Positions 1 to 63,629 of a DNA stretch of 63,629 nt are shown here, in pieces (within the stretch, counting starts at the first letter, position 1; each line of letters begins with the position of its first letter). Below the pieces are notes generated by a model, which was not told the DNA's origin, did no database searches, and saw only the letters and a list, made by a program, of their open reading frames with translations. The DNA comes from a virus (taxonomy: Duplodnaviria > Caudoviricetes), in IMG/VR virus record IMGVR_UViG_3300019781_000017, positions 1 to 63,629 of that record; one strand, written 5' to 3'. The translations under genes were made by a program, and so were the position numbers.

Positions 1-8
1 AAGAAAGA

Positions 9-135
9 GCCACTTTTTATGCAAAATGCATGTAATGCTAATGGTGCTATACTCTGAAATAATATGTTAATGTGTTAATATCCCCTATAGGGTTTAGGGT
101 TTGCTTTCTGTCTGTTGTTGTGTGTTATGCAGAAC
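9..135. repeat. 127-bp terminal direct repeat, left copy (identical to 63503-63629)
   Basis: gccactttttatgcaaaa...gttatgcagaac is identical at both ends. Confidence 0.95.
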
Positions 136-242
136 TACTGAAGCGTCATACTATCGCCCCTACCATGGATTCTAGAATGGGATACATCGAAATAATTGGC
201 GCAGCAGCCGGGGGAGGCAAAAATATCGATGCGCGAATTCAG

Positions 243-271
243 TTGTGATGCAGTAATGCCCACGCTATAAG
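243..271 (+). promoter_or_regulatory. sigma70-type promoter upstream of the candidate ncRNA
   Basis: TTGTGA-N17-TATAAG; gctataaggggtgcaa (264-279) matches gctaaaaggggtgcaa (6339-6354) in another predicted promoter at 15/16 positions. Confidence 0.6.
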
Positions 272-277
272 GGGTGC

Positions 278-800
278 AATGCTTCGGCGTTACTTGATAG
301 GTGCTGGATTTGCTTCTGCAGGGGCGGTTCAGAGCACTGGGCGGCAGTTCCCAGCATAGTGTCAGGTTGCGTTGGAGACTACCCTGACGGTTGGGGACTA
401 GGCCAGATAATTAACCGTCCGAGAATGTAGAACTAATTCAACTGGTTGTCGGTCGTAAGCCTGGCAACTGCAACCGACGGTTTGAGGACGCAGCTTGCTG
501 ATGTTAGTAGAACCGTCGGGAGCGCCGCAAGGCGTAGAGTGAAGCCTGATCAGCAGAACTCTAGGTATGGGTCGCACTATACCTCTGTCCGCGTCCCAAG
601 GGCAGCAAGACCACAGTTGGCGGCCGCTGGCTGTGGTCATTGGGATACGAATGTGTCCTTTGCTCAACTATGGGCAGTTCGCTGGATTAAAATTCAGTGC
701 GCTGCCCACACTTTCGTTGATGCAAGCTCCATACGCACCGCCCTACCCAAAGTGACCCGTAAACGGTCGGGAGGGGTGGCAGCTAGGGGCCGAGTTCGAC
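278..800 (+). ncRNA. candidate large structured non-coding RNA of unknown class
   Basis: more than 12 consecutive hairpins with many G-U pairs on the + strand, a c(UUCG)g loop at 282-287 and a GCAA loop at 527-530; no credible ORF; upstream promoter. Confidence 0.55.
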
Positions 801-804
801 TGAT

Positions 805-1131
805 TTAAGGCGATTTGCGCGCCTGCGTTAACCATATCCGTTAGGGTTAGGAAGCATCCTTAACGATGCGTTAACCATTCATCGCGTGGCGACGTTAACC
901 ATATCGATTAGTCTTACCGCGGCGTTAACCATTCGGATCTCCGATGGGTGACAGGTGTTGCATCTATGCAACAGCATAGCACTGGCCGCAATTGATTACC
1001 AAACATCATTAACATCTATCGGAGGGCGTTAACCTTAACGAATATGGTTAACAAACAGTTCATGAATGTTAACCATGTCTGTTAGGGTTAATGAACATGG
1101 TTAATGAAAGTCGAACGGATGTTAACCTTAA
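805..1131. promoter_or_regulatory. array of CtrA-like binding sites
   Basis: 15 TTAA tetramers, 7 TTAACCAT half-sites and one perfect TTAA-N7-TTAA (860-874) in a GC-rich genome. Confidence 0.6.
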
Positions 1132-1337
1132 CGCAGGCCGATACTGTTGCCCATCGACCACATCCGGCTAATCTTCGATATAAGGCCGATACAGGGGCGA
1201 TAGCGCGCTGCGCGACCTTACTACGAAAAAGAAAGTTTTGCGATTTCGAGTGTTTCCGAACTGAACTGGTATGATTCTTGCTACGCGGGCGGGTGCGCGC
1301 GCTGCTAAAGCGCCTTCCATTTGATGTGCGAATGTTA

Positions 1338-1366
1338 TTGATTTGTTAGTCCTCGGCGACTATACT
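1338..1366 (+). promoter_or_regulatory. sigma70-type early promoter
   Basis: TTGATT-N17-TATACT upstream of an AAGGAG RBS. Confidence 0.7.
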
Positions 1367-1391
1367 GGTGGAAGCAACAAGGAGACGCACT

Positions 1392-1523
1392 ATGTATTCG
1401 GAAATGGCTTACTTCGAGGGAAACCACTGCCAGCACGTCGCTGCCCGTGAGGAGCGCCTCCGCTTGCAGCGCATCCGCGCACAAGCAATCAAGGCACTCG
1501 ACCGTCGCTCGGTGCGCCGCTAA
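1392..1523 (+). CDS. 43-aa hypothetical protein (MYSEMAYFEG...), not in ORF track
   Basis: AAGGAG RBS; TAATG coupling to the next ORF. Confidence 0.7.
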   Translation: MYSEMAYFEGNHCQHVAAREERLRLQRIRAQAIKALDRRSVRR

Positions 1524-1666
1524 TGGAACCGCGGACCATCGGGCAGCTGATTAGCGGGTTCGGCGCCAAGGTGCTGGTCGCAGGGGTTGCGCTTTGGGTC
1601 GCAATCGAAGCGGTTGGCTACATCTCAACCCTGTTCGCGCAGATTAATTCTGCATTCGGGCAATAA
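1523..1666 (+). CDS. 47-aa single-TM membrane peptide, not in ORF track
   Basis: MEPRTIGQLISGFGAKVLVAGVALWVAIEAVGYISTLFAQINSAFGQ; translationally coupled. Confidence 0.65.
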   Translation: MEPRTIGQLISGFGAKVLVAGVALWVAIEAVGYISTLFAQINSAFGQ

Positions 1667-1765
1667 ATCGCAATTTTGTTGTAGACTTGTTAATCCCTAT
1701 CCCGTAGAAGCAAACAATGGAAGCGGGGCACTTCAGCATCCGCCCATAAGCAAAGGAAGCATACC

Positions 1766-2332
1766 ATGATCCAGTTCACCAAAGCTCAGCTGACCGAAGC
1801 CCTCACCCTCGCATCGGTCGCCATACCTCGCAAGGCGAATGTCGCTACCCTGACCGCCCTGCACGATGCGCTCCCCCTGGAGCAGCAGCTCTGCCCGCAC
1901 TGCGGCATCCACCTGTCCAATGGGGTCTATTGCGTGGATGACGAGCAGCATGTGGACGGTGGCAGCACTGGTCGCAGCTACCGCGATGCCAAGGACCCCG
2001 ACTTCGCAGCCGGTGCCAACGTCTGCATGGGTTGCGGGGAACACTTCGGTGATCCGGTCACCTACGAGGATGCCAAGCCCGATGCACACACCGGCACTGG
2101 GCTCAAGATTGAAAAGGACCGCCCTGAGCAGAACGGAATCAAGCGTCCGTCCGCAGGGGGTAAGTGCCGCGCAATCTGGGACGCCCTGGACGAGTATCGC
2201 GCAGAGACCGGCGAGTTGCCGACCTCCAAGACGGTCAAGGAGCTGGCGGCCGACAGCGGGTGGAACCCGAACAATGCGTCGATCGAATACTACCAGTGGC
2301 GCAAGTTCAACGGTATCGCTAAGGGCGCCTAA
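1766..2332 (+). CDS. hypothetical protein: Zn ribbon plus C-terminal EQNGI.RP...WRKF.G domain
   Basis: CPHC...CMGC; AAAGGA RBS; C-terminus paralogous to 48979-49539. Confidence 0.85.
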   Translation: MIQFTKAQLTEALTLASVAIPRKANVATLTALHDALPLEQQLCPHCGIHLSNGVYCVDDEQHVDGGSTGRSYRDAKDPDFAAGANVCMGCGEHFGDPVTYEDAKPDAHTGTGLKIEKDRPEQNGIKRPSAGGKCRAIWDALDEYRAETGELPTSKTVKELAADSGWNPNNASIEYYQWRKFNGIAKGA

Positions 2333-2354
2333 GCCCTAGCCTACCCCCGATATA

Positions 2355-2388
2355 GCGCACCCCCTGCCTGTGTAGGGGGTGCGTTGTC
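2355..2388 (+). terminator. GC-rich hairpin, putative terminator
   Basis: gcgcaccccct...agggggtgcgt directly after the stop; weak U tract. Confidence 0.5.
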
Positions 2389-2675
2389 GTGAGTGGCACA
2401 TGGATGGCGATGTGTATCCACATCCAACTGTGCAGGCCCCACAGCACAGCACAGAGGGCGATGTCGATGCGATGTCGAACGACGAAGAGGTTGATAGGGG
2501 TGGGGGTAGGACGGGATTTCATCCGATCGCCGATCGCATCCAGCAATTTTTACCCGGCCCCCATATCCCGAATGCATCTACTTCTTCAACGTGTTTTGTG
2601 CATCCTACCATTTCACTTGTAACGCTGCACGGCCTGCCCTATACCATTAGCAGCATCTGCTTACAGGAGTGTTCC

Positions 2676-2924
2676 ATGCCCAAGCCAATAATGCGCTTTC
2701 AGTCGTTCACCAAGTCCGGTCTCAATTGGGTTGAGGGTCGTGCTACCCTGCGCAACCTATGCGCCGCCATCCGCAACACTGAAAGCGTCTATTCGGACAT
2801 AGGCCTGTCGCGCAACGGCTATCGCCAGCGCACCCTCACCATCGGTGTTGGCTTCATGGGTCCGCGCGGTCTCTACCGCTGCACTTGGGGTCTGTATCTT
2901 GTATTCGGGCGCAAGGTGCGCTAA
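2676..2924 (+). CDS. hypothetical protein (MPKPIMRF...)
   Basis: CAGGAG RBS; promoter TTGTAA-N17-TATACC at 2617-2645. Confidence 0.7.
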   Translation: MPKPIMRFQSFTKSGLNWVEGRATLRNLCAAIRNTESVYSDIGLSRNGYRQRTLTIGVGFMGPRGLYRCTWGLYLVFGRKVR

Positions 2925-2970
2925 GCTAATTCAGCCAGATATTGTGGTCAAACAGGAAAGGAGTTGCGCG

Positions 2971-3396
2971 ATGCTATTCGAGGACAAGCCCAGGAAGGTC
3001 CACTTATTCAGGGACCAGGCCGGACGTAAGCAACGGCGCGGGCTGGGCAAGCTGGTGGACAACACCCTATGCGCGTCGAACCACGGCGACAACGGACTGC
3101 TCAAGACGGAAGACCCTCGGAAGGTCACGTGCAAGCGGTGCCTGAAGCTCATGGAGGACAGCCCGGTCGGCCAGCTCGAGGTTATGCTCACTGAAACGAG
3201 CAAGCATCTCGGTGAAGCGGAGGACTTGCTGGACCTTTACCGCCGACGCACCGAGCGCCTGGAGCGCACGCTGGGCTTCGCGCTTGATTCACTGGAGGAG
3301 CGCAGGCACGTTGTCGTTCACGTTCCGACGATGCTGAGTGTCGGCGAGCTGATTGAAGCTGTGCTGGCGGACAAGGTCAAGGAGCCCGAGCAATGA
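2971..3396 (+). CDS. hypothetical protein with VTCKRC Zn motif and coiled coil
   Basis: AAGGAG RBS; ATGA overlap with the next gene. Confidence 0.75.
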   Translation: MLFEDKPRKVHLFRDQAGRKQRRGLGKLVDNTLCASNHGDNGLLKTEDPRKVTCKRCLKLMEDSPVGQLEVMLTETSKHLGEAEDLLDLYRRRTERLERTLGFALDSLEERRHVVVHVPTMLSVGELIEAVLADKVKEPEQ

Positions 3397-3686
3397 GCCA
3401 CCCATTCCAGACAGCGTCGGACGTTCGGAAGCAACCCGAGCTCACCGAGCAGAACTACCTCGATTTGAGCCTGATCCAGCCGCTCACGGAGGCGCAAGCT
3501 GACGAATACTTCAACAAGCCTACGCTCACTGAGCAGTATCACGCCGAGCTGGCGAAGCTGCCCGCTGAAGCGCAGGACGTCTTCAGGCGCTACGACGCTA
3601 TGAAGAAGGTCCAGATTGACAACGCTTATGAGTCCGGGCGCCGCGAAGCGCACTACCGGCCTGGATACGGGGAGATGGGCGGATGA
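3393..3686 (+). CDS. hypothetical protein
   Basis: coupled ORF in the early operon. Confidence 0.7.
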   Translation: MSHPFQTASDVRKQPELTEQNYLDLSLIQPLTEAQADEYFNKPTLTEQYHAELAKLPAEAQDVFRRYDAMKKVQIDNAYESGRREAHYRPGYGEMGG

Positions 3687-3898
3687 CCTTGCAGATCTTT
3701 GAACAGCTTCACCCGGTCCCGCACGCGCAGAACCGCTTCCGCATCCTCGAAACCTACGAGTCCTGCGACGGAACGCGGACACGGGTGAGCGATAAGTCGT
3801 TTCCTACGTTCGACCGGGCGATGGATTTCGTGGATCCGAACCGGCCCAAGCCCCTGCACCGCCTGGAAGAGGATGATTCCGATGTGCGGGAAGGCTGA
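3683..3898 (+). CDS. hypothetical protein
   Basis: ATGA overlap; GGAG RBS. Confidence 0.65.
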   Translation: MTLQIFEQLHPVPHAQNRFRILETYESCDGTRTRVSDKSFPTFDRAMDFVDPNRPKPLHRLEEDDSDVREG

Positions 3899-4103
3899 AA
3901 AGCAGATACGCGCTGACTTGGACGCGACGGGGTTGCCCTATGCCATTGAACGCGGCACCCGTCACCTGAAAATCAAGCTGTGCGGATATTTGGTCGGGAT
4001 AATTCCGATGAAGGGTAAGGACAACGTCGGGGACAAGCGGACTTACTTCAACGTCCGCTCGCAGATACGGCGCAAAGCGAAGGAGTTGGCCGGTGAAAGC
4101 TGA
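3873..4103 (+). CDS. small basic protein, possibly HicA-like fold
   Basis: helix, then IERGTRHLKIKL (G.xH motif), then a C-terminal helix NVRSQIRR. Confidence 0.5.
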   Translation: MIPMCGKAEKQIRADLDATGLPYAIERGTRHLKIKLCGYLVGIIPMKGKDNVGDKRTYFNVRSQIRRKAKELAGES

Positions 4104-4314
4104 GGTAATCATTCCCGAGGGTCGGCAAGGCTGGTGGGGCGGTCCGGATACGCGACCCCGCTGCGCGAAATGCGACAAGGTCGTGTTCTTTGAGGAAGCA
4201 AAGGCGATCGCAGCCACCGAGAAGGCGGCGGCACGGGGTCAGCCTATGGTCCATTATCGGGGCAGGTGCGGGCACTTGCACGTCGCACGGCAAAGGGTTC
4301 GGAAGAATGGCTGA
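4093..4314 (+). CDS. hypothetical Zn-binding protein
   Basis: CAKC...YRGRCGHLH. Confidence 0.65.
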   Translation: MKAEVIIPEGRQGWWGGPDTRPRCAKCDKVVFFEEAKAIAATEKAAARGQPMVHYRGRCGHLHVARQRVRKNG

Positions 4315-4645
4315 AATCCCACACGATTCCCGACGCCAGATGGCTGCATTCCGGCGACCGTTCGACCTGCCTGTGCGATACGACGATTGCACGTGGCAGG
4401 AGCGGCGCGAGGTTCGCGAGGAATACATCATCGTCCAGAAGGGTCTGTGCTGGCACTGCAAAGAGTCGCTCCTGCACGACACGCTCGACGAATACAAGGC
4501 GCGCTTCCCGCTGGATCCGCGATTTTGGGGACCTGAGTTCCTGAAACATCCCGTTCACCTCCACCATGACCACAATACGGGCTTGACCGTCGGCGCTACA
4601 CATGCTTATTGCAATGCAGTTCTAGCGCAATACTACGGAGAATAA
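4307..4645 (+). CDS. endonuclease VII-like (His-Me finger) protein
   Basis: QKGLCWHC...LHHDHNTGLTVGATHAYCN. Confidence 0.7.
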   Translation: MAEIPHDSRRQMAAFRRPFDLPVRYDDCTWQERREVREEYIIVQKGLCWHCKESLLHDTLDEYKARFPLDPRFWGPEFLKHPVHLHHDHNTGLTVGATHAYCNAVLAQYYGE

Positions 4646-4646
4646 G

Positions 4647-5231
4647 ATGGACTCGCTAATATCCCTCGATGCACCTGACGACGTAAAGCGCGCGAAGGTT
4701 GACGAGCTCCACAAGAAGCTCACGCTCATGGGACGTGGCTGTGGCACCTGCCAAGCGTGCTGCACCATACTTCGGGTCGACATGGAGCCCGTTGCACCCG
4801 TCCACAAGCCCGAGCGGACTCGCTGTGGTCACCAGTGCAAGGCGGGGTGCAGCATCTACGACGCGAAGCCCGAATCTTGCTCGGTGTTCATGTGCCTGTG
4901 GCTTGCCATGGAGCTGTTTGACAACCGGATGCTCAAAGAGTGGCGCCCTGATAGGGTGGGCGCTGTGGTGGACGTCAACGAGGTCGGCACAATCACCGTT
5001 CACCTGAAGCACGAGAACGCTTGGCAGCGTGAGGGTGACCTCCGCGACATGCTGCTCTGGCTTGCGCAGGGGAAGTCCATGTTCGACCAGAATGTGTTCG
5101 TTGTCCTGGACCGTCCCAGCGGCAATCACCTTCTGTTCACCGCTATCGGAACGACGCAGGAGCTTGTCGCTTGCGGTGTCGGTCCCGATGGGTTGAAACA
5201 GTTCCGCACGAAGTATGAGGGAGAAGCGTAA
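4647..5231 (+). CDS. YkgJ-like CxxCxxCC cysteine-cluster protein
   Basis: CGTCQACC...C...CSIYDAKPESCSVFMCLW. Confidence 0.7.
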   Translation: MDSLISLDAPDDVKRAKVDELHKKLTLMGRGCGTCQACCTILRVDMEPVAPVHKPERTRCGHQCKAGCSIYDAKPESCSVFMCLWLAMELFDNRMLKEWRPDRVGAVVDVNEVGTITVHLKHENAWQREGDLRDMLLWLAQGKSMFDQNVFVVLDRPSGNHLLFTAIGTTQELVACGVGPDGLKQFRTKYEGEA

Positions 5232-5431
5232 TGGATATCATGGCACGAGCAGCGTTCCTGACGACGCAAGCGGCCTGCTGCCAGGCAAAGCTGATGGCTA
5301 TGTCCGAACAGAACGTGGCTGACCGCGCTGCCGGGCGTCCTGTCTCCTACCAGCCCGATGACTTCGAGTCTGCACCCGACCAGTTCGGTCTCGGGCACAA
5401 CGCTGCAATCGAATACCTCCGTGACTACTGA
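5231..5431 (+). CDS. hypothetical protein
   Basis: TAATG coupling. Confidence 0.65.
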   Translation: MDIMARAAFLTTQAACCQAKLMAMSEQNVADRAAGRPVSYQPDDFESAPDQFGLGHNAAIEYLRDY

Positions 5432-5870
5432 ATTCCGCCCGCACCTATCCCCTAGCGAAATGCTTGAGATGGGGGTGTTCGGTGGCAGCTACTTTCACGA
5501 CGCTACAGACGGCGACCTGCTCGGGCTGGGGGCCGCTACAGCGCTGGCGCACGCTAACCGCGACCCGTATGACAAGCGCAAGAACTACTATGAGGCGCGC
5601 GCTGGGGAAAGCTATGCGCAGTGGATGCAAAACGGATGGATCTTCCCTGAAGACCCGCTCGGATGGTTCCACTGGTATTGCCGCTGGCACGCGGGTCGGA
5701 GGCACGAGCGCGATGAGCACCAGATGCGCCGCTGGATCAACTATAAGCGCTGGGCGCGGGTTGCGCGCACGCAAGCGTTCACGAAGGGTGACGCATCGCT
5801 TGTCGTGAAGCAAGGGTTGCTCCAGTGGGCTTATAGTCCAATGCAGGTTATTCACGGGGAGGATATGTGA
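5421..5870 (+). CDS. uncharacterised protein with GVFGGxY / DPxGWFxWYCR motifs
   Basis: motif-rich ORF; GTG start inferred. Confidence 0.7.
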   Translation: MTTEFRPHLSPSEMLEMGVFGGSYFHDATDGDLLGLGAATALAHANRDPYDKRKNYYEARAGESYAQWMQNGWIFPEDPLGWFHWYCRWHAGRRHERDEHQMRRWINYKRWARVARTQAFTKGDASLVVKQGLLQWAYSPMQVIHGEDM

Positions 5871-6304
5871 CACCTGACGAAATCAAGAGCTTTGGAAAGC
5901 TATTGAGGCTTCTTGCCAGCGACCAGTCAGGTGAGCGCGCTGTAGCTGCTCTGAAGGCGACCAAGTTCCTAAAGGACCGGAATCTCGACTGGCATGACGT
6001 CGTTGAGATGCTCGCCAAACCTCAGCCAGCTCCGCAACCTCCACCAGGCCCACGACCTTCGTATCAATATCATGCTAGGCCTAATCCTTATGCCAGGCAG
6101 TGGGCTCCGCCACCTCCACCCCCTTCGGGCAATAGCATCGACCACATGGACGCCGCGTGCGCTTGCCTCACACTGTTCAACTATTGGACTGCGAAGGAAG
6201 AGGACTTTCTTCTTGACATGCAAGATGTCGCATGGCCGACACAGAAGCAACTCAAGTGGCTTAAATCCCTCTATGAGCGCTATTTGCGTGAAATGGCGAA
6301 CTAG
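5867..6304 (+). CDS. hypothetical protein with Pro-rich linker
   Basis: GGAGG RBS; GTGA overlap. Confidence 0.7.
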   Translation: MTPDEIKSFGKLLRLLASDQSGERAVAALKATKFLKDRNLDWHDVVEMLAKPQPAPQPPPGPRPSYQYHARPNPYARQWAPPPPPPSGNSIDHMDAACACLTLFNYWTAKEEDFLLDMQDVAWPTQKQLKWLKSLYERYLREMAN

Positions 6305-6376
6305 ATGCACGAATTCGCTTGCGGTAGTTCACCCATCCGCTAAAAGGGGTGCAACAGCAACGCACAGGAGCTTAAC

Positions 6377-7519
6377 GTGGAAGACAATCAGACCATAGAC
6401 CCCAAGGTAATCGCTCGCCTGAAGAAGATGCTGCATCTCGCGCAGCACGGTTCGGCGAACGAGGGTGAAGCGAACAACGCCGCTGAGATCGCACAGAAGA
6501 TCATGATGGAGAACAACATCTCCATGGCGATGGTCGACGCGCACAGCGACGCACCCGAGGGCAGCGCACGCAAGAAGATCAAGGACGAAGGGAACGCCAA
6601 GTATGCGTTCCAGCGGGACCTGATGGCAGCGTGCTGCGATGTCAACTATGTGTTCCAGGAAGTGCGCTATGACTACTCGGGTCGCTACCCGAAGGCGTTG
6701 GGCTACACCCTGATCGGGCGCGAAGCCAATGTGGTCGGAGCGAAGCTCCTGTTCGAATACCTGTTCCAGACCATCGACCGCCTTGCGGTGGACTACGTCG
6801 GCAACCCTACGCTGGCAAGCGGCATTGCGGGGAACAGCTTCAAGGAAGGTTGCTCCGCTCGCATTGGTGAGCGCCTGCGTGACCGCCACCGCACGCAACT
6901 CGCTGAGCAGGCCCGCGCAGCACGTGAAGCCAACGTGGCAGCCCGTCACCCGGCGAGCAGCGGAACGGCGCTCACTGTGGTCATGGAAGACGTCGCGCAG
7001 ACCGAGCGTGACCACAACGAAGATCTGCGTCTCGGCAAGCCCGAGGGATACACCGCCAACAAGCGCCTGATGGCAACCCGGCGGTCGGAAATCGAAGCGG
7101 CACTCAATGACGCGTTCGTTCCGCTGCGCAAGACGGTCGGTGACCGCGAAGTGCTCCGGCAGGCGGCCCGCGCGGCGTTCGAAGCGCTGTGCATCAACCG
7201 CTCCTGGAAAGTGGACGACGAGCTGGAGTCCATCTTCGACCGCGAAGTGCAGCGCCAGATCTCCTCGCACATGGACATCTATAACGAAGCGGTCCGCTAC
7301 GCCAAGATGACCCCGTTGCAGCGCCAGCGCGAAGCGGAAAAGGAAGCACGCGAAAGCGCTCGCTACTGGGCACGATATGACCGCTACTATTCGCGCCAGT
7401 CCGGCCGCGCTGCACCTTCCGCAGTGGACCGCGCTGCCTACGAAGCGGGTCAGGCTACCGGCAGCACTGTGGGGCTCGACGCCCAGGTCGGTGCTGAAAC
7501 CCGGAAGTCAATCAAGTGA
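6377..7519 (+). CDS. DUF2786-type protein
   Basis: N-terminal KVIARLKKMLHLA...NEGEA..A...AQKIM; own promoter at 6319-6346 and CAGGAG RBS. Confidence 0.75.
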   Translation: MEDNQTIDPKVIARLKKMLHLAQHGSANEGEANNAAEIAQKIMMENNISMAMVDAHSDAPEGSARKKIKDEGNAKYAFQRDLMAACCDVNYVFQEVRYDYSGRYPKALGYTLIGREANVVGAKLLFEYLFQTIDRLAVDYVGNPTLASGIAGNSFKEGCSARIGERLRDRHRTQLAEQARAAREANVAARHPASSGTALTVVMEDVAQTERDHNEDLRLGKPEGYTANKRLMATRRSEIEAALNDAFVPLRKTVGDREVLRQAARAAFEALCINRSWKVDDELESIFDREVQRQISSHMDIYNEAVRYAKMTPLQRQREAEKEARESARYWARYDRYYSRQSGRAAPSAVDRAAYEAGQATGSTVGLDAQVGAETRKSIK

Positions 7520-7710
7520 GCGTGCTTCGCTGGATCTGGAGGGACTGGTCCCGCGCGCCCATCTCCGGCACGATGTGCCTCATGGCGCAGGGGATGTCAG
7601 GTGTGCAGTTCTTGAACGGTAACATCGACCGGGGCCTGCTGTGGCTCATCCTTGCGTCGATTTGGGTTGCGACCCGTGGGCCCATGGAGGCGGAAGATGA
7701 AGTTGAGTGA
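7516..7710 (+). CDS. small membrane protein
   Basis: hydrophobic segments; coupled. Confidence 0.55.
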   Translation: MSVLRWIWRDWSRAPISGTMCLMAQGMSGVQFLNGNIDRGLLWLILASIWVATRGPMEAEDEVE

Positions 7711-7936
7711 CCGCCAGCGCGACCACCTCTGGAACACCTTGCGCGGTTGCGGGTGCTCCGAGGAGTGGTTGATGCATCATGGGGAATACCTCTGCGAGAA
7801 CATCGCTGCACTGATTCAGCGCCCAGCTCCCGAGGTGCGTGAGGTTGTGCGCCACGTTCACCATAGCAGCCCCGCACCATCTGATTTCGGTTTCGGTATG
7901 GCGGTAGGCATCGCCGTTGGAGGTATGTTCCCATGA
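7697..7936 (+). CDS. hypothetical protein
   Basis: GGAGG RBS; C-terminal hydrophobic tail. Confidence 0.6.
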   Translation: MKLSDRQRDHLWNTLRGCGCSEEWLMHHGEYLCENIAALIQRPAPEVREVVRHVHHSSPAPSDFGFGMAVGIAVGGMFP

Positions 7937-8292
7937 AGTATATCATGCTCGAGACGGAAGAGGGGATGAAGCTCCCCATCATCTTCCCCGACGTCCTGAC
8001 CCATTGCTTCGTCGCGGGTGCCATGCAGCTTGTCATGGACACGCTCGACCCGAAGAAGGACTTGCGCCCCCGCCAGCTCGATGACATGCTGAAGCGGGGC
8101 AGCGCTCCGCCCGTTAGCGCGGGGTTCGTTAACATCGTCGGAGACGTCACTGTCTACGGCGAATCCGAGTCACTGGGCGGAGTGAAGAGCGTTCCCGCGG
8201 ACGCTGCCCGGATCCTGATGGGTGACGCCATCCAGTTCATGCCTGATAGCATGTGCGAACTACTGATGGAGAAGCTACGTGACGGAACATAA
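7933..8292 (+). CDS. hypothetical phage protein
   Basis: MKYIM...PIIFP...VSAGFV...GESESLG; GGAGG RBS. Confidence 0.75.
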   Translation: MKYIMLETEEGMKLPIIFPDVLTHCFVAGAMQLVMDTLDPKKDLRPRQLDDMLKRGSAPPVSAGFVNIVGDVTVYGESESLGGVKSVPADAARILMGDAIQFMPDSMCELLMEKLRDGT

Positions 8293-8521
8293 GAACGACG
8301 AGCGCAACTGGATTGTTGCAGTGCTCACGAACGGCTGGATGAAAGTCGCATTCGCTGAGCAGGCGGAGAACATCGCGCGCCAGAAGGCTGAAGCGATGTC
8401 GCTCGACCCCGTGGGCACGAAGTGCGATCTGGAAGAGCACGACCTGTCGCTGGTCGAAGCGGTGTTCGTCTACGAGCGCAAGGGCACGGTCCGCGCCGAG
8501 AAGATTGCGAAGTGGAGCTGA
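8279..8521 (+). CDS. hypothetical protein
   Basis: coupled ORF. Confidence 0.6.
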   Translation: MTEHKNDERNWIVAVLTNGWMKVAFAEQAENIARQKAEAMSLDPVGTKCDLEEHDLSLVEAVFVYERKGTVRAEKIAKWS

Positions 8522-8522
8522 C

Positions 8523-8831
8523 ATGCAAGCGTGCAATTTCGCCGGTGCCCACGCGGTAGGCAAACCGAAGGACTGGATCCCTGAGCTCGATGGTGAGTGT
8601 GGCACCATCTTCTGCATGGACCAGATGAACGATCAGCTGGGATATAACTTCAAGTATTCCATCTACAAGCCCACCGAGGCTGACCTCGCTGTGCTGAACG
8701 CTGGTGGCGCGCTGCGCCTGGGCATCATGTGTGACGGCCACCCGGTCTTCAACATGGTCTGCCTGGACAAGACCATCTGCGACGAAATCAACCTCACTCC
8801 CATGTGGGACCTTGGAGAACCTGTGAAATGA
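8523..8831 (+). CDS. hypothetical protein
   Basis: GKPKDW...CGTI...KPTEADLAVLNAGG...HP; GGAG RBS. Confidence 0.7.
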   Translation: MQACNFAGAHAVGKPKDWIPELDGECGTIFCMDQMNDQLGYNFKYSIYKPTEADLAVLNAGGALRLGIMCDGHPVFNMVCLDKTICDEINLTPMWDLGEPVK

Positions 8832-9286
8832 GCAAGACCCCGATATTCGACGAGTTCTTCCGCCAGCGTTCCGACGTCGTGGAAGCGAGCCAGACCCCGC
8901 GCACTGTCACCTTCAGTTACGAGGGGTGGAACAAGGCGCAGCTCGAGACGTTGGCGGGCGATAACATCAAATACACCCCGCCGACGTATTGCGGGCTCCC
9001 GCACATGGTCGACCCGAACCAGACCGCGCCCATTGTGGTCACCCACGAATATCCTCACGAGGTGCAAGCGCGCCTCAAGCAACCGTTCCGCAGGCAGAAC
9101 GCCATCACCGTCAAGATTGACGGGATCATGTCCGGCGCACCTGTGGTCGAGATCCTTGCTGCCAACCTCACCGCTGCGCAGCTCTGCGACATTGCGCGTG
9201 CGTGGCTGGACGCCGACTGCCAGAAGTGGGGCAAGTTCGAAACCGATCTCGACAAGGTCATCACCGAGCATGGACGCTTCGACTAA
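8828..9286 (+). CDS. hypothetical protein
   Basis: ATGA overlap; GGAG RBS. Confidence 0.7.
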   Translation: MSKTPIFDEFFRQRSDVVEASQTPRTVTFSYEGWNKAQLETLAGDNIKYTPPTYCGLPHMVDPNQTAPIVVTHEYPHEVQARLKQPFRRQNAITVKIDGIMSGAPVVEILAANLTAAQLCDIARAWLDADCQKWGKFETDLDKVITEHGRFD

Positions 9287-9365
9287 CGAAAACGCTTGCG
9301 ATGCGGGGCCACCAGCCGCTAAGCAAGTGTTGCGCTGCAAAGCGCCCAACAAGGGGCGCCATCGT

Positions 9366-9464
9366 TTGGAGTTGTCGATAGCCTATCCGTTCCGGTGCGA
9401 GGGGTGTGGATATCATTTCCGAACGATGGCAAACCTCCGCGACCATCAGAGGGGCTTCCAATGA
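9366..9464 (+). CDS. 32-aa zinc-finger-like microprotein (start uncertain)
   Basis: PFRCEGCGYHFRTMANLRDHQR; downstream of promoter 9296-9325; ATGA-coupled to the next gene. Confidence 0.45.
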   Translation: MELSIAYPFRCEGCGYHFRTMANLRDHQRGFQ

Positions 9465-9676
9465 CGATTAGAGGTTATCCGCACAAGCCAGTCCTGCATG
9501 ACTGCCATCACTGCAACGGAACTGGGCGGATCAAGACACCCTTCCCGCCTTGGTCGCACGGTTGCACTTCATGCAATGAAACGGGCATCGCTGGCAATGC
9601 CGCTGTCCCCGTGTTCATCGTTCTGGTCGCTTTCCTTCTCGGGGGAATCGGCCTTTTGTTTTGGCTGTTCGGATAG
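9461..9676 (+). CDS. DnaJ-type CxxCxGxG zinc finger with C-terminal TM helix
   Basis: CHHCNGTG...CTSCNETG plus hydrophobic tail. Confidence 0.65.
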   Translation: MTIRGYPHKPVLHDCHHCNGTGRIKTPFPPWSHGCTSCNETGIAGNAAVPVFIVLVAFLLGGIGLLFWLFG

Positions 9677-9684
9677 GAGATATT

Positions 9685-10131
9685 ATGGAACATGACAACG
9701 GCCTGAGCTTCAAGACGCTCAGGGAAGCGAACAAGCGGCGCCTGCCGCAGTTCAAGGACGCTCAAGGGCGCACAGCGCACGCGCTGCCCGACGGGTCGGA
9801 CTGGTCGCCCGCGGAATGGGGGCAGGCTGTGCTCGGGGAGTTGGGCGAACTGGCCAACCTCGAGAAGAAGATTAAGCGGGGTGACTTCGACATGGACAAC
9901 CCCGAGGTCGCTCTTGAAGTGCAGACCGAGGTTGCGCGCGAGTTCGCTGACATCGTCACCTACCTCGACATCTACGCAATGCAGCGCGGTGTCGACCTGG
10001 GCGAAGCGACCCGCATGAAGTTCAACGAAGTGTCCCGCCGCGTGAAGGCATCTGTCTTCATTGCGAAGCATGACACGCTCCTCGTGATCGATCCCGGTCA
10101 GATGGAGCTTGACTTCGAGCGTCCCCTGTGA
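9685..10131 (+). CDS. MazG-like nucleotide pyrophosphohydrolase
   Basis: GELGELAN..KK...REFADIV. Confidence 0.75.
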   Translation: MEHDNGLSFKTLREANKRRLPQFKDAQGRTAHALPDGSDWSPAEWGQAVLGELGELANLEKKIKRGDFDMDNPEVALEVQTEVAREFADIVTYLDIYAMQRGVDLGEATRMKFNEVSRRVKASVFIAKHDTLLVIDPGQMELDFERPL

Positions 10132-10310
10132 GGGCGTCCATTACAATCGAGACCCGCCGCTTGCCCTCGGGCAAGCTGGAGGTGCTGCTCGAGCGGTCGA
10201 CGGGATTCGGACGTGACAGCAAGCTCCACCGCGAGCTGTTCGAACTGCCCGACAACGAAACGACGTCTCTCCTGGAGACGCACTTGCGGAGGGTGACCAC
10301 AGGTGGCTGA
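10128..10310 (+). CDS. hypothetical protein
   Basis: coupled ORF. Confidence 0.5.
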   Translation: MRASITIETRRLPSGKLEVLLERSTGFGRDSKLHRELFELPDNETTSLLETHLRRVTTGG

Positions 10311-10686
10311 CGATCCCATCAACCCGAAGCACTATGCGGGGACCGAGTGCGCGCAGATCGGTGAGCGTCTGACCGGCAATAGCTATCAGGTGCTCAAGTA
10401 TAACTGGCGCTTGGGCAAGAAGGACGCTGCCACCATTGAGGTTGGCAAGTCAATCTGGTATCTCGACCGCGAGATCGAACTTGCCTACGGCGGGTGGCGT
10501 CCCAGCAACGGTCTTATCCTGCCGCCGGACAACTGGTTCTATGAGCTCTACAAGGATCAGAGCGACTATGTCCAGGCCTGCGCCATCAACCTTATCAACT
10601 GGAACCGGCACGCGGACAGGGATTGCTTGCATGTCCTGCGCGTCGAGCTGACGACCATGTTGACCACACTCCAGGAGAATAACTAA
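10303..10686 (+). CDS. DUF3310-like protein
   Basis: DPINPKHY...EC...KYNWRLGKKD...KSIWYLDR. Confidence 0.75.
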   Translation: MADDPINPKHYAGTECAQIGERLTGNSYQVLKYNWRLGKKDAATIEVGKSIWYLDREIELAYGGWRPSNGLILPPDNWFYELYKDQSDYVQACAINLINWNRHADRDCLHVLRVELTTMLTTLQENN

Positions 10687-11198
10687 TGAGCTTGCGCGCA
10701 GCGGTCGAGAAGGCCAAGGGACAGTTCCTCTTCTACGCGAAGCAACACCGCGACAAGTATGGGCCGGGGATGCCCCCGATGCTGCCTGCGGACGAAGCTA
10801 AGACCCGCGAGAAGGCGCTGGTCAACGAAGAGCTGGCTGCCGAGATGCAAGCCGCGCTTGACGACGAGCCGTTCGACGTGCTGGCCCTGGAGAAGGTGCA
10901 GGACTACCGCTTCGGCACGCTCACCAAGGGGACGCACTACAGCTTCGCACGGGGGCTCACCATCAGCCCGACGCACCTGCCTGCCGCGCTGGACGCTATG
11001 CTGCGCGACGGGTTCAAGCTGGTCTGCATGTTCGGGGAAGCGGTCAGCGACAAGATGGGGCTCATCTTTGAGCATGTGGGCCCGGACCCGCGCGTGCAAG
11101 GGTTGCTCGAAGCCAACACGGCACTTGTCCTGAAGAACCGGGAACTGAAGGCAGCTTACGACGAGCTGAAGTTCCGCATGGACGGTCTGGAGAAGTGA
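10686..11198 (+). CDS. hypothetical protein
   Basis: AGGAG RBS; TAATG coupling. Confidence 0.7.
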   Translation: MSLRAAVEKAKGQFLFYAKQHRDKYGPGMPPMLPADEAKTREKALVNEELAAEMQAALDDEPFDVLALEKVQDYRFGTLTKGTHYSFARGLTISPTHLPAALDAMLRDGFKLVCMFGEAVSDKMGLIFEHVGPDPRVQGLLEANTALVLKNRELKAAYDELKFRMDGLEK

Positions 11199-11584
11199 GT
11201 AACGAGGTCATCCTGACCTGCGGCCACTGCGAAGGGAAGAACCCGCGCCCCTTGCCTTATCCAATGAACGAACCGGATAAGTGCCAGGAGTGCGGTGTCC
11301 CTTTCCGCACGCATCTGGACGTCCTGCTAATGGAGGCGAAGTTCGTCACCCGGCAGATCAGACAGAGCAAGTGGGGCAGCTTTATCGAAGCGGTCGCGAA
11401 CACGGCCATTGGATACGTCATTGCGCTGGTCTGTATGCGCGTCATCATGTGGGCCTACGACTTCCCGATGGGCACGCGCGAGACGAGTATTGTGGTCATG
11501 TGGATGACCGTTGTTTCGGTGTTGCGCGGTTACGTAATCCGCCGTATGTGGAACGCACAGTTTTGGAGGCGCAAGCGTGGTTGA
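11195..11584 (+). CDS. Zn ribbon plus two-TM phage membrane protein
   Basis: CGHC...CQEC then QSKWGSFIEAVANTAIG...SVLRGYVIRR. Confidence 0.7.
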   Translation: MSNEVILTCGHCEGKNPRPLPYPMNEPDKCQECGVPFRTHLDVLLMEAKFVTRQIRQSKWGSFIEAVANTAIGYVIALVCMRVIMWAYDFPMGTRETSIVVMWMTVVSVLRGYVIRRMWNAQFWRRKRG

Positions 11585-11816
11585 GGATTACGAAACCTCG
11601 ATGCGCCGACAGTATCGCCAGTCACAGGGGTTCGCCCATGTGCATAAGGATGAACCAGAACCGACGAACCGGCATATGCGCAGGCGTCTGAAAGCAAAGG
11701 AGCGAGCGAGTGGGAATCGACGTCAGGCAGAAGGGTGCGGAGGGGGAGCGGCAGGTCATCAAGATGCTCACCCCGATCATCCAGCAGGTGATGCGGGACA
11801 TGGAGTTCCCGGCTGA
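11577..11816 (+). CDS. hypothetical protein (uncertain, overlaps next gene)
   Basis: GGAGG RBS; fills the gap. Confidence 0.35.
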   Translation: MVEDYETSMRRQYRQSQGFAHVHKDEPEPTNRHMRRRLKAKERASGNRRQAEGCGGGAAGHQDAHPDHPAGDAGHGVPG

Positions 11817-12183
11817 CAAGGTGGAAGCGGCGCTCAAGATGGTGCAGCGCAATCAGAACCAAAGCGCTGTCGGCGGGAACGACCTGTCCAACACCTTCGG
11901 GCTATCTATCGAAGTGAAGCGGCAGGAGCAGCTTGCCATCAACACATGGTGGGCACAGTGCGAGAACGCTGCGGCTCGCAACAACGAGCTCCCGGTCCTT
12001 ATCTTCAAGCAGAACAATAAGCCCTGGCGGTTCATCACGCTGGGCTTCTTGCACGTCCCCGCGGAGCGCGGCGCCTGGAGCAGCTTGCGCGCACGGGTCG
12101 AATTCAACGAGGAGACTTTCAAGAAGTGGTTCGCGGAATGGGTCCGGGGGCAACTGCTGAATGGCTGGGAGGCACGGATCTAA
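11710..12183 (+). CDS. PD-(D/E)xK nuclease, Holliday-junction-resolvase-like
   Basis: RQKGAEGERQV...GNDL...IEVKRQE...WW.Q...PVLIFKQN. Confidence 0.75.
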   Translation: MGIDVRQKGAEGERQVIKMLTPIIQQVMRDMEFPADKVEAALKMVQRNQNQSAVGGNDLSNTFGLSIEVKRQEQLAINTWWAQCENAAARNNELPVLIFKQNNKPWRFITLGFLHVPAERGAWSSLRARVEFNEETFKKWFAEWVRGQLLNGWEARI

Positions 12184-12608
12184 TGGATGAGAAGTATTGG
12201 CTGAAGTCCCGCATCAAGTGGGACAAGCACATCAACGGTGAGGACGGCTTGCCAGTGCTGTTCATCAAGCATCTGTTTCACTGGGCCGGCCGGCGCATCG
12301 ACCTGCACAAGATCGTCTGGCCCGATCAGTGGGAGTGCTTCCACAGCCACCCCGCAAGCTGGGCTATCCGAATCATCCTGTGGGGCGGTTACGTCGAGGA
12401 AATGCACGACGGCACGATGCGCCGCTGGTGGCCCGGTAAGATCGGCATCGTTCGGAACACCGACGTCCACCGCATTAACCGCTTGCTAAGGGAGCGGCCC
12501 TCCTATAGCTTGTGGCTTAGGGGCAAGGTTCGCCATCCAACCGGATTGTTCGGAACGGGATGGCCGGTCGAGCTTCAGAACACCTATCACAAGTCAAGCG
12601 AGGAATAA
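12183..12608 (+). CDS. cupin-like protein
   Basis: FHSHP...IILWGGYVEE...VHRI. Confidence 0.65.
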   Translation: MDEKYWLKSRIKWDKHINGEDGLPVLFIKHLFHWAGRRIDLHKIVWPDQWECFHSHPASWAIRIILWGGYVEEMHDGTMRRWWPGKIGIVRNTDVHRINRLLRERPSYSLWLRGKVRHPTGLFGTGWPVELQNTYHKSSEE

Positions 12609-12609
12609 C

Positions 12610-12807
12610 ATGGTTCGGAATGCTGGAGAGTTCATTGCCTGCGTTGAGCAGGGTGCGAGCATGGGCATCCGCCCTGAGTCCCGCATCCTTGCTCGCAAGG
12701 GTGAGTTAGGTGCCGAGCACGTCATTGAGCACGTCAAGGTCCGCAGGGGCCGGGACGGCAAGATGGAAATGATCGTGCAGATTGCGGAGCGCCCGAACGA
12801 TGGATGA
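12610..12807 (+). CDS. hypothetical protein
   Basis: GAGGA RBS. Confidence 0.6.
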   Translation: MVRNAGEFIACVEQGASMGIRPESRILARKGELGAEHVIEHVKVRRGRDGKMEMIVQIAERPNDG

Positions 12808-13084
12808 GACGGTGGCGGAGGCTGTGGTCAACGATCCCACAGTTCCCCAACGCCTGTCGATCGACCCGAACAGCCCGGACTTCCATCCGTCGTATGTGCG
12901 GGTCGGCGTCCGGGTGGATGGGAAGGAGCGTAACGACCTCCAATGGTATGACGTTCAGAAGCTGGAGTATATGACCACAGCCAAGACGTCGCACCTCGCA
13001 ACTTCAATCGAGCCCTATTGGCGCTGGGAAGAGAACCGTCAGCAGCGCCGGGCCCGCGAACGCTGGGAAGGGAAGCGCAAATGA
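12800..13084 (+). CDS. hypothetical protein (DUF3297-like)
   Basis: PQRLSIDPNSPDF...VGVRVDGKER. Confidence 0.6.
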   Translation: MDETVAEAVVNDPTVPQRLSIDPNSPDFHPSYVRVGVRVDGKERNDLQWYDVQKLEYMTTAKTSHLATSIEPYWRWEENRQQRRARERWEGKRK

Positions 13085-13341
13085 ACGTGCCCGATTCTGT
13101 CACTGCTATCGAGAAGCTGTCCAAAGAGATGCAGGACGCGGCTAACACCGCCCAGCATTCCTCAGCTCGCTACGAAGCGCACCTGACGCTCTATAACGTC
13201 GCCTGTATGCAGGGTGACGACAAAGAGATCGAGGTGCAGCGCCTTGCGGTGCTCAGCCAGATCGAATCGCTCCTGGATGCCAGCTTCAACCTTTACTCAC
13301 GTCGGCGCATGATTGCGGATATTCAGCGCAACGTAACCTAG
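13081..13341 (+). CDS. hypothetical protein
   Basis: ATGA overlap. Confidence 0.65.
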   Translation: MNVPDSVTAIEKLSKEMQDAANTAQHSSARYEAHLTLYNVACMQGDDKEIEVQRLAVLSQIESLLDASFNLYSRRRMIADIQRNVT

Positions 13342-13363
13342 TTCAACGGACGTGACTTTCCGC

Positions 13364-13392
13364 TTGCGTCTGTGCGCGGGCTTCCCTATAGC
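13364..13392 (+). promoter_or_regulatory. sigma70-type promoter
   Basis: TTGCGT-N17-TATAGC. Confidence 0.55.
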
Positions 13393-13420
13393 ATGTGCAT
13401 AGACGCAAAGGAACAAGCAA

Positions 13421-14935
13421 ATGGCCGGACTTAATCTAGACGTTAGCAAAGTGAAGCCCCACGAAGGGTTCGGTGACATCCTATCCGAGGTGGATACCAG
13501 CACCCGCTGGAGCAGCTTCCAGACCTCCATCTTTGCTTTCGTTGAGACCGGCACTGGCAACGCCATTGTGGAAGCGGTCGCAGGGTCGGGCAAGTCCACC
13601 ACCATAATCGAAGCGATGAAGCTGGTGAAGGGGCAGTCCATCTTCCTTGCTTTCAACAAGGCGATCGCAGACGAGCTGAAGCACAAGGGCGTCAACGCGC
13701 GCACCTTCCACTCGCTGGTCTTCAGCCCCGTTATGCGTGCCAAGGGTGCGCAGAACCCGACCATGGATAAGCTCCGGAAGCTGTGCCGGGAGAATATGTC
13801 GCGGGACGAGTTCACCCTATATGCGCCGTTCGCGCAGAAGCTGGTGGGCTTGGCGAAGCAACAGGGCGTCGGGTTCCTCACCCCGGACACGATGGCAACA
13901 TACCAGGCCATCTGCAATCACCACAACCTCGAGCCCGAGTCGGACCGTGCAGACCTCGGCACCGGCATGGAGTTTGCGCAGCTTCTGCTCCAGTGGAGCA
14001 ACGAGTCCGACATGGTGGACTTCGACGACATGCTCTACTGGGCGGTGCGCGACCAGATCCGTCTGCCCAAGTTCGACTTTGTGTTCGTTGACGAAGCTCA
14101 GGATACCAATATGATCCAGCGGGAAATCCTGCGGATGATTATGGGTCCGAACAGCCGCATGATTGCAGTGGGCGATCCGGCGCAGGCCATCTACGGGTTC
14201 CGCGGTGCGGATGCAGCGTCGCTGAGCAACATCGGACGCGAGTTCAACGCGGTGACCCTGCCGCTGAGCATCAGCTACCGCTGCCCGACCAGTGTGGTCA
14301 AGTATGCGCAGCAATGGGTCAGCCACATTCAGGCAGCGCCCAACGCGGCCGAGGGTCTGGTTGAACACCACGAGCAGGACTGGGAACCTGCAATGTTCCT
14401 TCCGAACGACTTGGTCGTGTGCCGCAAGTCGGCCCCGCTGCTCCAGGTTGCGTTCCGGTGCATCCGTGCCAGCATCCCTGTCCAGGTGTTGGGCAAGGAG
14501 ATTGGTGAGGGTCTGAAGACGCTCATTGATAAGATGAACGCACGCGACCTGGAACACCTCACCGAGAAACTTCAGGCGTATATGATGCGCGAAGTGGAGA
14601 AGGCGAAGAAGGATGATGACGACGCCAAGGTGGAAGCGATCACCGACAAGGTAGGTTGCATCCTGTTTATGATCGACGGGCTGCAAGAAGACCGGCGGGA
14701 CATCGCTAGCCTGAAGGTTGGCATTGACTATCTGTTCAAGGATAAAGAGAAGTGCGTTAAGCTCTGCACCATCCACAAGTCGAAAGGCTTGGAAGCTGAC
14801 AGGGTGTTCTGGCTCGGTCGCAACGAGTGCCCCGCACAGTGGGCGCGCCGCGATTGGCAGCAAGTGGAGGAGATCAACCTTTGCTATGTTGCAGCCACCC
14901 GCGCCAAGCGCGAACTTCATATGATTGAGCTGTAA
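13421..14935 (+). CDS. UvrD/Rep-like SF1 helicase
   Basis: AVAGSGKST, VDEAQD, VGDPAQAIYGFRG, SYRCP, TIHKSKGLE, YVAATRA. Confidence 0.9.
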   Translation: MAGLNLDVSKVKPHEGFGDILSEVDTSTRWSSFQTSIFAFVETGTGNAIVEAVAGSGKSTTIIEAMKLVKGQSIFLAFNKAIADELKHKGVNARTFHSLVFSPVMRAKGAQNPTMDKLRKLCRENMSRDEFTLYAPFAQKLVGLAKQQGVGFLTPDTMATYQAICNHHNLEPESDRADLGTGMEFAQLLLQWSNESDMVDFDDMLYWAVRDQIRLPKFDFVFVDEAQDTNMIQREILRMIMGPNSRMIAVGDPAQAIYGFRGADAASLSNIGREFNAVTLPLSISYRCPTSVVKYAQQWVSHIQAAPNAAEGLVEHHEQDWEPAMFLPNDLVVCRKSAPLLQVAFRCIRASIPVQVLGKEIGEGLKTLIDKMNARDLEHLTEKLQAYMMREVEKAKKDDDDAKVEAITDKVGCILFMIDGLQEDRRDIASLKVGIDYLFKDKEKCVKLCTIHKSKGLEADRVFWLGRNECPAQWARRDWQQVEEINLCYVAATRAKRELHMIEL

Positions 14936-15012
14936 AAGAACCCCGCTGGGGGCCCGCACAGCCCCTAGCGGTGCGGGGGTGCGGCACAGCTACCCCGCGC
15001 GCTACAGCGGGC

Positions 15013-15031
15013 ACCCTGCCCCGGCGCTACC
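15013..15031 (+). repeat. 19-bp intergenic repeat, inverted copy at 40681-40699
   Basis: accctgccccggcgctacc is identical to the reverse complement of 40681-40699. Confidence 0.85.
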
Positions 15032-15115
15032 GGCCTGCAGCGTGCATCTAACGCTTACCGCTTGCGCAAGGCGCGATTCTCGTGCTACTGGTCGCTTATC
15101 AGCAGGGAAATCAGC

Positions 15116-15754
15116 ATGGCCACCAGCGCAGACAAGATTGCAGCAGCACTTCGACCGATCGCACCGGACGGCAAGCTGCTCGCCGCGGAGATCCCGCTGA
15201 TCAACAGCCTTGGTGACCTGTGGGACACCCGGCGCAGGGTCATCAGCGACCCTGCCACCGTATCCAGCATGGACCCCGCATGGGTGACCGCCGCTCGCTC
15301 CAAGATTGGCGAGAAGGAAATCCCTGGCAGCAAGAACAACCCGTGGATCGTATCCAACTGGCAGCGTCTTGGCGCCAAGTGGTTCAACGATGACGAGACT
15401 CCGTGGTGCGGCAACTTTGTCGCATGGGCGCTTGACGCCGCTGGACGTCCGTATCCGAAGGAGTTCCCGCGCGCGGCCAGCTTCAAGAATTATGGCACGG
15501 CGTGCGCAGCGCAAGTCGGCGCCATTGGCGTCAAGGCGCGTGTCGGTGGGAACCATGTGTTCATCATCGTGGGGCAGACCCCTGACAAGATGTATTACAA
15601 GGCGCTGGGCGGGAACCAAGGCAACGCGGTGAACATCATGGACATCAAGAAGGTTGACGTCGACGCCATCCGTTGGCCGACTGGTGCCCCCATCCCCGCA
15701 ACCCCTTATCTGCCGACGCTGCCCAAGGGCACCATCTCGGTCAATGAAGCATGA
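15116..15754 (+). CDS. endolysin, TIGR02594/CHAP-like cysteine peptidase
   Basis: PAWVTAARSKIGEKEIPG...DDETPWCG.FV...GNHV...LGGNQ. Confidence 0.85.
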   Translation: MATSADKIAAALRPIAPDGKLLAAEIPLINSLGDLWDTRRRVISDPATVSSMDPAWVTAARSKIGEKEIPGSKNNPWIVSNWQRLGAKWFNDDETPWCGNFVAWALDAAGRPYPKEFPRAASFKNYGTACAAQVGAIGVKARVGGNHVFIIVGQTPDKMYYKALGGNQGNAVNIMDIKKVDVDAIRWPTGAPIPATPYLPTLPKGTISVNEA

Positions 15755-16188
15755 GCAAGGTTGGCACCTTCTTCCACTGGCTGGGACATCCGTTCCGCGC
15801 CATTGCAAACGCCTTCGCCCTGCTCGTCAATCTTACCAGCAGGCAGGTCAAGGCGCTGTTCTCGCTTGCCATGCTAGGCGGCATGATTTCCCTGTCGTTC
15901 CAGAACGCACTGCTGACATACGTCGCCAAGAGCGCTGTGGAGCAGGGTGACACCTTCCGGGCCTACTTCGACCTTATCCAGGAGCAGATGCGCTTCAACT
16001 CAGGTCTGATTGCATGGTTCGCGGTCATCATGGGATTGATTGTGTTCGGGGCTGATTACTTCCGCGCCAAGGTGGGCGACAAGGAAGTTGGCTTCGGGCG
16101 CGGGCAGGACGTCCCGGACAACCCCCTGCCGACCAAGCCCACCCCGCCTCCGCCCAACCCGGAACCAACGCTTGAGGATGCAGCCTGA
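15751..16188 (+). CDS. putative holin
   Basis: 2-3 TM helices; lies between endolysin and spanins. Confidence 0.6.
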   Translation: MSKVGTFFHWLGHPFRAIANAFALLVNLTSRQVKALFSLAMLGGMISLSFQNALLTYVAKSAVEQGDTFRAYFDLIQEQMRFNSGLIAWFAVIMGLIVFGADYFRAKVGDKEVGFGRGQDVPDNPLPTKPTPPPPNPEPTLEDAA

Positions 16189-16568
16189 TGCCTAGCTTGC
16201 TCGCAGTGAAGACGTTCCTGACCTCGAAGTGGCCTTACCTGGCGGCTGGTGTGGTCATCATCGGTGCCTGTCTGTTGCTCGCATATTGCACGGGTCGCAG
16301 CGACGGCAAGTCCGGTGAGGTTATCAAGGCGCAGGACCGGGAGATCAAGGTGCAGACGAAGGTCGGTGCCGCGAACGAGAATGCAGCCGGCGCACGGGTT
16401 GACGATGCCACCAAGCTGCAGACGCAGCAACAGGAGATTGAAGATGCGGTCCGCAATGCTAAAGGTCCTGACGATGTGCGCGCTCAGCGTGGCTGTGTCA
16501 TCCTGCGCCAGCAGGGTAGAGACACATCTGCAATTCCCGCCTGTCGCGGACCTGAAGGTCGACGCTGA
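16188..16568 (+). CDS. i-spanin (Rz-like)
   Basis: N-terminal TM helix, then coiled coil; overlaps a lipoprotein gene. Confidence 0.7.
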   Translation: MPSLLAVKTFLTSKWPYLAAGVVIIGACLLLAYCTGRSDGKSGEVIKAQDREIKVQTKVGAANENAAGARVDDATKLQTQQQEIEDAVRNAKGPDDVRAQRGCVILRQQGRDTSAIPACRGPEGRR

Positions 16569-16743
16569 GCCGGAGTATCCGGTTGCAGCGCTGGAGCCGG
16601 GTGAAGCTGGGCAGCTAGCCGAAGACGCCTGGCGTGACGAAATTCTCATTTGGGGCCGCAAGGGGTGGATGCAAACCGCCCGCGTCTGCAAGTGGGCCAC
16701 TGAGTTGGGACTGGATGTCCCGGAAGGATATTGCGGTGAGTGA
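16444..16743 (+). CDS. o-spanin (Rz1-like lipoprotein)
   Basis: signal peptide with lipobox VSSC; Pro-rich; overlaps the i-spanin in another frame; CAGGAG RBS. Confidence 0.7.
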   Translation: MRSAMLKVLTMCALSVAVSSCASRVETHLQFPPVADLKVDAEPEYPVAALEPGEAGQLAEDAWRDEILIWGRKGWMQTARVCKWATELGLDVPEGYCGE

Positions 16744-17203
16744 CTTTCTTGATGTGGCGCCTTGGGCTGTTGTCACGGCCATCGTCACATGGATTGGACA
16801 GGCGTTTATCTACCGCAAGGATTGGCGGAAGATGGAGCTTGACCACAAGGCAAACATCGAGACGAGTCGGGACGACCTTGCGATCGAGCTTCTGTCCAGT
16901 GCCCGGGCGGAAGTCGTTAGCGCACGCTCCGAGATGGAATCACTGCGCGACGAGATGAAGGCGCTTCGCTCCATGGAGCAGCACTTCTATCATTTCCAGC
17001 AGGCGATCGACCATCTGTCCGCTGTGCTGTTCGCCAAGGACGAGGACGAGAAAGCCACCGCGGAGCGCAATGCCCGCGCGTTCCTTGCGCGCATGAATCG
17101 CTTGCAGGAGGCGAAGGGCACCATCGCCAATGAGGTCCAGCGAATGGACGCGGGTCTCAGGAACACGGAGAAGAAGATCCGTGACGAAGGAGGTCAAGTT
17201 TAA
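16736..17203 (+). CDS. membrane-anchored coiled-coil protein (lysis-associated?)
   Basis: N-terminal TM helix then heptads; GTG start inferred. Confidence 0.6.
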   Translation: MSDFLDVAPWAVVTAIVTWIGQAFIYRKDWRKMELDHKANIETSRDDLAIELLSSARAEVVSARSEMESLRDEMKALRSMEQHFYHFQQAIDHLSAVLFAKDEDEKATAERNARAFLARMNRLQEAKGTIANEVQRMDAGLRNTEKKIRDEGGQV

Positions 17204-17288
17204 TCGATAGCGGAAACGCTTGCAGCCACCCGTCCGAGTCTGTTACACTGACCCGGAAGTTAGTTCGATTCACGGAGCAACGAGCCAG

Positions 17289-17723
17289 ATGAACGCCGGC
17301 CCCTCTCTTGATCCACAGAAGATGGAACCGCCTGCTCTCACCGAGAAGGAGATTGCTGTTCGTGAACTGTTCGTTGCGGAATACATCAAGGACAACGACC
17401 CCTATCGGGCGTGCATCCGGATGGGCTTCCTTGCAGCGTTCGCGCCCGACCAGGCCAAGATCTTCATGCACGACGGTTATGTCCTGCGGCGCTTGGCTTG
17501 GCTCCAGCAGCAAGCGGTCAGCCCCAGCGAGCAGGATAAGGCTGAGCAGCTTGCCAACCTCCGCTGGTTGACGTTCAACGGCACCCCCTCGTCCCGTGCG
17601 ATTGCTGCGAAGCAATACATGGAGGCCCAGGGCTACGTCAAGAAGAACGAGGATGGTGCTGAAGCCCATGCCGCGGCGCTTGTCGATGCTCTGAAGGAGT
17701 TTAGTCAGAACGCTCCGCAATGA
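17289..17723 (+). CDS. terS: terminase small subunit
   Basis: ELFVAEYIKD..PYRACIRMG; immediately upstream of TerL. Confidence 0.75.
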   Translation: MNAGPSLDPQKMEPPALTEKEIAVRELFVAEYIKDNDPYRACIRMGFLAAFAPDQAKIFMHDGYVLRRLAWLQQQAVSPSEQDKAEQLANLRWLTFNGTPSSRAIAAKQYMEAQGYVKKNEDGAEAHAAALVDALKEFSQNAPQ

Positions 17724-19054
17724 GTAAGCTCATCCTACAGCGCCAGAAGGAGCGCTGGTATAAGCTAATCGATCACCCCGTTCAATTGTCCCTGATGGGC
17801 GCAGTTGGACGGGGCATTCGTTTCCCCATTGTGCCAGCAGGGCGACGGTCAGGCAAGACCGAGCGCGCGAAGCGCTTCCTCGCCAAGCAGGCGATGGAGA
17901 ACCCGAACGAGAAATACTTCGCGGCAGCTCCGACCTATAACCAGGCGAAGAAGATCTGGTGGGACGACTTGAAGATGCTCACGCTCAGCGTGCTGCACAT
18001 CAAGAAGCCGTCTGAGTCCGCGCTAATCATTTATCTACCGAACGGGACAGAGATCCATGTGCTCGGGCTGGACCAGCCACAGCGCATTGAAGGCATCAAC
18101 TGGACCGGCGGTGTCATTGACGAAATCGCAGACATCAAGAGTGAGGCGCTTGAGGCAAACATCATGCCCGCCCTCAACACAATGAATCCGACCCGCCCGG
18201 ATTACCGAGCATGGTGCTGGTTCATCGGGGTTCCCGATGGGCTCAACCATTACTATGACATGGCTGAGTATGCTCGGACCAGCGGGGATCCAGACTACGC
18301 CTACTTCCACTGGAAGTCAAGCGAGATCCTACCTGCTGACATTATCGCATCCGCGAAGCGCACCATGTCGCGCAAGCAATACCTCCAGGAGTATGAGGCC
18401 AGCTTCGAGACTGCCAGCGGTCGTATCTATGAGGACTACGATGGGCGCATCGGCGGGCGGAACCATACGCAACACTTCATGGAACCACATGAAGAACTGT
18501 TCTGGATGCACGATCAGAACTACACCCCGCTGAGCAGCGCCATCGCTGTGGTCAGGAAGGGGATTCCATACATCGTTGACGAGATCGTCCTGGAGAGCGC
18601 GGTGTCGCGCCAGTCGGCTGACGAGTTCGTTGACCGATACAAGGGCCACCAGAATAAGCTAGTCAACATCTATGGCGATCCCGCCGGTCGAGCAGGTGAG
18701 AAGCATGGGCATAAATCGGACTACACCGAGATCGAGGAAGTGCTGCGCATCAACGGATGGAAGTATCGCCGCCGCGTTCGCCCGTCGCATCCTTCGATCC
18801 GCGATCGACAGAACGCGGTTCGTGCCAAGATCCTCAACGCGGCTGGGGAGACGACGCTCTACGTAAATCCGAACACTGCACCATGGACGCACAAGGGTCT
18901 AGCAACGGTGCAGCTCCAGGAGGGGTCAACCTTCCAGGAAGACCAGAAGAATAAGTATCAGCACATCACAACGGCAGTGGGCTACTTTGTTGATGTGCAT
19001 TGGCCCGTAGGCGAATCGCTGGCGAAAGCTGGCACGACTTCGGGCCACTTTTGA
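17720..19054 (+). CDS. terL: terminase large subunit
   Basis: AGRRSGKT Walker A, VIDE Walker B, QEYEASF, RNase-H-like C-terminus. Confidence 0.92.
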   Translation: MSKLILQRQKERWYKLIDHPVQLSLMGAVGRGIRFPIVPAGRRSGKTERAKRFLAKQAMENPNEKYFAAAPTYNQAKKIWWDDLKMLTLSVLHIKKPSESALIIYLPNGTEIHVLGLDQPQRIEGINWTGGVIDEIADIKSEALEANIMPALNTMNPTRPDYRAWCWFIGVPDGLNHYYDMAEYARTSGDPDYAYFHWKSSEILPADIIASAKRTMSRKQYLQEYEASFETASGRIYEDYDGRIGGRNHTQHFMEPHEELFWMHDQNYTPLSSAIAVVRKGIPYIVDEIVLESAVSRQSADEFVDRYKGHQNKLVNIYGDPAGRAGEKHGHKSDYTEIEEVLRINGWKYRRRVRPSHPSIRDRQNAVRAKILNAAGETTLYVNPNTAPWTHKGLATVQLQEGSTFQEDQKNKYQHITTAVGYFVDVHWPVGESLAKAGTTSGHF

Positions 19055-19117
19055 TAACGCTTGCGCCCTAGCGGGTGCAGTGTTAAGCAATGCGCGAACA
19101 GGCCCTAGGGGATTCAC

Positions 19118-20800
19118 ATGGCAATCAATTCAGTCCATCCGCAATACGCGGCAAACAAGCCAGATTGGATTCAGCTCCGGGACGCTGCGAAGGGCGAGCG
19201 GGCTGTCAAAGCGAAGGGCCAGCTTTACCTTCCTCCAACGAGCGGCATGATCCTGGACGGGTTGAACGGCCCGAATAACGGGCTGACGTATAACCCCGCT
19301 GGCGGCAACGGTGCGGGCACAGGCGGAGCACCGACGCAGGCAGCGTTCGGCGGTAAGAACATGGGCCAAGTGGCCTATGAGGCTTACAAGCTGCGGGCGG
19401 TGTTCCCGGAGTATGTGTCGGACGCCCTTGAATACTTCATGGGGTCGCTGCACAACAAATCCCCGGTCATTGAGCTCCCCGAAGAGATGGAAGACCTCCG
19501 GAACAACGCCACTCCCCTTGGCGAGCCTCTGGAGATTCTGTTGCAGCGGATCAACCTGGAGCAGCTGACCACAGGGCGGGTCGGCATCCTCCTGGACCTG
19601 CCCAAGAAGCCTGATCCGGCACGCCCGCTTCCGTTCATTGCGCTATACGTGGCGGAAGCGATCATCAATTGGGACGACCAGACCGCTGACGGCGACGACG
19701 AGGACGCAACCGAAGAAGGTGGGCTGCGCGAAGTGCTCAACCTTGTCGTTCTTGACGAGTCCGGTATCAAGCGCAACACCGACTTCGAATGGGAGACGGT
19801 TGAGCGCTACCGCGTGCTCCAGCTTGGGGAGATTGGTCCCAACGAGACGGAAGGCGTCTATAAGCAAGGCCTCTTCCAGGAGAACGTGGGCACGGGTCTC
19901 ACCTATGACGAGACCACAATGGTTCCTCCGATGATCCGTGGCAAGTCGCTGCCGCGCATCCCCTTCAAGTTTATCAACACGAAGGACATCTCGCCCGAGC
20001 CTGACCAGTCCCCGCTGATGAGCTTGTGCCGGCAGTGCTTTACCATCTACAGGGGCGAAGCGGACTACCGCCAGAATCTGTTCATGCAAGGCCAGGATAC
20101 CCTTGTGGTCATCGGTGCGCGCCAGCGCAACAGCTTGCCGGGTGACCCGCTGGTGGAGGAACCCCTCCGCACGGGTGCAGGAGCGCGCATTGACCTGGAG
20201 CTCACCGGGGATGCCAAGTATGTAGGGGTGAACAGCCAGGGGCTTGCGGAGCAGCGCACCGCGCTCAGCAACGATCGCAAGCGCTGCGAGTCGCGCAGCG
20301 GCCAGCTTATCGACGCGTCGCAGGGTGACAAGGAATCTGGCGCAGCGCTTAAGACCCGCGTGGGCGCGCAGACCGCCACCCTGAACCAGATCGCCAAGAC
20401 CGCTGCACTGGCGCTGGAGATGCTGCTGAAGGAATGCGCCGAGTGGATGGGCGCTGACCCTGCGAAGGTCAAGGTGACACCGAACCTCGAGTTTGCGGAC
20501 TACCAGATGGCGGGCCAGGATCTGGGCAACCTGATGACCGCCAAGCGCAACGGTGCGCCGCTGTCCATGAAGTCCATCCACCGCTTGGCGGTGCAGGGCA
20601 ACCTGACGAACATGGATTACCAGACGGAGCAGGATGAGATCAAGGCCGAGCCCCCGCTGGCAGTCGACCCGAACATCCAAGCCAAACTCGACGCGGAAGC
20701 TGCCGCTGCGAAGGCTGGTGGCGGTGCAGGGCCAGGCACGGGTGATCCGCTTCCCAAGGATCCCTCCAACCCCGCTCCGCAAACTGGACCGGAAAACTAA
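19118..20800 (+). CDS. portal protein (DUF4055-like)
   Basis: position after TerL; HPQY...YLP...YKLRAVF. Confidence 0.85.
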   Translation: MAINSVHPQYAANKPDWIQLRDAAKGERAVKAKGQLYLPPTSGMILDGLNGPNNGLTYNPAGGNGAGTGGAPTQAAFGGKNMGQVAYEAYKLRAVFPEYVSDALEYFMGSLHNKSPVIELPEEMEDLRNNATPLGEPLEILLQRINLEQLTTGRVGILLDLPKKPDPARPLPFIALYVAEAIINWDDQTADGDDEDATEEGGLREVLNLVVLDESGIKRNTDFEWETVERYRVLQLGEIGPNETEGVYKQGLFQENVGTGLTYDETTMVPPMIRGKSLPRIPFKFINTKDISPEPDQSPLMSLCRQCFTIYRGEADYRQNLFMQGQDTLVVIGARQRNSLPGDPLVEEPLRTGAGARIDLELTGDAKYVGVNSQGLAEQRTALSNDRKRCESRSGQLIDASQGDKESGAALKTRVGAQTATLNQIAKTAALALEMLLKECAEWMGADPAKVKVTPNLEFADYQMAGQDLGNLMTAKRNGAPLSMKSIHRLAVQGNLTNMDYQTEQDEIKAEPPLAVDPNIQAKLDAEAAAAKAGGGAGPGTGDPLPKDPSNPAPQTGPEN

Positions 20801-20837
20801 TCACCAACGCCTACGGGCACAATAGAAGGAAGAGAAT

Positions 20838-21656
20838 ATGGCGTTCAAGATGGAACTCGACTCCCTCGACGGCCTCCCGGAGGAGGTTGCCAAGGAATAC
20901 GTCGAGAAGGATGGCAAGTTCGTTATCCAGGTCGAGGGCATGAAAACGCAGGAGGACGTCAACCGCGTCCAGAACGCGCTGACTGCTGAGCGCACTGCGC
21001 ACGCCGAACTCAAGACCAAGGTCAAGACAACCTTCGGTGAAGAGAAGTTCGAGGACGTCCGCGCCAAGCTCGACAAGATTCCCGAGCTGGAAGCGATCGC
21101 GGAAGGCAAGCTGGACGAGACCAAGATCACCACGATCGTCGAGTCGCGTCTGAAGGCGAAGACTGCGCCGCTCGAGCGTGAGCTCACCAACGTCAAGAAC
21201 GAAAACACCGCGCTGAAGGCAACGGTGAGCACGTTCGAGTCGAAGGAGAAGGGTCGCACCATTGCGGACCAGATCCGTGCCGAAGCGTCCAAGGCCAAGA
21301 TGCTGGACGGCGCAATCGATGACGCGGTGTTCCTGGCGGGTTCCGTGATGGAGCTGCAAGACGACGGCGTTGCTGTGGTCAAGGCAGCTACCGGCTACAC
21401 CGAGGGTCTCAGCGCGAAGGACTTTATCGCTCAGCTCCAGGAGAAGAAGCCTCACTGGTGGGGTCCGACCGTCGGTGGCGGTGCAGGTGGCAACCGTGGC
21501 GGTGGCCCGAGCGTTACGAACAACCCGTTCTCGCACGAGAACTGGAACATGACGGAGCAGGGCAAGCTCCTCAACAGCGACCGGACGCGCGCTGAAGCGC
21601 TCGCCAAGGCGGCAGGGACTTCGATTGGGGGCAAGCGGCCTGCGCCGAAAAAATAA
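20838..21656 (+). CDS. capsid scaffolding protein
   Basis: coiled coil; Gly-rich linker; NPF...WNMTEQGKL C-terminus; precedes the capsid gene. Confidence 0.8.
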   Translation: MAFKMELDSLDGLPEEVAKEYVEKDGKFVIQVEGMKTQEDVNRVQNALTAERTAHAELKTKVKTTFGEEKFEDVRAKLDKIPELEAIAEGKLDETKITTIVESRLKAKTAPLERELTNVKNENTALKATVSTFESKEKGRTIADQIRAEASKAKMLDGAIDDAVFLAGSVMELQDDGVAVVKAATGYTEGLSAKDFIAQLQEKKPHWWGPTVGGGAGGNRGGGPSVTNNPFSHENWNMTEQGKLLNSDRTRAEALAKAAGTSIGGKRPAPKK

Positions 21657-21779
21657 TCGTTGACTCGGGTAGCTGGTCCATGTTAGCTCTGCACTCAAGC
21701 GGGGCAATGTGCCAGCTATCCGATCCGGGTCCATGGGACGGGATCAACCTCCAACCTCCAAAGCAAGGAAGCCTGTCCC

Positions 21780-22844
21780 ATGGCAAGCGGTGTTACCCGG
21801 ATTTCGGACGTCGTCGTTCCGGAAGTGTTCACTCCCTACTCGCAGTTGATGACGCAGGAAAAGTCCCGCCTCATCCAGTCGGGTGCAATTGTTGTCGACG
21901 CCGAGCTGAGCAACCTGCTCAACGGTGGCGGCCTCACCTTCAACCAGCCGTTCTTCAAGGACCTGGACAACGACGAAGAGAACGTCAGCAATGACGATCC
22001 GACCGACGAGTCCACCCCGAACAAGATCGGCACCGGCAGCGAAGTCCAGATCCGCCTGTCGCGTAACAACTCCTGGAGCTCCATGGACCTGACCGCCGCG
22101 CTGGCGGGTGCAGATCCGATGGCAGCTATCGCGTCGCGCGTGGCGGACTATTGGGTCCGTCGACTCCAGCTTGTGTTCGTCTCCACGATGAACGGTGTGC
22201 TGGCTGACAACGCTGCGGCTCCGTCGGGTGGCGATACCCACACGCAGAACGACATGATCCACGACATCTCCGGCGGCGCGTTTGTCGACGGTGTCACCAA
22301 CTTCAGCGCGGAAGCGTTCGTTGATGGTGCGGTGACGATGGGCGACGGCATGGATGACCTCACGATGGTCATGATGCACTCGCTGGTCTATGCGCGTGCG
22401 CTGAAGAACAACCTGATCGACTTCATGCCCGACTCGGACAACTTTGCAGCGGTGCCCAACACCACTGGTCCGCGCAAGGGCATTCCGACCTTCCTCGGAC
22501 GCGAAGTGATCGTGGACGACGGTATGCCTGCGGCCGGCGGTGTGTTCGACACCTGGCTGTTCGGCGCCGGTGCGTTCCAGTTTGGCGCGGGTTCCCCCGC
22601 TGTCCCGACCGAGACGGACCGCAAGCCCGAAACCGGCAACGGCGGTGGACAGGACATCCTGTATAACCGCGTCGAGTGGACGCTGCACCCCGTGGGCTAC
22701 GCCTACGTCGGCGGCACCACTGCCAAGGGCGGACCGTCCAACGCAGCCACCTCGGGCAACCTGGGCAACGCAGCCAGCTGGCGGCGCGTGTTCAACGAGC
22801 GGAAGCAGATCCGCGCCGCTCGTCTCGTCACCCGCGAATACTAA
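21780..22844 (+). CDS. major capsid protein
   Basis: TRISDVVVPEVF...GREVIVDD...HPVGY; 354 aa; followed by a terminator. Confidence 0.88.
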   Translation: MASGVTRISDVVVPEVFTPYSQLMTQEKSRLIQSGAIVVDAELSNLLNGGGLTFNQPFFKDLDNDEENVSNDDPTDESTPNKIGTGSEVQIRLSRNNSWSSMDLTAALAGADPMAAIASRVADYWVRRLQLVFVSTMNGVLADNAAAPSGGDTHTQNDMIHDISGGAFVDGVTNFSAEAFVDGAVTMGDGMDDLTMVMMHSLVYARALKNNLIDFMPDSDNFAAVPNTTGPRKGIPTFLGREVIVDDGMPAAGGVFDTWLFGAGAFQFGAGSPAVPTETDRKPETGNGGGQDILYNRVEWTLHPVGYAYVGGTTAKGGPSNAATSGNLGNAASWRRVFNERKQIRAARLVTREY

Positions 22845-22851
22845 GTCGAAC

Positions 22852-22880
22852 GGGGCGCCTTCGGGCGTCCCCTTCCTCTT
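22852..22880 (+). terminator. rho-independent terminator
   Basis: ggggcgcc-ttcg-ggcgtccc plus pyrimidine tract. Confidence 0.7.
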
Positions 22881-22903
22881 AGACGCCAACTGGAGACATT
22901 CCA

Positions 22904-23398
22904 ATGAAGGGACTTCCTCGTTCGCTTGCGCACGCCAACATCGGCGTCAGCAAGAACATCCCGGTTCGCAACCTTGCGATTCGGACCACGGGCGCTTCGG
23001 GCGTCGGGTTCGGCACCGCTGTGATCCGCGATCTGCCGGAGGGCAACCTGTTGCTCCTCGGCGCTGTTGCTTACCTCCAGTTCACCAAGCTGGACGCCGG
23101 CACCATTGCCACCTTCGATGGTGACTACGCTCTCGGGTCCGCCCCGACTGCGGATGCCACCCTCAACGGTGCTGAAGTCGATATCGTTCCGAGCACCGCC
23201 CTTGGCGCTGCAACGGCCGGTGTCAGCCCGTTCGCTCGCGGGGCAAACGCCACGCAGGTGATCCTCGACAACACCGATGGCTCCTTGGAGCTGAACCTCA
23301 ACCTGCTGATCGACGATGCGTCGGTTAGCGCGGACGACCAAGACTTCACCGTTAACGGTGTGGTCACGCTCGCGCTGATCGTGCTCGGCGACGATTAA
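22904..23398 (+). CDS. virion structural protein (head decoration?)
   Basis: beta-rich; follows the capsid gene. Confidence 0.65.
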   Translation: MKGLPRSLAHANIGVSKNIPVRNLAIRTTGASGVGFGTAVIRDLPEGNLLLLGAVAYLQFTKLDAGTIATFDGDYALGSAPTADATLNGAEVDIVPSTALGAATAGVSPFARGANATQVILDNTDGSLELNLNLLIDDASVSADDQDFTVNGVVTLALIVLGDD

Positions 23399-23408
23399 GG
23401 AGCGCACC

Positions 23409-24206
23409 ATGTCCGACAAGATCAAGGAAGCGCTCCAGAAGCTGGACCCCGCAAACGAGAACCACTGGACCGCTGATGGTTCCGCGCGCCTCGAGACCGT
23501 CAAGTTCAACATGGGTGGCACCGCTGTCTCCCGTGAAGAGCTGGATGCGGCGTTCCCCGGCTTCAACAAGGACAGCGCTGCCGCTTACGAATGGCCCGCT
23601 GCACAGCCGGCCACAGGGGCCCCAGCAGCCCCGGCACCGCCTGCCCCCGAGCAGGGTAGCGAGCAGGGTGCGGCCACGCCCCCAGCCGCCCCGCTGCCCG
23701 AGCAGGGCGGTGAGTCCCCCTCTGCAACCGGGGAAGGTGCAGCCCCGGCCGAACAGGCACCCGAGTCGCCCAACGGACCCGCTGGAGGGGATGACGAAGA
23801 GGAAGCCGAACAGCCCGAAGTGGACTTCGGAGACGATGATGACGCCGATGAAGTCACGGCGCTGGAAACGTCGTTTCAGGAGATCCAGGAGCACCTCACC
23901 GGTCTCCGCGGGCAGGTGGACGATCTGAACCGTGAAATCGATGCGGTCTCCGCAATCGAGCAGCGCGTTCACAACGCCATCCAGAAGGCGAAGCGCAATC
24001 GGGGTGACCACAAGCCCGCCAACGCGATCCAGGAATATCTGGCTTCGCAGAAGCGCATCTCGGCAGCGAAGGGTGAGGTCCGCAAGGGCCTGCGCGAAAG
24101 CGGCGTCAACCTGAAGGAGCTTCTGAAGATGGCGGGCAAGTCCCCGTTGGATGCTTCCATGGCGCGTCCGACCGCACGTCGCGGTCGCGGCTCGAGCGGG
24201 ATGTAA
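23409..24206 (+). CDS. hypothetical protein with Pro/Ala-acidic linker
   Basis: IKEALQKLDPANENHWTADG N-terminal domain; coiled coil; AAGGAG RBS. Confidence 0.75.
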   Translation: MSDKIKEALQKLDPANENHWTADGSARLETVKFNMGGTAVSREELDAAFPGFNKDSAAAYEWPAAQPATGAPAAPAPPAPEQGSEQGAATPPAAPLPEQGGESPSATGEGAAPAEQAPESPNGPAGGDDEEEAEQPEVDFGDDDDADEVTALETSFQEIQEHLTGLRGQVDDLNREIDAVSAIEQRVHNAIQKAKRNRGDHKPANAIQEYLASQKRISAAKGEVRKGLRESGVNLKELLKMAGKSPLDASMARPTARRGRGSSGM

Positions 24207-24373
24207 TGAATATGGCGCGGTCAACAGCCTTCAAGAAGTCACTGTCGGCCGCGCTGTATTATGCACGGAAGCGTCGCAAGGCGCGGTGGCTGGCGCAGTT
24301 CCCGACCAGCGATCCCGGTGTAGCTGGGATGGAGTGGAACGACAACGGTATCATCAAGACGAGCGAGGGATAA
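24206..24373 (+). CDS. 55-aa hypothetical protein, not in ORF track
   Basis: MNMARST...FPTSDPGVAGMEWNDNGIIKTSEG; TAATG coupling. Confidence 0.6.
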   Translation: MNMARSTAFKKSLSAALYYARKRRKARWLAQFPTSDPGVAGMEWNDNGIIKTSEG

Positions 24374-24376
24374 TCA

Positions 24377-24877
24377 ATGGCGTTCGTTGCTGAGGACGGA
24401 ACCGGACTACCGAACGCCAACAGCTTCGTTGACGTCGCCTTCGCGGACGACTACTTCACCAGCATGGGCAACATCGCTTGGGCGGGTGATAATACCGCCA
24501 AGGAAGGTTGGCTGGTCCAGGCCACCCTTTATATCACAACCGTCTTCGGACGCCGCTTCGGTTGCTACACGAAGCTGGAGGAAGACCAGTCACTTCCCTT
24601 CCCGACCGAGGAAACGGGGATGCCACTTGCCCTCAAGATGGCGACCTGCGAATACGCGGTGCGCGCCAAGGCAGCTCCACTGATGCCAGATCCGGTTGTC
24701 GACGCCAGCGGCTACGCTGTGGTCACAACCCGGAAGAAGGTGGGCCCCATCGAAAAGGAATTCAGCGTTGCTGGCAGCTCGAGCCAGGCGCAGCTCTACC
24801 GGAGCTATCCGCTACCCGATTCCATGATGAGCTCCATCGTCTGCGCTAGCAGCGGTGGCACGCGGGTGATTCGATAA
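24377..24877 (+). CDS. head-tail adaptor (DnaT-like domain family)
   Basis: FVAEDGTGLPNANSFVDV..AD.Y...Q.L.FP. Confidence 0.8.
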   Translation: MAFVAEDGTGLPNANSFVDVAFADDYFTSMGNIAWAGDNTAKEGWLVQATLYITTVFGRRFGCYTKLEEDQSLPFPTEETGMPLALKMATCEYAVRAKAAPLMPDPVVDASGYAVVTTRKKVGPIEKEFSVAGSSSQAQLYRSYPLPDSMMSSIVCASSGGTRVIR

Positions 24878-25281
24878 TGGCTGGCGTGTTCGATGACGAC
24901 ATCGCAACGGCCCAGGAGCTGATTGCAGAGTTCGGCCAGGATTGCTGGTGGCAGAAGCCCGCGCCGGTTGACAGCACTGCGATCCCGGGATACCCGACTG
25001 ACGGTGAGCTGCCAGATGCAGTGCCCTGCAAGATCGCATTCTTCAGCGCGCGGGACCTTAACCGTGGCACCTTTGAATTCCTCCAGCAGATGGGCTTGTC
25101 ATTGGAAGTCCCCGTTAGCGGGGAGATTGGCCTGCTTGCTGGAGGGATCAGCTTCACTCCCGAGATGACGGACACGCTCCGCCGGGGTGCAGTTGACGCG
25201 CCCGAAGTGTCAATTGACAAGCTGGACCGACTAGCCCCGAACGGGACGCCGGTCCTCTACTATGTGGAGGTGACAGCATGA
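24877..25281 (+). CDS. head closure/stopper protein
   Basis: AQELIAEFG...LAPNGTPVLY; synteny. Confidence 0.7.
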   Translation: MAGVFDDDIATAQELIAEFGQDCWWQKPAPVDSTAIPGYPTDGELPDAVPCKIAFFSARDLNRGTFEFLQQMGLSLEVPVSGEIGLLAGGISFTPEMTDTLRRGAVDAPEVSIDKLDRLAPNGTPVLYYVEVTA

Positions 25282-25742
25282 TCACCCCGCAGGACGCCCG
25301 TAAAGAGATGTTCGCCAAGGTCGATGAATGCTGGCAGGCGCACTCCGCTGCGATCGTTGGATACGTCCCTGAGATCCGCTGGCAGGGTATCGAAGAAGCA
25401 AAGGTGCCGGGTGCAGACAAGTTCTGGATGCGCGTTGGCACCACCACAGTGACCACACGTCAAAGCGGGCACAGCCAGCCTGACGGTCCTGAGGGTTCCC
25501 CGGTCGTGTATGACACCTATGGGTTCATCACGCTCCAGATGTTCGCTCCGATGAAGGGGCGGGAAACTTGGAGTAAAGGGGAGTTGCTTTCCGAGCTTGG
25601 ACAGCGTATGTTCATGGCCTCGGAAACGGGTGGCGGGGTATGGTTCCGAAATCCACGCATCCGTGAATTGAACAACGACGGAACATTCTATCGCTGGAAC
25701 GTCATCTCCGACTACCAGTTCAGTCAGGTGAAAGGAACCTAA
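25278..25742 (+). CDS. tail terminator-like protein
   Basis: size and synteny before the tail tube gene; GFITLQMFAP. Confidence 0.7.
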   Translation: MITPQDARKEMFAKVDECWQAHSAAIVGYVPEIRWQGIEEAKVPGADKFWMRVGTTTVTTRQSGHSQPDGPEGSPVVYDTYGFITLQMFAPMKGRETWSKGELLSELGQRMFMASETGGGVWFRNPRIRELNNDGTFYRWNVISDYQFSQVKGT

Positions 25743-25746
25743 GTCC

Positions 25747-27588
25747 ATGGCACTCGCCCCGGAGAAGCAGGATGCCAACCTCGTTGGCTTCTACAAGATC
25801 AGGGAAGCAACGCTCGGTCAGGTGCCCGCTACGGGCGCATGGCAGACGCGCGAACCAAACTCGTTCGACGACCTCGGTGCAGAATATACCAAGGTCGCTC
25901 GGAAGCCGTTCAGCCCCTCGCGCCAGCGCAAGAAGGGTTCGACGACCGACATGGACGCCGATGGCGGCTATAACGAGGATCTGACGCAGCACAACATGCA
26001 GGGCGAGCTGGAGGAATTCTTCTTCGCCAACATGCGCAAGACCGGGGAGATCGTTTCGAAGGAAGCGTTCGCCAAGGTCTTCACCGTTGTCGCTGCTACC
26101 GACATCGCCACCGTCGCTGGTGGGCACGGATTGACGAACGGCGATGGTCCGTTCCAGGTCACTGCCGCTACCACGATCCCCGCCGGTCTTACCGCCGCAA
26201 CGAACTACTGGGCGATCGTTCTGTCCCCCACGACGTTCAAGTTCGCAACGACCCGTGCGCTCGCTATCGCGGGAACCGCTGTGGACGTTACGGACACGGG
26301 CACGGGTGCGCTGACGATCACCAGCACTGCACAAGTGAGCACGACCGACGACAGCTTCACCGTTAACGCGGTGCCCAGCGGTCTGGTGGCAGGCTCGGTG
26401 TTGCTTGCCAAGGGCTATGGTGCGTCGGCGAACAACGGTCGCAAGACCGTTCTGTCCACCACCGCATCCAAGGTCGTTGTTAACGAGGACCTCGTCAACG
26501 AAGCGAACCCGCCGGTCGGTGCAACGCTGAAGGTTGTCGGGCACACCTTTGCAGCGGGCGACGTGGAACTGGTCGTGCAGGAAAGCGCACCGGGCGTCAT
26601 TTCCGGCTTCCAGCTGATTGCGACCGTGGGCAGCTTCCTTGCCTACGCACTGGTGCCGGGGTCCTGGCTGTTCATTGGCGGTGACGCGGTGGACTCGTTC
26701 TTCGAGGACGGGGACGACGCACGCCTGGGCGGTTACGCTCGCATCGCGGTGGACGGTGTGTCCGCGGATGGGAAGACGGTCACCTTCGACAAGTCGACGT
26801 TCGTTCCGGAAGACAACGATGGGACCGGCAAGTCCCTCGAGGTTTACTTCTCGGACGTCATCAAGAACGAAGACGACCCGGACCTGATCGTCCGGTTCAG
26901 CTCCGTGATGGAACGCACGCTGGGCAAGGATGCGGACGGAACGCAGTCCGAGTATCTGGTCGGTTCCGTTGCTTCCGAGCTGACCTGGAACAGCCCGCTG
27001 GCAAACCTCGTCAACATCGACATGGCTTACATCTGCCAGAAGACGGGTCTCCGCAAGGGGATCGACGGTCCGCTGGTGCGCCGTGCCGGCAACAGTGTGG
27101 TCAAAGCACTGGGCGAGGACGCGTTCAATACGTCGTCCAACGTCTATCGCCTCCGCATGGGGATGATCGACCCGACGACCATGAACCCGTCGCCGTTCTT
27201 CGCTCGGGTGACCGAGTGGACCGGAACCATCAATAACAACGTCACCAGCGCGAAGGCGCAGGGGGTGCTGGGCGGTTTCGATACCACGGTGGGCAACTTC
27301 GATGTCGACGCGGAAGTGACTGCCTACTTCTCCACTGTGGAGGTTATCCACGCGGTGAAGTGCAATTGGGACGTCACGTTCGACGCTATCTACGCCAAGC
27401 AGAACGCGGGGGTCTACATGGACATCCCGCTCATCTCGCTGGGCGGCGGTCGCTTGGACATCGAACAGGATGCGGCCATCATGGTTCCGCTCCAGGCTGC
27501 CGCTGCGGAATCCCCGTTCGGTCATACGGCGCTCATTGGCTGGTTCGATTACCTGCCGAACGCTGCGATGCCCGATCTGGATTGCTAA
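25747..27588 (+). CDS. major tail (tube) protein with inserted beta domains
   Basis: SRQRKKG..TD.DA.GG motif; followed by terminator and chaperone. Confidence 0.8.
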   Translation: MALAPEKQDANLVGFYKIREATLGQVPATGAWQTREPNSFDDLGAEYTKVARKPFSPSRQRKKGSTTDMDADGGYNEDLTQHNMQGELEEFFFANMRKTGEIVSKEAFAKVFTVVAATDIATVAGGHGLTNGDGPFQVTAATTIPAGLTAATNYWAIVLSPTTFKFATTRALAIAGTAVDVTDTGTGALTITSTAQVSTTDDSFTVNAVPSGLVAGSVLLAKGYGASANNGRKTVLSTTASKVVVNEDLVNEANPPVGATLKVVGHTFAAGDVELVVQESAPGVISGFQLIATVGSFLAYALVPGSWLFIGGDAVDSFFEDGDDARLGGYARIAVDGVSADGKTVTFDKSTFVPEDNDGTGKSLEVYFSDVIKNEDDPDLIVRFSSVMERTLGKDADGTQSEYLVGSVASELTWNSPLANLVNIDMAYICQKTGLRKGIDGPLVRRAGNSVVKALGEDAFNTSSNVYRLRMGMIDPTTMNPSPFFARVTEWTGTINNNVTSAKAQGVLGGFDTTVGNFDVDAEVTAYFSTVEVIHAVKCNWDVTFDAIYAKQNAGVYMDIPLISLGGGRLDIEQDAAIMVPLQAAAAESPFGHTALIGWFDYLPNAAMPDLDC

Positions 27589-27612
27589 GCCCCGCCAACG
27601 GTGCTAGGGTCG

Positions 27613-27646
27613 GGGGCGGGGGTTCAATCGGACTCCCGCCCCTTTT
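27613..27646 (+). terminator. rho-independent terminator
   Basis: ggggcggg...cccgcccc-tttt. Confidence 0.75.
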
Positions 27647-27663
27647 CGTAAGAGGAAGATAAC

Positions 27664-28107
27664 ATGAGCCTTCGTAAGACGTTCAAGACCGACCGCAATG
27701 CCGAAATCGACGGTGTTGAGATCGAAGTGGGCATCAATGACCACAACCAGAAGCCGATCACCATCCGCATCGCGCGCATGAGCTCCTCGAACAAGCGTTA
27801 CACGAAGGAACTCAACCGCGTCACGAAGCCTCACCAGTCGGCTATCCAGAACGACGCGATGGACAACGATCTGGCGCGCAAGATGCTCCAGGAAGTGTTC
27901 GCTGACACCATCCTGCTCGGCTGGGGCAACCTGCCCAAGTCGGAGCTGACTGGCAACGAAGCGGACACCGACGAGCTCGAGTTCACCCGCGACAACGTGC
28001 TGGCGCTCTTCAAGGAGCTGCCGGATATGTATGACGACTGGGAAGCGCGCGCCAACAAGGCGGCCGCGTTCCGTGAGAAGGAGAAAGAGGTCGCTGCAAA
28101 AAACTGA
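27664..28107 (+). CDS. tail assembly chaperone (gpG-like)
   Basis: between tube and tape measure genes; ends in slippery A AAA AAC. Confidence 0.8.
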   Translation: MSLRKTFKTDRNAEIDGVEIEVGINDHNQKPITIRIARMSSSNKRYTKELNRVTKPHQSAIQNDAMDNDLARKMLQEVFADTILLGWGNLPKSELTGNEADTDELEFTRDNVLALFKELPDMYDDWEARANKAAAFREKEKEVAAKN

Positions 28108-28478
28108 CAGCCGTTCTGATCTACCAGCACGAGTTTCCTCCCGATGTCGAACGAAAGTTTCGGGAGGAATCTCGGCGGTTCAAGGAGCCGCTACCAGACC
28201 GCATCAAGAACAAACCGGACCTGTTCTTTGGGCTCGCACTGTTCTATAACGCCTGGTATGATCTAGATTCGGAACGGGACCGGCCCAAGCGCATCACGCG
28301 GGGCATGTGTTTCTCCTACGCGGTCGACTACGACTTCGATGAGGAGCAGTCAGAGGACCTCTGGTATCACATCTCCCGGATGGATATCGAGTTCCTTGAG
28401 TGGTGGAAGAAGAAGCAACCTAAGCCCCGAGCACCGAAAGGCACAAAGCGTGGCGCGAGATCTGAGGGACCTAGCTAA
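28098..28478 (+). CDS. -1 frameshift extension of the tail chaperone (gpGT-like), not in ORF track
   Basis: AAAAAAC at 28098-28104; -1 frame is open to TAA at 28478 (KLTAVLIYQHE...AWYDLDSER...). Confidence 0.75.
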   Translation, partial: KKLTAVLIYQHEFPPDVERKFREESRRFKEPLPDRIKNKPDLFFGLALFYNAWYDLDSERDRPKRITRGMCFSYAVDYDFDEEQSEDLWYHISRMDIEFLEWWKKKQPKPRAPKGTKRGARSEGPS

Positions 28479-28890
28479 ATCAATGCGCGCACGCGCAGAG
28501 GGTCTTGACGAACTCGCTTCAAACATCGCTAAGGCTGGGGCTGAAGCTATGTTGGAAGAGATGGTGGACGTCACTCCTGTTGACGAGTCCACCGCTCTTT
28601 CCAACTGGCAAATCAACCTTGGAAACAAGGCTGCCGATGAGCTGCCCGCCTACACCCTTGGGAGCAAGGGCAGCACGCGCGGAGCGAGCGCTAATCAAGC
28701 CCTTGCGGAAGGGCGAGCAGAGCTGCAATACAAAAAGCCGGGGCAGCCCATCTTCCTATCAAACCTCGTAGGTTACATCGGGGACCTGGATGATGGGACG
28801 AGCCGACAGTTCCCGGGCGGATTCGTTCCTCGTGCGCTGATTGTCTTTCGCCTCGCGGTGCAGGACGCCAAGAAACGCTTGCTAAGGTAA
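28450..28890 (+). CDS. HK97 gp10-like tail completion protein
   Basis: TPVD.....SNW...IFLSNLVGYI.DL. Confidence 0.75.
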   Translation: MARDLRDLAKSMRARAEGLDELASNIAKAGAEAMLEEMVDVTPVDESTALSNWQINLGNKAADELPAYTLGSKGSTRGASANQALAEGRAELQYKKPGQPIFLSNLVGYIGDLDDGTSRQFPGGFVPRALIVFRLAVQDAKKRLLR

Positions 28891-28896
28891 GATTGG

Positions 28897-31800
28897 ATGG
28901 CAGAAGAACGGATTGACATTGAAGTCACCGACAAGGTTGACGCCAATGCTGCCAAGAAGATTAACCAGATTGCAGACGCTGCGGAACGCGGTGCCAACTA
29001 CGTTGACAAGCTGAAGGCGGCGCTTGCTAACGTCAACACGAGCGGCACCGACCGCCTTGTATCCGCAATGGCGCGCGCCGACAGCGCTGCCGCACGTCTC
29101 CTGAACGCGCAAGTGCGCTTGACGATGTCGCAGGACCAAGGCGCCCTGGCGGCTGCGAAGCTCGCGACCCAAGAGCAGCGCCTGGCGACGGAGACGGCCC
29201 GCACAACGGCGGCACAGCAGCGAGCCGCCGCAGCTACCGCACAGGCGGAGGCAGCGACGCAACGCCTTGCAGCGGCCCAGCAGCGCACCACACAGGCGAC
29301 CGCTGCCGCTGGCACGGGGTTTGCTGCACTGGACCGCTACGTTCAGCAAACAGGGGGCAGCGCTGCTCGGACCCGCGCCAACATGGCGAACCTCGGAGCA
29401 CAGATTTCCGACATCGGGGTCTCGCTCGCGGGCGGGCAGAACCCCTTCCTTGTCTTTATTCAGCAGGGGTCGCAGATCCAATACATCGCCAGCCAGATGG
29501 AAGGCGGGTTCCGCGGACTGCTGGCAGCGGCGAGCGGATGGATTGTGGTCAGCAAGGTTGTCGCCACCACTGCGACGGAGACCGCTGCCGCGAACCTCGC
29601 TCAAGCAACCGCTGCGGAAGTCGCTGCGGCAGCCGAAGCTCAGAAGGCTGCAATCCTGGCGGCCGTTGTTATCGCACAGCAGGCGCTGACCGTTGCAACC
29701 GCCGAGGTGGCCGCTGCTGAATTGCTTCAGGCTACTGCGGCAGCGGAACTCAACCTTGCGACCATCGGTTTGTCGGTCAACCAGACGCTGGCGGCTGCCG
29801 CTGCGCAAGGTGACACCGCTGCACAGAATGCGCTCACCGCTGCGATGGCGCGTCTGAGTGCTGCGCAGGGTCAGGCTACCCTTGCGACCGCGAACGTCGC
29901 AGCCGCTCAGCTTGGACAAGCTCAGGCAGCTACGGCGCTGGCAAGCGCACAGAGCGCGGTCGCGACGTCCACCGCTGCCACAACCCGTGCGCTGTCCCCG
30001 CTGTTCGTCGGCGTTGCATCGCTGGTCGCAATCCTTGGCGGTCTGTATCTTGGGTTCCGCAGCTTCAGCGATGAGATTGCAACGAACTCGAAGCCCAAGC
30101 TGGAAGCGTTTGCGCAGACCCTCGGTCTTACCGATAAGGAGATGCGCAAGCTGGACGGTTCGACCGTGTCCGCCAACGGGAAGCTCAAGGAGCACGATGT
30201 CCTTGTCGTTACGGCTGGGGATAGCTGGATCGGCTTCAAGAACACCGTTGCTGAGGGTATGGCAGGCCTGGTCGAGGGCTGGGGACCGCTTAACGATTAC
30301 TTCAGTGCAGCCTGGAAGGCGACCACGGAATTCCTCTACATGGCGTTCCTCGGCTTCTATGCGGCGGTGCATACGCTTATCGAGCTCATCTACAAGACGG
30401 CGGTCAACGTCTTCAAGCTGCTGGCGAACGCGGTGATGGGCATCGCGAACAGTGTGGTCATGGTGATCCAGGATGTCGTCAACGCGGCAATCGGAGGCAT
30501 CAACCTGCTCGGTGACGGCGCCAACTACGTCCTGGAGAACCTTGGGTTCGACCGCCTTGTGCCCACGCTCGATAGGGTTGCGCTTGGCGTCGACAGCATC
30601 ACGCAGAATATGTTCGAGCTTGAGAGCATGGACATCGGTGAGACCTTCCGTGGGCGGGTGCAGGAAGCGAACAACACAATCCAGGGCTTCGCACAGGCTT
30701 GGGAGGATGCAGCGAACGCGGCTGCCCGTGCGCGCATTGCAGCGCTGGCAGCGTCCATTATTGAGAACCGTAGCCCGGCAGCACAGCGCGCGGGTCGCGT
30801 CGACCGCACGGCGGAGAACCGTGCGCTTGCAATTGGTATCGTCAACCTGAAGCTGGACGATGAACTGGCTCGGATGCGGATGCTCAAGGACGAGCGCGCT
30901 ATCCAGCAGCGCATGGACACCATCGAGCAGGAACTGGCTCGCAAGAAGATCACTCTCAATGACCAGGAGCGCGCAAGCATCCTTGCCAAGGTCACTGCGA
31001 TTGAAGAATACAAGTATGTCCAGCAGGAGATGGACCGCATCCACGAGGAAGCGGTTGGCCCCATGCGGACCTATAACGCATCGATTGCCGCTGCAACACA
31101 ACTCTTGGCTGACCACAACATCACGCAGGAGCAGTTCAGCCAGGAGCAGGTGCGCGCGAACCGTGCGCTTGCGGAAGCCCAGGATCCTTTGTTCCAGATG
31201 AAGGAAGCTCTGGACGCTGCGGCAGCAACGACGAACAAGTATGGCGTCGAGCTGGAGCGTGCGAACTATTACGAATCGATCCGCCAAGCGTTCCTCGCCA
31301 AGAACATTATCTTGTCGCAGCAGTATGTCGCGGGCACGAACGCGGAGGTCGACGCGCTTATGCGCAAGAACGACCAGCTCCGCCAGCAGCAGTTTATCCA
31401 ATCGCAGCTTGGCGCAGTGCTCAACCCCATGCTCGAGCAGCAGATGCAGATCGATGCGCAGGCGTCAGTCTATGCTGAGCTGGAGCGCTTGCGTGCGGAA
31501 GACCTCATCAAGGAGGACACCTATCAGCAAGCTAAGGCTGCACTGTGGGTCAAGTATAACGAGCAGAAGCTGAACGCTAGCGCGGACTTCTTCGGTGCGC
31601 TGGCAAGCGTCACCAAGAAGGGCACGGGGGTCGTTGGCGCTATCAGCAAGGCGGCAGCGGTCGCTGAAGCAACGATCCAGGGCTACCTCGCGGTCCAGAA
31701 GGCGCTTGCGTCAATGCCCCCGCCCTTCAACATGGTGGCAGCGGCAGCGGTTGCTATCAAGACGGGTGCGAACGTGGCAGGCATCCTGTCCACGAACGCG

Positions 31801-32097
31801 GGGTCGTTTGCAACCGGCGGTCAGTTCATGGTCGAGGGTAAGAGCGGGGTCGACGCCAACAACATCAACATGAATGTCACCCGTGGCGAGCGGGTCACCG
31901 TTGAGACCCCTGCCCAGCAGCGCGCCAATGATGCAACTGGTGGCGGGACCGAAGTGTCCGTCCCCGTCAAGATCATTAACAACATCGACCCGCGGATGGC
32001 GCTAGACGCTATTGACACCTCCGAGGGTGAACAGGTAATTATGAACGTGATCAGTCGCAACGCGCCGGCTGTCCAACGCTTGCTAGGATCCAGCTAA
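28897..32097 (+). CDS. tail tape measure protein
   Basis: 1066 aa; Ala-rich helical; AQISDIGVSLAGGQNPFLVFIQQGSQI motif. Confidence 0.9.
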   Translation: MAEERIDIEVTDKVDANAAKKINQIADAAERGANYVDKLKAALANVNTSGTDRLVSAMARADSAAARLLNAQVRLTMSQDQGALAAAKLATQEQRLATETARTTAAQQRAAAATAQAEAATQRLAAAQQRTTQATAAAGTGFAALDRYVQQTGGSAARTRANMANLGAQISDIGVSLAGGQNPFLVFIQQGSQIQYIASQMEGGFRGLLAAASGWIVVSKVVATTATETAAANLAQATAAEVAAAAEAQKAAILAAVVIAQQALTVATAEVAAAELLQATAAAELNLATIGLSVNQTLAAAAAQGDTAAQNALTAAMARLSAAQGQATLATANVAAAQLGQAQAATALASAQSAVATSTAATTRALSPLFVGVASLVAILGGLYLGFRSFSDEIATNSKPKLEAFAQTLGLTDKEMRKLDGSTVSANGKLKEHDVLVVTAGDSWIGFKNTVAEGMAGLVEGWGPLNDYFSAAWKATTEFLYMAFLGFYAAVHTLIELIYKTAVNVFKLLANAVMGIANSVVMVIQDVVNAAIGGINLLGDGANYVLENLGFDRLVPTLDRVALGVDSITQNMFELESMDIGETFRGRVQEANNTIQGFAQAWEDAANAAARARIAALAASIIENRSPAAQRAGRVDRTAENRALAIGIVNLKLDDELARMRMLKDERAIQQRMDTIEQELARKKITLNDQERASILAKVTAIEEYKYVQQEMDRIHEEAVGPMRTYNASIAAATQLLADHNITQEQFSQEQVRANRALAEAQDPLFQMKEALDAAAATTNKYGVELERANYYESIRQAFLAKNIILSQQYVAGTNAEVDALMRKNDQLRQQQFIQSQLGAVLNPMLEQQMQIDAQASVYAELERLRAEDLIKEDTYQQAKAALWVKYNEQKLNASADFFGALASVTKKGTGVVGAISKAAAVAEATIQGYLAVQKALASMPPPFNMVAAAAVAIKTGANVAGILSTNAGSFATGGQFMVEGKSGVDANNINMNVTRGERVTVETPAQQRANDATGGGTEVSVPVKIINNIDPRMALDAIDTSEGEQVIMNVISRNAPAVQRLLGSS

Positions 32098-33035
32098 TGC
32101 CATTCACGACGGGAACCGCTACCGACCACCACGACCTCCTGGACAAGCTCCAGATCTACTTGGACGCACAAGGTTGGACCATTGACCAGTTCAGCCTGGG
32201 CGCAACCCTGACGGATCCGTCGACGCTGATCGTTACCGGCCCCGGTCCTGTTGGCGGTCAGCCCGTGCATATCTCAATGCAGACAGAAGCCGATTCGGGT
32301 CTGAACGCATACGCTTGGAAGTTTGGCGCCCACCCTGACTACGATCCCGGCCTGCCGTTCGGTGCGCAGTTGAACAACTCAACGATCCATTACTTCCTTC
32401 TCTGGCCAAACGAGATGGATTATTGGTTCTACGTCAACGACCGGCGCTTCATTGTGGTCGCCAAGATCGGTGTCTACTATATGTCGATGTATGCGGGGTT
32501 CTTCCTGCCGTATGCGCTGCCCGACGAGTATCCCTTTCCATACTATCTCGGAGCGACTTTCAACAGCCTCCAAGTCTACAACCTTGCCAACGCTGGGATG
32601 CGCTCGTTCGCTGACCCCGGCACCGCTGCGGCCACCTATCTGAGCCGCGAGGATATGACGTGGCAGGACATTAAGACCTCGAACCAAAGCGCGAACACTG
32701 TGGACAGCTACAGCGGGCTCGGAACTCAGGGTGCGTTCATCTGGCCGTATCGTGGTCCAATGGCTGAAGGCACGGTCAACACTGGCACCGAGATTGCTTG
32801 GTCGTTCTTCCGCAATATGCGCCCACTGGCTAACGGTAAGATGCCCATGTGGCAGGCCACCATTGTTGATATCGCTAGCAGAACGATGGCAGGTGTGCTA
32901 GACGACGTGTTCGTTACGGGTGGATTCAATCGCGTCCCGGAACAGGTTGTCGATGTTGGGGGCGAAGACTATCGGTTGTTCATTACGATCAACCGGAACA
33001 CCCCGAAGCACTATTTCGCCATTCGGGAGGCTTGA
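32097..33035 (+). CDS. virion structural protein (tail)
   Basis: MPFTTGTA..H.DLLDKL...GW; follows tape measure. Confidence 0.7.
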   Translation: MPFTTGTATDHHDLLDKLQIYLDAQGWTIDQFSLGATLTDPSTLIVTGPGPVGGQPVHISMQTEADSGLNAYAWKFGAHPDYDPGLPFGAQLNNSTIHYFLLWPNEMDYWFYVNDRRFIVVAKIGVYYMSMYAGFFLPYALPDEYPFPYYLGATFNSLQVYNLANAGMRSFADPGTAAATYLSREDMTWQDIKTSNQSANTVDSYSGLGTQGAFIWPYRGPMAEGTVNTGTEIAWSFFRNMRPLANGKMPMWQATIVDIASRTMAGVLDDVFVTGGFNRVPEQVVDVGGEDYRLFITINRNTPKHYFAIREA

Positions 33036-33038
33036 TCC

Positions 33039-34037
33039 ATGCAACTGCTGAACACATCCGCCACTGACTTCAACGACATGCTTGATGAGCTTTACACCTT
33101 CCTGACGGGGAACGGGTGGACGGGCTCGCACACCCCGGGCAGCGGAAGCGCGACGCTCATCAACAGCAACGGTCACACCTTTGCGCTGACCACAACGACA
33201 ACGGCGCGGACCGATGTGTTCACAGGGGCGTTCACGGACCAGTTCCTGCGCATCACCTATGACCGGACGATCGTTGGGGGTGCAGCGGGGCAGTCCGGGC
33301 AAGCTGCGGCAAACGATATGTTCGGACCGTTCCCGAACCTGTGGTTCGTCACTGACGATGCTGCAACCTACTGCCACGTCATTGCGCAGTGCTCCGCCGC
33401 TCGCTACGGTCACGCCTCGTTCGGGGACTTGGATAACAAAGGGATCCATTCCGAGAACCTGCCCTTCACCGCTGCGATGTATTGGCAGTTCTGGTGCAAT
33501 AGCACGAACTATAGCAACAGCAATGGCGACGGCAACCCGTTCAACTATCCGTCGTCCGGAACGCATCTGGTTCCTTACCTTGACTCTAGCTCGAACACAA
33601 AGATTGGCATCCCCGACGGGTTGCTCGACCCGACACTGTTCTTCACAGACGGTCCAATCATTGATACAGCGCTGCGAGGGCTGTGCGACCGCGAATACAC
33701 GATCACAACGAACAGCGACAACTCTGCACGCTTGCTGGATTACTTCTGCGTCGTGGAGAACAAGGCCTTCACGGGCGGTGTCGTGCTGTCACCCATTCCT
33801 GCAATGTCGGTTGCATCGACAAACGACGTGCAGGCTTACATTGGGGACTTCCCCGGTGTCGCGCTGGTCAACATGCAAGGTCTGTCACCGGGCCAGACGC
33901 TCACCTTCGGGGACGAGGAATGGCTCGTGTTCCCCTTCAAGCAATATGGCTTGCAAGAAGCTGCCAAGTTCGGAAACAACCCGTTGCCATTCCCGAACTC
34001 CTGGCGTTATGGGTTCGCGTATAAGGTCGTTGACTAA
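33039..34037 (+). CDS. virion structural protein (tail), likely paralog of the preceding gene
   Basis: similar N-terminus (SATDFNDMLDEL..FL..NGWT) and C-terminus (GDEEWLVF). Confidence 0.7.
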   Translation: MQLLNTSATDFNDMLDELYTFLTGNGWTGSHTPGSGSATLINSNGHTFALTTTTTARTDVFTGAFTDQFLRITYDRTIVGGAAGQSGQAAANDMFGPFPNLWFVTDDAATYCHVIAQCSAARYGHASFGDLDNKGIHSENLPFTAAMYWQFWCNSTNYSNSNGDGNPFNYPSSGTHLVPYLDSSSNTKIGIPDGLLDPTLFFTDGPIIDTALRGLCDREYTITTNSDNSARLLDYFCVVENKAFTGGVVLSPIPAMSVASTNDVQAYIGDFPGVALVNMQGLSPGQTLTFGDEEWLVFPFKQYGLQEAAKFGNNPLPFPNSWRYGFAYKVVD

Positions 34038-35719
34038 TGTCAATTGTTCTTGGGAACTTCCCCGGTGATAGGGGCCAGAGCGAGGCCCTACAGGCTGGCT
34101 GGAGCACGGGTGGCCCTATTGCCGTCCCAGCTACCTACCCCGGCTTAGGGGTGCGCTCCGGGGTGCTGGGGGCGTATGCGGTGCCCGTCGCTACCAGCTT
34201 GCCCGACGCTGCCTCAGGCACCCTGCTCCGGGGCTTCATGGATTGGTTCTACTTCCGCATTTGGGTGATCCCCAAGGTGTTGGACGCGCAGAACCCGCAA
34301 GTCGGAAGCCCGATCCCATTCCGCATCTGGAACTCGTTTCTCACGAGCAACGAACTGCAAGACCTTATCGAAACGAACGCCCTTGGGCTAACGCTGGACA
34401 TTGAGATCGGTGACGTGCTCGCGAAGCTGGAGCAGCGGACGATCACTGTGGTCATCGGGGAAGACGCTCCGTATCAGATCGACGCCAACTTCGAGTTCGA
34501 CTTCGAGCACGGCGGGTCGGCGTTGCGCTTCCTTGCGCAGCTGGCGGACATTCTGCCAGTCGAAGTGAATACGGGGATCGTTGAGGAGTTCGAGTGGCTC
34601 ACTGACATCCTGCCAAACTACGATGGGACCGAGCAGCGCATTGCACTGCGAGGGCGCCCCCGTCGGAACTTCTATGTGCAGCTTACCCTCGAGACAGAAG
34701 CTGACCGCAAGAAGCTCTATGACAAGCTCTATGAGACCATTGCGCAGTCGGTCATCGTTCCTGCCTACCAATACCAGTCGAAGCTGAAGGCCAATACGGT
34801 CATTTCGGATAACAAGATCTATTGCAACCCGCGCCGTGCGGACCTTCGGGTCGACGAAAGCGTCATCATTGTGGATCGGAATGGTTCGTTCTTCTATTAC
34901 AAGGTGCTCGGGGTGTTCGAGGACCATGTCACGATTACCACAGCCTTCGCGCAGGTCATCCAAGCGCGCGGTGCAAAGGTCGTTGGCGGGTTCACAGGTA
35001 GGCTTCCCGACAATAGCAACCTCCGGATGGACGCGAACGGGGGCAAGTCCGACCTCACCATCAAGATTATTGACAGCCGCGAGCAGGTGGCCTATCCTGA
35101 TTACACGGTCACGCTTCCGCTGATGTCTGACGTGCCCATGCTGTTGCGGCGCCCGCTGTCCGAAGGTGAAGCGGACGAGTCGTTCGGTGCGGGTCTTGAG
35201 GTCATTGACAACGCAACCGGCAAGCCCGCCCAGTTCACCGCATGGGACCAGCGATACATCACTGGAAGCCGGCGCTACCTGATCAACGGGTTGTTTGATA
35301 AGGACGAGCTCCAGTTCTGGCGCACCTTCCTTGACTACTGCCGAGGAAGGCAGCGCGCCTTCCTCACCCCGACGTGGCGAGCAGACCTTGTGCAAGCGCC
35401 GGGGACTGTTGCGCTCGTCAGCCAGCTCGAGGTTGTCGGTCCGGAGTATGCGAATCAATACTTCGCATCGCCAACTTACCGCCATCTGTATATCGAGACG
35501 AGTGTGGGCTCGTTCCCTGTTGTCGTGGTTGATGCTGAGAACAACGGAACCACTTCCACAATCTACTTCAACGCCCTTGGTGAGGTGGACTTGACGGGGG
35601 CTGAGATTGTGCGTATAAGCTACATGATGATGTGCAGGCTCGGATCCGACACCGTTAGGCTTACCCATCAGGACACCTTCTCGACTATCGACTTGACCCT
35701 GAGGACGATAAAAGAATGA
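34037..35719 (+). CDS. distal tail / baseplate-associated protein
   Basis: WLTDI....G.EQRIALRG.PRR; F....RGR..AF..PTW. Confidence 0.7.
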   Translation: MSIVLGNFPGDRGQSEALQAGWSTGGPIAVPATYPGLGVRSGVLGAYAVPVATSLPDAASGTLLRGFMDWFYFRIWVIPKVLDAQNPQVGSPIPFRIWNSFLTSNELQDLIETNALGLTLDIEIGDVLAKLEQRTITVVIGEDAPYQIDANFEFDFEHGGSALRFLAQLADILPVEVNTGIVEEFEWLTDILPNYDGTEQRIALRGRPRRNFYVQLTLETEADRKKLYDKLYETIAQSVIVPAYQYQSKLKANTVISDNKIYCNPRRADLRVDESVIIVDRNGSFFYYKVLGVFEDHVTITTAFAQVIQARGAKVVGGFTGRLPDNSNLRMDANGGKSDLTIKIIDSREQVAYPDYTVTLPLMSDVPMLLRRPLSEGEADESFGAGLEVIDNATGKPAQFTAWDQRYITGSRRYLINGLFDKDELQFWRTFLDYCRGRQRAFLTPTWRADLVQAPGTVALVSQLEVVGPEYANQYFASPTYRHLYIETSVGSFPVVVVDAENNGTTSTIYFNALGEVDLTGAEIVRISYMMMCRLGSDTVRLTHQDTFSTIDLTLRTIKE

Positions 35720-36528
35720 GCGACTTTGACAACCTTGAGAAGAGCAGGGCTTCTTCTGCGCCCGTCGAGGGATACAAGTTTGTCGGGTCGTTCAAGACTT
35801 ATCGTTACACCTCCGCGGATCGCTCGGTCCTCATTAACGGTGAGACATACCTGCCTATCGCGGTGACCCGTTCGCGGGTGAAGGCTGGGACACAGGAAGA
35901 CGACAACCTGTCACTCGACCTGGAGATCCCTTTCGACATCGACGTCATCCGGGACTACGCCTACGCGCAAACCCCTCCGAAGCTGACGTTGCAGGTGTTC
36001 CGCCAGCAGCAAGACGATCCCGAGTTGTCGTGGTCACTCTTCTGGACTGGTATTGTGCGCGGGTTCACCGTCAGCGGGCGCACTGCTAAGGTCCAAGTCC
36101 CGTCGGTGTTCAGCTTGGCATTGCAGGGGGAAGTTCCCAACGTCTATTATCAGACGCCCTGCAATCACGTGCTGTATGATTCCCGCTGCGCAGTGGACCG
36201 CGCTTCGCACCGCTTCGAGGGTGAGGTCAAGACGCTGGGCGACGGTGCTATCATTCTGCAGGCGGCGCCAACCACAACTGGCGTCCTGGCCGCAGGTGAG
36301 ATCGTTAACCTCCGCAACGGGGAGCGCAGGCTTATCCTGAACAACTCCGGTGCCACCATCACGATCGGTTATCCGTTTGTGGACCTAATCGTTGGGGACG
36401 AGGTTGAGCTGGTGAAGGGATGTGACCACAGCCTAGCGACCTGCAAGGCCAAGTTCGACAACGTGATTAACTTCGGCGGGTTCCCGTATATTCCGTCCGA
36501 CAACCCATTCGAAGGAACAATCGGCTAA
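35716..36528 (+). CDS. tail tip hub protein (DUF2163/BR0599 family)
   Basis: CNHVLYD.RC...GCDHSLATCKAKFDNVINFGGFPYIP. Confidence 0.85.
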   Translation: MSDFDNLEKSRASSAPVEGYKFVGSFKTYRYTSADRSVLINGETYLPIAVTRSRVKAGTQEDDNLSLDLEIPFDIDVIRDYAYAQTPPKLTLQVFRQQQDDPELSWSLFWTGIVRGFTVSGRTAKVQVPSVFSLALQGEVPNVYYQTPCNHVLYDSRCAVDRASHRFEGEVKTLGDGAIILQAAPTTTGVLAAGEIVNLRNGERRLILNNSGATITIGYPFVDLIVGDEVELVKGCDHSLATCKAKFDNVINFGGFPYIPSDNPFEGTIG

Positions 36529-39341
36529 TGTGGTTCCTTGTCGCACTGTTCGTTGTATCGCTGGCCGCATCGCTCCTGCTGACACCGAAAGCGAAGTTTG
36601 AGAACGCCCGTGCATCGGGCATCGACGACCTCAGCTTCCCGCGTGCGGACGAGGGTGCGCCAGTCCCGCTGATCTTTGGTCGCGTGCTTATGCGCGGTCC
36701 GAACACCGGATGGGTCGGGGACTTCGAAGCTGTCCCCATCAAGAAGAAGCAGAAGACCGGTCTGTTCAGCAGCAAGAAGGTCATTGTCGGATACACCTAT
36801 TATGTCGGTCTGCAACTGGTGCTGGCGCTGGGGCGCTGCACCTTGCACAAGATCGTCATGGACAAGGACACTCTGTGGAGCGGCACCGCTAGCGCGGACG
36901 GCACGCTGATCAACGTCAACCTGCCAAACCTGTTCGGGGGCAAGGAAAAGGGTGGCGGGTTCATTGGGAACCTCCGCTATTACACGGGCAGCGTCACGCA
37001 GACGGTCAACGCTTACCTTGCGAGCAAGACCGGGGCAGCTGACACCCCTGCCTATCGTGGGTTCGCTTACCTCGTGCTTGAGAAGTGCGGTATCGGTGAG
37101 AGCAATCAGCTTCGCGCTATCCAGATGGAGCTGTCCCAATACACGAACGGGCTTGGGCTCGCTGGTGGCATTGAGCAGATCGGGGACGACATGAACCCGA
37201 TGGAGTTGCTGTATCAGGCGTTCACCCTGGACTGGGGCGGGCTTGACGTCACTCCGGACTTGCTGGACATCGACAGCCTGAAGGCGTGCGCGCAGACCCT
37301 GTTTGACGAGTCGAACGGGATGTCGCTTTGCATCTCCGCACCTAACGGGGGCAAGGAGCTTGCCAACGAAGTGCTGCGCCAGGTTGACGGGCTTATGTAT
37401 CAAGACCCGCTCAACGGCAAGATGGTCATGAAGCTGATCCGCAATGACTACGATGTCGACGACCTGCCGGTCTTTGACGAGTCGAACATCATTATGATCC
37501 GCAGCTTTACGTCCAAGCTGTGGGAGGACACTGTCAATCAGGTTCGCGTGAAATATACGAACCGTGAGAAGAACTATGCGACCGGGACCAGCATGGTCCA
37601 GGACATGGCGAACATCAATGCGCAGGGGCGGGTCCGCTCCATCACTCAATCGTATCCGGGCATTATGAACGGCACGCTTAGCGTCGAGGTTGCAACGAAG
37701 GACCTTTCGCAGAGCTCGGTCCCGCTGATGTCAGCCAGCATCGAAATGAACCGAGAGGGTGCAGCGCTGCGCCCCGGTGACCCGTTCCTGTGGGCTTGGG
37801 ATGCTTATGGCCTGGAGCGTGTGGTCATGCGAGTCAAGAATTTCGATCTTGGGGCGCTCAACGACAATCGCATCGCGGTCGAGTGCAACCAAGACGACTT
37901 CGCTGTCGACCTGACAGTGTTCGCACCCCCGTCCGGTGAGGGGTCCGGTATCATTCCGCCGAGTGACCCCGCTGTTGCTGCACCCTCCCGCATCGTTCGC
38001 GAGGGGTCTTACTTCTTCGCAACGTCGTCGGGTATGGCGATCGCAGCGGACCAGTCGCTTATCGTTGTCGCAGCGGAAGCGCCCACGGGTTCGAACGAAT
38101 ACGATATCTATACGTCCGTTGATACGGTCAACTATAACGAATCCGAAACCGGCGTCGTTTACAGCCCCCGCGGAAGCATGGGTGAGAGCATTTCTGCAGC
38201 GGCGGGTCTGTCGACGGGCTCAATGGCAACCCTCCTTATCGCCAGCGAAAGCGATGAGATCGAGAGCGTCACCGCTGCCGAGATTGCGCAGGGTTACGGC
38301 ATGTTCTATGTCGGAGCGGAGCTGTTCGCACATCAGGGCGTCACGGACAACGGGGACGGAACCTTTACCCTCGCCAACGTCCGTCGCGCCCTGCTCGATA
38401 CCGTGCCCACCGCCCACACCCTCGGGGACGCGGTCTGGTTCATCCTTGGGGACAACGTCGTTGACGACGGGTTCGGCTGGACCGATACCGTGCGCGTCAA
38501 GATCACTCCGCGCACTTACAAGGACAGCCTCGACGTCACTACTGCGCCTTACAATGCAGTCACGCTGAACAAGCGCGCCCAGCGTCCCATGCGGCCAGGC
38601 AACGTGAAATTCGACGGCGGCACTGCATTCGCTCCGCCCGCTGTGGGCACGGGGAGCAAGACGGTCACGTGGGCTAACCGCTCACGCCTTGTGCCAACTG
38701 TGCTTTCCGTGGTTGACGCGTCGAACGAATACGAACCCGGCCAGCAGACCATCTTCCGCTATCGCAAGAACGGCGGCGCATGGGTTGCGGCCACCATTCC
38801 GCCCGGAGTGACCACATACACGTTCGACGCTGCCGCAGGTGGCGGGGATACGGTGGACTATGAAATCTACTCGACCCGCGACGGTCTGGACAGCTTCAGC
38901 AAGTGGAGCTTCACCGCTGGGGCTAGCTCGGGCACGGGGTCAAACCCTGACACGGGTGGCAGCACGCCCCCTGACACGACGCCCGGTTACACCCCGCCAG
39001 CTGACCCCGTTGGACTGGTCTTCCCGTTCGGTGAAACGATTGGCACTTACCCGATCGACTTGCCCGTCACGTTCAAGATGGAGATCCCGAACAACTTTGC
39101 AGGGTCGAACGCGGATGTCCGTGCTAACCCGACGTCAACGGCCGTGTTCACCGTTAGCAAGAACGGCAGCTCCATCGGAACCGTTTCGGTTAACACTTCC
39201 GGGGTTGCAACCTTCAACACGACGGGGGCAGGGGTCACCCTTGAGCCTGGCGACACGCTCAGCATTGAGGGTCCGAGCCCTGAAGATGCAACCCTGAAGG
39301 GCGTTACGATCACAATCTCTGCTTCGAAGGATCTCGAATAA
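36528..39341 (+). CDS. tail tip / central fibre protein (gpJ/GTA-like)
   Basis: FPRADEGAPVPLIFG, PAYRG, NVRRALLDT. Confidence 0.85.
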   Translation: MWFLVALFVVSLAASLLLTPKAKFENARASGIDDLSFPRADEGAPVPLIFGRVLMRGPNTGWVGDFEAVPIKKKQKTGLFSSKKVIVGYTYYVGLQLVLALGRCTLHKIVMDKDTLWSGTASADGTLINVNLPNLFGGKEKGGGFIGNLRYYTGSVTQTVNAYLASKTGAADTPAYRGFAYLVLEKCGIGESNQLRAIQMELSQYTNGLGLAGGIEQIGDDMNPMELLYQAFTLDWGGLDVTPDLLDIDSLKACAQTLFDESNGMSLCISAPNGGKELANEVLRQVDGLMYQDPLNGKMVMKLIRNDYDVDDLPVFDESNIIMIRSFTSKLWEDTVNQVRVKYTNREKNYATGTSMVQDMANINAQGRVRSITQSYPGIMNGTLSVEVATKDLSQSSVPLMSASIEMNREGAALRPGDPFLWAWDAYGLERVVMRVKNFDLGALNDNRIAVECNQDDFAVDLTVFAPPSGEGSGIIPPSDPAVAAPSRIVREGSYFFATSSGMAIAADQSLIVVAAEAPTGSNEYDIYTSVDTVNYNESETGVVYSPRGSMGESISAAAGLSTGSMATLLIASESDEIESVTAAEIAQGYGMFYVGAELFAHQGVTDNGDGTFTLANVRRALLDTVPTAHTLGDAVWFILGDNVVDDGFGWTDTVRVKITPRTYKDSLDVTTAPYNAVTLNKRAQRPMRPGNVKFDGGTAFAPPAVGTGSKTVTWANRSRLVPTVLSVVDASNEYEPGQQTIFRYRKNGGAWVAATIPPGVTTYTFDAAAGGGDTVDYEIYSTRDGLDSFSKWSFTAGASSGTGSNPDTGGSTPPDTTPGYTPPADPVGLVFPFGETIGTYPIDLPVTFKMEIPNNFAGSNADVRANPTSTAVFTVSKNGSSIGTVSVNTSGVATFNTTGAGVTLEPGDTLSIEGPSPEDATLKGVTITISASKDLE

Positions 39342-40384
39342 TGGCGTTCATCATTATTGATGGGTTCGACACCTATAACGGGACCGACACCCTTATCGGG
39401 TTGCGGAACAAGTGGGCGTCGTCAGGTTCGAACAGTGCATACTCCATGGCTGATGGGCGCTTCGATGGACAGTCGGTTCGCCTTGCTGACGGCACAGGCA
39501 CGAACGCAGCGGTGCAGCGCCAGCTTGCATCGACCATCACTACGTTCTGCATCGGTTGGGCTATGCGCGTCACGTCGCTGTCCTCAGGCGGTGTCCCCGC
39601 CAACCAGCCAACCCTGGCCCTCAAGGACAGCGCGGCAGCTTATCAGATCTCGGTTGCGGTCAACGCAGATGGTGCAATCAAGCTGTATCGTGGTGATGCC
39701 GCGGCGCTGCTCGTCGCCTCCGCCGCTGGTGTGGTCCTCAATGATAGCTGGCAGTATTACGAGCTCGTTGGCACCATCGCTAACAGCGGCGCCACGCTTG
39801 ACCTGTATGTCGACGGAGCGCTGGCCTGCACTTTCACAGGCGACACGCAACACACCGCGAACACGAACGTCCAGTATGTCGAACTAGCTGCCGCTGATGG
39901 CACCGGCTCGGTGACCGTCACATACTACGACGACTTCTATATGACCGACACCGCTGTCCGCGTTGGCGAACGTCGCGTGAAGACCATCTATCCCGTTGCG
40001 GATACAGCGGCAGCGGACTGGGCGCCAGCAACGGGGGCGGATCACTATGCAATGGTGAACTCCGCGACGGTTGATACAACCGGCTTCATTGCTGCCAGCA
40101 CGGTTGGTGATGCTGATCGCTTCGAGATGGGTGACCTCGGTGTCACGCCCATTACGATTGACGCGGTGCAGGTGTCCGCCTTTGCTAAGAAGACAGACGC
40201 GACAGCGCGCACGCTCAACCTCCAGCTTGAGTCCGGTGCAACTGAGCAGGACGGGTCAGCTGTAACGCTTGGCACGAACTACGGTCGCTTCGAACGCATC
40301 CAAGCAACGAACCCTGACGGGGGCGGTGCCTGGAACGCTGCATCCGTGAACGCTCTCAAGGCAGGTGTTAAGGTCGCTTCGTAA
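39341..40384 (+). CDS. tail-associated protein with ConA/LamG-like fold (receptor binding?)
   Basis: DGFD; WQYYEL...LYVDG...YYDDFY. Confidence 0.65.
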   Translation: MAFIIIDGFDTYNGTDTLIGLRNKWASSGSNSAYSMADGRFDGQSVRLADGTGTNAAVQRQLASTITTFCIGWAMRVTSLSSGGVPANQPTLALKDSAAAYQISVAVNADGAIKLYRGDAAALLVASAAGVVLNDSWQYYELVGTIANSGATLDLYVDGALACTFTGDTQHTANTNVQYVELAAADGTGSVTVTYYDDFYMTDTAVRVGERRVKTIYPVADTAAADWAPATGADHYAMVNSATVDTTGFIAASTVGDADRFEMGDLGVTPITIDAVQVSAFAKKTDATARTLNLQLESGATEQDGSAVTLGTNYGRFERIQATNPDGGGAWNAASVNALKAGVKVAS

Positions 40385-40653
40385 TGGCGAACGAATATGT
40401 CGTCAGTCAGGTTGCCGCTGAGGTAGTTGAGTCCACCGGCTCGGGGACGCATCGTGTCGTCGACATGGCGGTGGAAGTCCTGTTCTCAGGGTTGTCTGAA
40501 GCGCAAGTGTCCGACGTGTGGATGGAGGTGCTGGTCTCCAACGCTGGTGGCGTAGGCGGTCCGGCCCGCGTGAGCAATATGTGGACCGAAGTTCTTATGG
40601 CGCTCACCCCTGCAACCGCTGGCAGGCGCCGCGCTGCGCAGATCATTGGGTAG
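40384..40653 (+). CDS. small protein with four V.....EV(L/V) repeats
   Basis: TAATG coupling; internal repeats. Confidence 0.65.
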   Translation: MANEYVVSQVAAEVVESTGSGTHRVVDMAVEVLFSGLSEAQVSDVWMEVLVSNAGGVGGPARVSNMWTEVLMALTPATAGRRRAAQIIG

Positions 40654-40706
40654 CTGTAGCGCTAGAACTATGCTGTGCCGGGTAGCGCCGGGGCAGGGTA
40701 AGCGAA

Positions 40707-40740
40707 AGGGGGTGCGCCGCCCCTTGGGTAGCGCACCCCG
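40707..40740. terminator. hairpin between convergent transcription units
   Basis: ggggtgcgc...gcgcacccc. Confidence 0.55.
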
Positions 40741-40776
40741 CTTGCCGGTGCTGTAGCCGCCTTAAAACCGCCCTAC

Positions 40777-43002
40777 CTATGCAGCTTCAGCCGGAAGTGC
40801 GCCAATGTCGCGCAGCATCCTAACAGCTTCAGTGATATACCAGTCGTGATCCACGTCTGAAGGCACCTGATTATCGTTGGCGAACACCATCATCGGCTTC
40901 GCACCGTCCGAGCGGGGCACCTTGTTCCCCGACTGCGCATAGACCAGCTCACCGGGGACGTCCTTGGCATAATACCAGCGCACCGTCTTGCCAACGAACT
41001 CGGTCTCACCGGGAACGGCAAGCTGCTCCTTCGCAATCTCGTAAGCCTTATCGGTGTGGCGCGCATAGCGGTCCGACTCACCCTCCCTGATCCAAGCATC
41101 CTGGGCAAACTCAATGAAGCCAGCCGCTCGAATAAGTTCTTCCTTGCTTGCGTGCTCAGGGACCGTGCTGCTCCACACCTTCACCGCGCCGCCCTTGACG
41201 CTGCGCACCGTAACGAACTTGCGAATGTCCGTCTCGTTGCGGATGGTGTGGTCAATGGGGGTGCCCTTGATCAGCAGCGCTTCAACCGCTTCCACGCAGA
41301 CGGTTGTCGTCGGGTTCTTGTGGAGACGCATGGCAAGGTTCTTCGGGTCGTTCCAGGGGTTGGCGTATGCACCCTTCGACTTAATGCCGTCGGGGATCTC
41401 CAGCCACTTGTTCGTTGCCTTGTCGAACTTCTGCTTCACTGCAATGTAGTTGTTCACGTCGCGCGAGTAGAGCGACAGGTAGCGGGTTTCCTCCGTCTTG
41501 TATTGCGTGCGCTGCTCCCACTCAGCAACAACCGCGTCAAGGATGTGAACCCCGTTGCGTGGGCACTTGATAACAATGCCGTCGGTGTTGGCGCTGACCA
41601 CATGGATGCCCGCCATTTCCAGCATTTCGATCAGTAGCAGGATGCTCAGCTGACCCGTCAGCGTTGTCTGCGTCAGGAAGTTCGGTGCGTAGAGGATTGA
41701 ATACTTGCTACCGAACTTGCCGAACGACCCGTTGATAACAATCTTGAGCGAGTCCGCGACGGGCTTGTTGCCAGCCGCCTTCGCTGCCAAGCGTCGGTCA
41801 ACGATGGTGCGATACACCTGCAAGAACACTGGGCCCAAGTGCTCAGGATACATGCCTTGGTTCAGGATGATGCGGGGGTAGAAGGACTCAACGTCCTTGT
41901 CGATCATAATGTAGTTCTCGTCGGTATGGTGCGCCACCGTGCTTTCGGTGCTGTGCAGCCCGCCGATCCCCATCGTGTAGGTCGTGCCGTTGATGTCCAG
42001 CTTGAGGTCTTTAATCTCCTCCGGCATTGCAATGGAGCCGGTGTAGTCAACGACGAACTTGGCACGCGCCACCACACTGAGCGCCCACTGCATCAGCGGG
42101 GACTTAAATGCCATCCAAGGTGGCACTTGATAACGGAACGTCGTCCCGACCTCAATCTCAGGGCGCTTGGGACGGATCCCCGTGCGCCTTTGCAGCTCAG
42201 CGGACATAACCGCTTCGGCGATCTGCGCGTCGGACTTGGACCGCAAGTCAACCTTGTATTCGTTCGACAGCGTATAGCGCAACTCGATCTGCTCTTTGAG
42301 CGTCTCGCGGAGGTGCGCGGTGTTGTGCGTGTCGTTGACGCAATACCAGCGCACGATCGCAATCTGGTTCATTGACAGGATGGTTGACGGGTGGAACGGA
42401 AGGTCCTGCATCTTGCGGGAGTGCATCCGTCCCGCATAACCCTTCAGCGATGCGAACAGGGGTGCCACCTCGATAAGATCGATATGGTCGCACTTCACCG
42501 ACTTCGCTTTGTTCTTGCGTCGCACGTCGCTGCCACGCTGCTCTTCCTGAATGATCTGGTCCGACGCTTGCTTCAGCTTCAGCAGGGACAGACCGTGGAT
42601 CGCCATCTCGCACATGGGCAAATCGTAATTGATGCCATTGAACGTGACGCAGGTATAATTCTCCAGCATCCATTGGAGCTTGCGGCGGTCGAGCGGGGGC
42701 CCGCCCTCCCATTCCTCAACCAGTGCAATCTTGCCCGTCACGAGGTTCGTGAAGATGACAAGGAAGTAGTTCCCATAACATTCGACGTCGGTGATCATTT
42801 CCTGCCGCTGCTGGCGTGCAACGGCAAGATCTTCGAGCGTCATAAACTGGACGGGGAACTGTAGCGCCTCAGCGAGGCCTGGGAGGTAGCTGGGATCGAG
42901 CCACGTGGGCTTCGGTGGAACCCGCTTCATCTGCTCCTTCTTTGGAGCCTTCGGCGGCGGGGTGTCATCCCAAAAGAATCCGATTGAGTCGTTGCGTGCC
43001 AT
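40777..43002 (-). CDS. DNA polymerase, family B
   Basis: exonuclease motifs TDVE, FNGINYD, YCVND; polymerase motifs DVESFYP, KIVINGSFGK, NTDG. Confidence 0.88.
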   Translation of the reverse strand: MARNDSIGFFWDDTPPPKAPKKEQMKRVPPKPTWLDPSYLPGLAEALQFPVQFMTLEDLAVARQQRQEMITDVECYGNYFLVIFTNLVTGKIALVEEWEGGPPLDRRKLQWMLENYTCVTFNGINYDLPMCEMAIHGLSLLKLKQASDQIIQEEQRGSDVRRKNKAKSVKCDHIDLIEVAPLFASLKGYAGRMHSRKMQDLPFHPSTILSMNQIAIVRWYCVNDTHNTAHLRETLKEQIELRYTLSNEYKVDLRSKSDAQIAEAVMSAELQRRTGIRPKRPEIEVGTTFRYQVPPWMAFKSPLMQWALSVVARAKFVVDYTGSIAMPEEIKDLKLDINGTTYTMGIGGLHSTESTVAHHTDENYIMIDKDVESFYPRIILNQGMYPEHLGPVFLQVYRTIVDRRLAAKAAGNKPVADSLKIVINGSFGKFGSKYSILYAPNFLTQTTLTGQLSILLLIEMLEMAGIHVVSANTDGIVIKCPRNGVHILDAVVAEWEQRTQYKTEETRYLSLYSRDVNNYIAVKQKFDKATNKWLEIPDGIKSKGAYANPWNDPKNLAMRLHKNPTTTVCVEAVEALLIKGTPIDHTIRNETDIRKFVTVRSVKGGAVKVWSSTVPEHASKEELIRAAGFIEFAQDAWIREGESDRYARHTDKAYEIAKEQLAVPGETEFVGKTVRWYYAKDVPGELVYAQSGNKVPRSDGAKPMMVFANDNQVPSDVDHDWYITEAVRMLRDIGALPAEAA

Positions 43003-43054
43003 GTATTACTCCGGAGGCAATATAGCGTGCCGTGGCGCTGGTAGAAGTTGGAGC

Positions 43055-43189
43055 TTATCGGTTGTTCGGTCGGCGCTTCACAGTCTTGGGCTTCTCCTTC
43101 ATCTTGCCATTGCAGGTTGGGCAACCCTTGTGGTCATACAGATACATATTCCCGCAAGCGGTGCATTTGACTTTGCGCCGGCGGACCAT
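43055..43189 (-). CDS. 44-aa basic Zn-ribbon protein, not in ORF track
   Basis: MVRRRKVKCTACG...GCPTCNG...; TGATG coupling to the clamp-like gene. Confidence 0.55.
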   Translation of the reverse strand: MVRRRKVKCTACGNMYLYDHKGCPTCNGKMKEKPKTVKRRPNNR

Positions 43190-44181
43190 CAGCCGTTCAC
43201 CGAGAACTGCTGACCCTCGAAGTGCGACCGCATTCCGATGATCGCTCCGCGCAACCGCTGCCCGAAGAACAGCGCGGGCTCGGGGTATAGGGTAAAGTCC
43301 GCGTGAGTCACCACACCATCGAGCAGGCTCAGCATCGCGATGTTATAGCAGCCCTGGAACTCCAACCCGTCGACCTCGACGCTGCCACCCTGCTCCTCTT
43401 CGGTATGGGTTGTCAGCAGCCCGTGGTTGATGTAGATGCGGCTGCTCCCGTCCGCGAGGCGCTGTAGCTTGGTGATGGCGGGGAACAGTTCGTCCGGTAG
43501 CCTGACAGGCTCGTTCGGTCGGTTAAGGATCTTGGTGATCATTTCGAAGGGCCACTCAACCCCGAGCAACTGGCTGCGGATCCAGCACTCGTTCTCGTAG
43601 TGGAATGTGATACTGTTGCCCGCCAGCTGGGCGTGCGTCGGGGGTTCGTTGACCCGAAGCATTTCCTTGATGCAAGCCTTGGGCACGTTGATCTGGCGGG
43701 GGAACGCTGCGCCCAGCCAATACTCAACGACGCAAGTGTTGTTCGTTGCAAAGGCGGATTGCCCGTTCAGAAGCACCCCGTTCGTCCATGGGCGTGACGC
43801 ATCGTTACCGATAAAGGGATAGAGCACCTTCACCGCTTCGAGCAGTGCGACCCCGTCGAACGCAAGCGGCTCACCCTCAGGGCTGGGATGGAACCCCGTG
43901 TCAATCGTGTTCTCTACGAACGCACGGAACTTGCCACTCTGCACGCGCAGCTTGCCGCCGGGTGTCATGGACAGTGTGATGACTTCCTCACACTGGCTTA
44001 TCGCTTTGACAAGCTGGTCCGCTTTGGGACAGCAGTTGATGTCAAAGGGGAGCGGGCTGCTAATGGCGAGCGTTCCGTTATAGCTGCGGACGTGTCCCTG
44101 CTCGATCTGGAAGTGCGTCATCGCTGGCAGCAGATCCTTCTTGCCCACCGCGCCCTGGACGAACTTCAATTCCTTTAGCAT
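43189..44181 (-). CDS. DNA polymerase III beta (sliding clamp)-like protein
   Basis: ASRPWTNGVLL...AFATN; 330 aa; next to the polymerase. Confidence 0.7.
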   Translation of the reverse strand: MLKELKFVQGAVGKKDLLPAMTHFQIEQGHVRSYNGTLAISSPLPFDINCCPKADQLVKAISQCEEVITLSMTPGGKLRVQSGKFRAFVENTIDTGFHPSPEGEPLAFDGVALLEAVKVLYPFIGNDASRPWTNGVLLNGQSAFATNNTCVVEYWLGAAFPRQINVPKACIKEMLRVNEPPTHAQLAGNSITFHYENECWIRSQLLGVEWPFEMITKILNRPNEPVRLPDELFPAITKLQRLADGSSRIYINHGLLTTHTEEEQGGSVEVDGLEFQGCYNIAMLSLLDGVVTHADFTLYPEPALFFGQRLRGAIIGMRSHFEGQQFSVNG

Positions 44182-44384
44182 TCATGCGCTCCATACTTGT
44201 CCACCAGCTTCTTGATCACCGGGGACTTCCAGGTTTTGCCGTATCGCTCTATCACGATTGCAATTTGCATTCTACGGTGAAAGTGGCCGTGTCGCAAGTG
44301 CGCAGTTTTGCAAACGTAGAGAAGCGTATTGAGCATGATGCTCCGCTTGAGCGAGTGCGGCTTGGGGTGGCGCTTAACGTCCAT
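44175..44384 (-). CDS. hypothetical basic protein
   Basis: TGATG coupling to dpdA; GGAG RBS. Confidence 0.5.
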   Translation of the reverse strand: MDVKRHPKPHSLKRSIMLNTLLYVCKTAHLRHGHFHRRMQIAIVIERYGKTWKSPVIKKLVDKYGAHEC

Positions 44385-45343
44385 CAGAACAGCTCCGCCG
44401 AGCGAGGTTCGTAGACCCCTGTTTCCGATGCGTTCATTAGCGCGTTGACGACACCGAACGCCCACAGGTTGTAGGCAGCACGGGACTCGTAGATCTGCGA
44501 TAGACGTTCGTAGGTGAACCCGTTGTCCTCGAGCGTCTTGAACACGAAGTCAACTTCCACCTGCGACAGCGTTGTCGCGTGCTGCCCGGCGTCGTGCCTT
44601 GAGGGTGACTTCTCCGATACAGACATCGGCATAGCAGGGTTCTTGCGGCTAATGCCAGGCATGATAATGGAACCGAATGCAGCGCTCTGAATCCAGGAGG
44701 ACGAGTCGCAGCTATACCACGGATAGGCCTCCATGATCGGAACAGCGGTGATGCCAAAGCCATGCACCTTACAGCGCGGGCGCCCCGAACCGTCAGTGAG
44801 GAACTTGTCCCACATCCGGTCGAGCCAGACCATAAGCTGCTGAGTGCTGGATCCCACCATGCCGCCCAGCGTGATGTAATCGTAGTTCTGAACATAGTGT
44901 TCGAGGTAGCGCTCATCCTCCCCAGCGTGGAAACAGGGGAGGGGGCGCGCGCTGATGCCATGCTCGATCTTTAGGCGCGCTTCCATCTCAAGCTGGTTGC
45001 GATAGGTCTGGTGCGGGTCACCGATGCCGTCAAGCACTGACGCCATAAGGTTGCCGTCCTCAATGCGCAGGATGTCCATGTTGCGTGCGATATAGGAACA
45101 GTATTCCCGCACCGACAACTCGACCCCGAGGGTGTAAGCGGAGAACGCACCGCTGTCCAGGAAGATGGAAGCATTGAGCCGCCGCATGTGGTCAACATAC
45201 GATTGCTTGCCGACATAGTGCCACGACTCGAGTATGTGAGGGAGACCATTAACGATCTCCCTCTCCCGGTCGTTCAGTTTTACATAGCGGTTCATCCCCT
45301 CCATATAGGAGTTCGTATAGACCGCGGCCATATAGATGTGCAT
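44384..45343 (-). CDS. dpdA: DpdA-like DNA-guanine transglycosylase (TGT fold)
   Basis: FLDSGAFSA, LGGMV, VHGFG, SCDSSSW; clustered with que genes. Confidence 0.82.
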   Translation of the reverse strand: MHIYMAAVYTNSYMEGMNRYVKLNDREREIVNGLPHILESWHYVGKQSYVDHMRRLNASIFLDSGAFSAYTLGVELSVREYCSYIARNMDILRIEDGNLMASVLDGIGDPHQTYRNQLEMEARLKIEHGISARPLPCFHAGEDERYLEHYVQNYDYITLGGMVGSSTQQLMVWLDRMWDKFLTDGSGRPRCKVHGFGITAVPIMEAYPWYSCDSSSWIQSAAFGSIIMPGISRKNPAMPMSVSEKSPSRHDAGQHATTLSQVEVDFVFKTLEDNGFTYERLSQIYESRAAYNLWAFGVVNALMNASETGVYEPRSAELF

Positions 45344-45361
45344 CCGGGCAGCCTAGCAGGG

Positions 45362-46249
45362 TTAGCGCGCGAGCGCAAGGAACTCCGCACGGACAGCGGC
45401 GTCGGTCTTGAAGATGCCCCGGAGCGCGCTGGTGACCGTTTCTGACCCTTGTTTCTTGATGCCCCGCGACTCCATGCAGAGGTGGCGAGCGGTGATGACC
45501 ACACCGCATCCCAGCGCGCCAAGGTGCTCCTGGATAGCGTCAGCAACCTGACAGCCCAGGCGCTCCTGCACCTGCAAACGCTTCGCGTAGATGTCGAGCA
45601 AGCGTGACAGCTTCGACAGCCCCACGATCTTCTTGTTCGGCAGATACGCAATGGTGGCAGTGCCGAAGAACGGCGCCATGTGGTGCTCGCAGTGCGTATA
45701 GAAGGGGATGTCCTTCACGACGACCATCTCGTCCACACCCTCGGCACCGTCCTCGAACGTCTTGAGAACGTCCTCGGGGTTCTGGTCGTAACCCGCGCAC
45801 CATTCCTTCCAAGCCTTGGCGACCCGCTTGGGGGTTTCCTCCAGTCCGCCGCGGCTGGGATCCTCGCCGATGTATTGCAGCAGGCGGACGATATGGTCTT
45901 CGATGCCAGCGGACCCGTTCCCTTCCCACGGCCACACGACCCAGGCGTCACCATGCTCCCAGCTACGCTTGTCGATAAGCGCCTCGAAGTAGTGGTCGCC
46001 GAACCGCTCCATCGTTTTGCCGGTGTCGATAAGGTCGTCGACAATGACGTCAGCTTTGGTCCAGTCGTCTTCCACCTTGAACCGCTCGTCGCTGTCAAGT
46101 GCGAACAACGCCAGGCGCGCTGCAATGCCCGCGGTCGGAACCGCATAGACCTTGATCGAGTCGTAGCTGGCCAGCTTGGTGAGGATGCGGTTCTGCATGT
46201 CCCCAGCAAGGTCCAGGACCGAGAGTGTATCGTAAACCTGTTCGGCCAT
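45362..46249 (-). CDS. folE: GTP cyclohydrolase I with N-terminal phosphoribosyltransferase-like domain
   Basis: GEDPSRGGLEETPKRV, CEHH, GLSKL.R, LQVQERL, HLCMESRG; N-terminal VIVDDLIDTGKT and WVVWPWE. Confidence 0.9.
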   Translation of the reverse strand: MAEQVYDTLSVLDLAGDMQNRILTKLASYDSIKVYAVPTAGIAARLALFALDSDERFKVEDDWTKADVIVDDLIDTGKTMERFGDHYFEALIDKRSWEHGDAWVVWPWEGNGSAGIEDHIVRLLQYIGEDPSRGGLEETPKRVAKAWKEWCAGYDQNPEDVLKTFEDGAEGVDEMVVVKDIPFYTHCEHHMAPFFGTATIAYLPNKKIVGLSKLSRLLDIYAKRLQVQERLGCQVADAIQEHLGALGCGVVITARHLCMESRGIKKQGSETVTSALRGIFKTDAAVRAEFLALAR

Positions 46250-46250
46250 A

Positions 46251-46709
46251 TCAGTTCCCCAAGTAGCTTGCGGCGTTGCCCGCGTGTTCCCGGCACTCGA
46301 CTTCCGCAACGCGGACGCCCCGTGCAATCTCTTCCGGGGTGAGGGTTTCCTTCGCCCACCCGTGGACCATGTGCGCGAACGATTCGCACCCGACCTTCGG
46401 CACGACAACGATGTCACCGAGCAGCGGTTGGCCGTTGAAGTAAAGCGCTTCCTGGAGGTGCGCGAGGTAGGGGTCGTCCTGCGCGAGCAGCATCTTGTGA
46501 TCGAACGTGTCGCACAGGCGTTGCTTCAGGGGCTTCAGCGAACCGAAGTCCTTGACCCAGCCGTTGCCATCAAGCGTGTCACACTCGAACACAATCTTGA
46601 AGCCCAGGGCATAACCGTGGATGAAGCGGCAGTGTGACGTCGCTTGCGGTTGGCGGAAGGTAGCGGACAGGCCAAGCTCATGACCGTAGGTTTTGGTGAC
46701 GCGGTGCAT
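46251..46709 (-). CDS. queD: 6-carboxytetrahydropterin synthase
   Basis: CRFIHGY, WVKDFGSLK, FDHK, E.REH..N.A. Confidence 0.85.
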   Translation of the reverse strand: MHRVTKTYGHELGLSATFRQPQATSHCRFIHGYALGFKIVFECDTLDGNGWVKDFGSLKPLKQRLCDTFDHKMLLAQDDPYLAHLQEALYFNGQPLLGDIVVVPKVGCESFAHMVHGWAKETLTPEEIARGVRVAEVECREHAGNAASYLGN

Positions 46710-46710
46710 T

Positions 46711-47007
46711 TCAGTCCTCCGAGTGCGTGACCACATGCCGGCCAAACGCAAGCGTCACCGTAACATAGTCGCAGGTAGTGAATTCGCGGAACAGGTCCGC
46801 AGCGATGTCTTCCATAAACTTCTTCTTGAACTGCGCAATCTTGCGAATGCGCTTGCGGATGCCGTAGAGCTCATGCACCGGCGCAGAGTCGTCGAGAAGG
46901 TCGTCTCGGAAAGCCACCTCGACATAGATCAGGTCGGGGAGATGGTTCACCGGACAGAAGGTGATGATAGGCAGCCAGTGCCTTACTTGAGTGTGACGAA
47001 CAGCCAT
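46711..47007 (-). CDS. QueF-like (QueF-L) single T-fold protein
   Basis: CPVNHLPD catalytic motif; FMEDIAADL; 98 aa; lacks E(S/L)KSxKLY; GGAG RBS. Confidence 0.7.
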   Translation of the reverse strand: MAVRHTQVRHWLPIITFCPVNHLPDLIYVEVAFRDDLLDDSAPVHELYGIRKRIRKIAQFKKKFMEDIAADLFREFTTCDYVTVTLAFGRHVVTHSED

Positions 47008-47396
47008 GCGAGACTCCACAAGAGGGTTAGAGCGAGACCCTGCCACCAGGATCGGTTGAACCATTCCCATTCAGTTCCCATGCTGTAGCGGTGTTCACTG
47101 AAGGGGTAAAGGAGCGGCGGTGCCCAGCGCTTGCCGTGCGTGGGCAAGTCTAGGAGGATATGCGACAGCAGCGCCAGCAGGGGCACCACAGTGGCGAACA
47201 GCGCTAGCGCCAGCAACCCTGCACCCCCTAGCACGAGCGCGCTGTGCGCCGCGTTGTAGGCGGCTGTAGGGTGCGTCAACCGCCGCCACGTTACAAGCGC
47301 AAGGTCGGGGGCAACACCGCACGCCGCGCCAAGGACAGGTTGCCCGAACGCGGCGCCGACGGATGCACCTGCCACAGCGTGTGACAGGATGTCCAT
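46983..47396 (-). CDS. YdjM-like membrane metal-dependent hydrolase
   Basis: MDILSH, APDL, AHS, SHILLD.PTH, PLLYPF; hydrophobic. Confidence 0.75.
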   Translation of the reverse strand: MDILSHAVAGASVGAAFGQPVLGAACGVAPDLALVTWRRLTHPTAAYNAAHSALVLGGAGLLALALFATVVPLLALLSHILLDLPTHGKRWAPPLLYPFSEHRYSMGTEWEWFNRSWWQGLALTLLWSLAWLFVTLK

Positions 47397-48157
47397 TAAC
47401 GGAACTCGTCGTAGTTGTCGGTCGAAGGCAGGTCCATCAACCCTTCACGCCATGCGCGCACGACAAGCGGGTCAGGCAACCCTGCCTGCGCGAACCCATC
47501 GGCCCGCAGGACGTTGGCATGGTTCATGTCGGTGGGCGGATACTGTCCGTCATAGCTGGTATGCGTGAACGCGAGCGCGTCCCAGCATCCCGGAAGCGTC
47601 GTGGCGAGCTCACAGGTCTGAGCCTTGGTGAGCTCCATCAGCGGGGTGGCGATGCGGATCGGTTGCGTTCCCCTGTGGTCATGCCCGAGCGCGGTGTTGA
47701 TATACTTGGCGGTCGCGTCGATAAACACCTGCCGGCAGTCATCATAATTGGCGTTGTCCATCGCGCAGACGCCAGTGACAATGTAGTCGATGCCCAGCGC
47801 TTCAGCACGGTTAGCAGCAAGCGTCAGGAACAGTGCGTTGCGCATGGGAACGAACGTCGTCTCCCGCCGGTCGCCGATCACCGCGTCCATCTGCTCAGCA
47901 TCGGTATAGCGTTCCAGTTCGTTACCGCTGGTGAGCGGGGAGCTGGATACAAGGATGTCACCGAGGGTAACGACCTCATGGCGATCACCGCAACCCGCCA
48001 GCTGTGCGACCAGCATTGCAGACTGGATTTCCAGGACGTGCCGCTGTCCGTAGTTGAACGTGATGCAATGCACCTCGTCGAAGTGTTGCAGCGCCCAGAA
48101 CAGGCAGGTTGTCGAATCCTGCCCGCCGGACAGGATAACAAGGGCTTTCTTCATCAT
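47396..48157 (-). CDS. queC: 7-cyano-7-deazaguanine synthase
   Basis: ALVILSGGQDSTT, FNYGQRH, TFVPMRN, YDDCR, TPLMELTK. Confidence 0.92.
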   Translation of the reverse strand: MMKKALVILSGGQDSTTCLFWALQHFDEVHCITFNYGQRHVLEIQSAMLVAQLAGCGDRHEVVTLGDILVSSSPLTSGNELERYTDAEQMDAVIGDRRETTFVPMRNALFLTLAANRAEALGIDYIVTGVCAMDNANYDDCRQVFIDATAKYINTALGHDHRGTQPIRIATPLMELTKAQTCELATTLPGCWDALAFTHTSYDGQYPPTDMNHANVLRADGFAQAGLPDPLVVRAWREGLMDLPSTDNYDEFR

Positions 48158-48876
48158 TCGACTCCAATGAACTTGTGGACCTGAAGCTGGAGGATGTGTC
48201 CGTGAGCCAGGCTGGAGCTGACGGCCTCTTGCGTGTGGAGATGGTTGTCGACCGCGTCCTTGCTGTCGAGCGGCTGGATGTAGATCACACCCTCGAAGAG
48301 CCCCTCGGTCGGTCGCGCGGGACGGTTGGGCATGTCGAGCGCGTGCAGCGGCAAACCATCCTCCCGGTCGGCGTCCCCATAGCGCACGACATACTTGAGG
48401 GCGCACGCGGCGTCCTCAGCTAGCGGGTTCAGCTTGCCGGTCTTGGGACTGATCACGAGATATGCGCCCTCACGTTCGAACGTGTTCTTGTTCCAGGGCG
48501 CAGCAGGCGGGTTCATCGTGCCGTTCGATTCAACCTGGACATAGAACCGGCAGTCAACCAGCAGATTGATAAGCTCGCCGATGTGCTGGCGGAAGGGTTC
48601 GCCGCCGGTGATGACCACAAGGGAATGTCCGCGCAGGCCGCCGATGGACAGCTTCGACACCTCGCGAACAATGTCGCTCGGGGTCATTTGCTTCCGGGTT
48701 GAGGTGTAATCCGTGTCGCACATCGGACACTGGAGGTTGCAGCCCGCGAGGCGCACAAAGACGCAGGGGGTTCCGCAGAAGGGGCCTTCGCCCTGGATCG
48801 TTTTGAAAATGGAGTGAACGTCCACGGTCCCTTCATATGAGGGCAGGCGTTTCTCGATGGGTTGGGAATTGATCAT
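48154..48876 (-). CDS. queE: 7-carboxy-7-deazaguanine synthase (radical SAM)
   Basis: TIQGEG, RLAGCNLQCPMCDT, ITGGEP, ESNG, SPK, LQVHK. Confidence 0.92.
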   Translation of the reverse strand: MINSQPIEKRLPSYEGTVDVHSIFKTIQGEGPFCGTPCVFVRLAGCNLQCPMCDTDYTSTRKQMTPSDIVREVSKLSIGGLRGHSLVVITGGEPFRQHIGELINLLVDCRFYVQVESNGTMNPPAAPWNKNTFEREGAYLVISPKTGKLNPLAEDAACALKYVVRYGDADREDGLPLHALDMPNRPARPTEGLFEGVIYIQPLDSKDAVDNHLHTQEAVSSSLAHGHILQLQVHKFIGVE

Positions 48877-48924
48877 TTGACCTCCGGAGGTAGCTAGCAA
48901 CGCTAGCAGGTTTCGGGGTGGAAA

Positions 48925-48961
48925 GTAAAGCCCCCGCACACCTTCTCAGATGTGCGGGGGC
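48925..48961 (-). terminator. rho-independent terminator
   Basis: gcccccgcaca...tgtgcgggggc followed by TTT on the - strand. Confidence 0.65.
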
Positions 48962-48978
48962 GAGCAGCCGAAGCTGTA

Positions 48979-49539
48979 TTATTCCGCGGGCGGGGCCGGC
49001 GGAACTTCAGGCGCTGCGGGCGGGGTTTCGGGCTTGGCCGGCTTGCGCGGATCTTCCACGCGACCGATCACCCCGAAGAACTTCCGCCAGCGAGCGTATT
49101 CGGCGCGGACGTTGGCCTCGTTGAGACCCTCGGCCTTGGCGACCTCCATCGATTCGCCGATCGAAGCGGGCGAGCCGTTCTTGGCGCTGATGTCGTCGAA
49201 GATCTTCCACGCCTTGCCGCAGAGGCCATCGGGCTTCGGACGGCGGATGCCGTTCTGTTCCGGCATCTTGGCAGCTTCGCGCGCAGCTTCAGCAGCCGCC
49301 TTGGCATCGATCTTCGCCTGGGCCTTGGCAGCCTTTTCGGCTTCCTTTGCTTCGGCAGCGGCCTTCTTGGCGGCTTCCTTGGCTTCCTTGGCAGCGGCTT
49401 TCTCCGCGTCCTTGGCAGCCTTGGCAGCTTCACGTTCCGCCTTCTTGGCGGCCGCATCGTCTGCCTTCTTCTGAGCGGCAGCCTGCTTTGCGGCCTCCGC
49501 TTCCTGCGCGGCCTGCGCCGCCTGCTGTTCGTCGCTCAT
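48979..49539 (-). CDS. Ala/Lys-rich protein with EQNGI.RP...WRKF.G domain
   Basis: AAK-rich helical region; paralogous to 1766-2332; GGAG RBS. Confidence 0.85.
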   Translation of the reverse strand: MSDEQQAAQAAQEAEAAKQAAAQKKADDAAAKKAEREAAKAAKDAEKAAAKEAKEAAKKAAAEAKEAEKAAKAQAKIDAKAAAEAAREAAKMPEQNGIRRPKPDGLCGKAWKIFDDISAKNGSPASIGESMEVAKAEGLNEANVRAEYARWRKFFGVIGRVEDPRKPAKPETPPAAPEVPPAPPAE

Positions 49540-49613
49540 TTCAATCTCCAATAGAATGGTGCCCAAATGGACAAACTACGCTTAGCACTCACTTAGGGGA
49601 AGCGCAACCCCTT

Positions 49614-50336
49614 TTAGCCTAATCGATCTTTCATCCAGTTACCGAGTTCGTTGCTCGAGCTTGTGCGCTTGACGCCATGCTCTTGCTCAAGCACGTCATA
49701 CATCTTCTTGCGAAGCTCTAGCACGGCAGCCTTATCGGTTGGCTTGCCAGCTTCGCCCCACATACGGTCCGCAACCGCCCAAATGGTTGGCCGCACGCTA
49801 GAAGCACGCTGTTTCGGTGCGCGGGGCGGCTGTGGTGCTGACTCCACGGGTGCGCGGGGTTTGGGTGCAGCGCGCTCCGCGCGGCGCTGTGGGGCCTGTG
49901 TGGTGGCCTTGTGCTTTTCCACAGCGTCAAGAGGTTTGCAGTGTAGCGGGAACAGGTCCATGGCTTTCGCGGGCACCTTAGCGCCCAGCGCATACTTCCA
50001 GGGGATGCCGTTGTAGAGGTCGTCCGACACCGCTGCCACTTGCGCTTCAACCTCAGTGGCGAGCGCTAGGGTGGGCGGCATGTGGTCATAGACGATCATT
50101 GCCAGCATCTCACGCACGATGCGGTCATCCGACCCCGTTATGTCCTCGCCAGTGGTGTTGCGATAAAGCATCCGAATTTCCAGCGGGGTCATACCGAGCA
50201 GGAAGTGCTCCGAGTTTGCGTTCTCATTGCGGATGCTGTGGTGGGGCGCCTCCAGGAACGACAACCCGCTGAGCACCATCTGGTCGTGATGCTTGTGGAG
50301 GAACTGGAGGGTATCCATGTCGACGGAGACGAACAT
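49614..50336 (-). CDS. hypothetical protein
   Basis: GGAGG RBS; C-terminal IWAVAD...ELGNW domain. Confidence 0.75.
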   Translation of the reverse strand: MFVSVDMDTLQFLHKHHDQMVLSGLSFLEAPHHSIRNENANSEHFLLGMTPLEIRMLYRNTTGEDITGSDDRIVREMLAMIVYDHMPPTLALATEVEAQVAAVSDDLYNGIPWKYALGAKVPAKAMDLFPLHCKPLDAVEKHKATTQAPQRRAERAAPKPRAPVESAPQPPRAPKQRASSVRPTIWAVADRMWGEAGKPTDKAAVLELRKKMYDVLEQEHGVKRTSSSNELGNWMKDRLG

Positions 50337-50337
50337 C

Positions 50338-50565
50338 TTACCCCTCCACCTTCAGCCAGCGACCATCGTCCTGGAGCACATACTTCTGCCCGAGCCCGGT
50401 GCCCAGCTTGCCACCGAACTGTTCGAACGTATCCTGGCACCAGTTGCCCCAGCCGATGCCAGGCAGGTTGGCGTCATACATCGTCTCACCGAACGGGGTG
50501 TTGCGAAGCTGGCAACCCGTGGCGGGCAGCGGGCTGAGCCAGTAGACTTTCTTATCCGACATCAC
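50338..50565 (-). CDS. hypothetical protein
   Basis: MYDA...WG.WC...LGTGLGQKY. Confidence 0.7.
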   Translation of the reverse strand: MMSDKKVYWLSPLPATGCQLRNTPFGETMYDANLPGIGWGNWCQDTFEQFGGKLGTGLGQKYVLQDDGRWLKVEG

Positions 50566-50699
50566 TTGGACTCCAGTTCTTTGATTTCCTGCTCCATGCG
50601 AGCAATGTGTTCGGGGGTTGCTTCCGGGGAAGCGCGGTAGCCCTTGAGGCGCATACGCAGCGACCGGAGCTTCAGCTCGTTGACGCGGTTGTCATCCAT
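50562..50699 (-). CDS. small hypothetical protein
   Basis: coupled ORF MDDNRVNELK... Confidence 0.5.
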   Translation of the reverse strand: MDDNRVNELKLRSLRMRLKGYRASPEATPEHIARMEQEIKELESK

Positions 50700-50817
50700 G
50701 CTGCAACACCTGCGAGAAAGGTTTCGGGTGGACGTTGCGGTCGCCCAGCTGGCGCTTGAGGTCACGGACCATGTTCATGTAGATCCTTTCCTGAGCTGCC
50801 TGAGTGTAACGTGCCAT
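50692..50817 (-). CDS. 41-aa hypothetical protein (MARYTQAAQE...)
   Basis: AAGGAG RBS within a 17-nt leader identical to 1374-1390. Confidence 0.6.
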   Translation of the reverse strand: MARYTQAAQERIYMNMVRDLKRQLGDRNVHPKPFSQVLQHG

Positions 50818-50875
50818 TGTGCGTCTCCTTGTTGCAACCCTTTTACAGGAGTTCCACAGGAACGCAAACACTTTT

Positions 50876-52807
50876 TTAGAACGGAATGTCGTCGTCCAGA
50901 TCGTCATCATAGGTCCGCGCGTCAAGCTGAGCTTTTTGGGCTGACAACACCTCCCGGTTCTCAATCTCTGGAACGTAACCGTCCGATTCGATTGTGCCGA
51001 AGGACGTCCCGTCATAGCAGAACGCCATGATCTCAGGATATTGCTTGTTCGTCCAGACCCGAAGGTGCGTTGGCGCTGCTAGCACTTGGTCTGCCATAGC
51101 GATAGCTTCAGCAGTGGTCGCTGGCATGGGGGTGTCGGTGCGTTCCGCCCACCACTTGCGCGCTTTACGACCAGCGAAGTTCGTGTGCTCGATACAGATG
51201 AACTCACTGAACGACTTATATCCGCAATAGTAGCTCATCTTCATCATTGGAGGCGAGCCGGTCTTTTCGTGGCGGTCAATGGTGACGCTGTCCACCTTGA
51301 ACACCTTGACCACAGGCTCGTCAATCTTAATGAGCTCGTCCTGTGCAGCCTCCGTCTTGAACTTAACTTCGAACAGGAACTCCGCACCACAGCCCAGCGC
51401 GGTCTTGAACGGTTGCCCGCCGCAGTAGCGCACGCTGGCGTGATTGTATGTGTCGCAGACCTCGCACAGCTTGACGGGTGCGTCACCGCCACCGGACCCC
51501 TTAGCACGGGGAAGCACGGGGTCATTGATTGGTCCAAGCTGCGCAGTGTTGCGCGCGAAGTCCATAACAAGGCAGTCATGCTTGTCGGATGCAAAGATGG
51601 CCTGCAAGCGACCTTCGATAGTATTGAGGTCAGCGCGGGTGCCATCGGGGAGCAGCCCCTTCCCATCCAACCCGTAGACCGGACGGGTTCCGCGTCCCAG
51701 CATCTGAACCCAAAGCACAACCGAGCCGGTTGCACGCAGAATGATAATGAAGTCAATGCCCGGGAAGTCGAAGCCTGTGGTCAGGACATTGTTGTTCACC
51801 AGCGCACGGATCTTGCCCGCCTTGAAGTCTTCAATCGTTTCGTCCCGACCCGCGCGCTTGCTGTGGACGCAACCTGCCGAGATGCCCATAAGGTTGAGCA
51901 TGTCACAGACGTTGTCAGCGTGATCGGTTCCGGATGCAAAGACCAGCCAGTGCTTTCGGTCGCCACCGTATTCGATAGCCTCTTTCAGCGCCGCTTCAGT
52001 GATGTCGTCCCTGTCGAACTTCTCCTGCATCTCCTTCTCGATAAACTCACCGCCGCGCTTGTGCAAGCCTTCGGTGTCGAGGTGGAGCTTCGGTCGTTTA
52101 GGGACCAGCGGGATCAGGTAGCCCTCATTGAACAACCTGTTGAACGGTTCGCGCCCCGTGATGTCGAAGCACATATCCTTGAACAGCGGATCGCTCAGGT
52201 TGCCCTTGCTGTCCTCGTAAGGATCAGTCAGGTGACCATGCCCCATGCGCCACGGGGTAGCTGTGAAGCCAATGACGCGGAGGTAGGGGTTGATGGACAG
52301 CAGACCAGCAATGAACGTCCGATACATGGTCTGGTCGTTCGGGCTCATCAGGTGGCACTCGTCAATGATGACAAGGTCGATGTGCCCGAACTGCGCCCAG
52401 CGGCGTGCGACGGAAGCGATACCAGCGAACGTGATGGGTTGCGCCATGTTGCGCTGCCCAAGACCCGCGCTGTAGATGCCAGCAGGGGAGAAGCTCCACA
52501 GTTGCTTCAGCTTCTCGAAGTTCTGTTGGATCAGCTCCTTGACGTGCGTGAGCACGATGATTCGCTGCTGGCCGTATTGCGACAGCACACTCTGAAGGAA
52601 GCGTGCGATGACCACACTCTTGCCTGTGCCCGTGGGCATCGCGACCAGCGGGTTGCCGGTAGGGTGTGTCCTGAAGTAGTCCCAAATCGAATTGGTGGCT
52701 TCGGTCTGGTATTGGCGATCCTGGAACGCTGGCCCGCCGTTGTGTCCCATTCCGGGCGGCGGGGTTATTCCGATAATTTCACTGGTGAAACCTGTAGCGG
52801 GGCTCAT
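50876..52807 (-). CDS. SF2 DExH helicase (RadD/YejH-like) with Zn finger
   Basis: PTGTGKS, IDECH, TATP, LTTGFD, QMLGRGTR, C..C...C; acidic DDDIPF tail. Confidence 0.9.
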   Translation of the reverse strand: MSPATGFTSEIIGITPPPGMGHNGGPAFQDRQYQTEATNSIWDYFRTHPTGNPLVAMPTGTGKSVVIARFLQSVLSQYGQQRIIVLTHVKELIQQNFEKLKQLWSFSPAGIYSAGLGQRNMAQPITFAGIASVARRWAQFGHIDLVIIDECHLMSPNDQTMYRTFIAGLLSINPYLRVIGFTATPWRMGHGHLTDPYEDSKGNLSDPLFKDMCFDITGREPFNRLFNEGYLIPLVPKRPKLHLDTEGLHKRGGEFIEKEMQEKFDRDDITEAALKEAIEYGGDRKHWLVFASGTDHADNVCDMLNLMGISAGCVHSKRAGRDETIEDFKAGKIRALVNNNVLTTGFDFPGIDFIIILRATGSVVLWVQMLGRGTRPVYGLDGKGLLPDGTRADLNTIEGRLQAIFASDKHDCLVMDFARNTAQLGPINDPVLPRAKGSGGGDAPVKLCEVCDTYNHASVRYCGGQPFKTALGCGAEFLFEVKFKTEAAQDELIKIDEPVVKVFKVDSVTIDRHEKTGSPPMMKMSYYCGYKSFSEFICIEHTNFAGRKARKWWAERTDTPMPATTAEAIAMADQVLAAPTHLRVWTNKQYPEIMAFCYDGTSFGTIESDGYVPEIENREVLSAQKAQLDARTYDDDLDDDIPF

Positions 52808-53775
52808 GCACGCAGACCGTCATCTTCATACCAGTCAGGACAGCCAACCAGTTGCTTGTCCTTGCTTAGCTGCATCTTGTGCTTATTGCAAGACCAAGTG
52901 CCAGCGGTTCCACGGTCAGGTTGGCTAAACTGGCACGTCCGGCAGTTGATGTCGGTCGCTGCACTTAGGTGGCAGACCGGGCGGTGATCGCAGAAGCGGC
53001 ACTTGAAGAAGCCTGCGCTCGTGCTGATCTTCTTTGGGGCGTTCTCGGACCACACTAGCATCTCGCCTCGGTCCAGATACTGGTCCGCATACTCGGGCGC
53101 GATGTAGATGATCTCCATGTAGAGGTCGTCGGTGTTCTTGCAGACCGCGACGTAAAGCGCAACGGTGAGGCCCATCTTCCTCATGTAAAGCTGCATCTGC
53201 GTATAGTGCTCAGGCTTAGCAGCCTTGACGCCAAACCCCGTGAACGGTCCCTCACCTGCGACATACTTGCGCCACTCGGGCAGCTTCCCAGCTAGCTCGA
53301 TAAAGGACTTCTCGCCGTGGGTCTTGTATTCGTTGACGAACGGCATGTCAGGGGATAGATCCGGAATCCCCCGCGCAACGCCATCACCCGACCCGCCGCA
53401 ATGCCCGTCAGCCCAGCTGATGCGGAACTGTTTCCCGTTGGCATCCTGTTGCCATACCTCGCACCCGATCATCAGCAGCATCGCAATGATGCGGCCTTCC
53501 TCTAGGTGCCCGCGGTTGAACAGGCGCAGCACGCGCCCTTCGAACTTTGCCTTGGTGGCCCAGCGATGCGAGTAGTAGATGGCGCGCGGGCACTCCCCGC
53601 CAAGGATAGATGCGCCAAGGTGCGGTCGGTGTCCGTCCTCGGGCTCGTCACGGTAGGCGTCTCCGATATGTGGTAACACCCGGCCTTCCCAGCCGCGGAA
53701 CGCTGCACCCTGATCCGCTTCGATCATTGCGTCTATCTTGCGCATCGTTAGAAGCGCGTGCATTAGAGCACCCAT
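52804..53775 (-). CDS. Cas4/RecB-like PD-(D/E)xK exonuclease
   Basis: GECPR, GSGDG, NEYKT, QMQLYM, CRFCDHRPVC. Confidence 0.85.
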   Translation of the reverse strand: MGALMHALLTMRKIDAMIEADQGAAFRGWEGRVLPHIGDAYRDEPEDGHRPHLGASILGGECPRAIYYSHRWATKAKFEGRVLRLFNRGHLEEGRIIAMLLMIGCEVWQQDANGKQFRISWADGHCGGSGDGVARGIPDLSPDMPFVNEYKTHGEKSFIELAGKLPEWRKYVAGEGPFTGFGVKAAKPEHYTQMQLYMRKMGLTVALYVAVCKNTDDLYMEIIYIAPEYADQYLDRGEMLVWSENAPKKISTSAGFFKCRFCDHRPVCHLSAATDINCRTCQFSQPDRGTAGTWSCNKHKMQLSKDKQLVGCPDWYEDDGLRA

Positions 53776-53895
53776 GTCATCTCCTGTCGGCTAGGTGACC
53801 CGTGACCTTAGCATGGACCAGTGGCGCCGCCGAAGCATTGCATCCCAGTCACGGGTCGCCTAGCAGCCGGACCCCCGAAGGGGCCCGGATACCAG

Positions 53896-54834
53896 TTACG
53901 CCTGAGGCGCGGCCCACGGAGGAGCAGCACCCTGAGCGGCCGCAGCCGCAGCAGCAGCAGGGTCCGCGGCGGGTGCCGCAGGTGCAGCTTCTGCAGGCGC
54001 AGCGCCCCCAGCCCAGGGCTGAGCGGGTGCAGCACCCCCGAACGGGTTCGCAGGGTCCGCAGCAAGCGCCGCAGCGCCACCAGTAGCCCACGGGGTGCCA
54101 CCGTCAGCGGCAGGTGCCGCAGGGGCAGCGGGAGCTGCCGGAGCAGCGGGTGCAGCCGCCGGCGCAGGGTAACGCTGAGCGAGGTCGGTCGTCTTGACGA
54201 CTTCCGCACCCTTCCAGTGATACTCCTTGTTCTCCGGGTGCAGGGCCCAACCGTCCGCCAGTGCGGCAGCGATCGGATCATGCGCGGGTGCAGCAGGCGC
54301 CGCAGGGGTTGCCGGAGCGGCAGGTGCAGCAGGCGCACCCCCGAACCCGGCAGGTGCAGCACCGCCGAAGCCAGCAGGAGCACCGCCACCCGCCGGAGCG
54401 GCTGCACCGGAAGCACCAGCGCCGACGGTTTCCACCGCTTCGTTGATGTTCTTGTATGCGATGATCTCGTTCTGGTCTTCGTAGTTGTCGTCGCCCTTGC
54501 GGATCTTCACCTTGATCTTCAGCGGCAGCCCGTGGAGCTGTTCCGAATTGGCGATGTGCAGGACGCCGACCGCGTGACCGATTGCGGAGAGTTGCTTGAG
54601 CGCAATCTCCTGGGCGGTCGCATTCGCGTTCTTGATGTTCAAGCGCGCGAACAGCTTGCGATTGGCGTATTGCCCGTCGATAACCGCGAAGCGGACCTGG
54701 AGGTAAGTGCCCAGGCCGTCCTTGGTCGGCTTCAGATCCGACTCGTCCATGCGAGCGTTATACCAGCCCGCGGGGATCGTGTCGAACCCTGCATCCGGTT
54801 CCACCTTGGTGGCGTCGAAGTTCAGTTGTGCCAT
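53896..54834 (-). CDS. DUF669-like single-stranded DNA-binding protein
   Basis: FDTIPAGWY...GQYANRKLF; long Ala/Pro tail. Confidence 0.75.
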   Translation of the reverse strand: MAQLNFDATKVEPDAGFDTIPAGWYNARMDESDLKPTKDGLGTYLQVRFAVIDGQYANRKLFARLNIKNANATAQEIALKQLSAIGHAVGVLHIANSEQLHGLPLKIKVKIRKGDDNYEDQNEIIAYKNINEAVETVGAGASGAAAPAGGGAPAGFGGAAPAGFGGAPAAPAAPATPAAPAAPAHDPIAAALADGWALHPENKEYHWKGAEVVKTTDLAQRYPAPAAAPAAPAAPAAPAAPAADGGTPWATGGAAALAADPANPFGGAAPAQPWAGGAAPAEAAPAAPAADPAAAAAAAAQGAAPPWAAPQA

Positions 54835-54865
54835 GGTATCAGTATTCCTTTCAAGTGGCGGCGGA

Positions 54866-55591
54866 TCAAGCCGCCAGGATTTTTGCAAAAATCGCGCTGA
54901 GGATAGGTGGTTCGATCGGAGCCAGCGCGCCACTCCGGTCTTTCGCTACATACTGCAAATCAGGTTGAGTCTGTAGGAATCTGTATTTCTCGCCGTTCGG
55001 CGCTTGGTTGATACCAAGGCGGAACACCTCGTCGAAGAAGTAAGGCAGCTTGTTTCCCAGCTTGGCACCGGGCATGGCTGGCGCATACTTGACCACACCA
55101 GTCAGCTCGTCCTTCTGCGGTTCCATCTTGGCAGTGATAAGGACGTGCTTGTTCGGCAGGTCGCGGAAGGAACGGATGGTCGTTTCCATCTTCTCGATAA
55201 GCTCACCGTAGGCCTGGCGCGGGTCCTTAACCTGCCGCTTGGCGTTGTTGAGGATAACCTCAGCAATTTCGGAGGCGCTGTCCATGCCAATGGTGTGGAA
55301 CGCTTTGGCTTCGTTTGACTGCTCGCACCAGCGGTGAGCCTCAACCAAGTCCTCGACCGTCTTCACCTCAATGATGGGCATGTTGTAAGTGATGTGAGGG
55401 TTGCCCACCCCGTAGAGCCGTTCGAGGTTCGCCTTGCGCAGGGACAGCGCACCGGCCTCGTTGCTGATCATAACGGGGACGGGTGCGGTAGCGAGCAGCA
55501 TGGTCTTGCCGACGCCCGCCTCCCCGTAGACCAGCGACTTGATGCCTCCGGTCTGTGTCGCGTGGGCCGCGTCCGTGAATACCAATGCCAT
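54866..55591 (-). CDS. AAA_24/Sak4-like ATPase (annealing recombinase)
   Basis: LVYGEAGVGKT, MDSASE, AKDRSG. Confidence 0.8.
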   Translation of the reverse strand: MALVFTDAAHATQTGGIKSLVYGEAGVGKTMLLATAPVPVMISNEAGALSLRKANLERLYGVGNPHITYNMPIIEVKTVEDLVEAHRWCEQSNEAKAFHTIGMDSASEIAEVILNNAKRQVKDPRQAYGELIEKMETTIRSFRDLPNKHVLITAKMEPQKDELTGVVKYAPAMPGAKLGNKLPYFFDEVFRLGINQAPNGEKYRFLQTQPDLQYVAKDRSGALAPIEPPILSAIFAKILAA

Positions 55592-56529
55592 CACATATCC
55601 TCTGCGTTGCGGAACGACTGCCACGTCGGGAACCGGGGCTTGTCCTTAATCCCCTTGGGGAAGAACTTCGCCTTGTGGATCAGCGACTTGAATTCGTTCT
55701 GGTTGATGAAGTAGTGCCTTCTCTGGTCGTGCGTCAAACATCCCGCACCGACTCGGACTTCCTGTCCCTTGGAGAACAACAGCGTATCCCCATCAAAGAC
55801 GTCAGCCAGCACGTTGCCCAGCATAGCGCCAACCATGCCATTTGCAACCATATTCTCTTGATGCGACGATCTGAACGTATTGCCCAGCTCATTGATCTGT
55901 GCTTCGTTCTCGTTGCTCTCACCCTCCAGGATGGTATGCACGGTGAACTCGAAGTCCACGAAGCGCTTGATGCGCAGCAGGCCCCCTTGTGTCGGTGACG
56001 AGCGCCCTTGCTTGTGCAACCCTTTGGGGTCGCGGAAGCAAGTCCCTTCGAACCCATCCATAAGGTTCTGCATGTCGAATTCTTCCAGCTCGTCCATGGT
56101 GTGGACCAGCTTGCTCCGCATCATGCGCAGGTGCGGATAGAGCGTGGGCTGCTCGTTCATCAGCTCCTTGATGCGGTCCTCCAGTTGCAGCAGACGCCGC
56201 TCGTAGGGAACAGCCTTGTTGTCGACCGTCACATAATCGAACAGCCACCACAGGACATAGGGCTCACCCGCGATGGTTCCAGTTGCGCTGGATGTAAGCC
56301 TGCAGAGGTCGGGGTGCGTCTCACGCTCCGCAGCAAGCTCCCCGTCGAACCCGATCAGCGCGCTGTGGCTGAGCCGTGTGGTCAGGTAGCGGTTCTTGAA
56401 GGGCTTCAGCGAGCGACCTGTCAGCTTCCCTGTCATGTTGAGCGCGCGCACGCCGTCAACCTTGGGCTGCGCAATCACCGGGAACTTGACCTTGGCTGGT
56501 ATCCAGGTCTCAGCGAGCATGGGCTTCAT
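55591..56529 (-). CDS. ATP-dependent DNA ligase
   Basis: KPMLA, QPKVDGVR, FDGEL, GFEG, RIK, PRFP. Confidence 0.9.
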   Translation of the reverse strand: MKPMLAETWIPAKVKFPVIAQPKVDGVRALNMTGKLTGRSLKPFKNRYLTTRLSHSALIGFDGELAAERETHPDLCRLTSSATGTIAGEPYVLWWLFDYVTVDNKAVPYERRLLQLEDRIKELMNEQPTLYPHLRMMRSKLVHTMDELEEFDMQNLMDGFEGTCFRDPKGLHKQGRSSPTQGGLLRIKRFVDFEFTVHTILEGESNENEAQINELGNTFRSSHQENMVANGMVGAMLGNVLADVFDGDTLLFSKGQEVRVGAGCLTHDQRRHYFINQNEFKSLIHKAKFFPKGIKDKPRFPTWQSFRNAEDM

Positions 56530-56807
56530 TTGACGTTGTATCCTTCTGCTTCCAGCAGCTTAGCAAGGTCTGCCAAGCGAAGCAAGCCCCCGCGCGACAT
56601 CTTTGCCACCTTGTCATAGAGCAGGCTGAAGTCCTCGGACATCTTCTTGTCCACCTTCTCCTGCTCAACTTCGTGTGCCTCGAAAAGCGTGCCGTTGTTT
56701 ATCCCATCTTCAAACTCGCCCATCACCGTCGCAGGGACGTCAGTCGTCATGACCGCTACGCGATAGCCCATGAACCAGATTTCATCTGCGACGGTGTGGG
56801 TCGACAT
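56526..56807 (-). CDS. hypothetical protein
   Basis: coupled on both sides. Confidence 0.7.
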   Translation of the reverse strand: MSTHTVADEIWFMGYRVAVMTTDVPATVMGEFEDGINNGTLFEAHEVEQEKVDKKMSEDFSLLYDKVAKMSRGGLLRLADLAKLLEAEGYNVK

Positions 56808-57457
56808 TACTCTTCTCCGAAGAACGCTGCGGCGGTGTCAGGGAACTCACCCTCGAGCATCAGCTTGCAGCCCTGGGCGATAAAGCGGTGCTCCGCCTGC
56901 ACCCCTTCCATCGTGCGCTCCTTAATGTAGTGCAGCCACGTGCGGATGCTGAAGTGCAGATACATCACGGTCGGGACCAGCCCTTCCGGCAGGATGGTGC
57001 GAGCGACTTCCTTGGCGACCCCGCGCTGGAGCCACATCTTGTAATCCGCTTCATCGGACGCCGCCTTCAGCAGGATGTATTCATCCCAAGCGCGTGCAAT
57101 CGCGTGTTCCTCTTCCGTCTCCGGCAAGCGGGACAGCTGGCGGTTCGTCGGGTGCTGGAACCTGCATTCGCGGGTCGTCAGGAGCTCGCCATATTCGGCA
57201 TAGCGACCGCTGAATTCCTGGAAGCCGATTGCGGACAGGTGGCGCAGCACTTGCCGGCCGACGTCGCGGGTTGTGGTCACTTCGAGGCACATGCTTGCCA
57301 TCTGGAAAGGCGACCAGTGATTGTGATCGATAAGATAGCGGATCAGCCGGGTGGCTGACGCATCCCTATTGCCCGGGTTACTCACCCGGGCAATATCGGC
57401 GATCAACTTGTCTCCATTGGGCGTGCAATGGGTGAAGGCGACCGAATGGTTCTTCAT
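56807..57457 (-). CDS. thyX: flavin-dependent thymidylate synthase
   Basis: ARVS, HWSPF, RQVLRH...FQEFSGRY, KEVAR.ILP. Confidence 0.9.
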   Translation of the reverse strand: MKNHSVAFTHCTPNGDKLIADIARVSNPGNRDASATRLIRYLIDHNHWSPFQMASMCLEVTTTRDVGRQVLRHLSAIGFQEFSGRYAEYGELLTTRECRFQHPTNRQLSRLPETEEEHAIARAWDEYILLKAASDEADYKMWLQRGVAKEVARTILPEGLVPTVMYLHFSIRTWLHYIKERTMEGVQAEHRFIAQGCKLMLEGEFPDTAAAFFGEE

Positions 57458-58050
57458 GCGCCCTTCTCCGGAGCGGCCGGGGGTGCCTGGGGCGGCACGG
57501 GCGGAGCGAGCGACGCGGTCGTCTGCTCGAACAGCGTGCGCGCCGCACTGCCCTCGGGCAACGATGCGCGGAAGCTGTCCATCAGCGACTCGCGTTGCTT
57601 GACGCGTTCCACCTCCAGCATCTGGGCGCCGAACTGTTGCTCCTTGAGCGTCAGCTCCTGGAACTCAGTGAGGTCGACCTTCTGCACCGCCCAGCGGTAA
57701 TCGAAGTCCGCATCCACGTCGATGTCGGGCTTCTCGTCCACGCTGACCACATGCGCAAACTTGAGGCCGTTCTGCGGCGTCAGCACGATGACCGTCTGAC
57801 CTTCCTTCACGTCCCATGCGAGCGGAACCTTATAGGTGTATCCGCGCCCACGGTCGCCGCCCCACGGAGGGGTCCGACCCTTGGTCTTCACCTGGCCCAG
57901 ATTGACACGCTGGGGCGGTGCGCCCGAATCGTATTCGCCCAGGTCGGTGCCGTTGTCGTAGGTTCCCGCAGGCAAGACCTGATCCGTGAACGCCACCTTG
58001 ATGGTCGTATAGGTCTGGTCGAGCAGGGAAAACAAGTGCTTCTGTTTCAT
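57454..58050 (-). CDS. hypothetical phage protein
   Basis: YTYK...YRWAVQKVD; AAGGAG RBS. Confidence 0.75.
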   Translation of the reverse strand: MKQKHLFSLLDQTYTTIKVAFTDQVLPAGTYDNGTDLGEYDSGAPPQRVNLGQVKTKGRTPPWGGDRGRGYTYKVPLAWDVKEGQTVIVLTPQNGLKFAHVVSVDEKPDIDVDADFDYRWAVQKVDLTEFQELTLKEQQFGAQMLEVERVKQRESLMDSFRASLPEGSAARTLFEQTTASLAPPVPPQAPPAAPEKGA

Positions 58051-58514
58051 GTCGTGGACTCCTTAATCCGTTTGCGTGCCAACCTCATTCCTACCTTAGC
58101 ACGCTGGTCACAGAGGTTGTTCGTGACGTAACGTGCTTCTTCCCGTGTGGTGTGACCCTTAACGTGTCGGAAGGACACCGTCACACCGTGCTTCTCTTTA
58201 AGGGCGTAGAAGTGCTTTCGTGCGCCCCGTTCGTCCTTGGATAGTTCCTTCCGTTTACTTTCCAAAGCCAGTATAGCGCCAGTGCAGTCTGTTTGCAATA
58301 GCACATGGTCACCGGACTGTGCAATTCCAGACGCAAGGGCGAAGTAAAGCCCGTTCACAAGTGCTGCCATCTCAGCAGCGGTGGAGTTGTCGATAGGGTT
58401 CTGCATGGGCCCACCACCCCCTTGCCTGCCCCGCTCGCTGACGGCCCAATACCCGTATCCAGCAGCGCCAGACGTTGGGCAATGGGACGCGTCAGCTATC
58501 ACCGTGACGCGCAT
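58047..58514 (-). CDS. ribonuclease H
   Basis: ADAS, AAEMAA, QTDC, RHVKGH, NNLCD. Confidence 0.88.
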   Translation of the reverse strand: MRVTVIADASHCPTSGAAGYGYWAVSERGRQGGGGPMQNPIDNSTAAEMAALVNGLYFALASGIAQSGDHVLLQTDCTGAILALESKRKELSKDERGARKHFYALKEKHGVTVSFRHVKGHTTREEARYVTNNLCDQRAKVGMRLARKRIKESTT

Positions 58515-58972
58515 TAGCTCCCGCGCTTGGGAATGGTGATGTCGAGCTGGGCCATCCCGGGCTTCACGACCAGCACACGATCGAAGATGGCCTGATCCGC
58601 TTCGCTCAGCTTGCGGTATTCCGCAACCTTCAGCTCAGGCTTCCAGATGATCAGCTTGTCCCATTCGAAGTCCACACCCTTCAGGTTGGACGTGTCGTCG
58701 GCCTTCGCTGCCTCGATAGCTGCCTTGAGCGCTTCCAGCTCACCCTCATCGACCTTGCGGTCAATGGTGTGGATCATCTTCAGGTTGGCGCCGGTGCCAT
58801 CCTTCAGCGGAAGCGTGTTCGTGCCTTCATCCGGTGTCGGAAAGAAGAACTTGGCAATGCGCGAACGCATTAGCGACTCAGCAGTCTTGACTTCTGCGAG
58901 TTGCTTCTTGAGCAGATACCACTTGCTCAACTCCGCCGGGGTTACAGCGGTTTCTTCGGTAAGGTCTGCCAT
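58514..58972 (-). CDS. hypothetical phage protein
   Basis: AAAGGAG RBS; EGTN...WKPEL...YRKL...VKPG. Confidence 0.75.
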   Translation of the reverse strand: MADLTEETAVTPAELSKWYLLKKQLAEVKTAESLMRSRIAKFFFPTPDEGTNTLPLKDGTGANLKMIHTIDRKVDEGELEALKAAIEAAKADDTSNLKGVDFEWDKLIIWKPELKVAEYRKLSEADQAIFDRVLVVKPGMAQLDITIPKRGS

Positions 58973-58985
58973 TGCTTACTCCTTT

Positions 58986-59032
58986 GCTTGTTGACCGGAC
59001 CTATATGCAGCACAGGTCCGGTCAATGCAAGC
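58986..59032. promoter_or_regulatory. 12-bp perfect inverted repeat overlapping a - strand promoter
   Basis: ttgaccggacct-N11-aggtccggtcaa; CTTGCA...CATATA on the - strand. Confidence 0.55.
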
Positions 59033-59036
59033 GTTA

Positions 59037-59714
59037 TTATGCGTCCTTGCCCAGCATACCGCGCTTGAGGCTTTCGTCCTCCGTGGGCTCACCCTTGAAG
59101 GGCTTGCGGGCGGGAATGATGCCCTCGGGTGGCTGCACCTTGTCCGCGCGGTCCTGGGCCTGCTGGTCGCTGTAGCTGAGCGAAGCATAGCGCTTGGACA
59201 GCTTGATAATGTTGGCGGACAGGCACTCGCCCCGCGACAGGCCGAACATAAGCGCCAGCGTGAGCATGGACACCGCAAGCGCGCTGAGCTGGTTCGTCAG
59301 CAGCTCCACGTCGAGCGCTTTGTTGTAGAGCGCCGCCTTCTTGACCGTGTCGAGCACCTGCGACCCGTGGACCGCAATGCTGGCCGCGTGCTGGATTGCA
59401 GCGTCCGGGGAAATGATGTTGTTGCGCGACTGTTCGTGCAGTGCGTCCCAGTCCAGAACGATGCCGGTGCGCTGCACAATCTGTTCCATGTAGAAGAACA
59501 GGTCGCCCAGCTCTTCGCGCAGGTTGACAACGTCGATGCCTTCGTTGGGCGGGAACAGGATAGCTTCGAGCAGCTCACCCGCTTCGCCACTGACGCCGGT
59601 GGCGCCGTGCCACAGGTCGACCGTGTAAATGGACAGGGTGTCCAGGATGTCCTGGGGCTTCTTGACAAGCGCGGCGACAAGCTGCGGATGCGTGATCTGT
59701 AGTGTGGTCATCAT
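59037..59714 (-). CDS. MazG-like pyrophosphohydrolase with tandem degenerate second domain
   Basis: GEAGELLE...REELGDL; second repeat lacks the acidic ligands; NIIKLSKRY. Confidence 0.8.
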   Translation of the reverse strand: MMTTLQITHPQLVAALVKKPQDILDTLSIYTVDLWHGATGVSGEAGELLEAILFPPNEGIDVVNLREELGDLFFYMEQIVQRTGIVLDWDALHEQSRNNIISPDAAIQHAASIAVHGSQVLDTVKKAALYNKALDVELLTNQLSALAVSMLTLALMFGLSRGECLSANIIKLSKRYASLSYSDQQAQDRADKVQPPEGIIPARKPFKGEPTEDESLKRGMLGKDA

Positions 59715-59776
59715 ATTACTCCGTTGAACGAGGTGCTAAGCATAGCGCGCACCGTTGCACCATCACAACACATCAT

Positions 59777-62299
59777 TTAGGCATCGTCCCCTAGCGCTGC
59801 ATAATCGGGCAGCTTCAGGATGCGGTATGCCTTGCCGTGATGGGAATATGCCTCCACCAGCTTGTCACCCTTGACCTCCATAATGATGCCATTTGCAATC
59901 ATCTGGAACAGGGCCTCGTCCAACGCCTTGCTTGTGCCGAACTTGTGCTTGTAGAAGCTGGACACGCGGGACACGCGCATCTGCAGATAGTTGCGTGGAA
60001 CGATACCGTTCTCGCGCATTGCTTCCGGAATCTTGTAGGACGCTGGGACAGGCTTGCCAATGTATTGCTTCATGACATCCACCAGCTTGCGCTCACGTGA
60101 AGCATCATTAAGCCCAACGTCGCCACCCTCCAGGCGCTTGCGCATGATAGCAATGTCAGCTTCAATCAGGTTGATTGCCCATGTGGCGTGCCCGATGTCA
60201 ATGATAGGGTTGCTGAAGTTGTCCCCTACTGCCAGCAGTGCAGCGACTCGCAGCACCTTCAGCGTTGCACGGTTCCACATCTGACGCCGGGACTCGTCTG
60301 TTGTGCCCCTGATGTTTTTTGCCGCCATAAGGCTGAAGTCTTGCAGCTTGCGGGCAGCTTCCTCAGTCCTAAGGACAGGTTGTGTCTCCCCGCGTGCGTT
60401 AGCAGTGTCAGCAGCGTTTGCGATGCTGCACAGATACATCACTAGCGCATCGTCCGGGCGCTCAAGGATGTTAGCGTTCTCGTCTGGGCGGTCACCCTCG
60501 TATTGGATCACAAGGAAGCGTGACAGGAAACCATCCTCCATCATGGACTCGGTCAAGCTGTCAAAGAACGTCTGCGGCGTTGACTCGCCCACCATACTGT
60601 AGGCAACTGATGTCAGCGCTTCGATATTGTTGTCCGTGGAGCTGTATCCAATGCCACCAACGATTGCGCGGGGTGCGGACTTCTGGTAGAGGTTTGTCAT
60701 CTGCGTGCGCAGCGTTGTCATAGGGCCTTCCCTATCGTCCTCACCTGCGATGCGCTTCATGCGCCGTCCCCACTCACCGGACACATTGACGAACGAGTTG
60801 TTCCCCGCGCACGCTTTGATAAGTGCTGGTCCAGATGCAAACTCAGTGAAGTCCACGAAGTTCCCAAAGATGGGTGACTTCATAAGGCAAGCGCTGACCA
60901 CATTAGCGATCCCGCTGTGCAATGCTTCCTTGCCGATTGCGGAGCGCGCAACAAGAACGATATACAGGTTCAAACCCGAACCGGGGATGTGCCATGCCTT
61001 GCCACAGATACCAGCCATCAGCCCTAGCGCGGCAGTGATGGACACTTCCTTGATGGGCAGATAGCTACTGTTGAAGATGTATTGCGCAAGCGCGCCCACA
61101 AATCCCGGAGGCCATTGCAATCCGCTTTCAACCGCGTGGATAGCAGCGGGGGTGACGGGTGCAGCTTGCGCTAGCTGGGCCTCGGGTGGCGCTGGAGTTG
61201 CTGTAGGCTCGCCTGTGCCGGGCACCTGTAGCGGGCTCACCGTGCGGGGTGCAAAGCTACCAAACGGACCGTCAACCGCTGTAGCCGCTGGCACACCCCC
61301 TTGCATAGCCGCTATTTCTTCGCGTGCTAGCCGTGCCTGTTCCAGAAGCATATCCGCAGCCATTAGCAGGCCGTCCATCTCCACGCTACGCTCACGCTCC
61401 TGGCGGTCACGGATGGTCTTAAGCGTGAAGTTGATATACTTGTTGTCCTTGACCGCCTTCTCCCGCTTGCCCAATCCCGACTCGCGGAACATGCGCCTGC
61501 ACTGTTCGTTGCAGTCCGAGTAGAAGGTGAACATGGACATAAGCGCAAGGTCAGCTTCGGACTGGGATGGAAACGCGAATTCGTCCTCCCGCCACAGACC
61601 CTTGAACAGCTTGGTGAACTTGTCTCCATTGGCAGCACTGGTGGCCATGTGCAGCAGATACCAGTCATCGAACTGCTCGGGCAGTTCCTCCAGCTCCACA
61701 ACCTTCTGCATGGGGCGCATCCGCGTCACCATGTTGAGCAGCATGTGCTCACGGTTCTCAATCGTCTTGGACAATACGACGTCGCCCGTGGAGATAATGA
61801 ATCGCTCCTGCGAATACACCTCCACCCCGTCACGCCGGTAGCCCTTGCCAATCTTACCGCGGATCCATGTGTGGAACCCCTTGCCGGACTTGGACTTTTC
61901 CGTGTAGCTATCGAAGGACTTCATAATGTCCTGATAGAACTGAAATTGGTCTGGGCTGGTCCACTTGTCCGGTTCATCCGGGTGCGTGGCAGCGTCCTTA
62001 ACGTCCAAGTCAATGCAGCTGAACGGGTCCGCATCGTTGAGGATATAACCGATCGTGTAACCCGTCTGCGTGATAGTGACGCCTTGCGGGTTGACCCATG
62101 TGGTCACCGTATCACGGTTCTCCCATGCAAGCGTGGCGGCAGCCTCAAACGTCATCCATTCGGATGGTGCAGTGACACTAATGTTCCGCAGCTTGCCGTT
62201 GATAAGCGCCATCGGTGCTTTGCTTGCACCTGCCACCGCCCACTGTGGGCGTTCACGCAACGCTTCTGGAATGCGCGTCCAGTTATTGACGGGCCTCAC
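59777..62299 (-). CDS. primase-polymerase fused to helicase-like (DUF3987-type) domain
   Basis: IPEALRERPQW, CIDLD, YTEKSKSGKGFH, EVY...RF; SAIGKE, DGFLSRF; GTG start inferred. Confidence 0.82.
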   Translation of the reverse strand: MRPVNNWTRIPEALRERPQWAVAGASKAPMALINGKLRNISVTAPSEWMTFEAAATLAWENRDTVTTWVNPQGVTITQTGYTIGYILNDADPFSCIDLDVKDAATHPDEPDKWTSPDQFQFYQDIMKSFDSYTEKSKSGKGFHTWIRGKIGKGYRRDGVEVYSQERFIISTGDVVLSKTIENREHMLLNMVTRMRPMQKVVELEELPEQFDDWYLLHMATSAANGDKFTKLFKGLWREDEFAFPSQSEADLALMSMFTFYSDCNEQCRRMFRESGLGKREKAVKDNKYINFTLKTIRDRQERERSVEMDGLLMAADMLLEQARLAREEIAAMQGGVPAATAVDGPFGSFAPRTVSPLQVPGTGEPTATPAPPEAQLAQAAPVTPAAIHAVESGLQWPPGFVGALAQYIFNSSYLPIKEVSITAALGLMAGICGKAWHIPGSGLNLYIVLVARSAIGKEALHSGIANVVSACLMKSPIFGNFVDFTEFASGPALIKACAGNNSFVNVSGEWGRRMKRIAGEDDREGPMTTLRTQMTNLYQKSAPRAIVGGIGYSSTDNNIEALTSVAYSMVGESTPQTFFDSLTESMMEDGFLSRFLVIQYEGDRPDENANILERPDDALVMYLCSIANAADTANARGETQPVLRTEEAARKLQDFSLMAAKNIRGTTDESRRQMWNRATLKVLRVAALLAVGDNFSNPIIDIGHATWAINLIEADIAIMRKRLEGGDVGLNDASRERKLVDVMKQYIGKPVPASYKIPEAMRENGIVPRNYLQMRVSRVSSFYKHKFGTSKALDEALFQMIANGIIMEVKGDKLVEAYSHHGKAYRILKLPDYAALGDDA

Positions 62300-62529
62300 G
62301 CTGTTGCACGCTGCGCACGGTTGGCGGCCCAATCAGCTAGGTAGGGCTGAAGCGGCGCTCGCTCCCACAGCAGGATCTGCGGTTGCCCATTCGGGCGGCG
62401 GAGCACAATGGCATCGGGCAAGCGCCCAGTCTTAAGCGCCAGCAGAACAGTTGTTCTGTGGATGCCCAGTTGCTGACAGACTTCCGTGCTGCTGATGTAT
62501 TTATTGTCAAACTCAAGCTGTGCAGACAC
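62296..62529 (-). CDS. AlpA/excisionase-like HTH DNA-binding protein
   Basis: ISSTEVCQQLGIHRTTV...GRLP. Confidence 0.7.
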   Translation of the reverse strand: MSAQLEFDNKYISSTEVCQQLGIHRTTVLLALKTGRLPDAIVLRRPNGQPQILLWERAPLQPYLADWAANRAQRATA

Positions 62530-62599
62530 AGACAACCCCCAGGCGTGATATTGCAACCGTTAAGCGACCCTAACGCAGCATGTGCTTAGTCGCAAGCGG

Positions 62600-63298
62600 C
62601 TACTTGTTGATGCGGTAATTATCCACTGCATCCCTAGCGGATCGGGCCTGGAGCTCAGCTTGAGCCACAGCTTCCTCCGCGCGCTGCACACGCTCAGCAC
62701 GGTCCAGCTTGGCCTGGGCAATAGCAGCGTCCATGTCGGATTTGGCGCGCTGGATCTCGCCCTTGAGCCACTTGCGTCCCTCGACTGCATTGTGGTCAGC
62801 AGCTTTAGCAGCCTTGAGCAGCGCGTCCAGGTCAGGGTCATCGGATCCAGGGCTGTTGCGCAAGCGGTGCCTCGCGACACGCTCACGATTGAGCCTAGCC
62901 TCACGCTCTTCCCTTGTCTCGTTAGGATTGTCCGGGTTCCGCTTGTTGGCTAGCATCCACTCCTTAGCGCGGTGGACATAGCGGTCCAGCTCATGCCCAA
63001 AGGAACGCGGATGTGAACCCTCCAGCGTGCGCAGGGCGTGGAGCATGTCATACAGGGTTGGGCAGCGGTGCGACGCTGGGGCATCCTTCGGCCACCAGCT
63101 AACCACATTAGAGAACGCCTGAAGGTCACCGGGTTCAACCCATGTGGACGGGTTAGCGATTTGTTCAGCAGGCACACCGCTGGCAAGCAGATAGTCACGC
63201 TGGTCCTGAACGCACTGGATAAAGTGGACCCATTGCACGGTCTCACTATCCGCTGTCCGCAGCCAAGCAATGGATGGAGGGATAGCAAGGAATGACAT
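62600..63298 (-). CDS. hypothetical protein with C-terminal coiled coil
   Basis: own promoter upstream; TAAGGT RBS. Confidence 0.7.
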   Translation of the reverse strand: MSFLAIPPSIAWLRTADSETVQWVHFIQCVQDQRDYLLASGVPAEQIANPSTWVEPGDLQAFSNVVSWWPKDAPASHRCPTLYDMLHALRTLEGSHPRSFGHELDRYVHRAKEWMLANKRNPDNPNETREEREARLNRERVARHRLRNSPGSDDPDLDALLKAAKAADHNAVEGRKWLKGEIQRAKSDMDAAIAQAKLDRAERVQRAEEAVAQAELQARSARDAVDNYRINK

Positions 63299-63344
63299 TG
63301 TGCTGCACCTTAGATAAGGATGAGTGGATATATGCGGATGCTGC

Positions 63345-63373
63345 ATTATAGCGCGTGGGCGTGCGTATGCAAG
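63345..63373 (-). promoter_or_regulatory. sigma70-type promoter
   Basis: CTTGCA...GCTATAAT on the - strand. Confidence 0.65.
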
Positions 63374-63502
63374 GGCTATGTAATGGGGAAGGTTGGATAA
63401 GAGCGTGCGCTGTAATGTAATGCAGAACAGAAGACGTAGAAGAGCATTAAATTAACAGGAAACGCAGAAACCCCTAATACCCTAAGTCCATTACAATGCG
63501 CT

Positions 63503-63629
63503 GCCACTTTTTATGCAAAATGCATGTAATGCTAATGGTGCTATACTCTGAAATAATATGTTAATGTGTTAATATCCCCTATAGGGTTTAGGGTTTGCTT
63601 TCTGTCTGTTGTTGTGTGTTATGCAGAAC
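63503..63629. repeat. 127-bp terminal direct repeat, right copy
   Basis: identical to 9-135. Confidence 0.95.

Follow-up and report, generated by a model that had tools for sequence, protein, structure and literature searches.

A predicted family of structured RNAs with a conserved pseudoknot core in siphoviruses infecting Proteobacteria

Organization of the locus

The window analyzed here (the whole 63,629-nt stretch of the IMG/VR virus record IMGVR_UViG_3300019781_000017) contains a conserved, heavily folded non-coding RNA gene at positions 272 to approximately 720 of its plus strand (Table 1). Assuming circular permutation of the contig, the primase/helicase gene lies divergently upstream of the RNA. 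The homologous RNAs show this arrangement too, lying upstream of the gene and facing away from it, and all 16 core matches in related loci were located 1.3–3.5 kb upstream of it on the opposite strand. The initial annotation had described the RNA as the first transcript of the genome and had let it reach position 800. Its position as first transcript is an artefact, because the window represents a complete viral contig whose start is arbitrary, and the element of Sphingomonas phage MMDA13 is found at 48 kb between divergent gene blocks. Its length also had to be reduced, as conservation and the terminator-like hairpin place the end of the conserved RNA near positions 709–722.

Table 1 Features of the RNA locus and its surroundings (window coordinates).
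Feature	Positions	Strand	Details
Sigma-70-type promoter	243–271	+	−35 TTGTGA 243–248, 17-nt spacer, −10 TATAAG 266–271
Structured ncRNA	272–722	+	~445 nt; predicted 5′ end from the promoter, predicted 3′ end from the hairpin and CUUU tail
5′ domain closed by P1	282–377	+	P1 = 282–299 with 360–377; encloses hairpins 301–335, 311–326 and 337–354
Core H-type pseudoknot	382–419	+	S1 382–384/393–395; S2 386–392/413–419; 17-nt loop 396–412, here GACUAGGCCAGAUAAUU
Ten helices	427–658	+	427–442, 444–469, 474–519 enclosing 488–504, 522–535, 536–562, 563–584, 585–605, 606–642, 643–658
Terminator-like 3′ hairpin	671–722	+	Stem-loop 671–708, then CACUUUCGUUGAUG
Spacer outside the conserved RNA	723–812	+	Hairpin 738–779 and G-rich box GGGAGGGG (770–777)
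GTTAACC(AT) box array	827–1127		DNA-level regulator sites, outside the RNA
Second promoter-like site and first small rightward ORF	1338–1523	+	TTGATT-17-TATACT 1338–1366; ATG 1392
Primase/helicase gene, syntenic marker	59777–62332	−	851 aa; DUF3987 and NrS-1 polymerase HBD domain

In this phage, the first ORF comes approximately 600 nt after the RNA, beyond regulatory DNA and a second promoter-like site. Because this site precedes the first small ORF, the first ORFs here appear to be independent of the RNA’s promoter. The box array holds eight of the ten GTTAACC matches of the genome (2.71 ± 1.77 expected genome-wide). An identical 12-bp repeat was described for MMDA13 (PMC7472734, available text) and predicted to be a CtrA binding site (PMC9437464, available text). 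The DNA 3′ of the RNA differs between subgroups of the family. In groups A and C it comprises G-rich boxes, direct repeats (TCAAAAAATAGTAGGTGGG, twice in L007 and L010), a conserved CTCGACCGATTT box and the GTTAACC array, whereas groups B and E have no such repeats and the RNA runs straight into genes, the first of which differs between group B members.

The arrangement in groups A and C, together with the constant synteny in all 16 matches, would fit a replication-origin transcript, i.e., an RNA that itself or by read-through primes or opens an adjacent origin with the help of the neighboring prim-pol/helicase. Precedents are the origin transcripts of T4 and T7 and ColE1 RNA II, a pre-primer RNA that forms a persistent hybrid at the origin. 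Like RNA II, the RNAs of groups A and C (and only these) are ~500 nt long, folded throughout and oriented such that transcription heads for non-coding DNA rich in repeats, next to replication genes. However, groups B and E lack these repeats, R-loop priming needs no conserved pseudoknot with an invariant loop, and the GTTAACCAT boxes have been interpreted in print as candidate CtrA sites rather than as an origin (PMC9437464, as far as its available text goes). We regard an origin transcript as improbable.

Distribution of homologues

Apart from many metagenomic phage contigs, homologues were detected in Sphingomonas phage MMDA13 and in Nipunavirus phages whose hosts are Pseudomonas, Xanthomonas and Variovorax. 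Phages of these last three genera account for 19 GenBank records with the RNA, which is also carried by 12 metagenome stretches, and its core was matched in 16 of 43 primase-defined IMG/VR loci. The predicted length of the RNA is ~369 nt in NP1, ~298 nt in PaMx25 and ~440 nt in MMDA13, with a predicted start ~7 nt 3′ of the −10 hexamer. A loose core pattern retrieved 20 stretches from the viral contig set, namely nine known members, three new ones (L052, L058 and L063) and eight others, which were dropped as chance matches because the stem was missing. The only match of an exact 18-mer scan of this set (L003) was an AT-rich chance match. The group C RNA (L010) had no match in the GenBank phage set. 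R2 with filters off scored at best 12.2 bits in five of the 14 loci without a match, and 16.1 and 12.6 bits on five whole records without the RNA. In these non-matching relatives the RNA is treated as absent or beyond recognition.

None of the sequencing runs recorded as RNA contained the stretch. Four wastewater runs matched, but are uninformative on a transcript because they consist of contigs, probably of DNA, which cover many parts of window positions 1–12000.

Coding potential and comparison with known RNA families

As initially proposed, the locus has no credible ORF. No frame is conserved among the homologues: the 120-aa frame of the window is not kept, and the longest frames differ from one homologue to the next. 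Substitutions by codon phase (39/35/30, 47/44/41 and 55/57/55) showed no third-position bias, and the homologues are separated by many frame-breaking indels of 1–2 nt. The RNA stretch is unannotated in the GenBank records of NP1, PaMx25 and PIP, and the records of other relatives contain mutually inconsistent small ORFs. Recognition of the RNA thus corrects several GenBank records in which small “hypothetical proteins” were put over it.

Rfam includes the phage RNAs GOLLD and ROOL. A search of the whole window and eight homologous loci (117,952 bases) against the 4227 covariance models of Rfam 15 yielded no match at the gathering threshold. At permissive settings, the window gave RT-8 (20.4 bits, with the cut-off at 87; E = 0.7) and ceN109 (E = 2.9), and the best scores for L015 were Ocean-V and mir-1249 (E = 7–9). 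ARAGORN found no tRNA or tmRNA genes in the whole window, in agreement with the initial annotation. A riboswitch (e.g., for preQ1 or cobalamin) was rejected, as no aptamer model matched and downstream genes differ between close relatives; since the downstream gene varies, a gene-specific riboswitch is excluded. In the group B loop, CAGGAGACC resembles the cobalamin “B12 box”, but it had no Rfam match and groups A and C do not share the motif. Likewise, AGGAG in the group B loop was dismissed as a Shine-Dalgarno site because groups A and C do not share it.

A literature search returned no description of an RNA in MMDA13 or the Nipunavirus phages, and PMC13687109 is, in its available part, unrelated to this RNA. 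The 8,495 unnamed structured RNA candidates designated “DNAVirus_N” (29–151 nt, mean 67) were derived from IMG/VR 3.0 (PMC10690425, available text) and thus share with our RNA the data source and the kind of evidence, i.e., covariation in phage intergenic regions. The main text of that study, on which this comparison is based, names no candidate together with Pseudomonas, Sphingomonas or primase (0 occurrences each), and fragments of this RNA may be among its unnamed candidates.

Folding, architecture and covariation

Over positions 270–810, the plus strand folded with −236.4 kcal/mol, compared to −198.6 ± 7.4 for 100 dinucleotide shuffles (z = −5.08; no shuffle was as good), whereas 8 of 100 shuffles were as good as the minus strand (z = −1.60). 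Positions 271–722 alone gave z = −3.74 for the sense and −1.40 for the antisense strand, and the corresponding ranges in groups A and C were −2.9 to −4.3 and −0.9 to −2.0 (40 shuffles). This folding excess on the plus strand only agrees with the earlier remark that many G-U pairs favor that strand. Group B RNAs (z = −0.8 to −2.3) did not fold significantly better than shuffles, and for this reason the case for group B is carried by covariation.

All homologues have in common an H-type pseudoknot of ~50 nt with compensatory changes in both of its helices. Across the family, this core directly follows the P1 domain and consists of a 3-bp S1, a 5–7-bp S2 and a 17-nt loop ..G(A/G)CCA(G/C)AUAAU... 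The stem sequence differs across five subgroups and the loop is invariant. In S1, C-G was replaced by G-C at two different pairs in independent lineages, and L018 adds U-A (by eye). An equivalent P1 abutting the core was found in group B by alignment and in groups C and E by eye. The helices 3′ of the core are lineage-specific; peripheral domains are freely swapped, and middle domains are swapped or absent. Group B comprises 20 distinct sequences of 234–418 nt, with L063 as a natural minimal form of 234 nt. In group B, two hairpin loops whose stems covary, UGUGGG and CCCACA(C), match each other in 6 complementary nt, which makes self-association possible. A palindromic loop, UGAUCA, occurs at positions 547–552 in three of the four group A sequences.

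Consistent with this architecture, 94.6% of cells were paired in the core alignment (13 sequences from four subgroups), as opposed to 72.4% in shuffled and 35–52% in slid controls, and 9 of 10 pairs had changed on both sides, a count that 0 of 500 shuffles reached. The group A consensus (four distinct homologues) has 140 pairs and 94.4% paired cells. Both sides had changed at 45 of these 140 pairs, compared to 21.2 ± 3.1 in 500 shuffles (none reached 45), a control that ignores relatedness, and to 4–12 with the partners slid, a control that preserves it. Within this consensus, helices 2–5 of the 5′ domain had 6, 1, 1 and 3 pairs changed on both sides, respectively; helices 8–17 (positions 427–658) had 87.5–100% of cells paired, and helices 9–16 contained 1–5 both-sided pairs each. 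The loop at 527–530 is GCAA in the window, GUAA in L006 and UUCG in L005 and MMDA13. For group B, 18 of 40 hand-drawn pairs had changed on both sides (5.7 ± 1.4 when shuffled, 1–4 when slid). Covariation was thus present in three separate alignments (core, group A and group B), which contain few truly independent lineages and from whose own sequences the tested structures were derived. A joint MAFFT alignment of groups A and C was too noisy for counts.

The initial annotation had listed 14 stems, of which 11 are part of the group A consensus structure. The other three are unsupported: the local 5′ hairpin 278–291 competes with the long-range helix 282–299/360–377, the stem gtcagg/cctgac (361–388) is not conserved, and ccgccct/ggggtgg (738–779) lies in a ~42-nt insertion in the spacer (723–812), which is found only in the window and L006 and is absent from MMDA13 and L005.

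Could the region do without a functional RNA? It might be regulatory DNA with divergent promoters and operator hairpins, or a decaying gene, the apparent structure resulting from composition and ancestry. This reading is favored by the position in a divergent promoter region of lower G+C (50% in MMDA13; PMC7472734, available text), by the weak z-scores of group B and by shuffle controls that lack a correction for phylogeny. Against it, changes on both sides keep pairing far above the slid controls, in which relatedness is preserved, the advantage in folding is confined to one strand and owed to G-U pairs, the pseudoknot stem varies across five subgroups around an invariant loop, and no reading frame is kept. 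The explanation is already disfavored, and we consider it highly improbable. Conversely, the structured RNA family is very likely real. Fold, covariation and conservation confirm the ornate structured ncRNA that had been proposed for this locus, and its assignment to an undescribed class of phage ncRNA is supported by the lack of an Rfam match, by a fold that beats shuffles on the plus but not on the minus strand, and by homologues that conserve base pairing instead of an ORF. Judged by sequence, the predicted RNAs form an uncatalogued, phage-borne family of 230–450 nt. They are categorically new as an RNA class only, i.e., they have no relative in Rfam 15 and no description was found in the literature; the term does not include the mechanism.

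Promoter and 3′ end

The promoter proposed ahead of the RNA proved to be real as a conserved feature. Its hexamers are kept in MMDA13, L006 and L005 and the spacer sequence varies, and 20 of 23 representatives, covering all subgroups, have a motif of TTGNNN, 16–18 nt and TA(T/C)A(A/G/C)(G/T) at 90–134 nt on the 5′ side of the core. The remaining three representatives have near-variants of this motif (by eye). An automated promoter scan does not list the site of the window because the −10 hexamer ends in G.

At the other end of the RNA, the four group A sequences and L007 all carry a hairpin with C(C)UUU(U) after it. Its stem sequence varies between phages, with three pairs changed on both sides and 76.7% of cells paired in the MAFFT alignment. 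As the U-tract is short, we only infer termination at this site. A strict scan recovered the 3′ hairpin with a U-rich tail in 13 of 23 representatives, and a hairpin with a weaker tail was noted in some others. In group B, the terminal hairpin has a conserved loop, (A/U)CUGGUG, on a stem that covaries at 7 of 12 pairs, and 2 of 20 members (L016 and L063) lack the U-tract. In groups B and E the hairpin lies ~15–30 nt before the ribosome-binding site of the next gene with no obvious promoter between them, and downstream genes in these groups must therefore be read through the element.

Possible functions of the RNA

Candidate roles put forward in the initial annotation are a scaffold, a sponge, a decoy or a ribozyme. 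A serious rival to any function in trans, which the initial annotation had not listed, is a cis role in transcription elongation. At the head of the long rightward operon, the folded RNA would act as a processive antiterminator or attenuator by staying with its own polymerase or by switching its own terminal hairpin, comparable to HK022 put or Bacillus EAR. These are cis-acting processive antiterminator RNAs; put has a small two-stem-loop architecture and EAR measures ~120 nt. Like them, our RNA follows closely on a promoter and is found at, or not far from, the beginning of a long terminator-containing phage operon, irrespective of which genes come next, and has no evident dedicated protein. 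It sits at the start of the rightward gene block and invariably points in the same direction as this block; in Nipunavirus phages, two small ORFs precede it within the early operon. In MMDA13 the rightward block comprises 61 consecutive ORFs over 38 kb, with seven terminators predicted genome-wide (PMC7472734, available text). The variable downstream gene fits a general elongation signal, and cis action would also fit groups B and E, where hairpin and U-tract are 15–30 nt from the next ribosome-binding site and no intervening promoter was seen. Moreover, the terminal hairpin is more than a plain terminator, because its loop is conserved while the stem covaries and because L016 and L063 have no U-tract. 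However, in groups A and C the first ORF comes ~600 nt after the RNA, beyond non-coding DNA that has a promoter-like site itself, and an operon-embedded element needs no dedicated strong promoter directly ahead. Furthermore, with 230–450 nt the RNA is 3–6 times the size of put or EAR, and it differs from both in its pseudoknot core with at least ten helices and in its own terminator-like end. We consider a put- or EAR-like role possible, but not probable.

A specific terminator/antiterminator switch in group B, in which the 5′ strand of P1 would pair with the repeated GGCCUGGGACU in the terminator arm, was not adopted because the P1 strand and the second copy of this repeat do not stay complementary where P1 varies. 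In the alternative pairing, the five sequences that have A-U at 19–73 would form an A-C mismatch.

Our preferred reading, to which we assign a probability of roughly 50% given that the RNA is real, is an early, discrete, self-contained RNA that acts in trans and shows its pseudoknot loop to a partner. Host RNA polymerase would produce it early in infection as a discrete, stable and self-contained species, and the pseudoknot with its invariant loop would form the recognition surface for a conserved partner. This partner could come from the phage, as a replication or early protein, or from the host, as a factor that alpha-, beta- and gammaproteobacteria share, and the swappable peripheral helices might serve as a scaffold or in self-association. 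A transcription unit of its own is suggested by the conserved promoter, the 3′ hairpin with its U-rich tail and the ~600 nt with a second promoter before the first ORF. Independence from the neighboring genes is suggested by the varying gene after the RNA in group B and by the swapped or absent middle domains. Read-through into genes in groups B and E, on the other hand, fits a cis role as well or better.

A bolder and more speculative proposal, against which we would put the odds, is a new pseudoknot-centered RNA machine of lytic siphoviruses of alpha-, beta- and gammaproteobacteria, which would be made from the start of infection and reprogram a universal host machine. In its most plausible version, the RNA would bind RNA polymerase as a protein-independent processive antiterminator that is unrelated to put and several times larger. 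If so, one polymerase could read the ~38-kb rightward operon. Alternatively, the complementary loops could assemble an RNA-only multimer, by analogy a miniature of ROOL or GOLLD. The functions of these and similar RNAs are unknown, and cryo-EM revealed that they form RNA-only multimers (bioRxiv 10.1101/2024.12.08.627333, available text). Our RNA resembles them in being phage-borne, non-coding and multi-helical, with rich covariation, a transcription unit of its own and candidate loops for self-association (UGUGGG/CCCACA in group B, UGAUCA in group A). In contrast to GOLLD and ROOL, it is much smaller (230–450 nt), has one small pseudoknot and a swappable periphery, occurs in lytic siphoviruses infecting Proteobacteria and has no match in Rfam 15, and its multimers are a prediction from the loops. 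Another early, promoter-proximal, structured phage RNA is the packaging RNA (pRNA) of phi29, with which the RNA shares its place close to a promoter and, in group B, a complementary pair of hairpin loops. Unlike pRNA, it has no Rfam match, occurs in siphoviruses of the terminase type rather than in phi29-like podoviruses, and adjoins replication and early genes, not packaging genes.

To our knowledge, only a small number of structured phage RNAs exceed 200 nt, and most of them have no established function. This RNA lies where the replication genes give way to the long rightward operon, and its fixed position at this switch point suggests that it has a part in the early infection program; RNA-based early control outside the lambdoid phages is, as far as we know, poorly known. 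The RNA is present in cultured phages that form easily handled pairs with their hosts, namely NP1, PaMx25 and JG054 (Pseudomonas, on PAO1/PA14) and MMDA13 (Sphingomonas), and deletion, compensatory mutation and complementation in cis and trans are therefore directly feasible. The small invariant pseudoknot core and the 234-nt form of L063 are clear targets for structural and binding studies.

Genes co-occurring with the RNA

A partner search by phylogenetic profile across 11 genomes identified no partner. PF01702 (TGT) had no match in any of the 11 genomes, and a link to 7-deazaguanine DNA modification was discarded because QueC, present in 6/6 genomes with and 4/5 without the RNA, did not discriminate between them. 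The 248-aa neighbor (positions 62600–63346, minus strand) had no relatives in the viral contig set and no Pfam or PHROG family. When the ORFs of the window were profiled against five genomes with and five without the RNA, only DUF7220 (11195–11584) tracked the RNA; across the 11 genomes, it was found in five of six with the RNA and in none of five without it. With CxxC...CxxC and two hydrophobic segments in its alignment, DUF7220 looks like a small membrane protein.

Distribution and architecture of the RNA

With the primase/helicase gene as an anchor, 43 related IMG/VR loci were collected. By BLASTN, the RNA was detected at 81.9% identity along 873 nt of L006 and at 74.6% identity along 433 nt of L005 and L011, the latter two loci being the same in this stretch. 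A covariance model of window 374–522 (R1) gave weaker matches in ten further loci, every one upstream of the primase gene and on the opposite strand, and pattern scans for the core added three IMG/VR contigs, 12 metagenome stretches and one 57.5-kb contig from a MAG. This last contig (L079; 57,509 nt), labeled as part of a Halothiobacillaceae MAG, is equal in length to the IMG/VR contig behind locus L028, is identical to L028 around the RNA core and appears to be a phage genome that ended up in a bacterial MAG. When one of these RNAs was searched against GenBank phages by BLASTN, 19 records matched, namely the Pseudomonas phages NP1, PaMx25, JG054, JG012, PAJD-1, TIVP-H6, Quinobequin-P09, BL5, PIP, Sew_P3 and pPA-3099-2aT.3 as well as Xanthomonas phage DoCa3 and Variovorax phage VPv62; most of the matched records examined are classed in the Queuovirinae, genus Nipunavirus. 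The RNA stretch is unannotated in NP1 and PIP, is marked only by a 'terminator' in PaMx25, and carries small 'hypothetical protein' ORFs in TIVP-H6 (L083 277–707), Sew_P3 (L084 330–694), Quinobequin-P09 (L085 119–661) and JG054 (L082 119–322). Such calls are inconsistent among the Nipunavirus records, and the ORFs annotated across the RNA are probably spurious.

Of the 43 primase loci, 16 were matched by a core-only model (R2), each time in the same position and orientation. Among the 28 loci with the full 8 kb upstream, 14 matched and 14 did not; filters-off searches of five of these 14 non-matching loci and of five whole non-matching records (best 16.1 bits) yielded nothing convincing. Thus, the RNA is widespread in this phage clade, not universal.

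Five subgroups were distinguished: group A (the window, Sphingomonas phage vB_StuS_MMDA13, L005 and L006), group B (Nipunavirus-like; 20 distinct sequences of 234–418 nt), group C (L007 and L010), L058, which stands alone, and group E (L034, L041 and L018). L022 and L042 are more distant. The constant modules are P1 with its 5' domain, followed by the pseudoknot, the 3' domain and the terminal hairpin; the middle is swapped among relatives and absent in the minimal group B form L063 (234 nt). The group B 3' domain comprises two hairpins with covarying stems, whose loops, UGUGGG and CCCACA(C), show six-base complementarity, and the terminal hairpin of this group keeps the loop (A/U)CUGGUG. The loop of helix 536–562 (547–552) reads UGAUCA, a palindrome, in MMDA13, L005 and the window, not in L006; judging from its self-complementarity, it could be a dimerization contact.

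Rfam 15 contains no family matching the RNA in the window or at the eight homologous loci searched. At gathering thresholds the whole window had no match, and a permissive search of the window returned only RT-8 (20.4 bits versus 87; E = 0.7) and a snoRNA (E = 2.9). ARAGORN found no tRNA or tmRNA in the window; the initial annotation had likewise seen no such hallmarks. The passages on this region in the MMDA13 papers (PMC7472734, PMC9437464) mention repeats and promoters, no RNA, and literature searches for Nipunavirus, PaMx25 or NP1 with RNA terms returned nothing relevant. A bulk study reported 8,495 short (29–151 nt) candidate structured RNAs from IMG/VR 3.0 (PMC10690425). Pseudomonas, Sphingomonas and primase are all absent from its main text, and fragments of the RNA may already be catalogued anonymously in its candidate lists, which are placed in supplements. 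We found the class to be undescribed as a full-length architecture with pseudoknot core, promoter, end and host range. The structured RNA is real, and its proposal as an undescribed phage RNA class is upheld, with boundaries and context corrected: it represents a new class of structured RNA, sizeable and well supported, in phages that lend themselves to experiments.

Pseudoknot core and covariation

About 50 nt (window 376–425), located directly 3' of the 3' strand of the long-range helix P1, are common to all groups. The core consists of GAC(U/A)NCC(C/G)U, a stem and (G)GGG, followed by a loop ending in G(A/G)CCA(G/C)AUAAU, the other strand of the stem and then CG..AA. An H-type pseudoknot of two stems, S1 and S2, was tested on an ungapped alignment of 13 sequences. 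Its cells were paired in 94.6% of cases, compared with 72.4% in shuffles and 35–52% in slid controls; nine of the ten pairs changed on both sides, and none of 500 shuffles reached any of the five measures. S1 is 100% paired, with C-G replaced by G-C at one pair in L016 and at another in L007 and L010, where L018 adds U-A (by eye). The pseudoknot loop barely varies while the S2 sequence differs among lineages (GACGGU/ACCGUC, CGCGGU/ACCGCG, UCCGG/CCGGA, GUAGCAG/CUGCUAC, GCCAGU/AUUGGU and UCACGU/ACGUGA).

RNAalifold predicted 155 pairs for the four distinct group A sequences, 46 of them with compensatory changes. With structures drawn from the same, related sequences and a shuffle control that ignores phylogeny, the group A consensus recomputed for the RNA only has 140 pairs (94.4% paired), 45 of which changed on both sides versus 21.2 ± 3.1 in shuffles (0 of 500 reached 45) and 4–12 with slid partners, and the 20 group B sequences, aligned with MAFFT, have 40 pairs in six hand-drawn helices (96.9% paired), 18 changed on both sides versus 5.7 ± 1.4 and 1–4, respectively. 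Eleven of the 14 stems listed in the initial annotation are part of the group A consensus; three fall outside it.

The plus strand of window 270–810 folds at −236.4 kcal/mol, compared with −198.6 ± 7.4 in shuffles (z = −5.08; none of 100 folded as well), whereas the minus strand reaches z = −1.60 (8 of 100 folded as well), an asymmetry in agreement with the earlier suggestion that the G-U pairs favor the plus strand. Based on 40 shuffles each, groups A and C also beat shuffles (sense z −2.9 to −4.3, antisense −0.9 to −2.0), and group B RNAs folded no better than shuffles (z −0.8 to −2.3).

Non-coding character, promoter and ends

Substitutions between the window and the three other group A members are spread evenly over the codon phases (39/35/30, 47/44/41 and 55/57/55), 1- and 2-nt indels are frequent in the alignment, and the 120-aa frame of the window (446–808) spans only 60 codons in L006 despite 82% identity. 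The initial view that no credible ORF exists is sustained. The promoter suggested earlier also recurs: a TTGNNN, 16–18 nt, TA(T/C)A.. motif occurs 90–134 nt before the core, with a variable spacer, in 20 of 23 representatives, and near-variants were found by eye in the remaining three (L005, L007 and L010). From its position in the window, transcription is expected to start near 272–278.

At the 3' end, most group B members carry GCGCGGCCUGGG-ACUGGUG-CCUGGGCCGCG and then UUUCCUCUU; this hairpin is what the PaMx25 annotators labeled a terminator. The hairpin of groups A and C carries a C(C)UUU(U)CG tail. Past position 722, group A conservation fails, with an insertion common to the window and L006 only. 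Based on the hairpin with its tail and this loss of conservation, we infer from the sequences that the RNA extends from about 272 to about 720. Of the extent of 278–800 assigned initially, the structured RNA thus stands, with its 3' limit moved to ~720.

Features of the RNA and its surroundings in window coordinates
Feature	Position	Strand	Remark
Promoter of the RNA	243–271	+	Conserved motif
Pseudoknot stem S1	382–384 with 393–395		
Pseudoknot stem S2	386–392 with 413–419		
3' hairpin of the RNA	671–708, tail 709–722	+	
Second promoter-like site	1338–1366		Precedes first small ORF
DUF7220 protein	11195–11584	+	129 aa; CxxC...CxxC, two hydrophobic segments
Primase/helicase	59777–62332	−	Leftward gene, far end of window
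248-aa ORF	62600–63346	−	Leftward gene, far end of window

Genomic context

The window is a complete viral contig of 63,629 bases, and its first base is arbitrary. Its sole DNA relative in the GenBank phage set, MMDA13, matches window 15–902 with 75.6% identity and has nothing annotated beneath. There, the counterpart of the RNA falls in a published 1186-bp non-coding region flanked by the leftward gp53, which adjoins the primase/helicase gp51, and the rightward gp54 (PMC7472734). Because the equivalent leftward genes lie at the far end of the window, the RNA is not the 'first transcript of the genome', as had been proposed; it heads the rightward block in a divergent intergenic region. This position beside the replication genes is constant among relatives. 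A family search of the proteins neighboring the RNA gave no informative families. The primase/helicase carries an NrS-1 polymerase HBD domain and DUF3987, which suggests a prim-pol type replicase, not a DnaG-type primase.

Eight of the ten GTTAACC sites of the genome (2.7 expected genome-wide) lie in 827–1127, after the RNA gene and ahead of the first ORF. Some of these GTTAACC(AT) boxes, eight in 300 nt, form inverted pairs (1028–1052; 1068–1103). They correspond to the 12-bp repeat described for MMDA13 (PMC7472734), whose copies are predicted to be bound by CtrA, a cell-cycle regulator of the host (PMC9437464). Accordingly, the promoter of the RNA is located upstream of a gate that is probably under CtrA control. 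Groups B and E have neither this array nor the second promoter-like site after the RNA; the ribosome-binding site of their next gene lies 15–30 nt past the terminal hairpin, and this gene differs among relatives. In group C, two copies of the direct repeat TCAAAAAATAGTAGGTGGG lie after the 3' hairpin and before the GTTAACC boxes (approximately L007 4430–4500 and L010 4330–4400, both minus strand). They are followed by the box CTCGACCGATTT, which is kept after the RNA in group A (window ~795–806, TTCGACTGATTT). These repeats and the box may be origin or regulator sites.

Possible function

The RNA is independent of which gene comes next, its fold and promoter are conserved, and it has a hairpin end. 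We assign a probability of roughly 0.5 to a self-contained early RNA acting in trans. This reading draws on a strong promoter of its own even where the RNA sits inside an operon, on the terminator-like end, on its being a separate unit ahead of another promoter in the window phage, and on a conserved core with variable periphery, which is the build of stable RNAs. The RNA would be made early and act as a self-contained molecule, the invariant loop of the pseudoknot would be the obvious recognition surface, and the partner would be either a conserved phage protein or something that hosts of three proteobacterial classes have in common. The main competing explanation, a cis-acting element for antitermination or attenuation comparable to HK022 put or Bacillus EAR, is in our view less probable; it is favored by the downstream genes of groups B and E, which can be transcribed only through the element and its hairpin, and by the rightward block of MMDA13, which comprises 61 ORFs over 38 kb (PMC7472734). 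The repeats of groups A and C fit a role as origin primer, groups B and E do not, and we regard this role as highly improbable.

Attempts to link the RNA to a partner or pathway through QueC and co-occurring genes gave none. QueC was rejected, as it is present both with and without the RNA. The only gene co-occurring with the RNA encodes the DUF7220 protein (five of six genomes with the RNA, none of five without), which looks like a small membrane protein; the co-occurrence may be a lineage coincidence. The Pfam TGT model detected no DpdA-like gene in the 11 genomes searched. The QueC homologue of the window (47483–48148, minus strand; E = 1e-49) is in line with the gene cluster for 7-deazaguanine DNA modification reported in MMDA13.

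Follow-up and report, generated by a model that had tools for sequence, protein, structure and literature searches.

The presence of an extra domain at the N terminus of a phage GTP cyclohydrolase I (FolE), encoded among genes for deazaguanine modification of DNA, raises the question of what this domain is and what it contributes to a pathway that allows phages to escape restriction enzymes and Cas9. The gene lies in a Caudoviricetes genome (IMG/VR record IMGVR_UViG_3300019781_000017, positions 1 to 63,629); this whole stretch of 63,629 nucleotides is called the window here. It is a single uninterrupted open reading frame on the minus strand (45362 to 46249) whose translation is 295 amino acids plus a stop. 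The ATG is at 46249, with one base separating it from the stop codon of the gene immediately upstream, which is predicted to encode QueD (46251 to 46709, minus strand; PF01242, E 3.8e-17). Immediately downstream is a predicted gene for DpdA, the DNA guanine transglycosylase (44384 to 45343, minus strand; phrog_887, E 2.3e-89), and the syntenic gene in Sphingomonas phage MMDA13, gp30, is annotated as DpdA. The neighboring MMDA13 protein, gp31, is 78.3% identical to the fusion protein over 100% of its length, and full-length homologs are 294 to 300 amino acids long. Residues 116 to 295 (45365 to 45904, minus strand) are predicted to be a canonical FolE: they match PF01227 (Pfam; E 2.2e-71) and phrog_2197, contain the CEHH zinc/catalytic motif, and score above the equivalog cutoffs of both TIGR00063 (225.5 versus 181.6 bits) and NF006825 (242 versus 174 bits). 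Databases label the fusion simply "GTP cyclohydrolase."

The first-pass annotation had read the approximately 110 residues preceding the FolE core as a Gpt-like phosphoribosyltransferase (PRTase) domain, and profile, fold, and residue mapping bear out this assignment for amino acids 1 to 110 (45920 to 46249, minus strand). Single-sequence evidence for the N-domain was weak. Its PF00156 score of 18.3 to 19.8 bits fell below the Pfam gathering cutoff of 26.3 as a single sequence, with the match confined to the PRPP loop, and 15 of 42 family members matched this model at E ≤ 0.01. The domain matched no PHROGs family and no NCBIfam model at E ≤ 0.001, including the Gpt equivalog NF006613, and when it was used alone in a phmmer search of the PDB, the best match was the unrelated DndE (E 0.15), with HGPRTs at an E of about 1. 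Profile and fold evidence, by contrast, was decisive. A profile built from 42 N-domains matched six XGPRT sequences in the PDB (E 6.5e-10 to 2.2e-8), the alignment falling into two collinear segments. A PRTase fold is also predicted by AF2, whose model of the N-domain (pLDDT 93.9, pTM 0.86) matched XGPRT from E. coli best in Foldseek (E 3.1e-5, TMq 0.66 to 0.74) and XGPRT from Yersinia best in VIA-align (6kp5; Z 10.7, rmsd 2.6, 106 of 112 residues). All ten VIA-align chains at Z ≥ 8 have the PRTase fold; the second best was 5vog, a Gpt-like Neisseria protein crystallized with ppGpp (Z 10.1), and PyrR reached Z 8.4. The model of the full-length fusion had a pTM of 0.70, leaving the interdomain geometry uncertain. 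Taken together, profile and model identify amino acids 1 to 110 as a predicted type I PRTase fold that is closest to Gpt (XGPRT) of E. coli and Yersinia.

All three motifs by which the domain was originally recognized are present: VYAVPTAG at amino acids 34 to 41, VIVDDLIDTGKT at 68 to 79, and WVVWPWE at 103 to 109. The second of these (46013 to 46048, minus strand), the predicted PRPP or ribose-5-phosphate loop, coincides with the PF00156 match and has the type I PRTase signature of an acidic pair followed by D-[TS]-G-x-T. Its residues D71, D72, D75, G77, and T79 show no variation in sets of 42 and 91 sequences and map by alignment onto Gpt D88, D89, D92, G94, and T96. The Asp of the DTG motif, invariant in the N-domain family, is presumably the residue that contacts purine N7 in 6-oxopurine PRTases. 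K94 (45968 to 45970, minus strand), invariant in all three alignments (A1, A2, and A3), maps to Gpt K115, which we take to be the 6-oxo-binding lysine. The WVVWPWE ending (45923 to 45943, minus strand) corresponds to Gpt W134 to D140. Within it, W103, P107, W108, and E109 are invariant, the first three having Gpt W134, P138, and W139 as mapped counterparts, and W103 is presumably the purine-stacking tryptophan of the hood. A total of 13 columns are invariant across the 42 diverse N-domains, at known Gpt ligand-contact positions.

Other parts of Gpt have been altered or lost. Loop I (V-P-T-A-G, amino acids 37 to 41; 46127 to 46141, minus strand) aligns with Gpt S36-R37-G38-G39, and it had been described as a degenerate RGG loop; T39-A40-G41 indeed lies opposite R37-G38-G39. 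Among 121 homolog clusters, loop I reads PRGG in 89, PTGG in 9, and PTAG in 8. The arginine is replaced in the window's own clade (PTAG or PTGG, 17 of 121 clusters) and invariant in 27 stand-alone mini forms, and its presence in most family members fits a pyrophosphate site kept across most of the family. The flexible loop, loop II, had been called shortened; it is reduced, but by deletion of the whole of Gpt 59 to 80 (22 amino acids), a segment that contains R69. This hairpin is absent from all fused forms and from Flavobacterium phage immuto_2-6A. Between K94 and W103, which align with Gpt K115 and W134, the nine hood residues at Gpt 117 to 125 have no counterpart, and the Gpt C-terminal tail (144 to 152) is missing, with the FolE linker in its place. 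The N-domain is nonetheless under purifying selection, with a dN/dS of about 0.15 (0.17 against MMDA13 and 0.15 against locus L002; the FolE part gave 0.24 against MMDA13). The best explanation of the alignments and models is that this domain would be a minimized descendant of a Gpt/XGPRT-type 6-oxopurine PRTase, joined to the N-terminal helix of FolE, with its base and ribose 5-phosphate pocket kept. To our knowledge, a domain of approximately 110 amino acids would be the smallest PRTase-fold unit.

A survey of the fusion across dpdA phages, proposed in the first-pass annotation, found it to be recurrent, and 66 of the 80 related loci had DpdA homologs in their flanks. The fused form was found in 34 phage records and, in IMG/VR, at 76 of 80 loci in a first scan; a second scan added 74 new loci, of which 72 were fusions. 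In the related-locus search, a single N-domain query recovered one locus, and alignment queries were needed for the rest; a motif regex failed to pick up 25 of the 74 new loci, and these 25 all proved to be FolE fusions when placed by match coordinates. A representative library contained 1140 clusters with an N-domain match at E ≤ 1e-10. Regex sorting of 149 representative matches (P0122 to P0270, with P0017 left out) gave 33 FolE fusions, 14 truncated fusions, and 102 "other," a crude division from which we drew no frequency, as the last class mixes stand-alone proteins, fragments, and divergent fusions; P0139, P0184, and P0195, which were sorted there, are in fact FolE fusions. One cluster, P0142, appeared by eye to join a mini-PRTase to the C-terminal half of a DpdA-like sequence. 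This single case could reflect a deletion between neighboring genes and was not used as evidence.

The two domains are also encoded side by side. Split adjacent forms are found in immuto_2-6A (gp211/gp210) and at locus L124 (in the order QueD-PRT-FolE). In Brevundimonas phage MaInes, which also encodes QueC, QueD, and QueE, a full-length PRTase with loop II adjoins FolE; it exceeds the PF00156 cutoff, at 52.3 bits, and reaches 94 bits against the 138-bit cutoff of the Gpt model NF006613. A search of MaInes with the window's DpdA gave no match and, having been run without a positive control, is uninformative. A 266-amino-acid hypothetical gene beside QueE in this phage is a DpdA candidate only. 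The PRTase gene lies beside genes for a dNMP kinase and ribonucleotide reductase in both MaInes and Cellulophaga phage phiST. Gpt-like PRTases are encoded by each of Campylobacter phage CP220, phiST, and immuto_2-6A, three phages named as completely modified by Cui et al. (2023). Stand-alone forms retain a tail resembling the first helix of FolE. Only 34 of the 391 phage records that match FolE carry the N-domain, and no Escherichia phage is among them. The same fusion occurs in nine Dehalococcoidia chromosomes, where no deazaguanine genes were detected in its vicinity, which suggests that the link is to FolE rather than to DpdA; the single such neighborhood scanned with Pfam (L094) contained housekeeping genes. 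Gpt-like genes are also found in PA5oct-like jumbo phages and a Synechococcus phage.

The role that we tentatively consider the most likely for the N-domain is guanine salvage feeding FolE; guanine recycling, one of the options raised when the domain was first noticed, is the best fit to the context. DpdA would exchange guanine in phage DNA for a deazaguanine base, freeing guanine, and the PRTase module would combine free guanine with PRPP to form GMP. Host kinases would then convert GMP to GTP, which the fused FolE would return to preQ0 synthesis, and depletion of free guanine would also help drive the DpdA exchange. The substrate, the capacity for turnover in the absence of loop II, and this physiological cycle are our inferences. 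Salvage is favored because fold and homology point to XGPRT, because the invariant residues map onto Gpt ligand-binding residues, and because the domain is under purifying selection. It is further favored by the recurrence of the PRTase-FolE linkage in fused, split, and full-length forms in several phage lineages, by the presence of DpdA in the flanks of most related loci, by the location of the PRTase beside dNMP kinase and ribonucleotide reductase in phiST and MaInes, by the loop I arginine, and hence a probable pyrophosphate site, in most of the family, and by the Gpt-like PRTases of three fully modified phages, in which guanine flux would be largest. In such genomes, the freed guanine would equal the whole G content, and a Gpt-derived module recurring beside or inside FolE would supply the pathway's missing mass-balance step or act as one of its control points.

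Several observations weaken the case for salvage. Loop II covers the active site of HPRT during catalysis, as described by Anderson et al. (2019), and here the hairpin is wholly absent. The loop I arginine and a glycine are replaced in the window's clade, Gpt R69 is deleted, the hood is cut by nine residues, and the FolE linker stands in place of the Gpt tail. Three phosphorylations separate GMP from the substrate of FolE, so the fusion would not allow direct channeling. In addition, the Dehalococcoidia fusions have no deazaguanine genes detected around them, most FolE-encoding phage records lack the N-domain, and Gpt-like genes also occur in the jumbo and Synechococcus phages.

A noncatalytic sensor is a possible role of the domain that we rate nearly as likely as guanine salvage. 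The Gpt pocket would be kept to bind guanine, GMP, PRPP, or (p)ppGpp and would tune FolE activity or assembly through the shared N-terminal helix, matching the withdrawal of GTP to purine supply or DpdA activity. Deletion of loop II and trimming of the hood agree with this role, as does loss of the PPi-binding loop I arginine in the window's clade under continued constraint (dN/dS 0.15 to 0.17), while the residues that are invariant are base and 5'-phosphate contacts. The second-best structural match was crystallized with ppGpp, the PRTase-fold regulator PyrR is also among the matches, the fusion is also kept in Dehalococcoidia chromosomes, with no deazaguanine genes detected around it, and the FolE-helix-like tail of stand-alone forms hints at docking on FolE. 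However, most of the family has kept the pyrophosphate-site arginine, relatives that bear loop II and fill the same genomic role, as in MaInes, look like ordinary enzymes, and the interdomain geometry of the full-length model is uncertain. That we know of no allosteric PRTase-fold regulator of FolE also counts against a sensor.

An unlikely but more ambitious reading is that the loop-less mini-PRTase works only within the FolE oligomer, either with its active site completed in trans or as a gauge of free guanine that activates FolE once guanine excision by DpdA begins. Stand-alone copies would use their FolE-like helical tail to dock onto FolE. Base excision and precursor synthesis would then be physically coupled in one guanine-to-deazaguanine recycling machine.

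A route to a deazaguanine nucleotide, another of the initially proposed options, is disfavored, and we consider it improbable. Here, the domain would join preQ0, CDG, or another 7-deazaguanine base to PRPP, yielding a nucleotide that would be incorporated before or during replication or have some other fate. The domain does lie inside a deazaguanine gene cluster, and Gpt-like PRTases are found in complete-replacement phages, but its nearest relatives are guanine/xanthine enzymes, the window's cluster contains no dedicated nucleotide kinase, and the invariant DTG Asp presumably contacts N7, an atom that a 7-deaza base lacks. A precedent exists in tubercidin clusters, which are described as combining CDG core genes with a PF00156 PRTase acting on CDG (bioRxiv 10.64898/2026.04.15.718813). 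Against it, a DpdA gene neighbors the domain in the window and at most related loci, and Cui et al. (2023) contend that every known deazaguanine DNA modification is postreplicative and made by DpdA. Least probable of all is a structural appendage or decaying remnant with no ligand-dependent role, such as a solubility or oligomerization tag: most phage FolE proteins work without the N-domain, and phage 9g FolE is reported to complement E. coli (Hutinet et al., 2019), with no Escherichia phage among the 34 N-domain records, but a dN/dS of 0.15 to 0.17, 13 invariant columns over 42 diverse sequences at Gpt ligand-contact positions, and the 1140 clusters in the representative library argue against it.

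The PRTase-FolE link is not mentioned in the main texts searched, and the supplementary tables of Hutinet et al. (2019) and Cui et al. (2023) may list such genes. Whichever role applies, a loop-less domain of approximately 110 amino acids would be a useful test of the need for loop II in catalysis.

Among known systems, Gpt/XGPRT (PDB 1a95, 1nul, 4jls, and 6kp5) shares with the window domain its N-terminal helix, the position of loop I, the acidic pair, the DTGxT 5'-phosphate loop, the lysine, and a W-x-x-x-P-W-D/E ending. The window domain differs in its length (110 versus 152 amino acids), in lacking Gpt 59 to 80 (the loop II hairpin), 117 to 125 (hood), and 144 to 152 (tail), in having TAG rather than RGG in loop I, and in being fused to FolE. 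The stand-alone phage PRTases compared (MaInes MAINES_00780, phiST CGPG_00045, the CP220 "phosphoribosyl transferase," and immuto_2-6A gp211) come from phages with deazaguanine pathway genes, deazaguanine DNA having been shown for CP220, phiST, and immuto_2-6A and the genes alone being known for MaInes. Most end in W-[IVL]-[VI]-[FY]-P-W-[ED], and those of MaInes and immuto_2-6A directly adjoin FolE. Unlike the window domain, none is fused to FolE; the loop II hairpin and hood are both present in the proteins from MaInes and phiST, and the immuto_2-6A protein lacks loop II but keeps the hood.

PyrR uses the PRTase fold for ligand sensing, and PurR is another noncatalytic or dual-role regulator with this fold; what both control is the binding of RNA or DNA, not a fused enzyme, and they lie farther from the window domain than Gpt does. 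The tubercidin-type PRTase, compared by description, is also encoded together with FolE/QueD/QueE-type genes but comes from actinomycete secondary metabolism, where DpdA is absent and the substrate is a 7-deazapurine. Finally, Gat-QueC of phage 9g, as described, offers the parallel of an accessory domain fused to a core enzyme of the preQ0 pathway in a deazaguanine phage, although its fold and step are different and Gat-QueC changes the product to G+.

The PRTase-FolE fusion is encoded by a single open frame of 295 aa (45362-46249, minus strand), whose ATG at 46249 lies one base past the stop codon of QueD and has a GGGGAA stretch close upstream. The gene belongs to a compact minus-strand cluster whose order is DNA polymerase (40777-43002), a sliding-clamp-like protein (43189-44181), the DNA guanine transglycosylase DpdA (44384-45343), the fusion, QueD (46251-46709), a QueF-like ORF (46711-47070 in its longest reading) and a YdjM-like ORF (46983-47396), with QueC and then QueE closing the order. 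Residues 116-294 of the fusion form a canonical FolE (GTP cyclohydrolase I) core (PF01227, E 2.2e-71; TIGR00063, above cut-off). The closest named relative is Sphingomonas phage vB_StuS_MMDA13, in which the gene order is identical and gp31 is 78.3% identical to the fusion. Its authors predicted archaeosine-modified DNA, named gp31 simply FolE and described gp33 as a QueF-like archaeosine synthase. Searches of Pfam, PHROGs and NCBIfam found no family for the QueF-like ORF of the window, the best Pfam hit being an unrelated family at E 0.057. In its longest form this ORF overlaps the YdjM-like one; translation from the ATG at 47007 would give 98 aa, making it as long as MMDA13 gp33. The YdjM-like protein is a membrane protein encoded within the deazaguanine cluster.

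The first-pass annotation had placed a Gpt-like domain ahead of the FolE core on the strength of three motifs. All three are found in the translation (aa 34-41, 68-79 and 103-109), and profile and fold searches confirmed the domain far beyond chance. As a single sequence, the N-domain (aa 1-110; 45920-46249, minus strand) scored 19.8 bits against PF00156, whose cut-off is 26.3, with the match confined to the PRPP loop; it found no PHROGs or NCBIfam family, and phmmer against the PDB gave chance-level matches only. A word-indexed search with residues 1-115 yielded 131 of 309 candidate proteins at E≤1e-3, and all 120 of the matches listed from these contain the FolE Pfam domain. A profile built from 42 N-domains excised from IMG/VR loci matched six sequences of xanthine-guanine phosphoribosyltransferase (XGPRT, or Gpt) in the PDB at E values of 6.5e-10 to 2.2e-8; the match falls into two collinear segments, Gpt 4-59 aligning to profile positions 2-58 and Gpt 84-141 to positions 61-109. 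With the same alignment as input, AlphaFold2 modeled the N-domain at pLDDT 93.9 and pTM 0.86. Foldseek ranked Escherichia coli XGPRT entries at the top (E 3.1e-5, TMq 0.66-0.74), and an independent all-against-all structural search placed Yersinia XGPRT first (Z 10.7, rmsd 2.6, 106 of 112 residues), all 10 chains at Z≥8 being PRTase-fold proteins.

Alignment to Gpt of E. coli K-12, whose sequence came from the genome record, pairs D71 and D72 with Gpt D88 and D89, D75-T76-G77-K78-T79 with D92-T93-G94-G95-T96, K94 with K115, W103 with W134 and P107-W108-E109 with P138-W139-D140. Loop I had been called degenerate, and indeed T39-A40-G41 stands opposite R37-G38-G39 of Gpt. Three stretches of Gpt are missing from the N-domain, namely the flexible loop II hairpin (residues 59-80), part of the hood (117-125) and the tail (144-152). 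Thirteen columns are invariant across the 42 diverse N-domains (P38, G41, D71, D72, I74, D75, G77, T79, K94, W103, P107, W108 and E109); from work on XGPRT and HGPRT, we take these positions to bind the ribose through its hydroxyls and 5'-phosphate, and the purine through O6, N7 and stacking. Most clusters, but not all, have an arginine in loop I: PRGG occurs in 89 of 121, PTGG in 9, PTAG in 8, PRNG in 6 and PRAG in 2; five other variants occur once each, and two clusters are unmatched. The version in the window falls in the PT[AG]G clade, which is still under constraint: for the N-domain, dN/dS is 0.17 in the comparison with MMDA13 and 0.15 in that with another locus (L002), and for the FolE part it is 0.24 in the comparison with MMDA13. 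By fold and residues the N-domain is a predicted Gpt-like pocket. Because it departs from Gpt in model score, RGG motif, loop II and intact hood, we place it among truncated PRTase-fold domains derived from Gpt rather than calling it Gpt.

The fusion is real, widespread and unannotated. Among 50,697 phage records, 391 match the fusion protein, mostly via FolE, and 34 contain the N-domain: Nipunavirus-type Pseudomonas phages (NP1, PaMx25, JG012 and JG054), Stenotrophomonas, Xanthomonas and Variovorax phages, VpKK5-type Vibrio phages and MMDA13. These are annotated as GTP cyclohydrolase, except for six that carry no annotation. In PaMx25 (JQ067084.3/NC_041953.1, approximately 31340-31760), the N-domain match falls under both a "hypothetical protein" and folE, suggesting that the fusion is split or overlapped in this database entry. 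A motif-led IMG/VR scan recovered, among the 80 loci listed, the N-domain in 76 and the FolE core in all, flanked by DpdA in at least 66, QueE in at least 72, QueC in at least 42 and QueD in at least 36; these flank counts are lower bounds (tblastn with window proteins at 1e-5, flanks of at most 6 kb, many short contigs). In a second scan, 72 of the 74 new loci listed were FolE fusions, one ran off its contig and one (L124) was split. Across all public proteins, a profile search run exhaustively over 1.84 billion cluster representatives returned 4259 proteins at E≤1e-3, of which 1140 reached E≤1e-10.

Several library proteins depart from the common architecture. P0134 (583 aa) is a fusion in which, according to Pfam, an intein with an HNH endonuclease interrupts the FolE core; P0191 (582 aa) is of similar length. 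P0142 (264 aa, a single cluster) joins a mini-PRTase to what by eye appears to be the C-terminal half of DpdA, its HGFG...SVDS stretch resembling the window DpdA, and could be a natural deletion between adjoining genes or a true fusion. Proteins of about 340 aa (P0139, P0184, P0195 and the scan locus L172) have 50 to 60 aa between the two domains, and the first three have CAHH or CSHH in place of the FolE motif CEHH; the function of these insert-bearing forms may differ.

A prokaryote scan (one genome per species) confirmed at least 15 stretches, several of them short contigs, including a 54.9-kb contig of a Limnohabitans bin with a phage gene order matching the window. Nine are Dehalococcoidia MAG chromosomes (L091, L092 and L094-L100; ORFs at approximately 7900-8850), in which one protein combines the mini-PRTase with a divergent FolE-like domain that has CENH, CERH or CEKH for CEHH. 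With window proteins as queries, tblastn at 1e-3 detected neither Que genes nor DpdA near these nine fusions, and in L094, the one neighborhood given a Pfam scan, the genes are housekeeping ones. The Dehalococcoidia fusion may have been domesticated or put to a new use.

Full-text literature searches turned up no account of the fusion and none that gives a PRTase a part in deazaguanine modification by phages; supplementary tables may list such genes. Hutinet 2019, Cui 2023, the MMDA13 paper and the phage iggy paper (PMC10484667) nowhere use "phosphoribosyl" in their main texts, and the one paper found to contain both "DpdA" and "phosphoribosyltransferase" is on actinomycete gene clusters. Stand-alone genes are already labeled "phosphoribosyl transferase" in GenBank.

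DpdA-type transglycosylases are reported to swap DNA guanine for a deazaguanine base that is made from one GTP via FolE, QueD, QueE and QueC (Hutinet 2019; Cui 2023). One GTP is thus spent, and one guanine set free, for every position that is modified, and a Gpt-type enzyme converts free guanine and PRPP to GMP, as described for E. coli XGPRT (Anderson 2019). Read most simply, the PRTase module has a putative role in guanine salvage: it would convert the guanine freed by DpdA, closing a guanine-GTP loop and also clearing the product of the exchange, and may first have been recruited beside FolE and later fused to it. We regard this as plausible but tentative because the domain lacks loop II, the element that closes over the active site of HPRT in catalysis (Anderson 2019); because the arginine of loop I is missing as well in the window's clade; because GMP is not a FolE substrate, so that fusion gives no channeling; and because in Dehalococcoidia the PRTase-FolE pairing persists with no DpdA detected nearby.

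The same losses would suit a sensor that has kept ligand binding alone and tunes FolE, an alternative that is only slightly less probable. Base and 5'-phosphate contacts are kept while loop II and, in the window, the pyrophosphate arginine are gone; structural matches include a ppGpp-bound Gpt-like protein and PyrR; a loop II-trimmed HPRT reportedly still binds pppGpp (Anderson 2019); and stand-alone mini-PRTases carry FolE-like helical tails. That the N-domain is a deazapurine PRTase, for which tubercidin gene clusters offer a precedent (bioRxiv 10.64898/2026.04.15.718813), is improbable given the adjoining DpdA gene, the post-replicative model of Cui 2023 and a pocket of the guanine type. 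An inert appendage is more improbable still, being contradicted by the selection and conservation data.

Guanine salvage is favored by the position of the PRTase beside FolE, by its presence in fully modified phages and by the gradation of its forms, which runs from full-length to loop-less and then to fused. In Brevundimonas phage MaInes, FolE is directly followed by a 161-aa Gpt-like PRTase with loop II and hood (PF00156, 52.3 bits, above cut-off; Gpt model, 94 bits) that adjoins a dNMP kinase and ribonucleotide reductase, with QueC, QueD and QueE 9 kb away. The split locus L124 (4875-6017) has the order QueD, mini-PRTase with a helical tail and, directly after it, a separate and complete 182-aa FolE. 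The C-terminal tail, of 30 to 45 aa and resembling the first helix of FolE, is shared by stand-alone proteins P0144, P0159, P0173, P0190 and P0232 and may be a docking element. Cellulophaga phage phiST has a 142-aa loop-bearing PRTase beside a dNMP-kinase-like gene and ribonucleotide reductase, and related PRTases occur in 15 Campylobacter phage records, including CP220, where a radical-SAM gene lies two genes downstream. Gpt-like genes are also present in PA5oct-type jumbo phages and a Synechococcus phage. Cui 2023 names CP220, phiST and Flavobacterium phage immuto_2-6A as having genomes completely modified by DpdA3, and all three carry a Gpt-like PRTase. In immuto_2-6A the enzyme is gp211 (131 aa, labeled "phosphoribosyl transferase"), which has FolE (gp210) as the next gene downstream within a QueD, QueE, DpdA and QueF cluster; it differs from Gpt in lacking loop II but keeps the hood.
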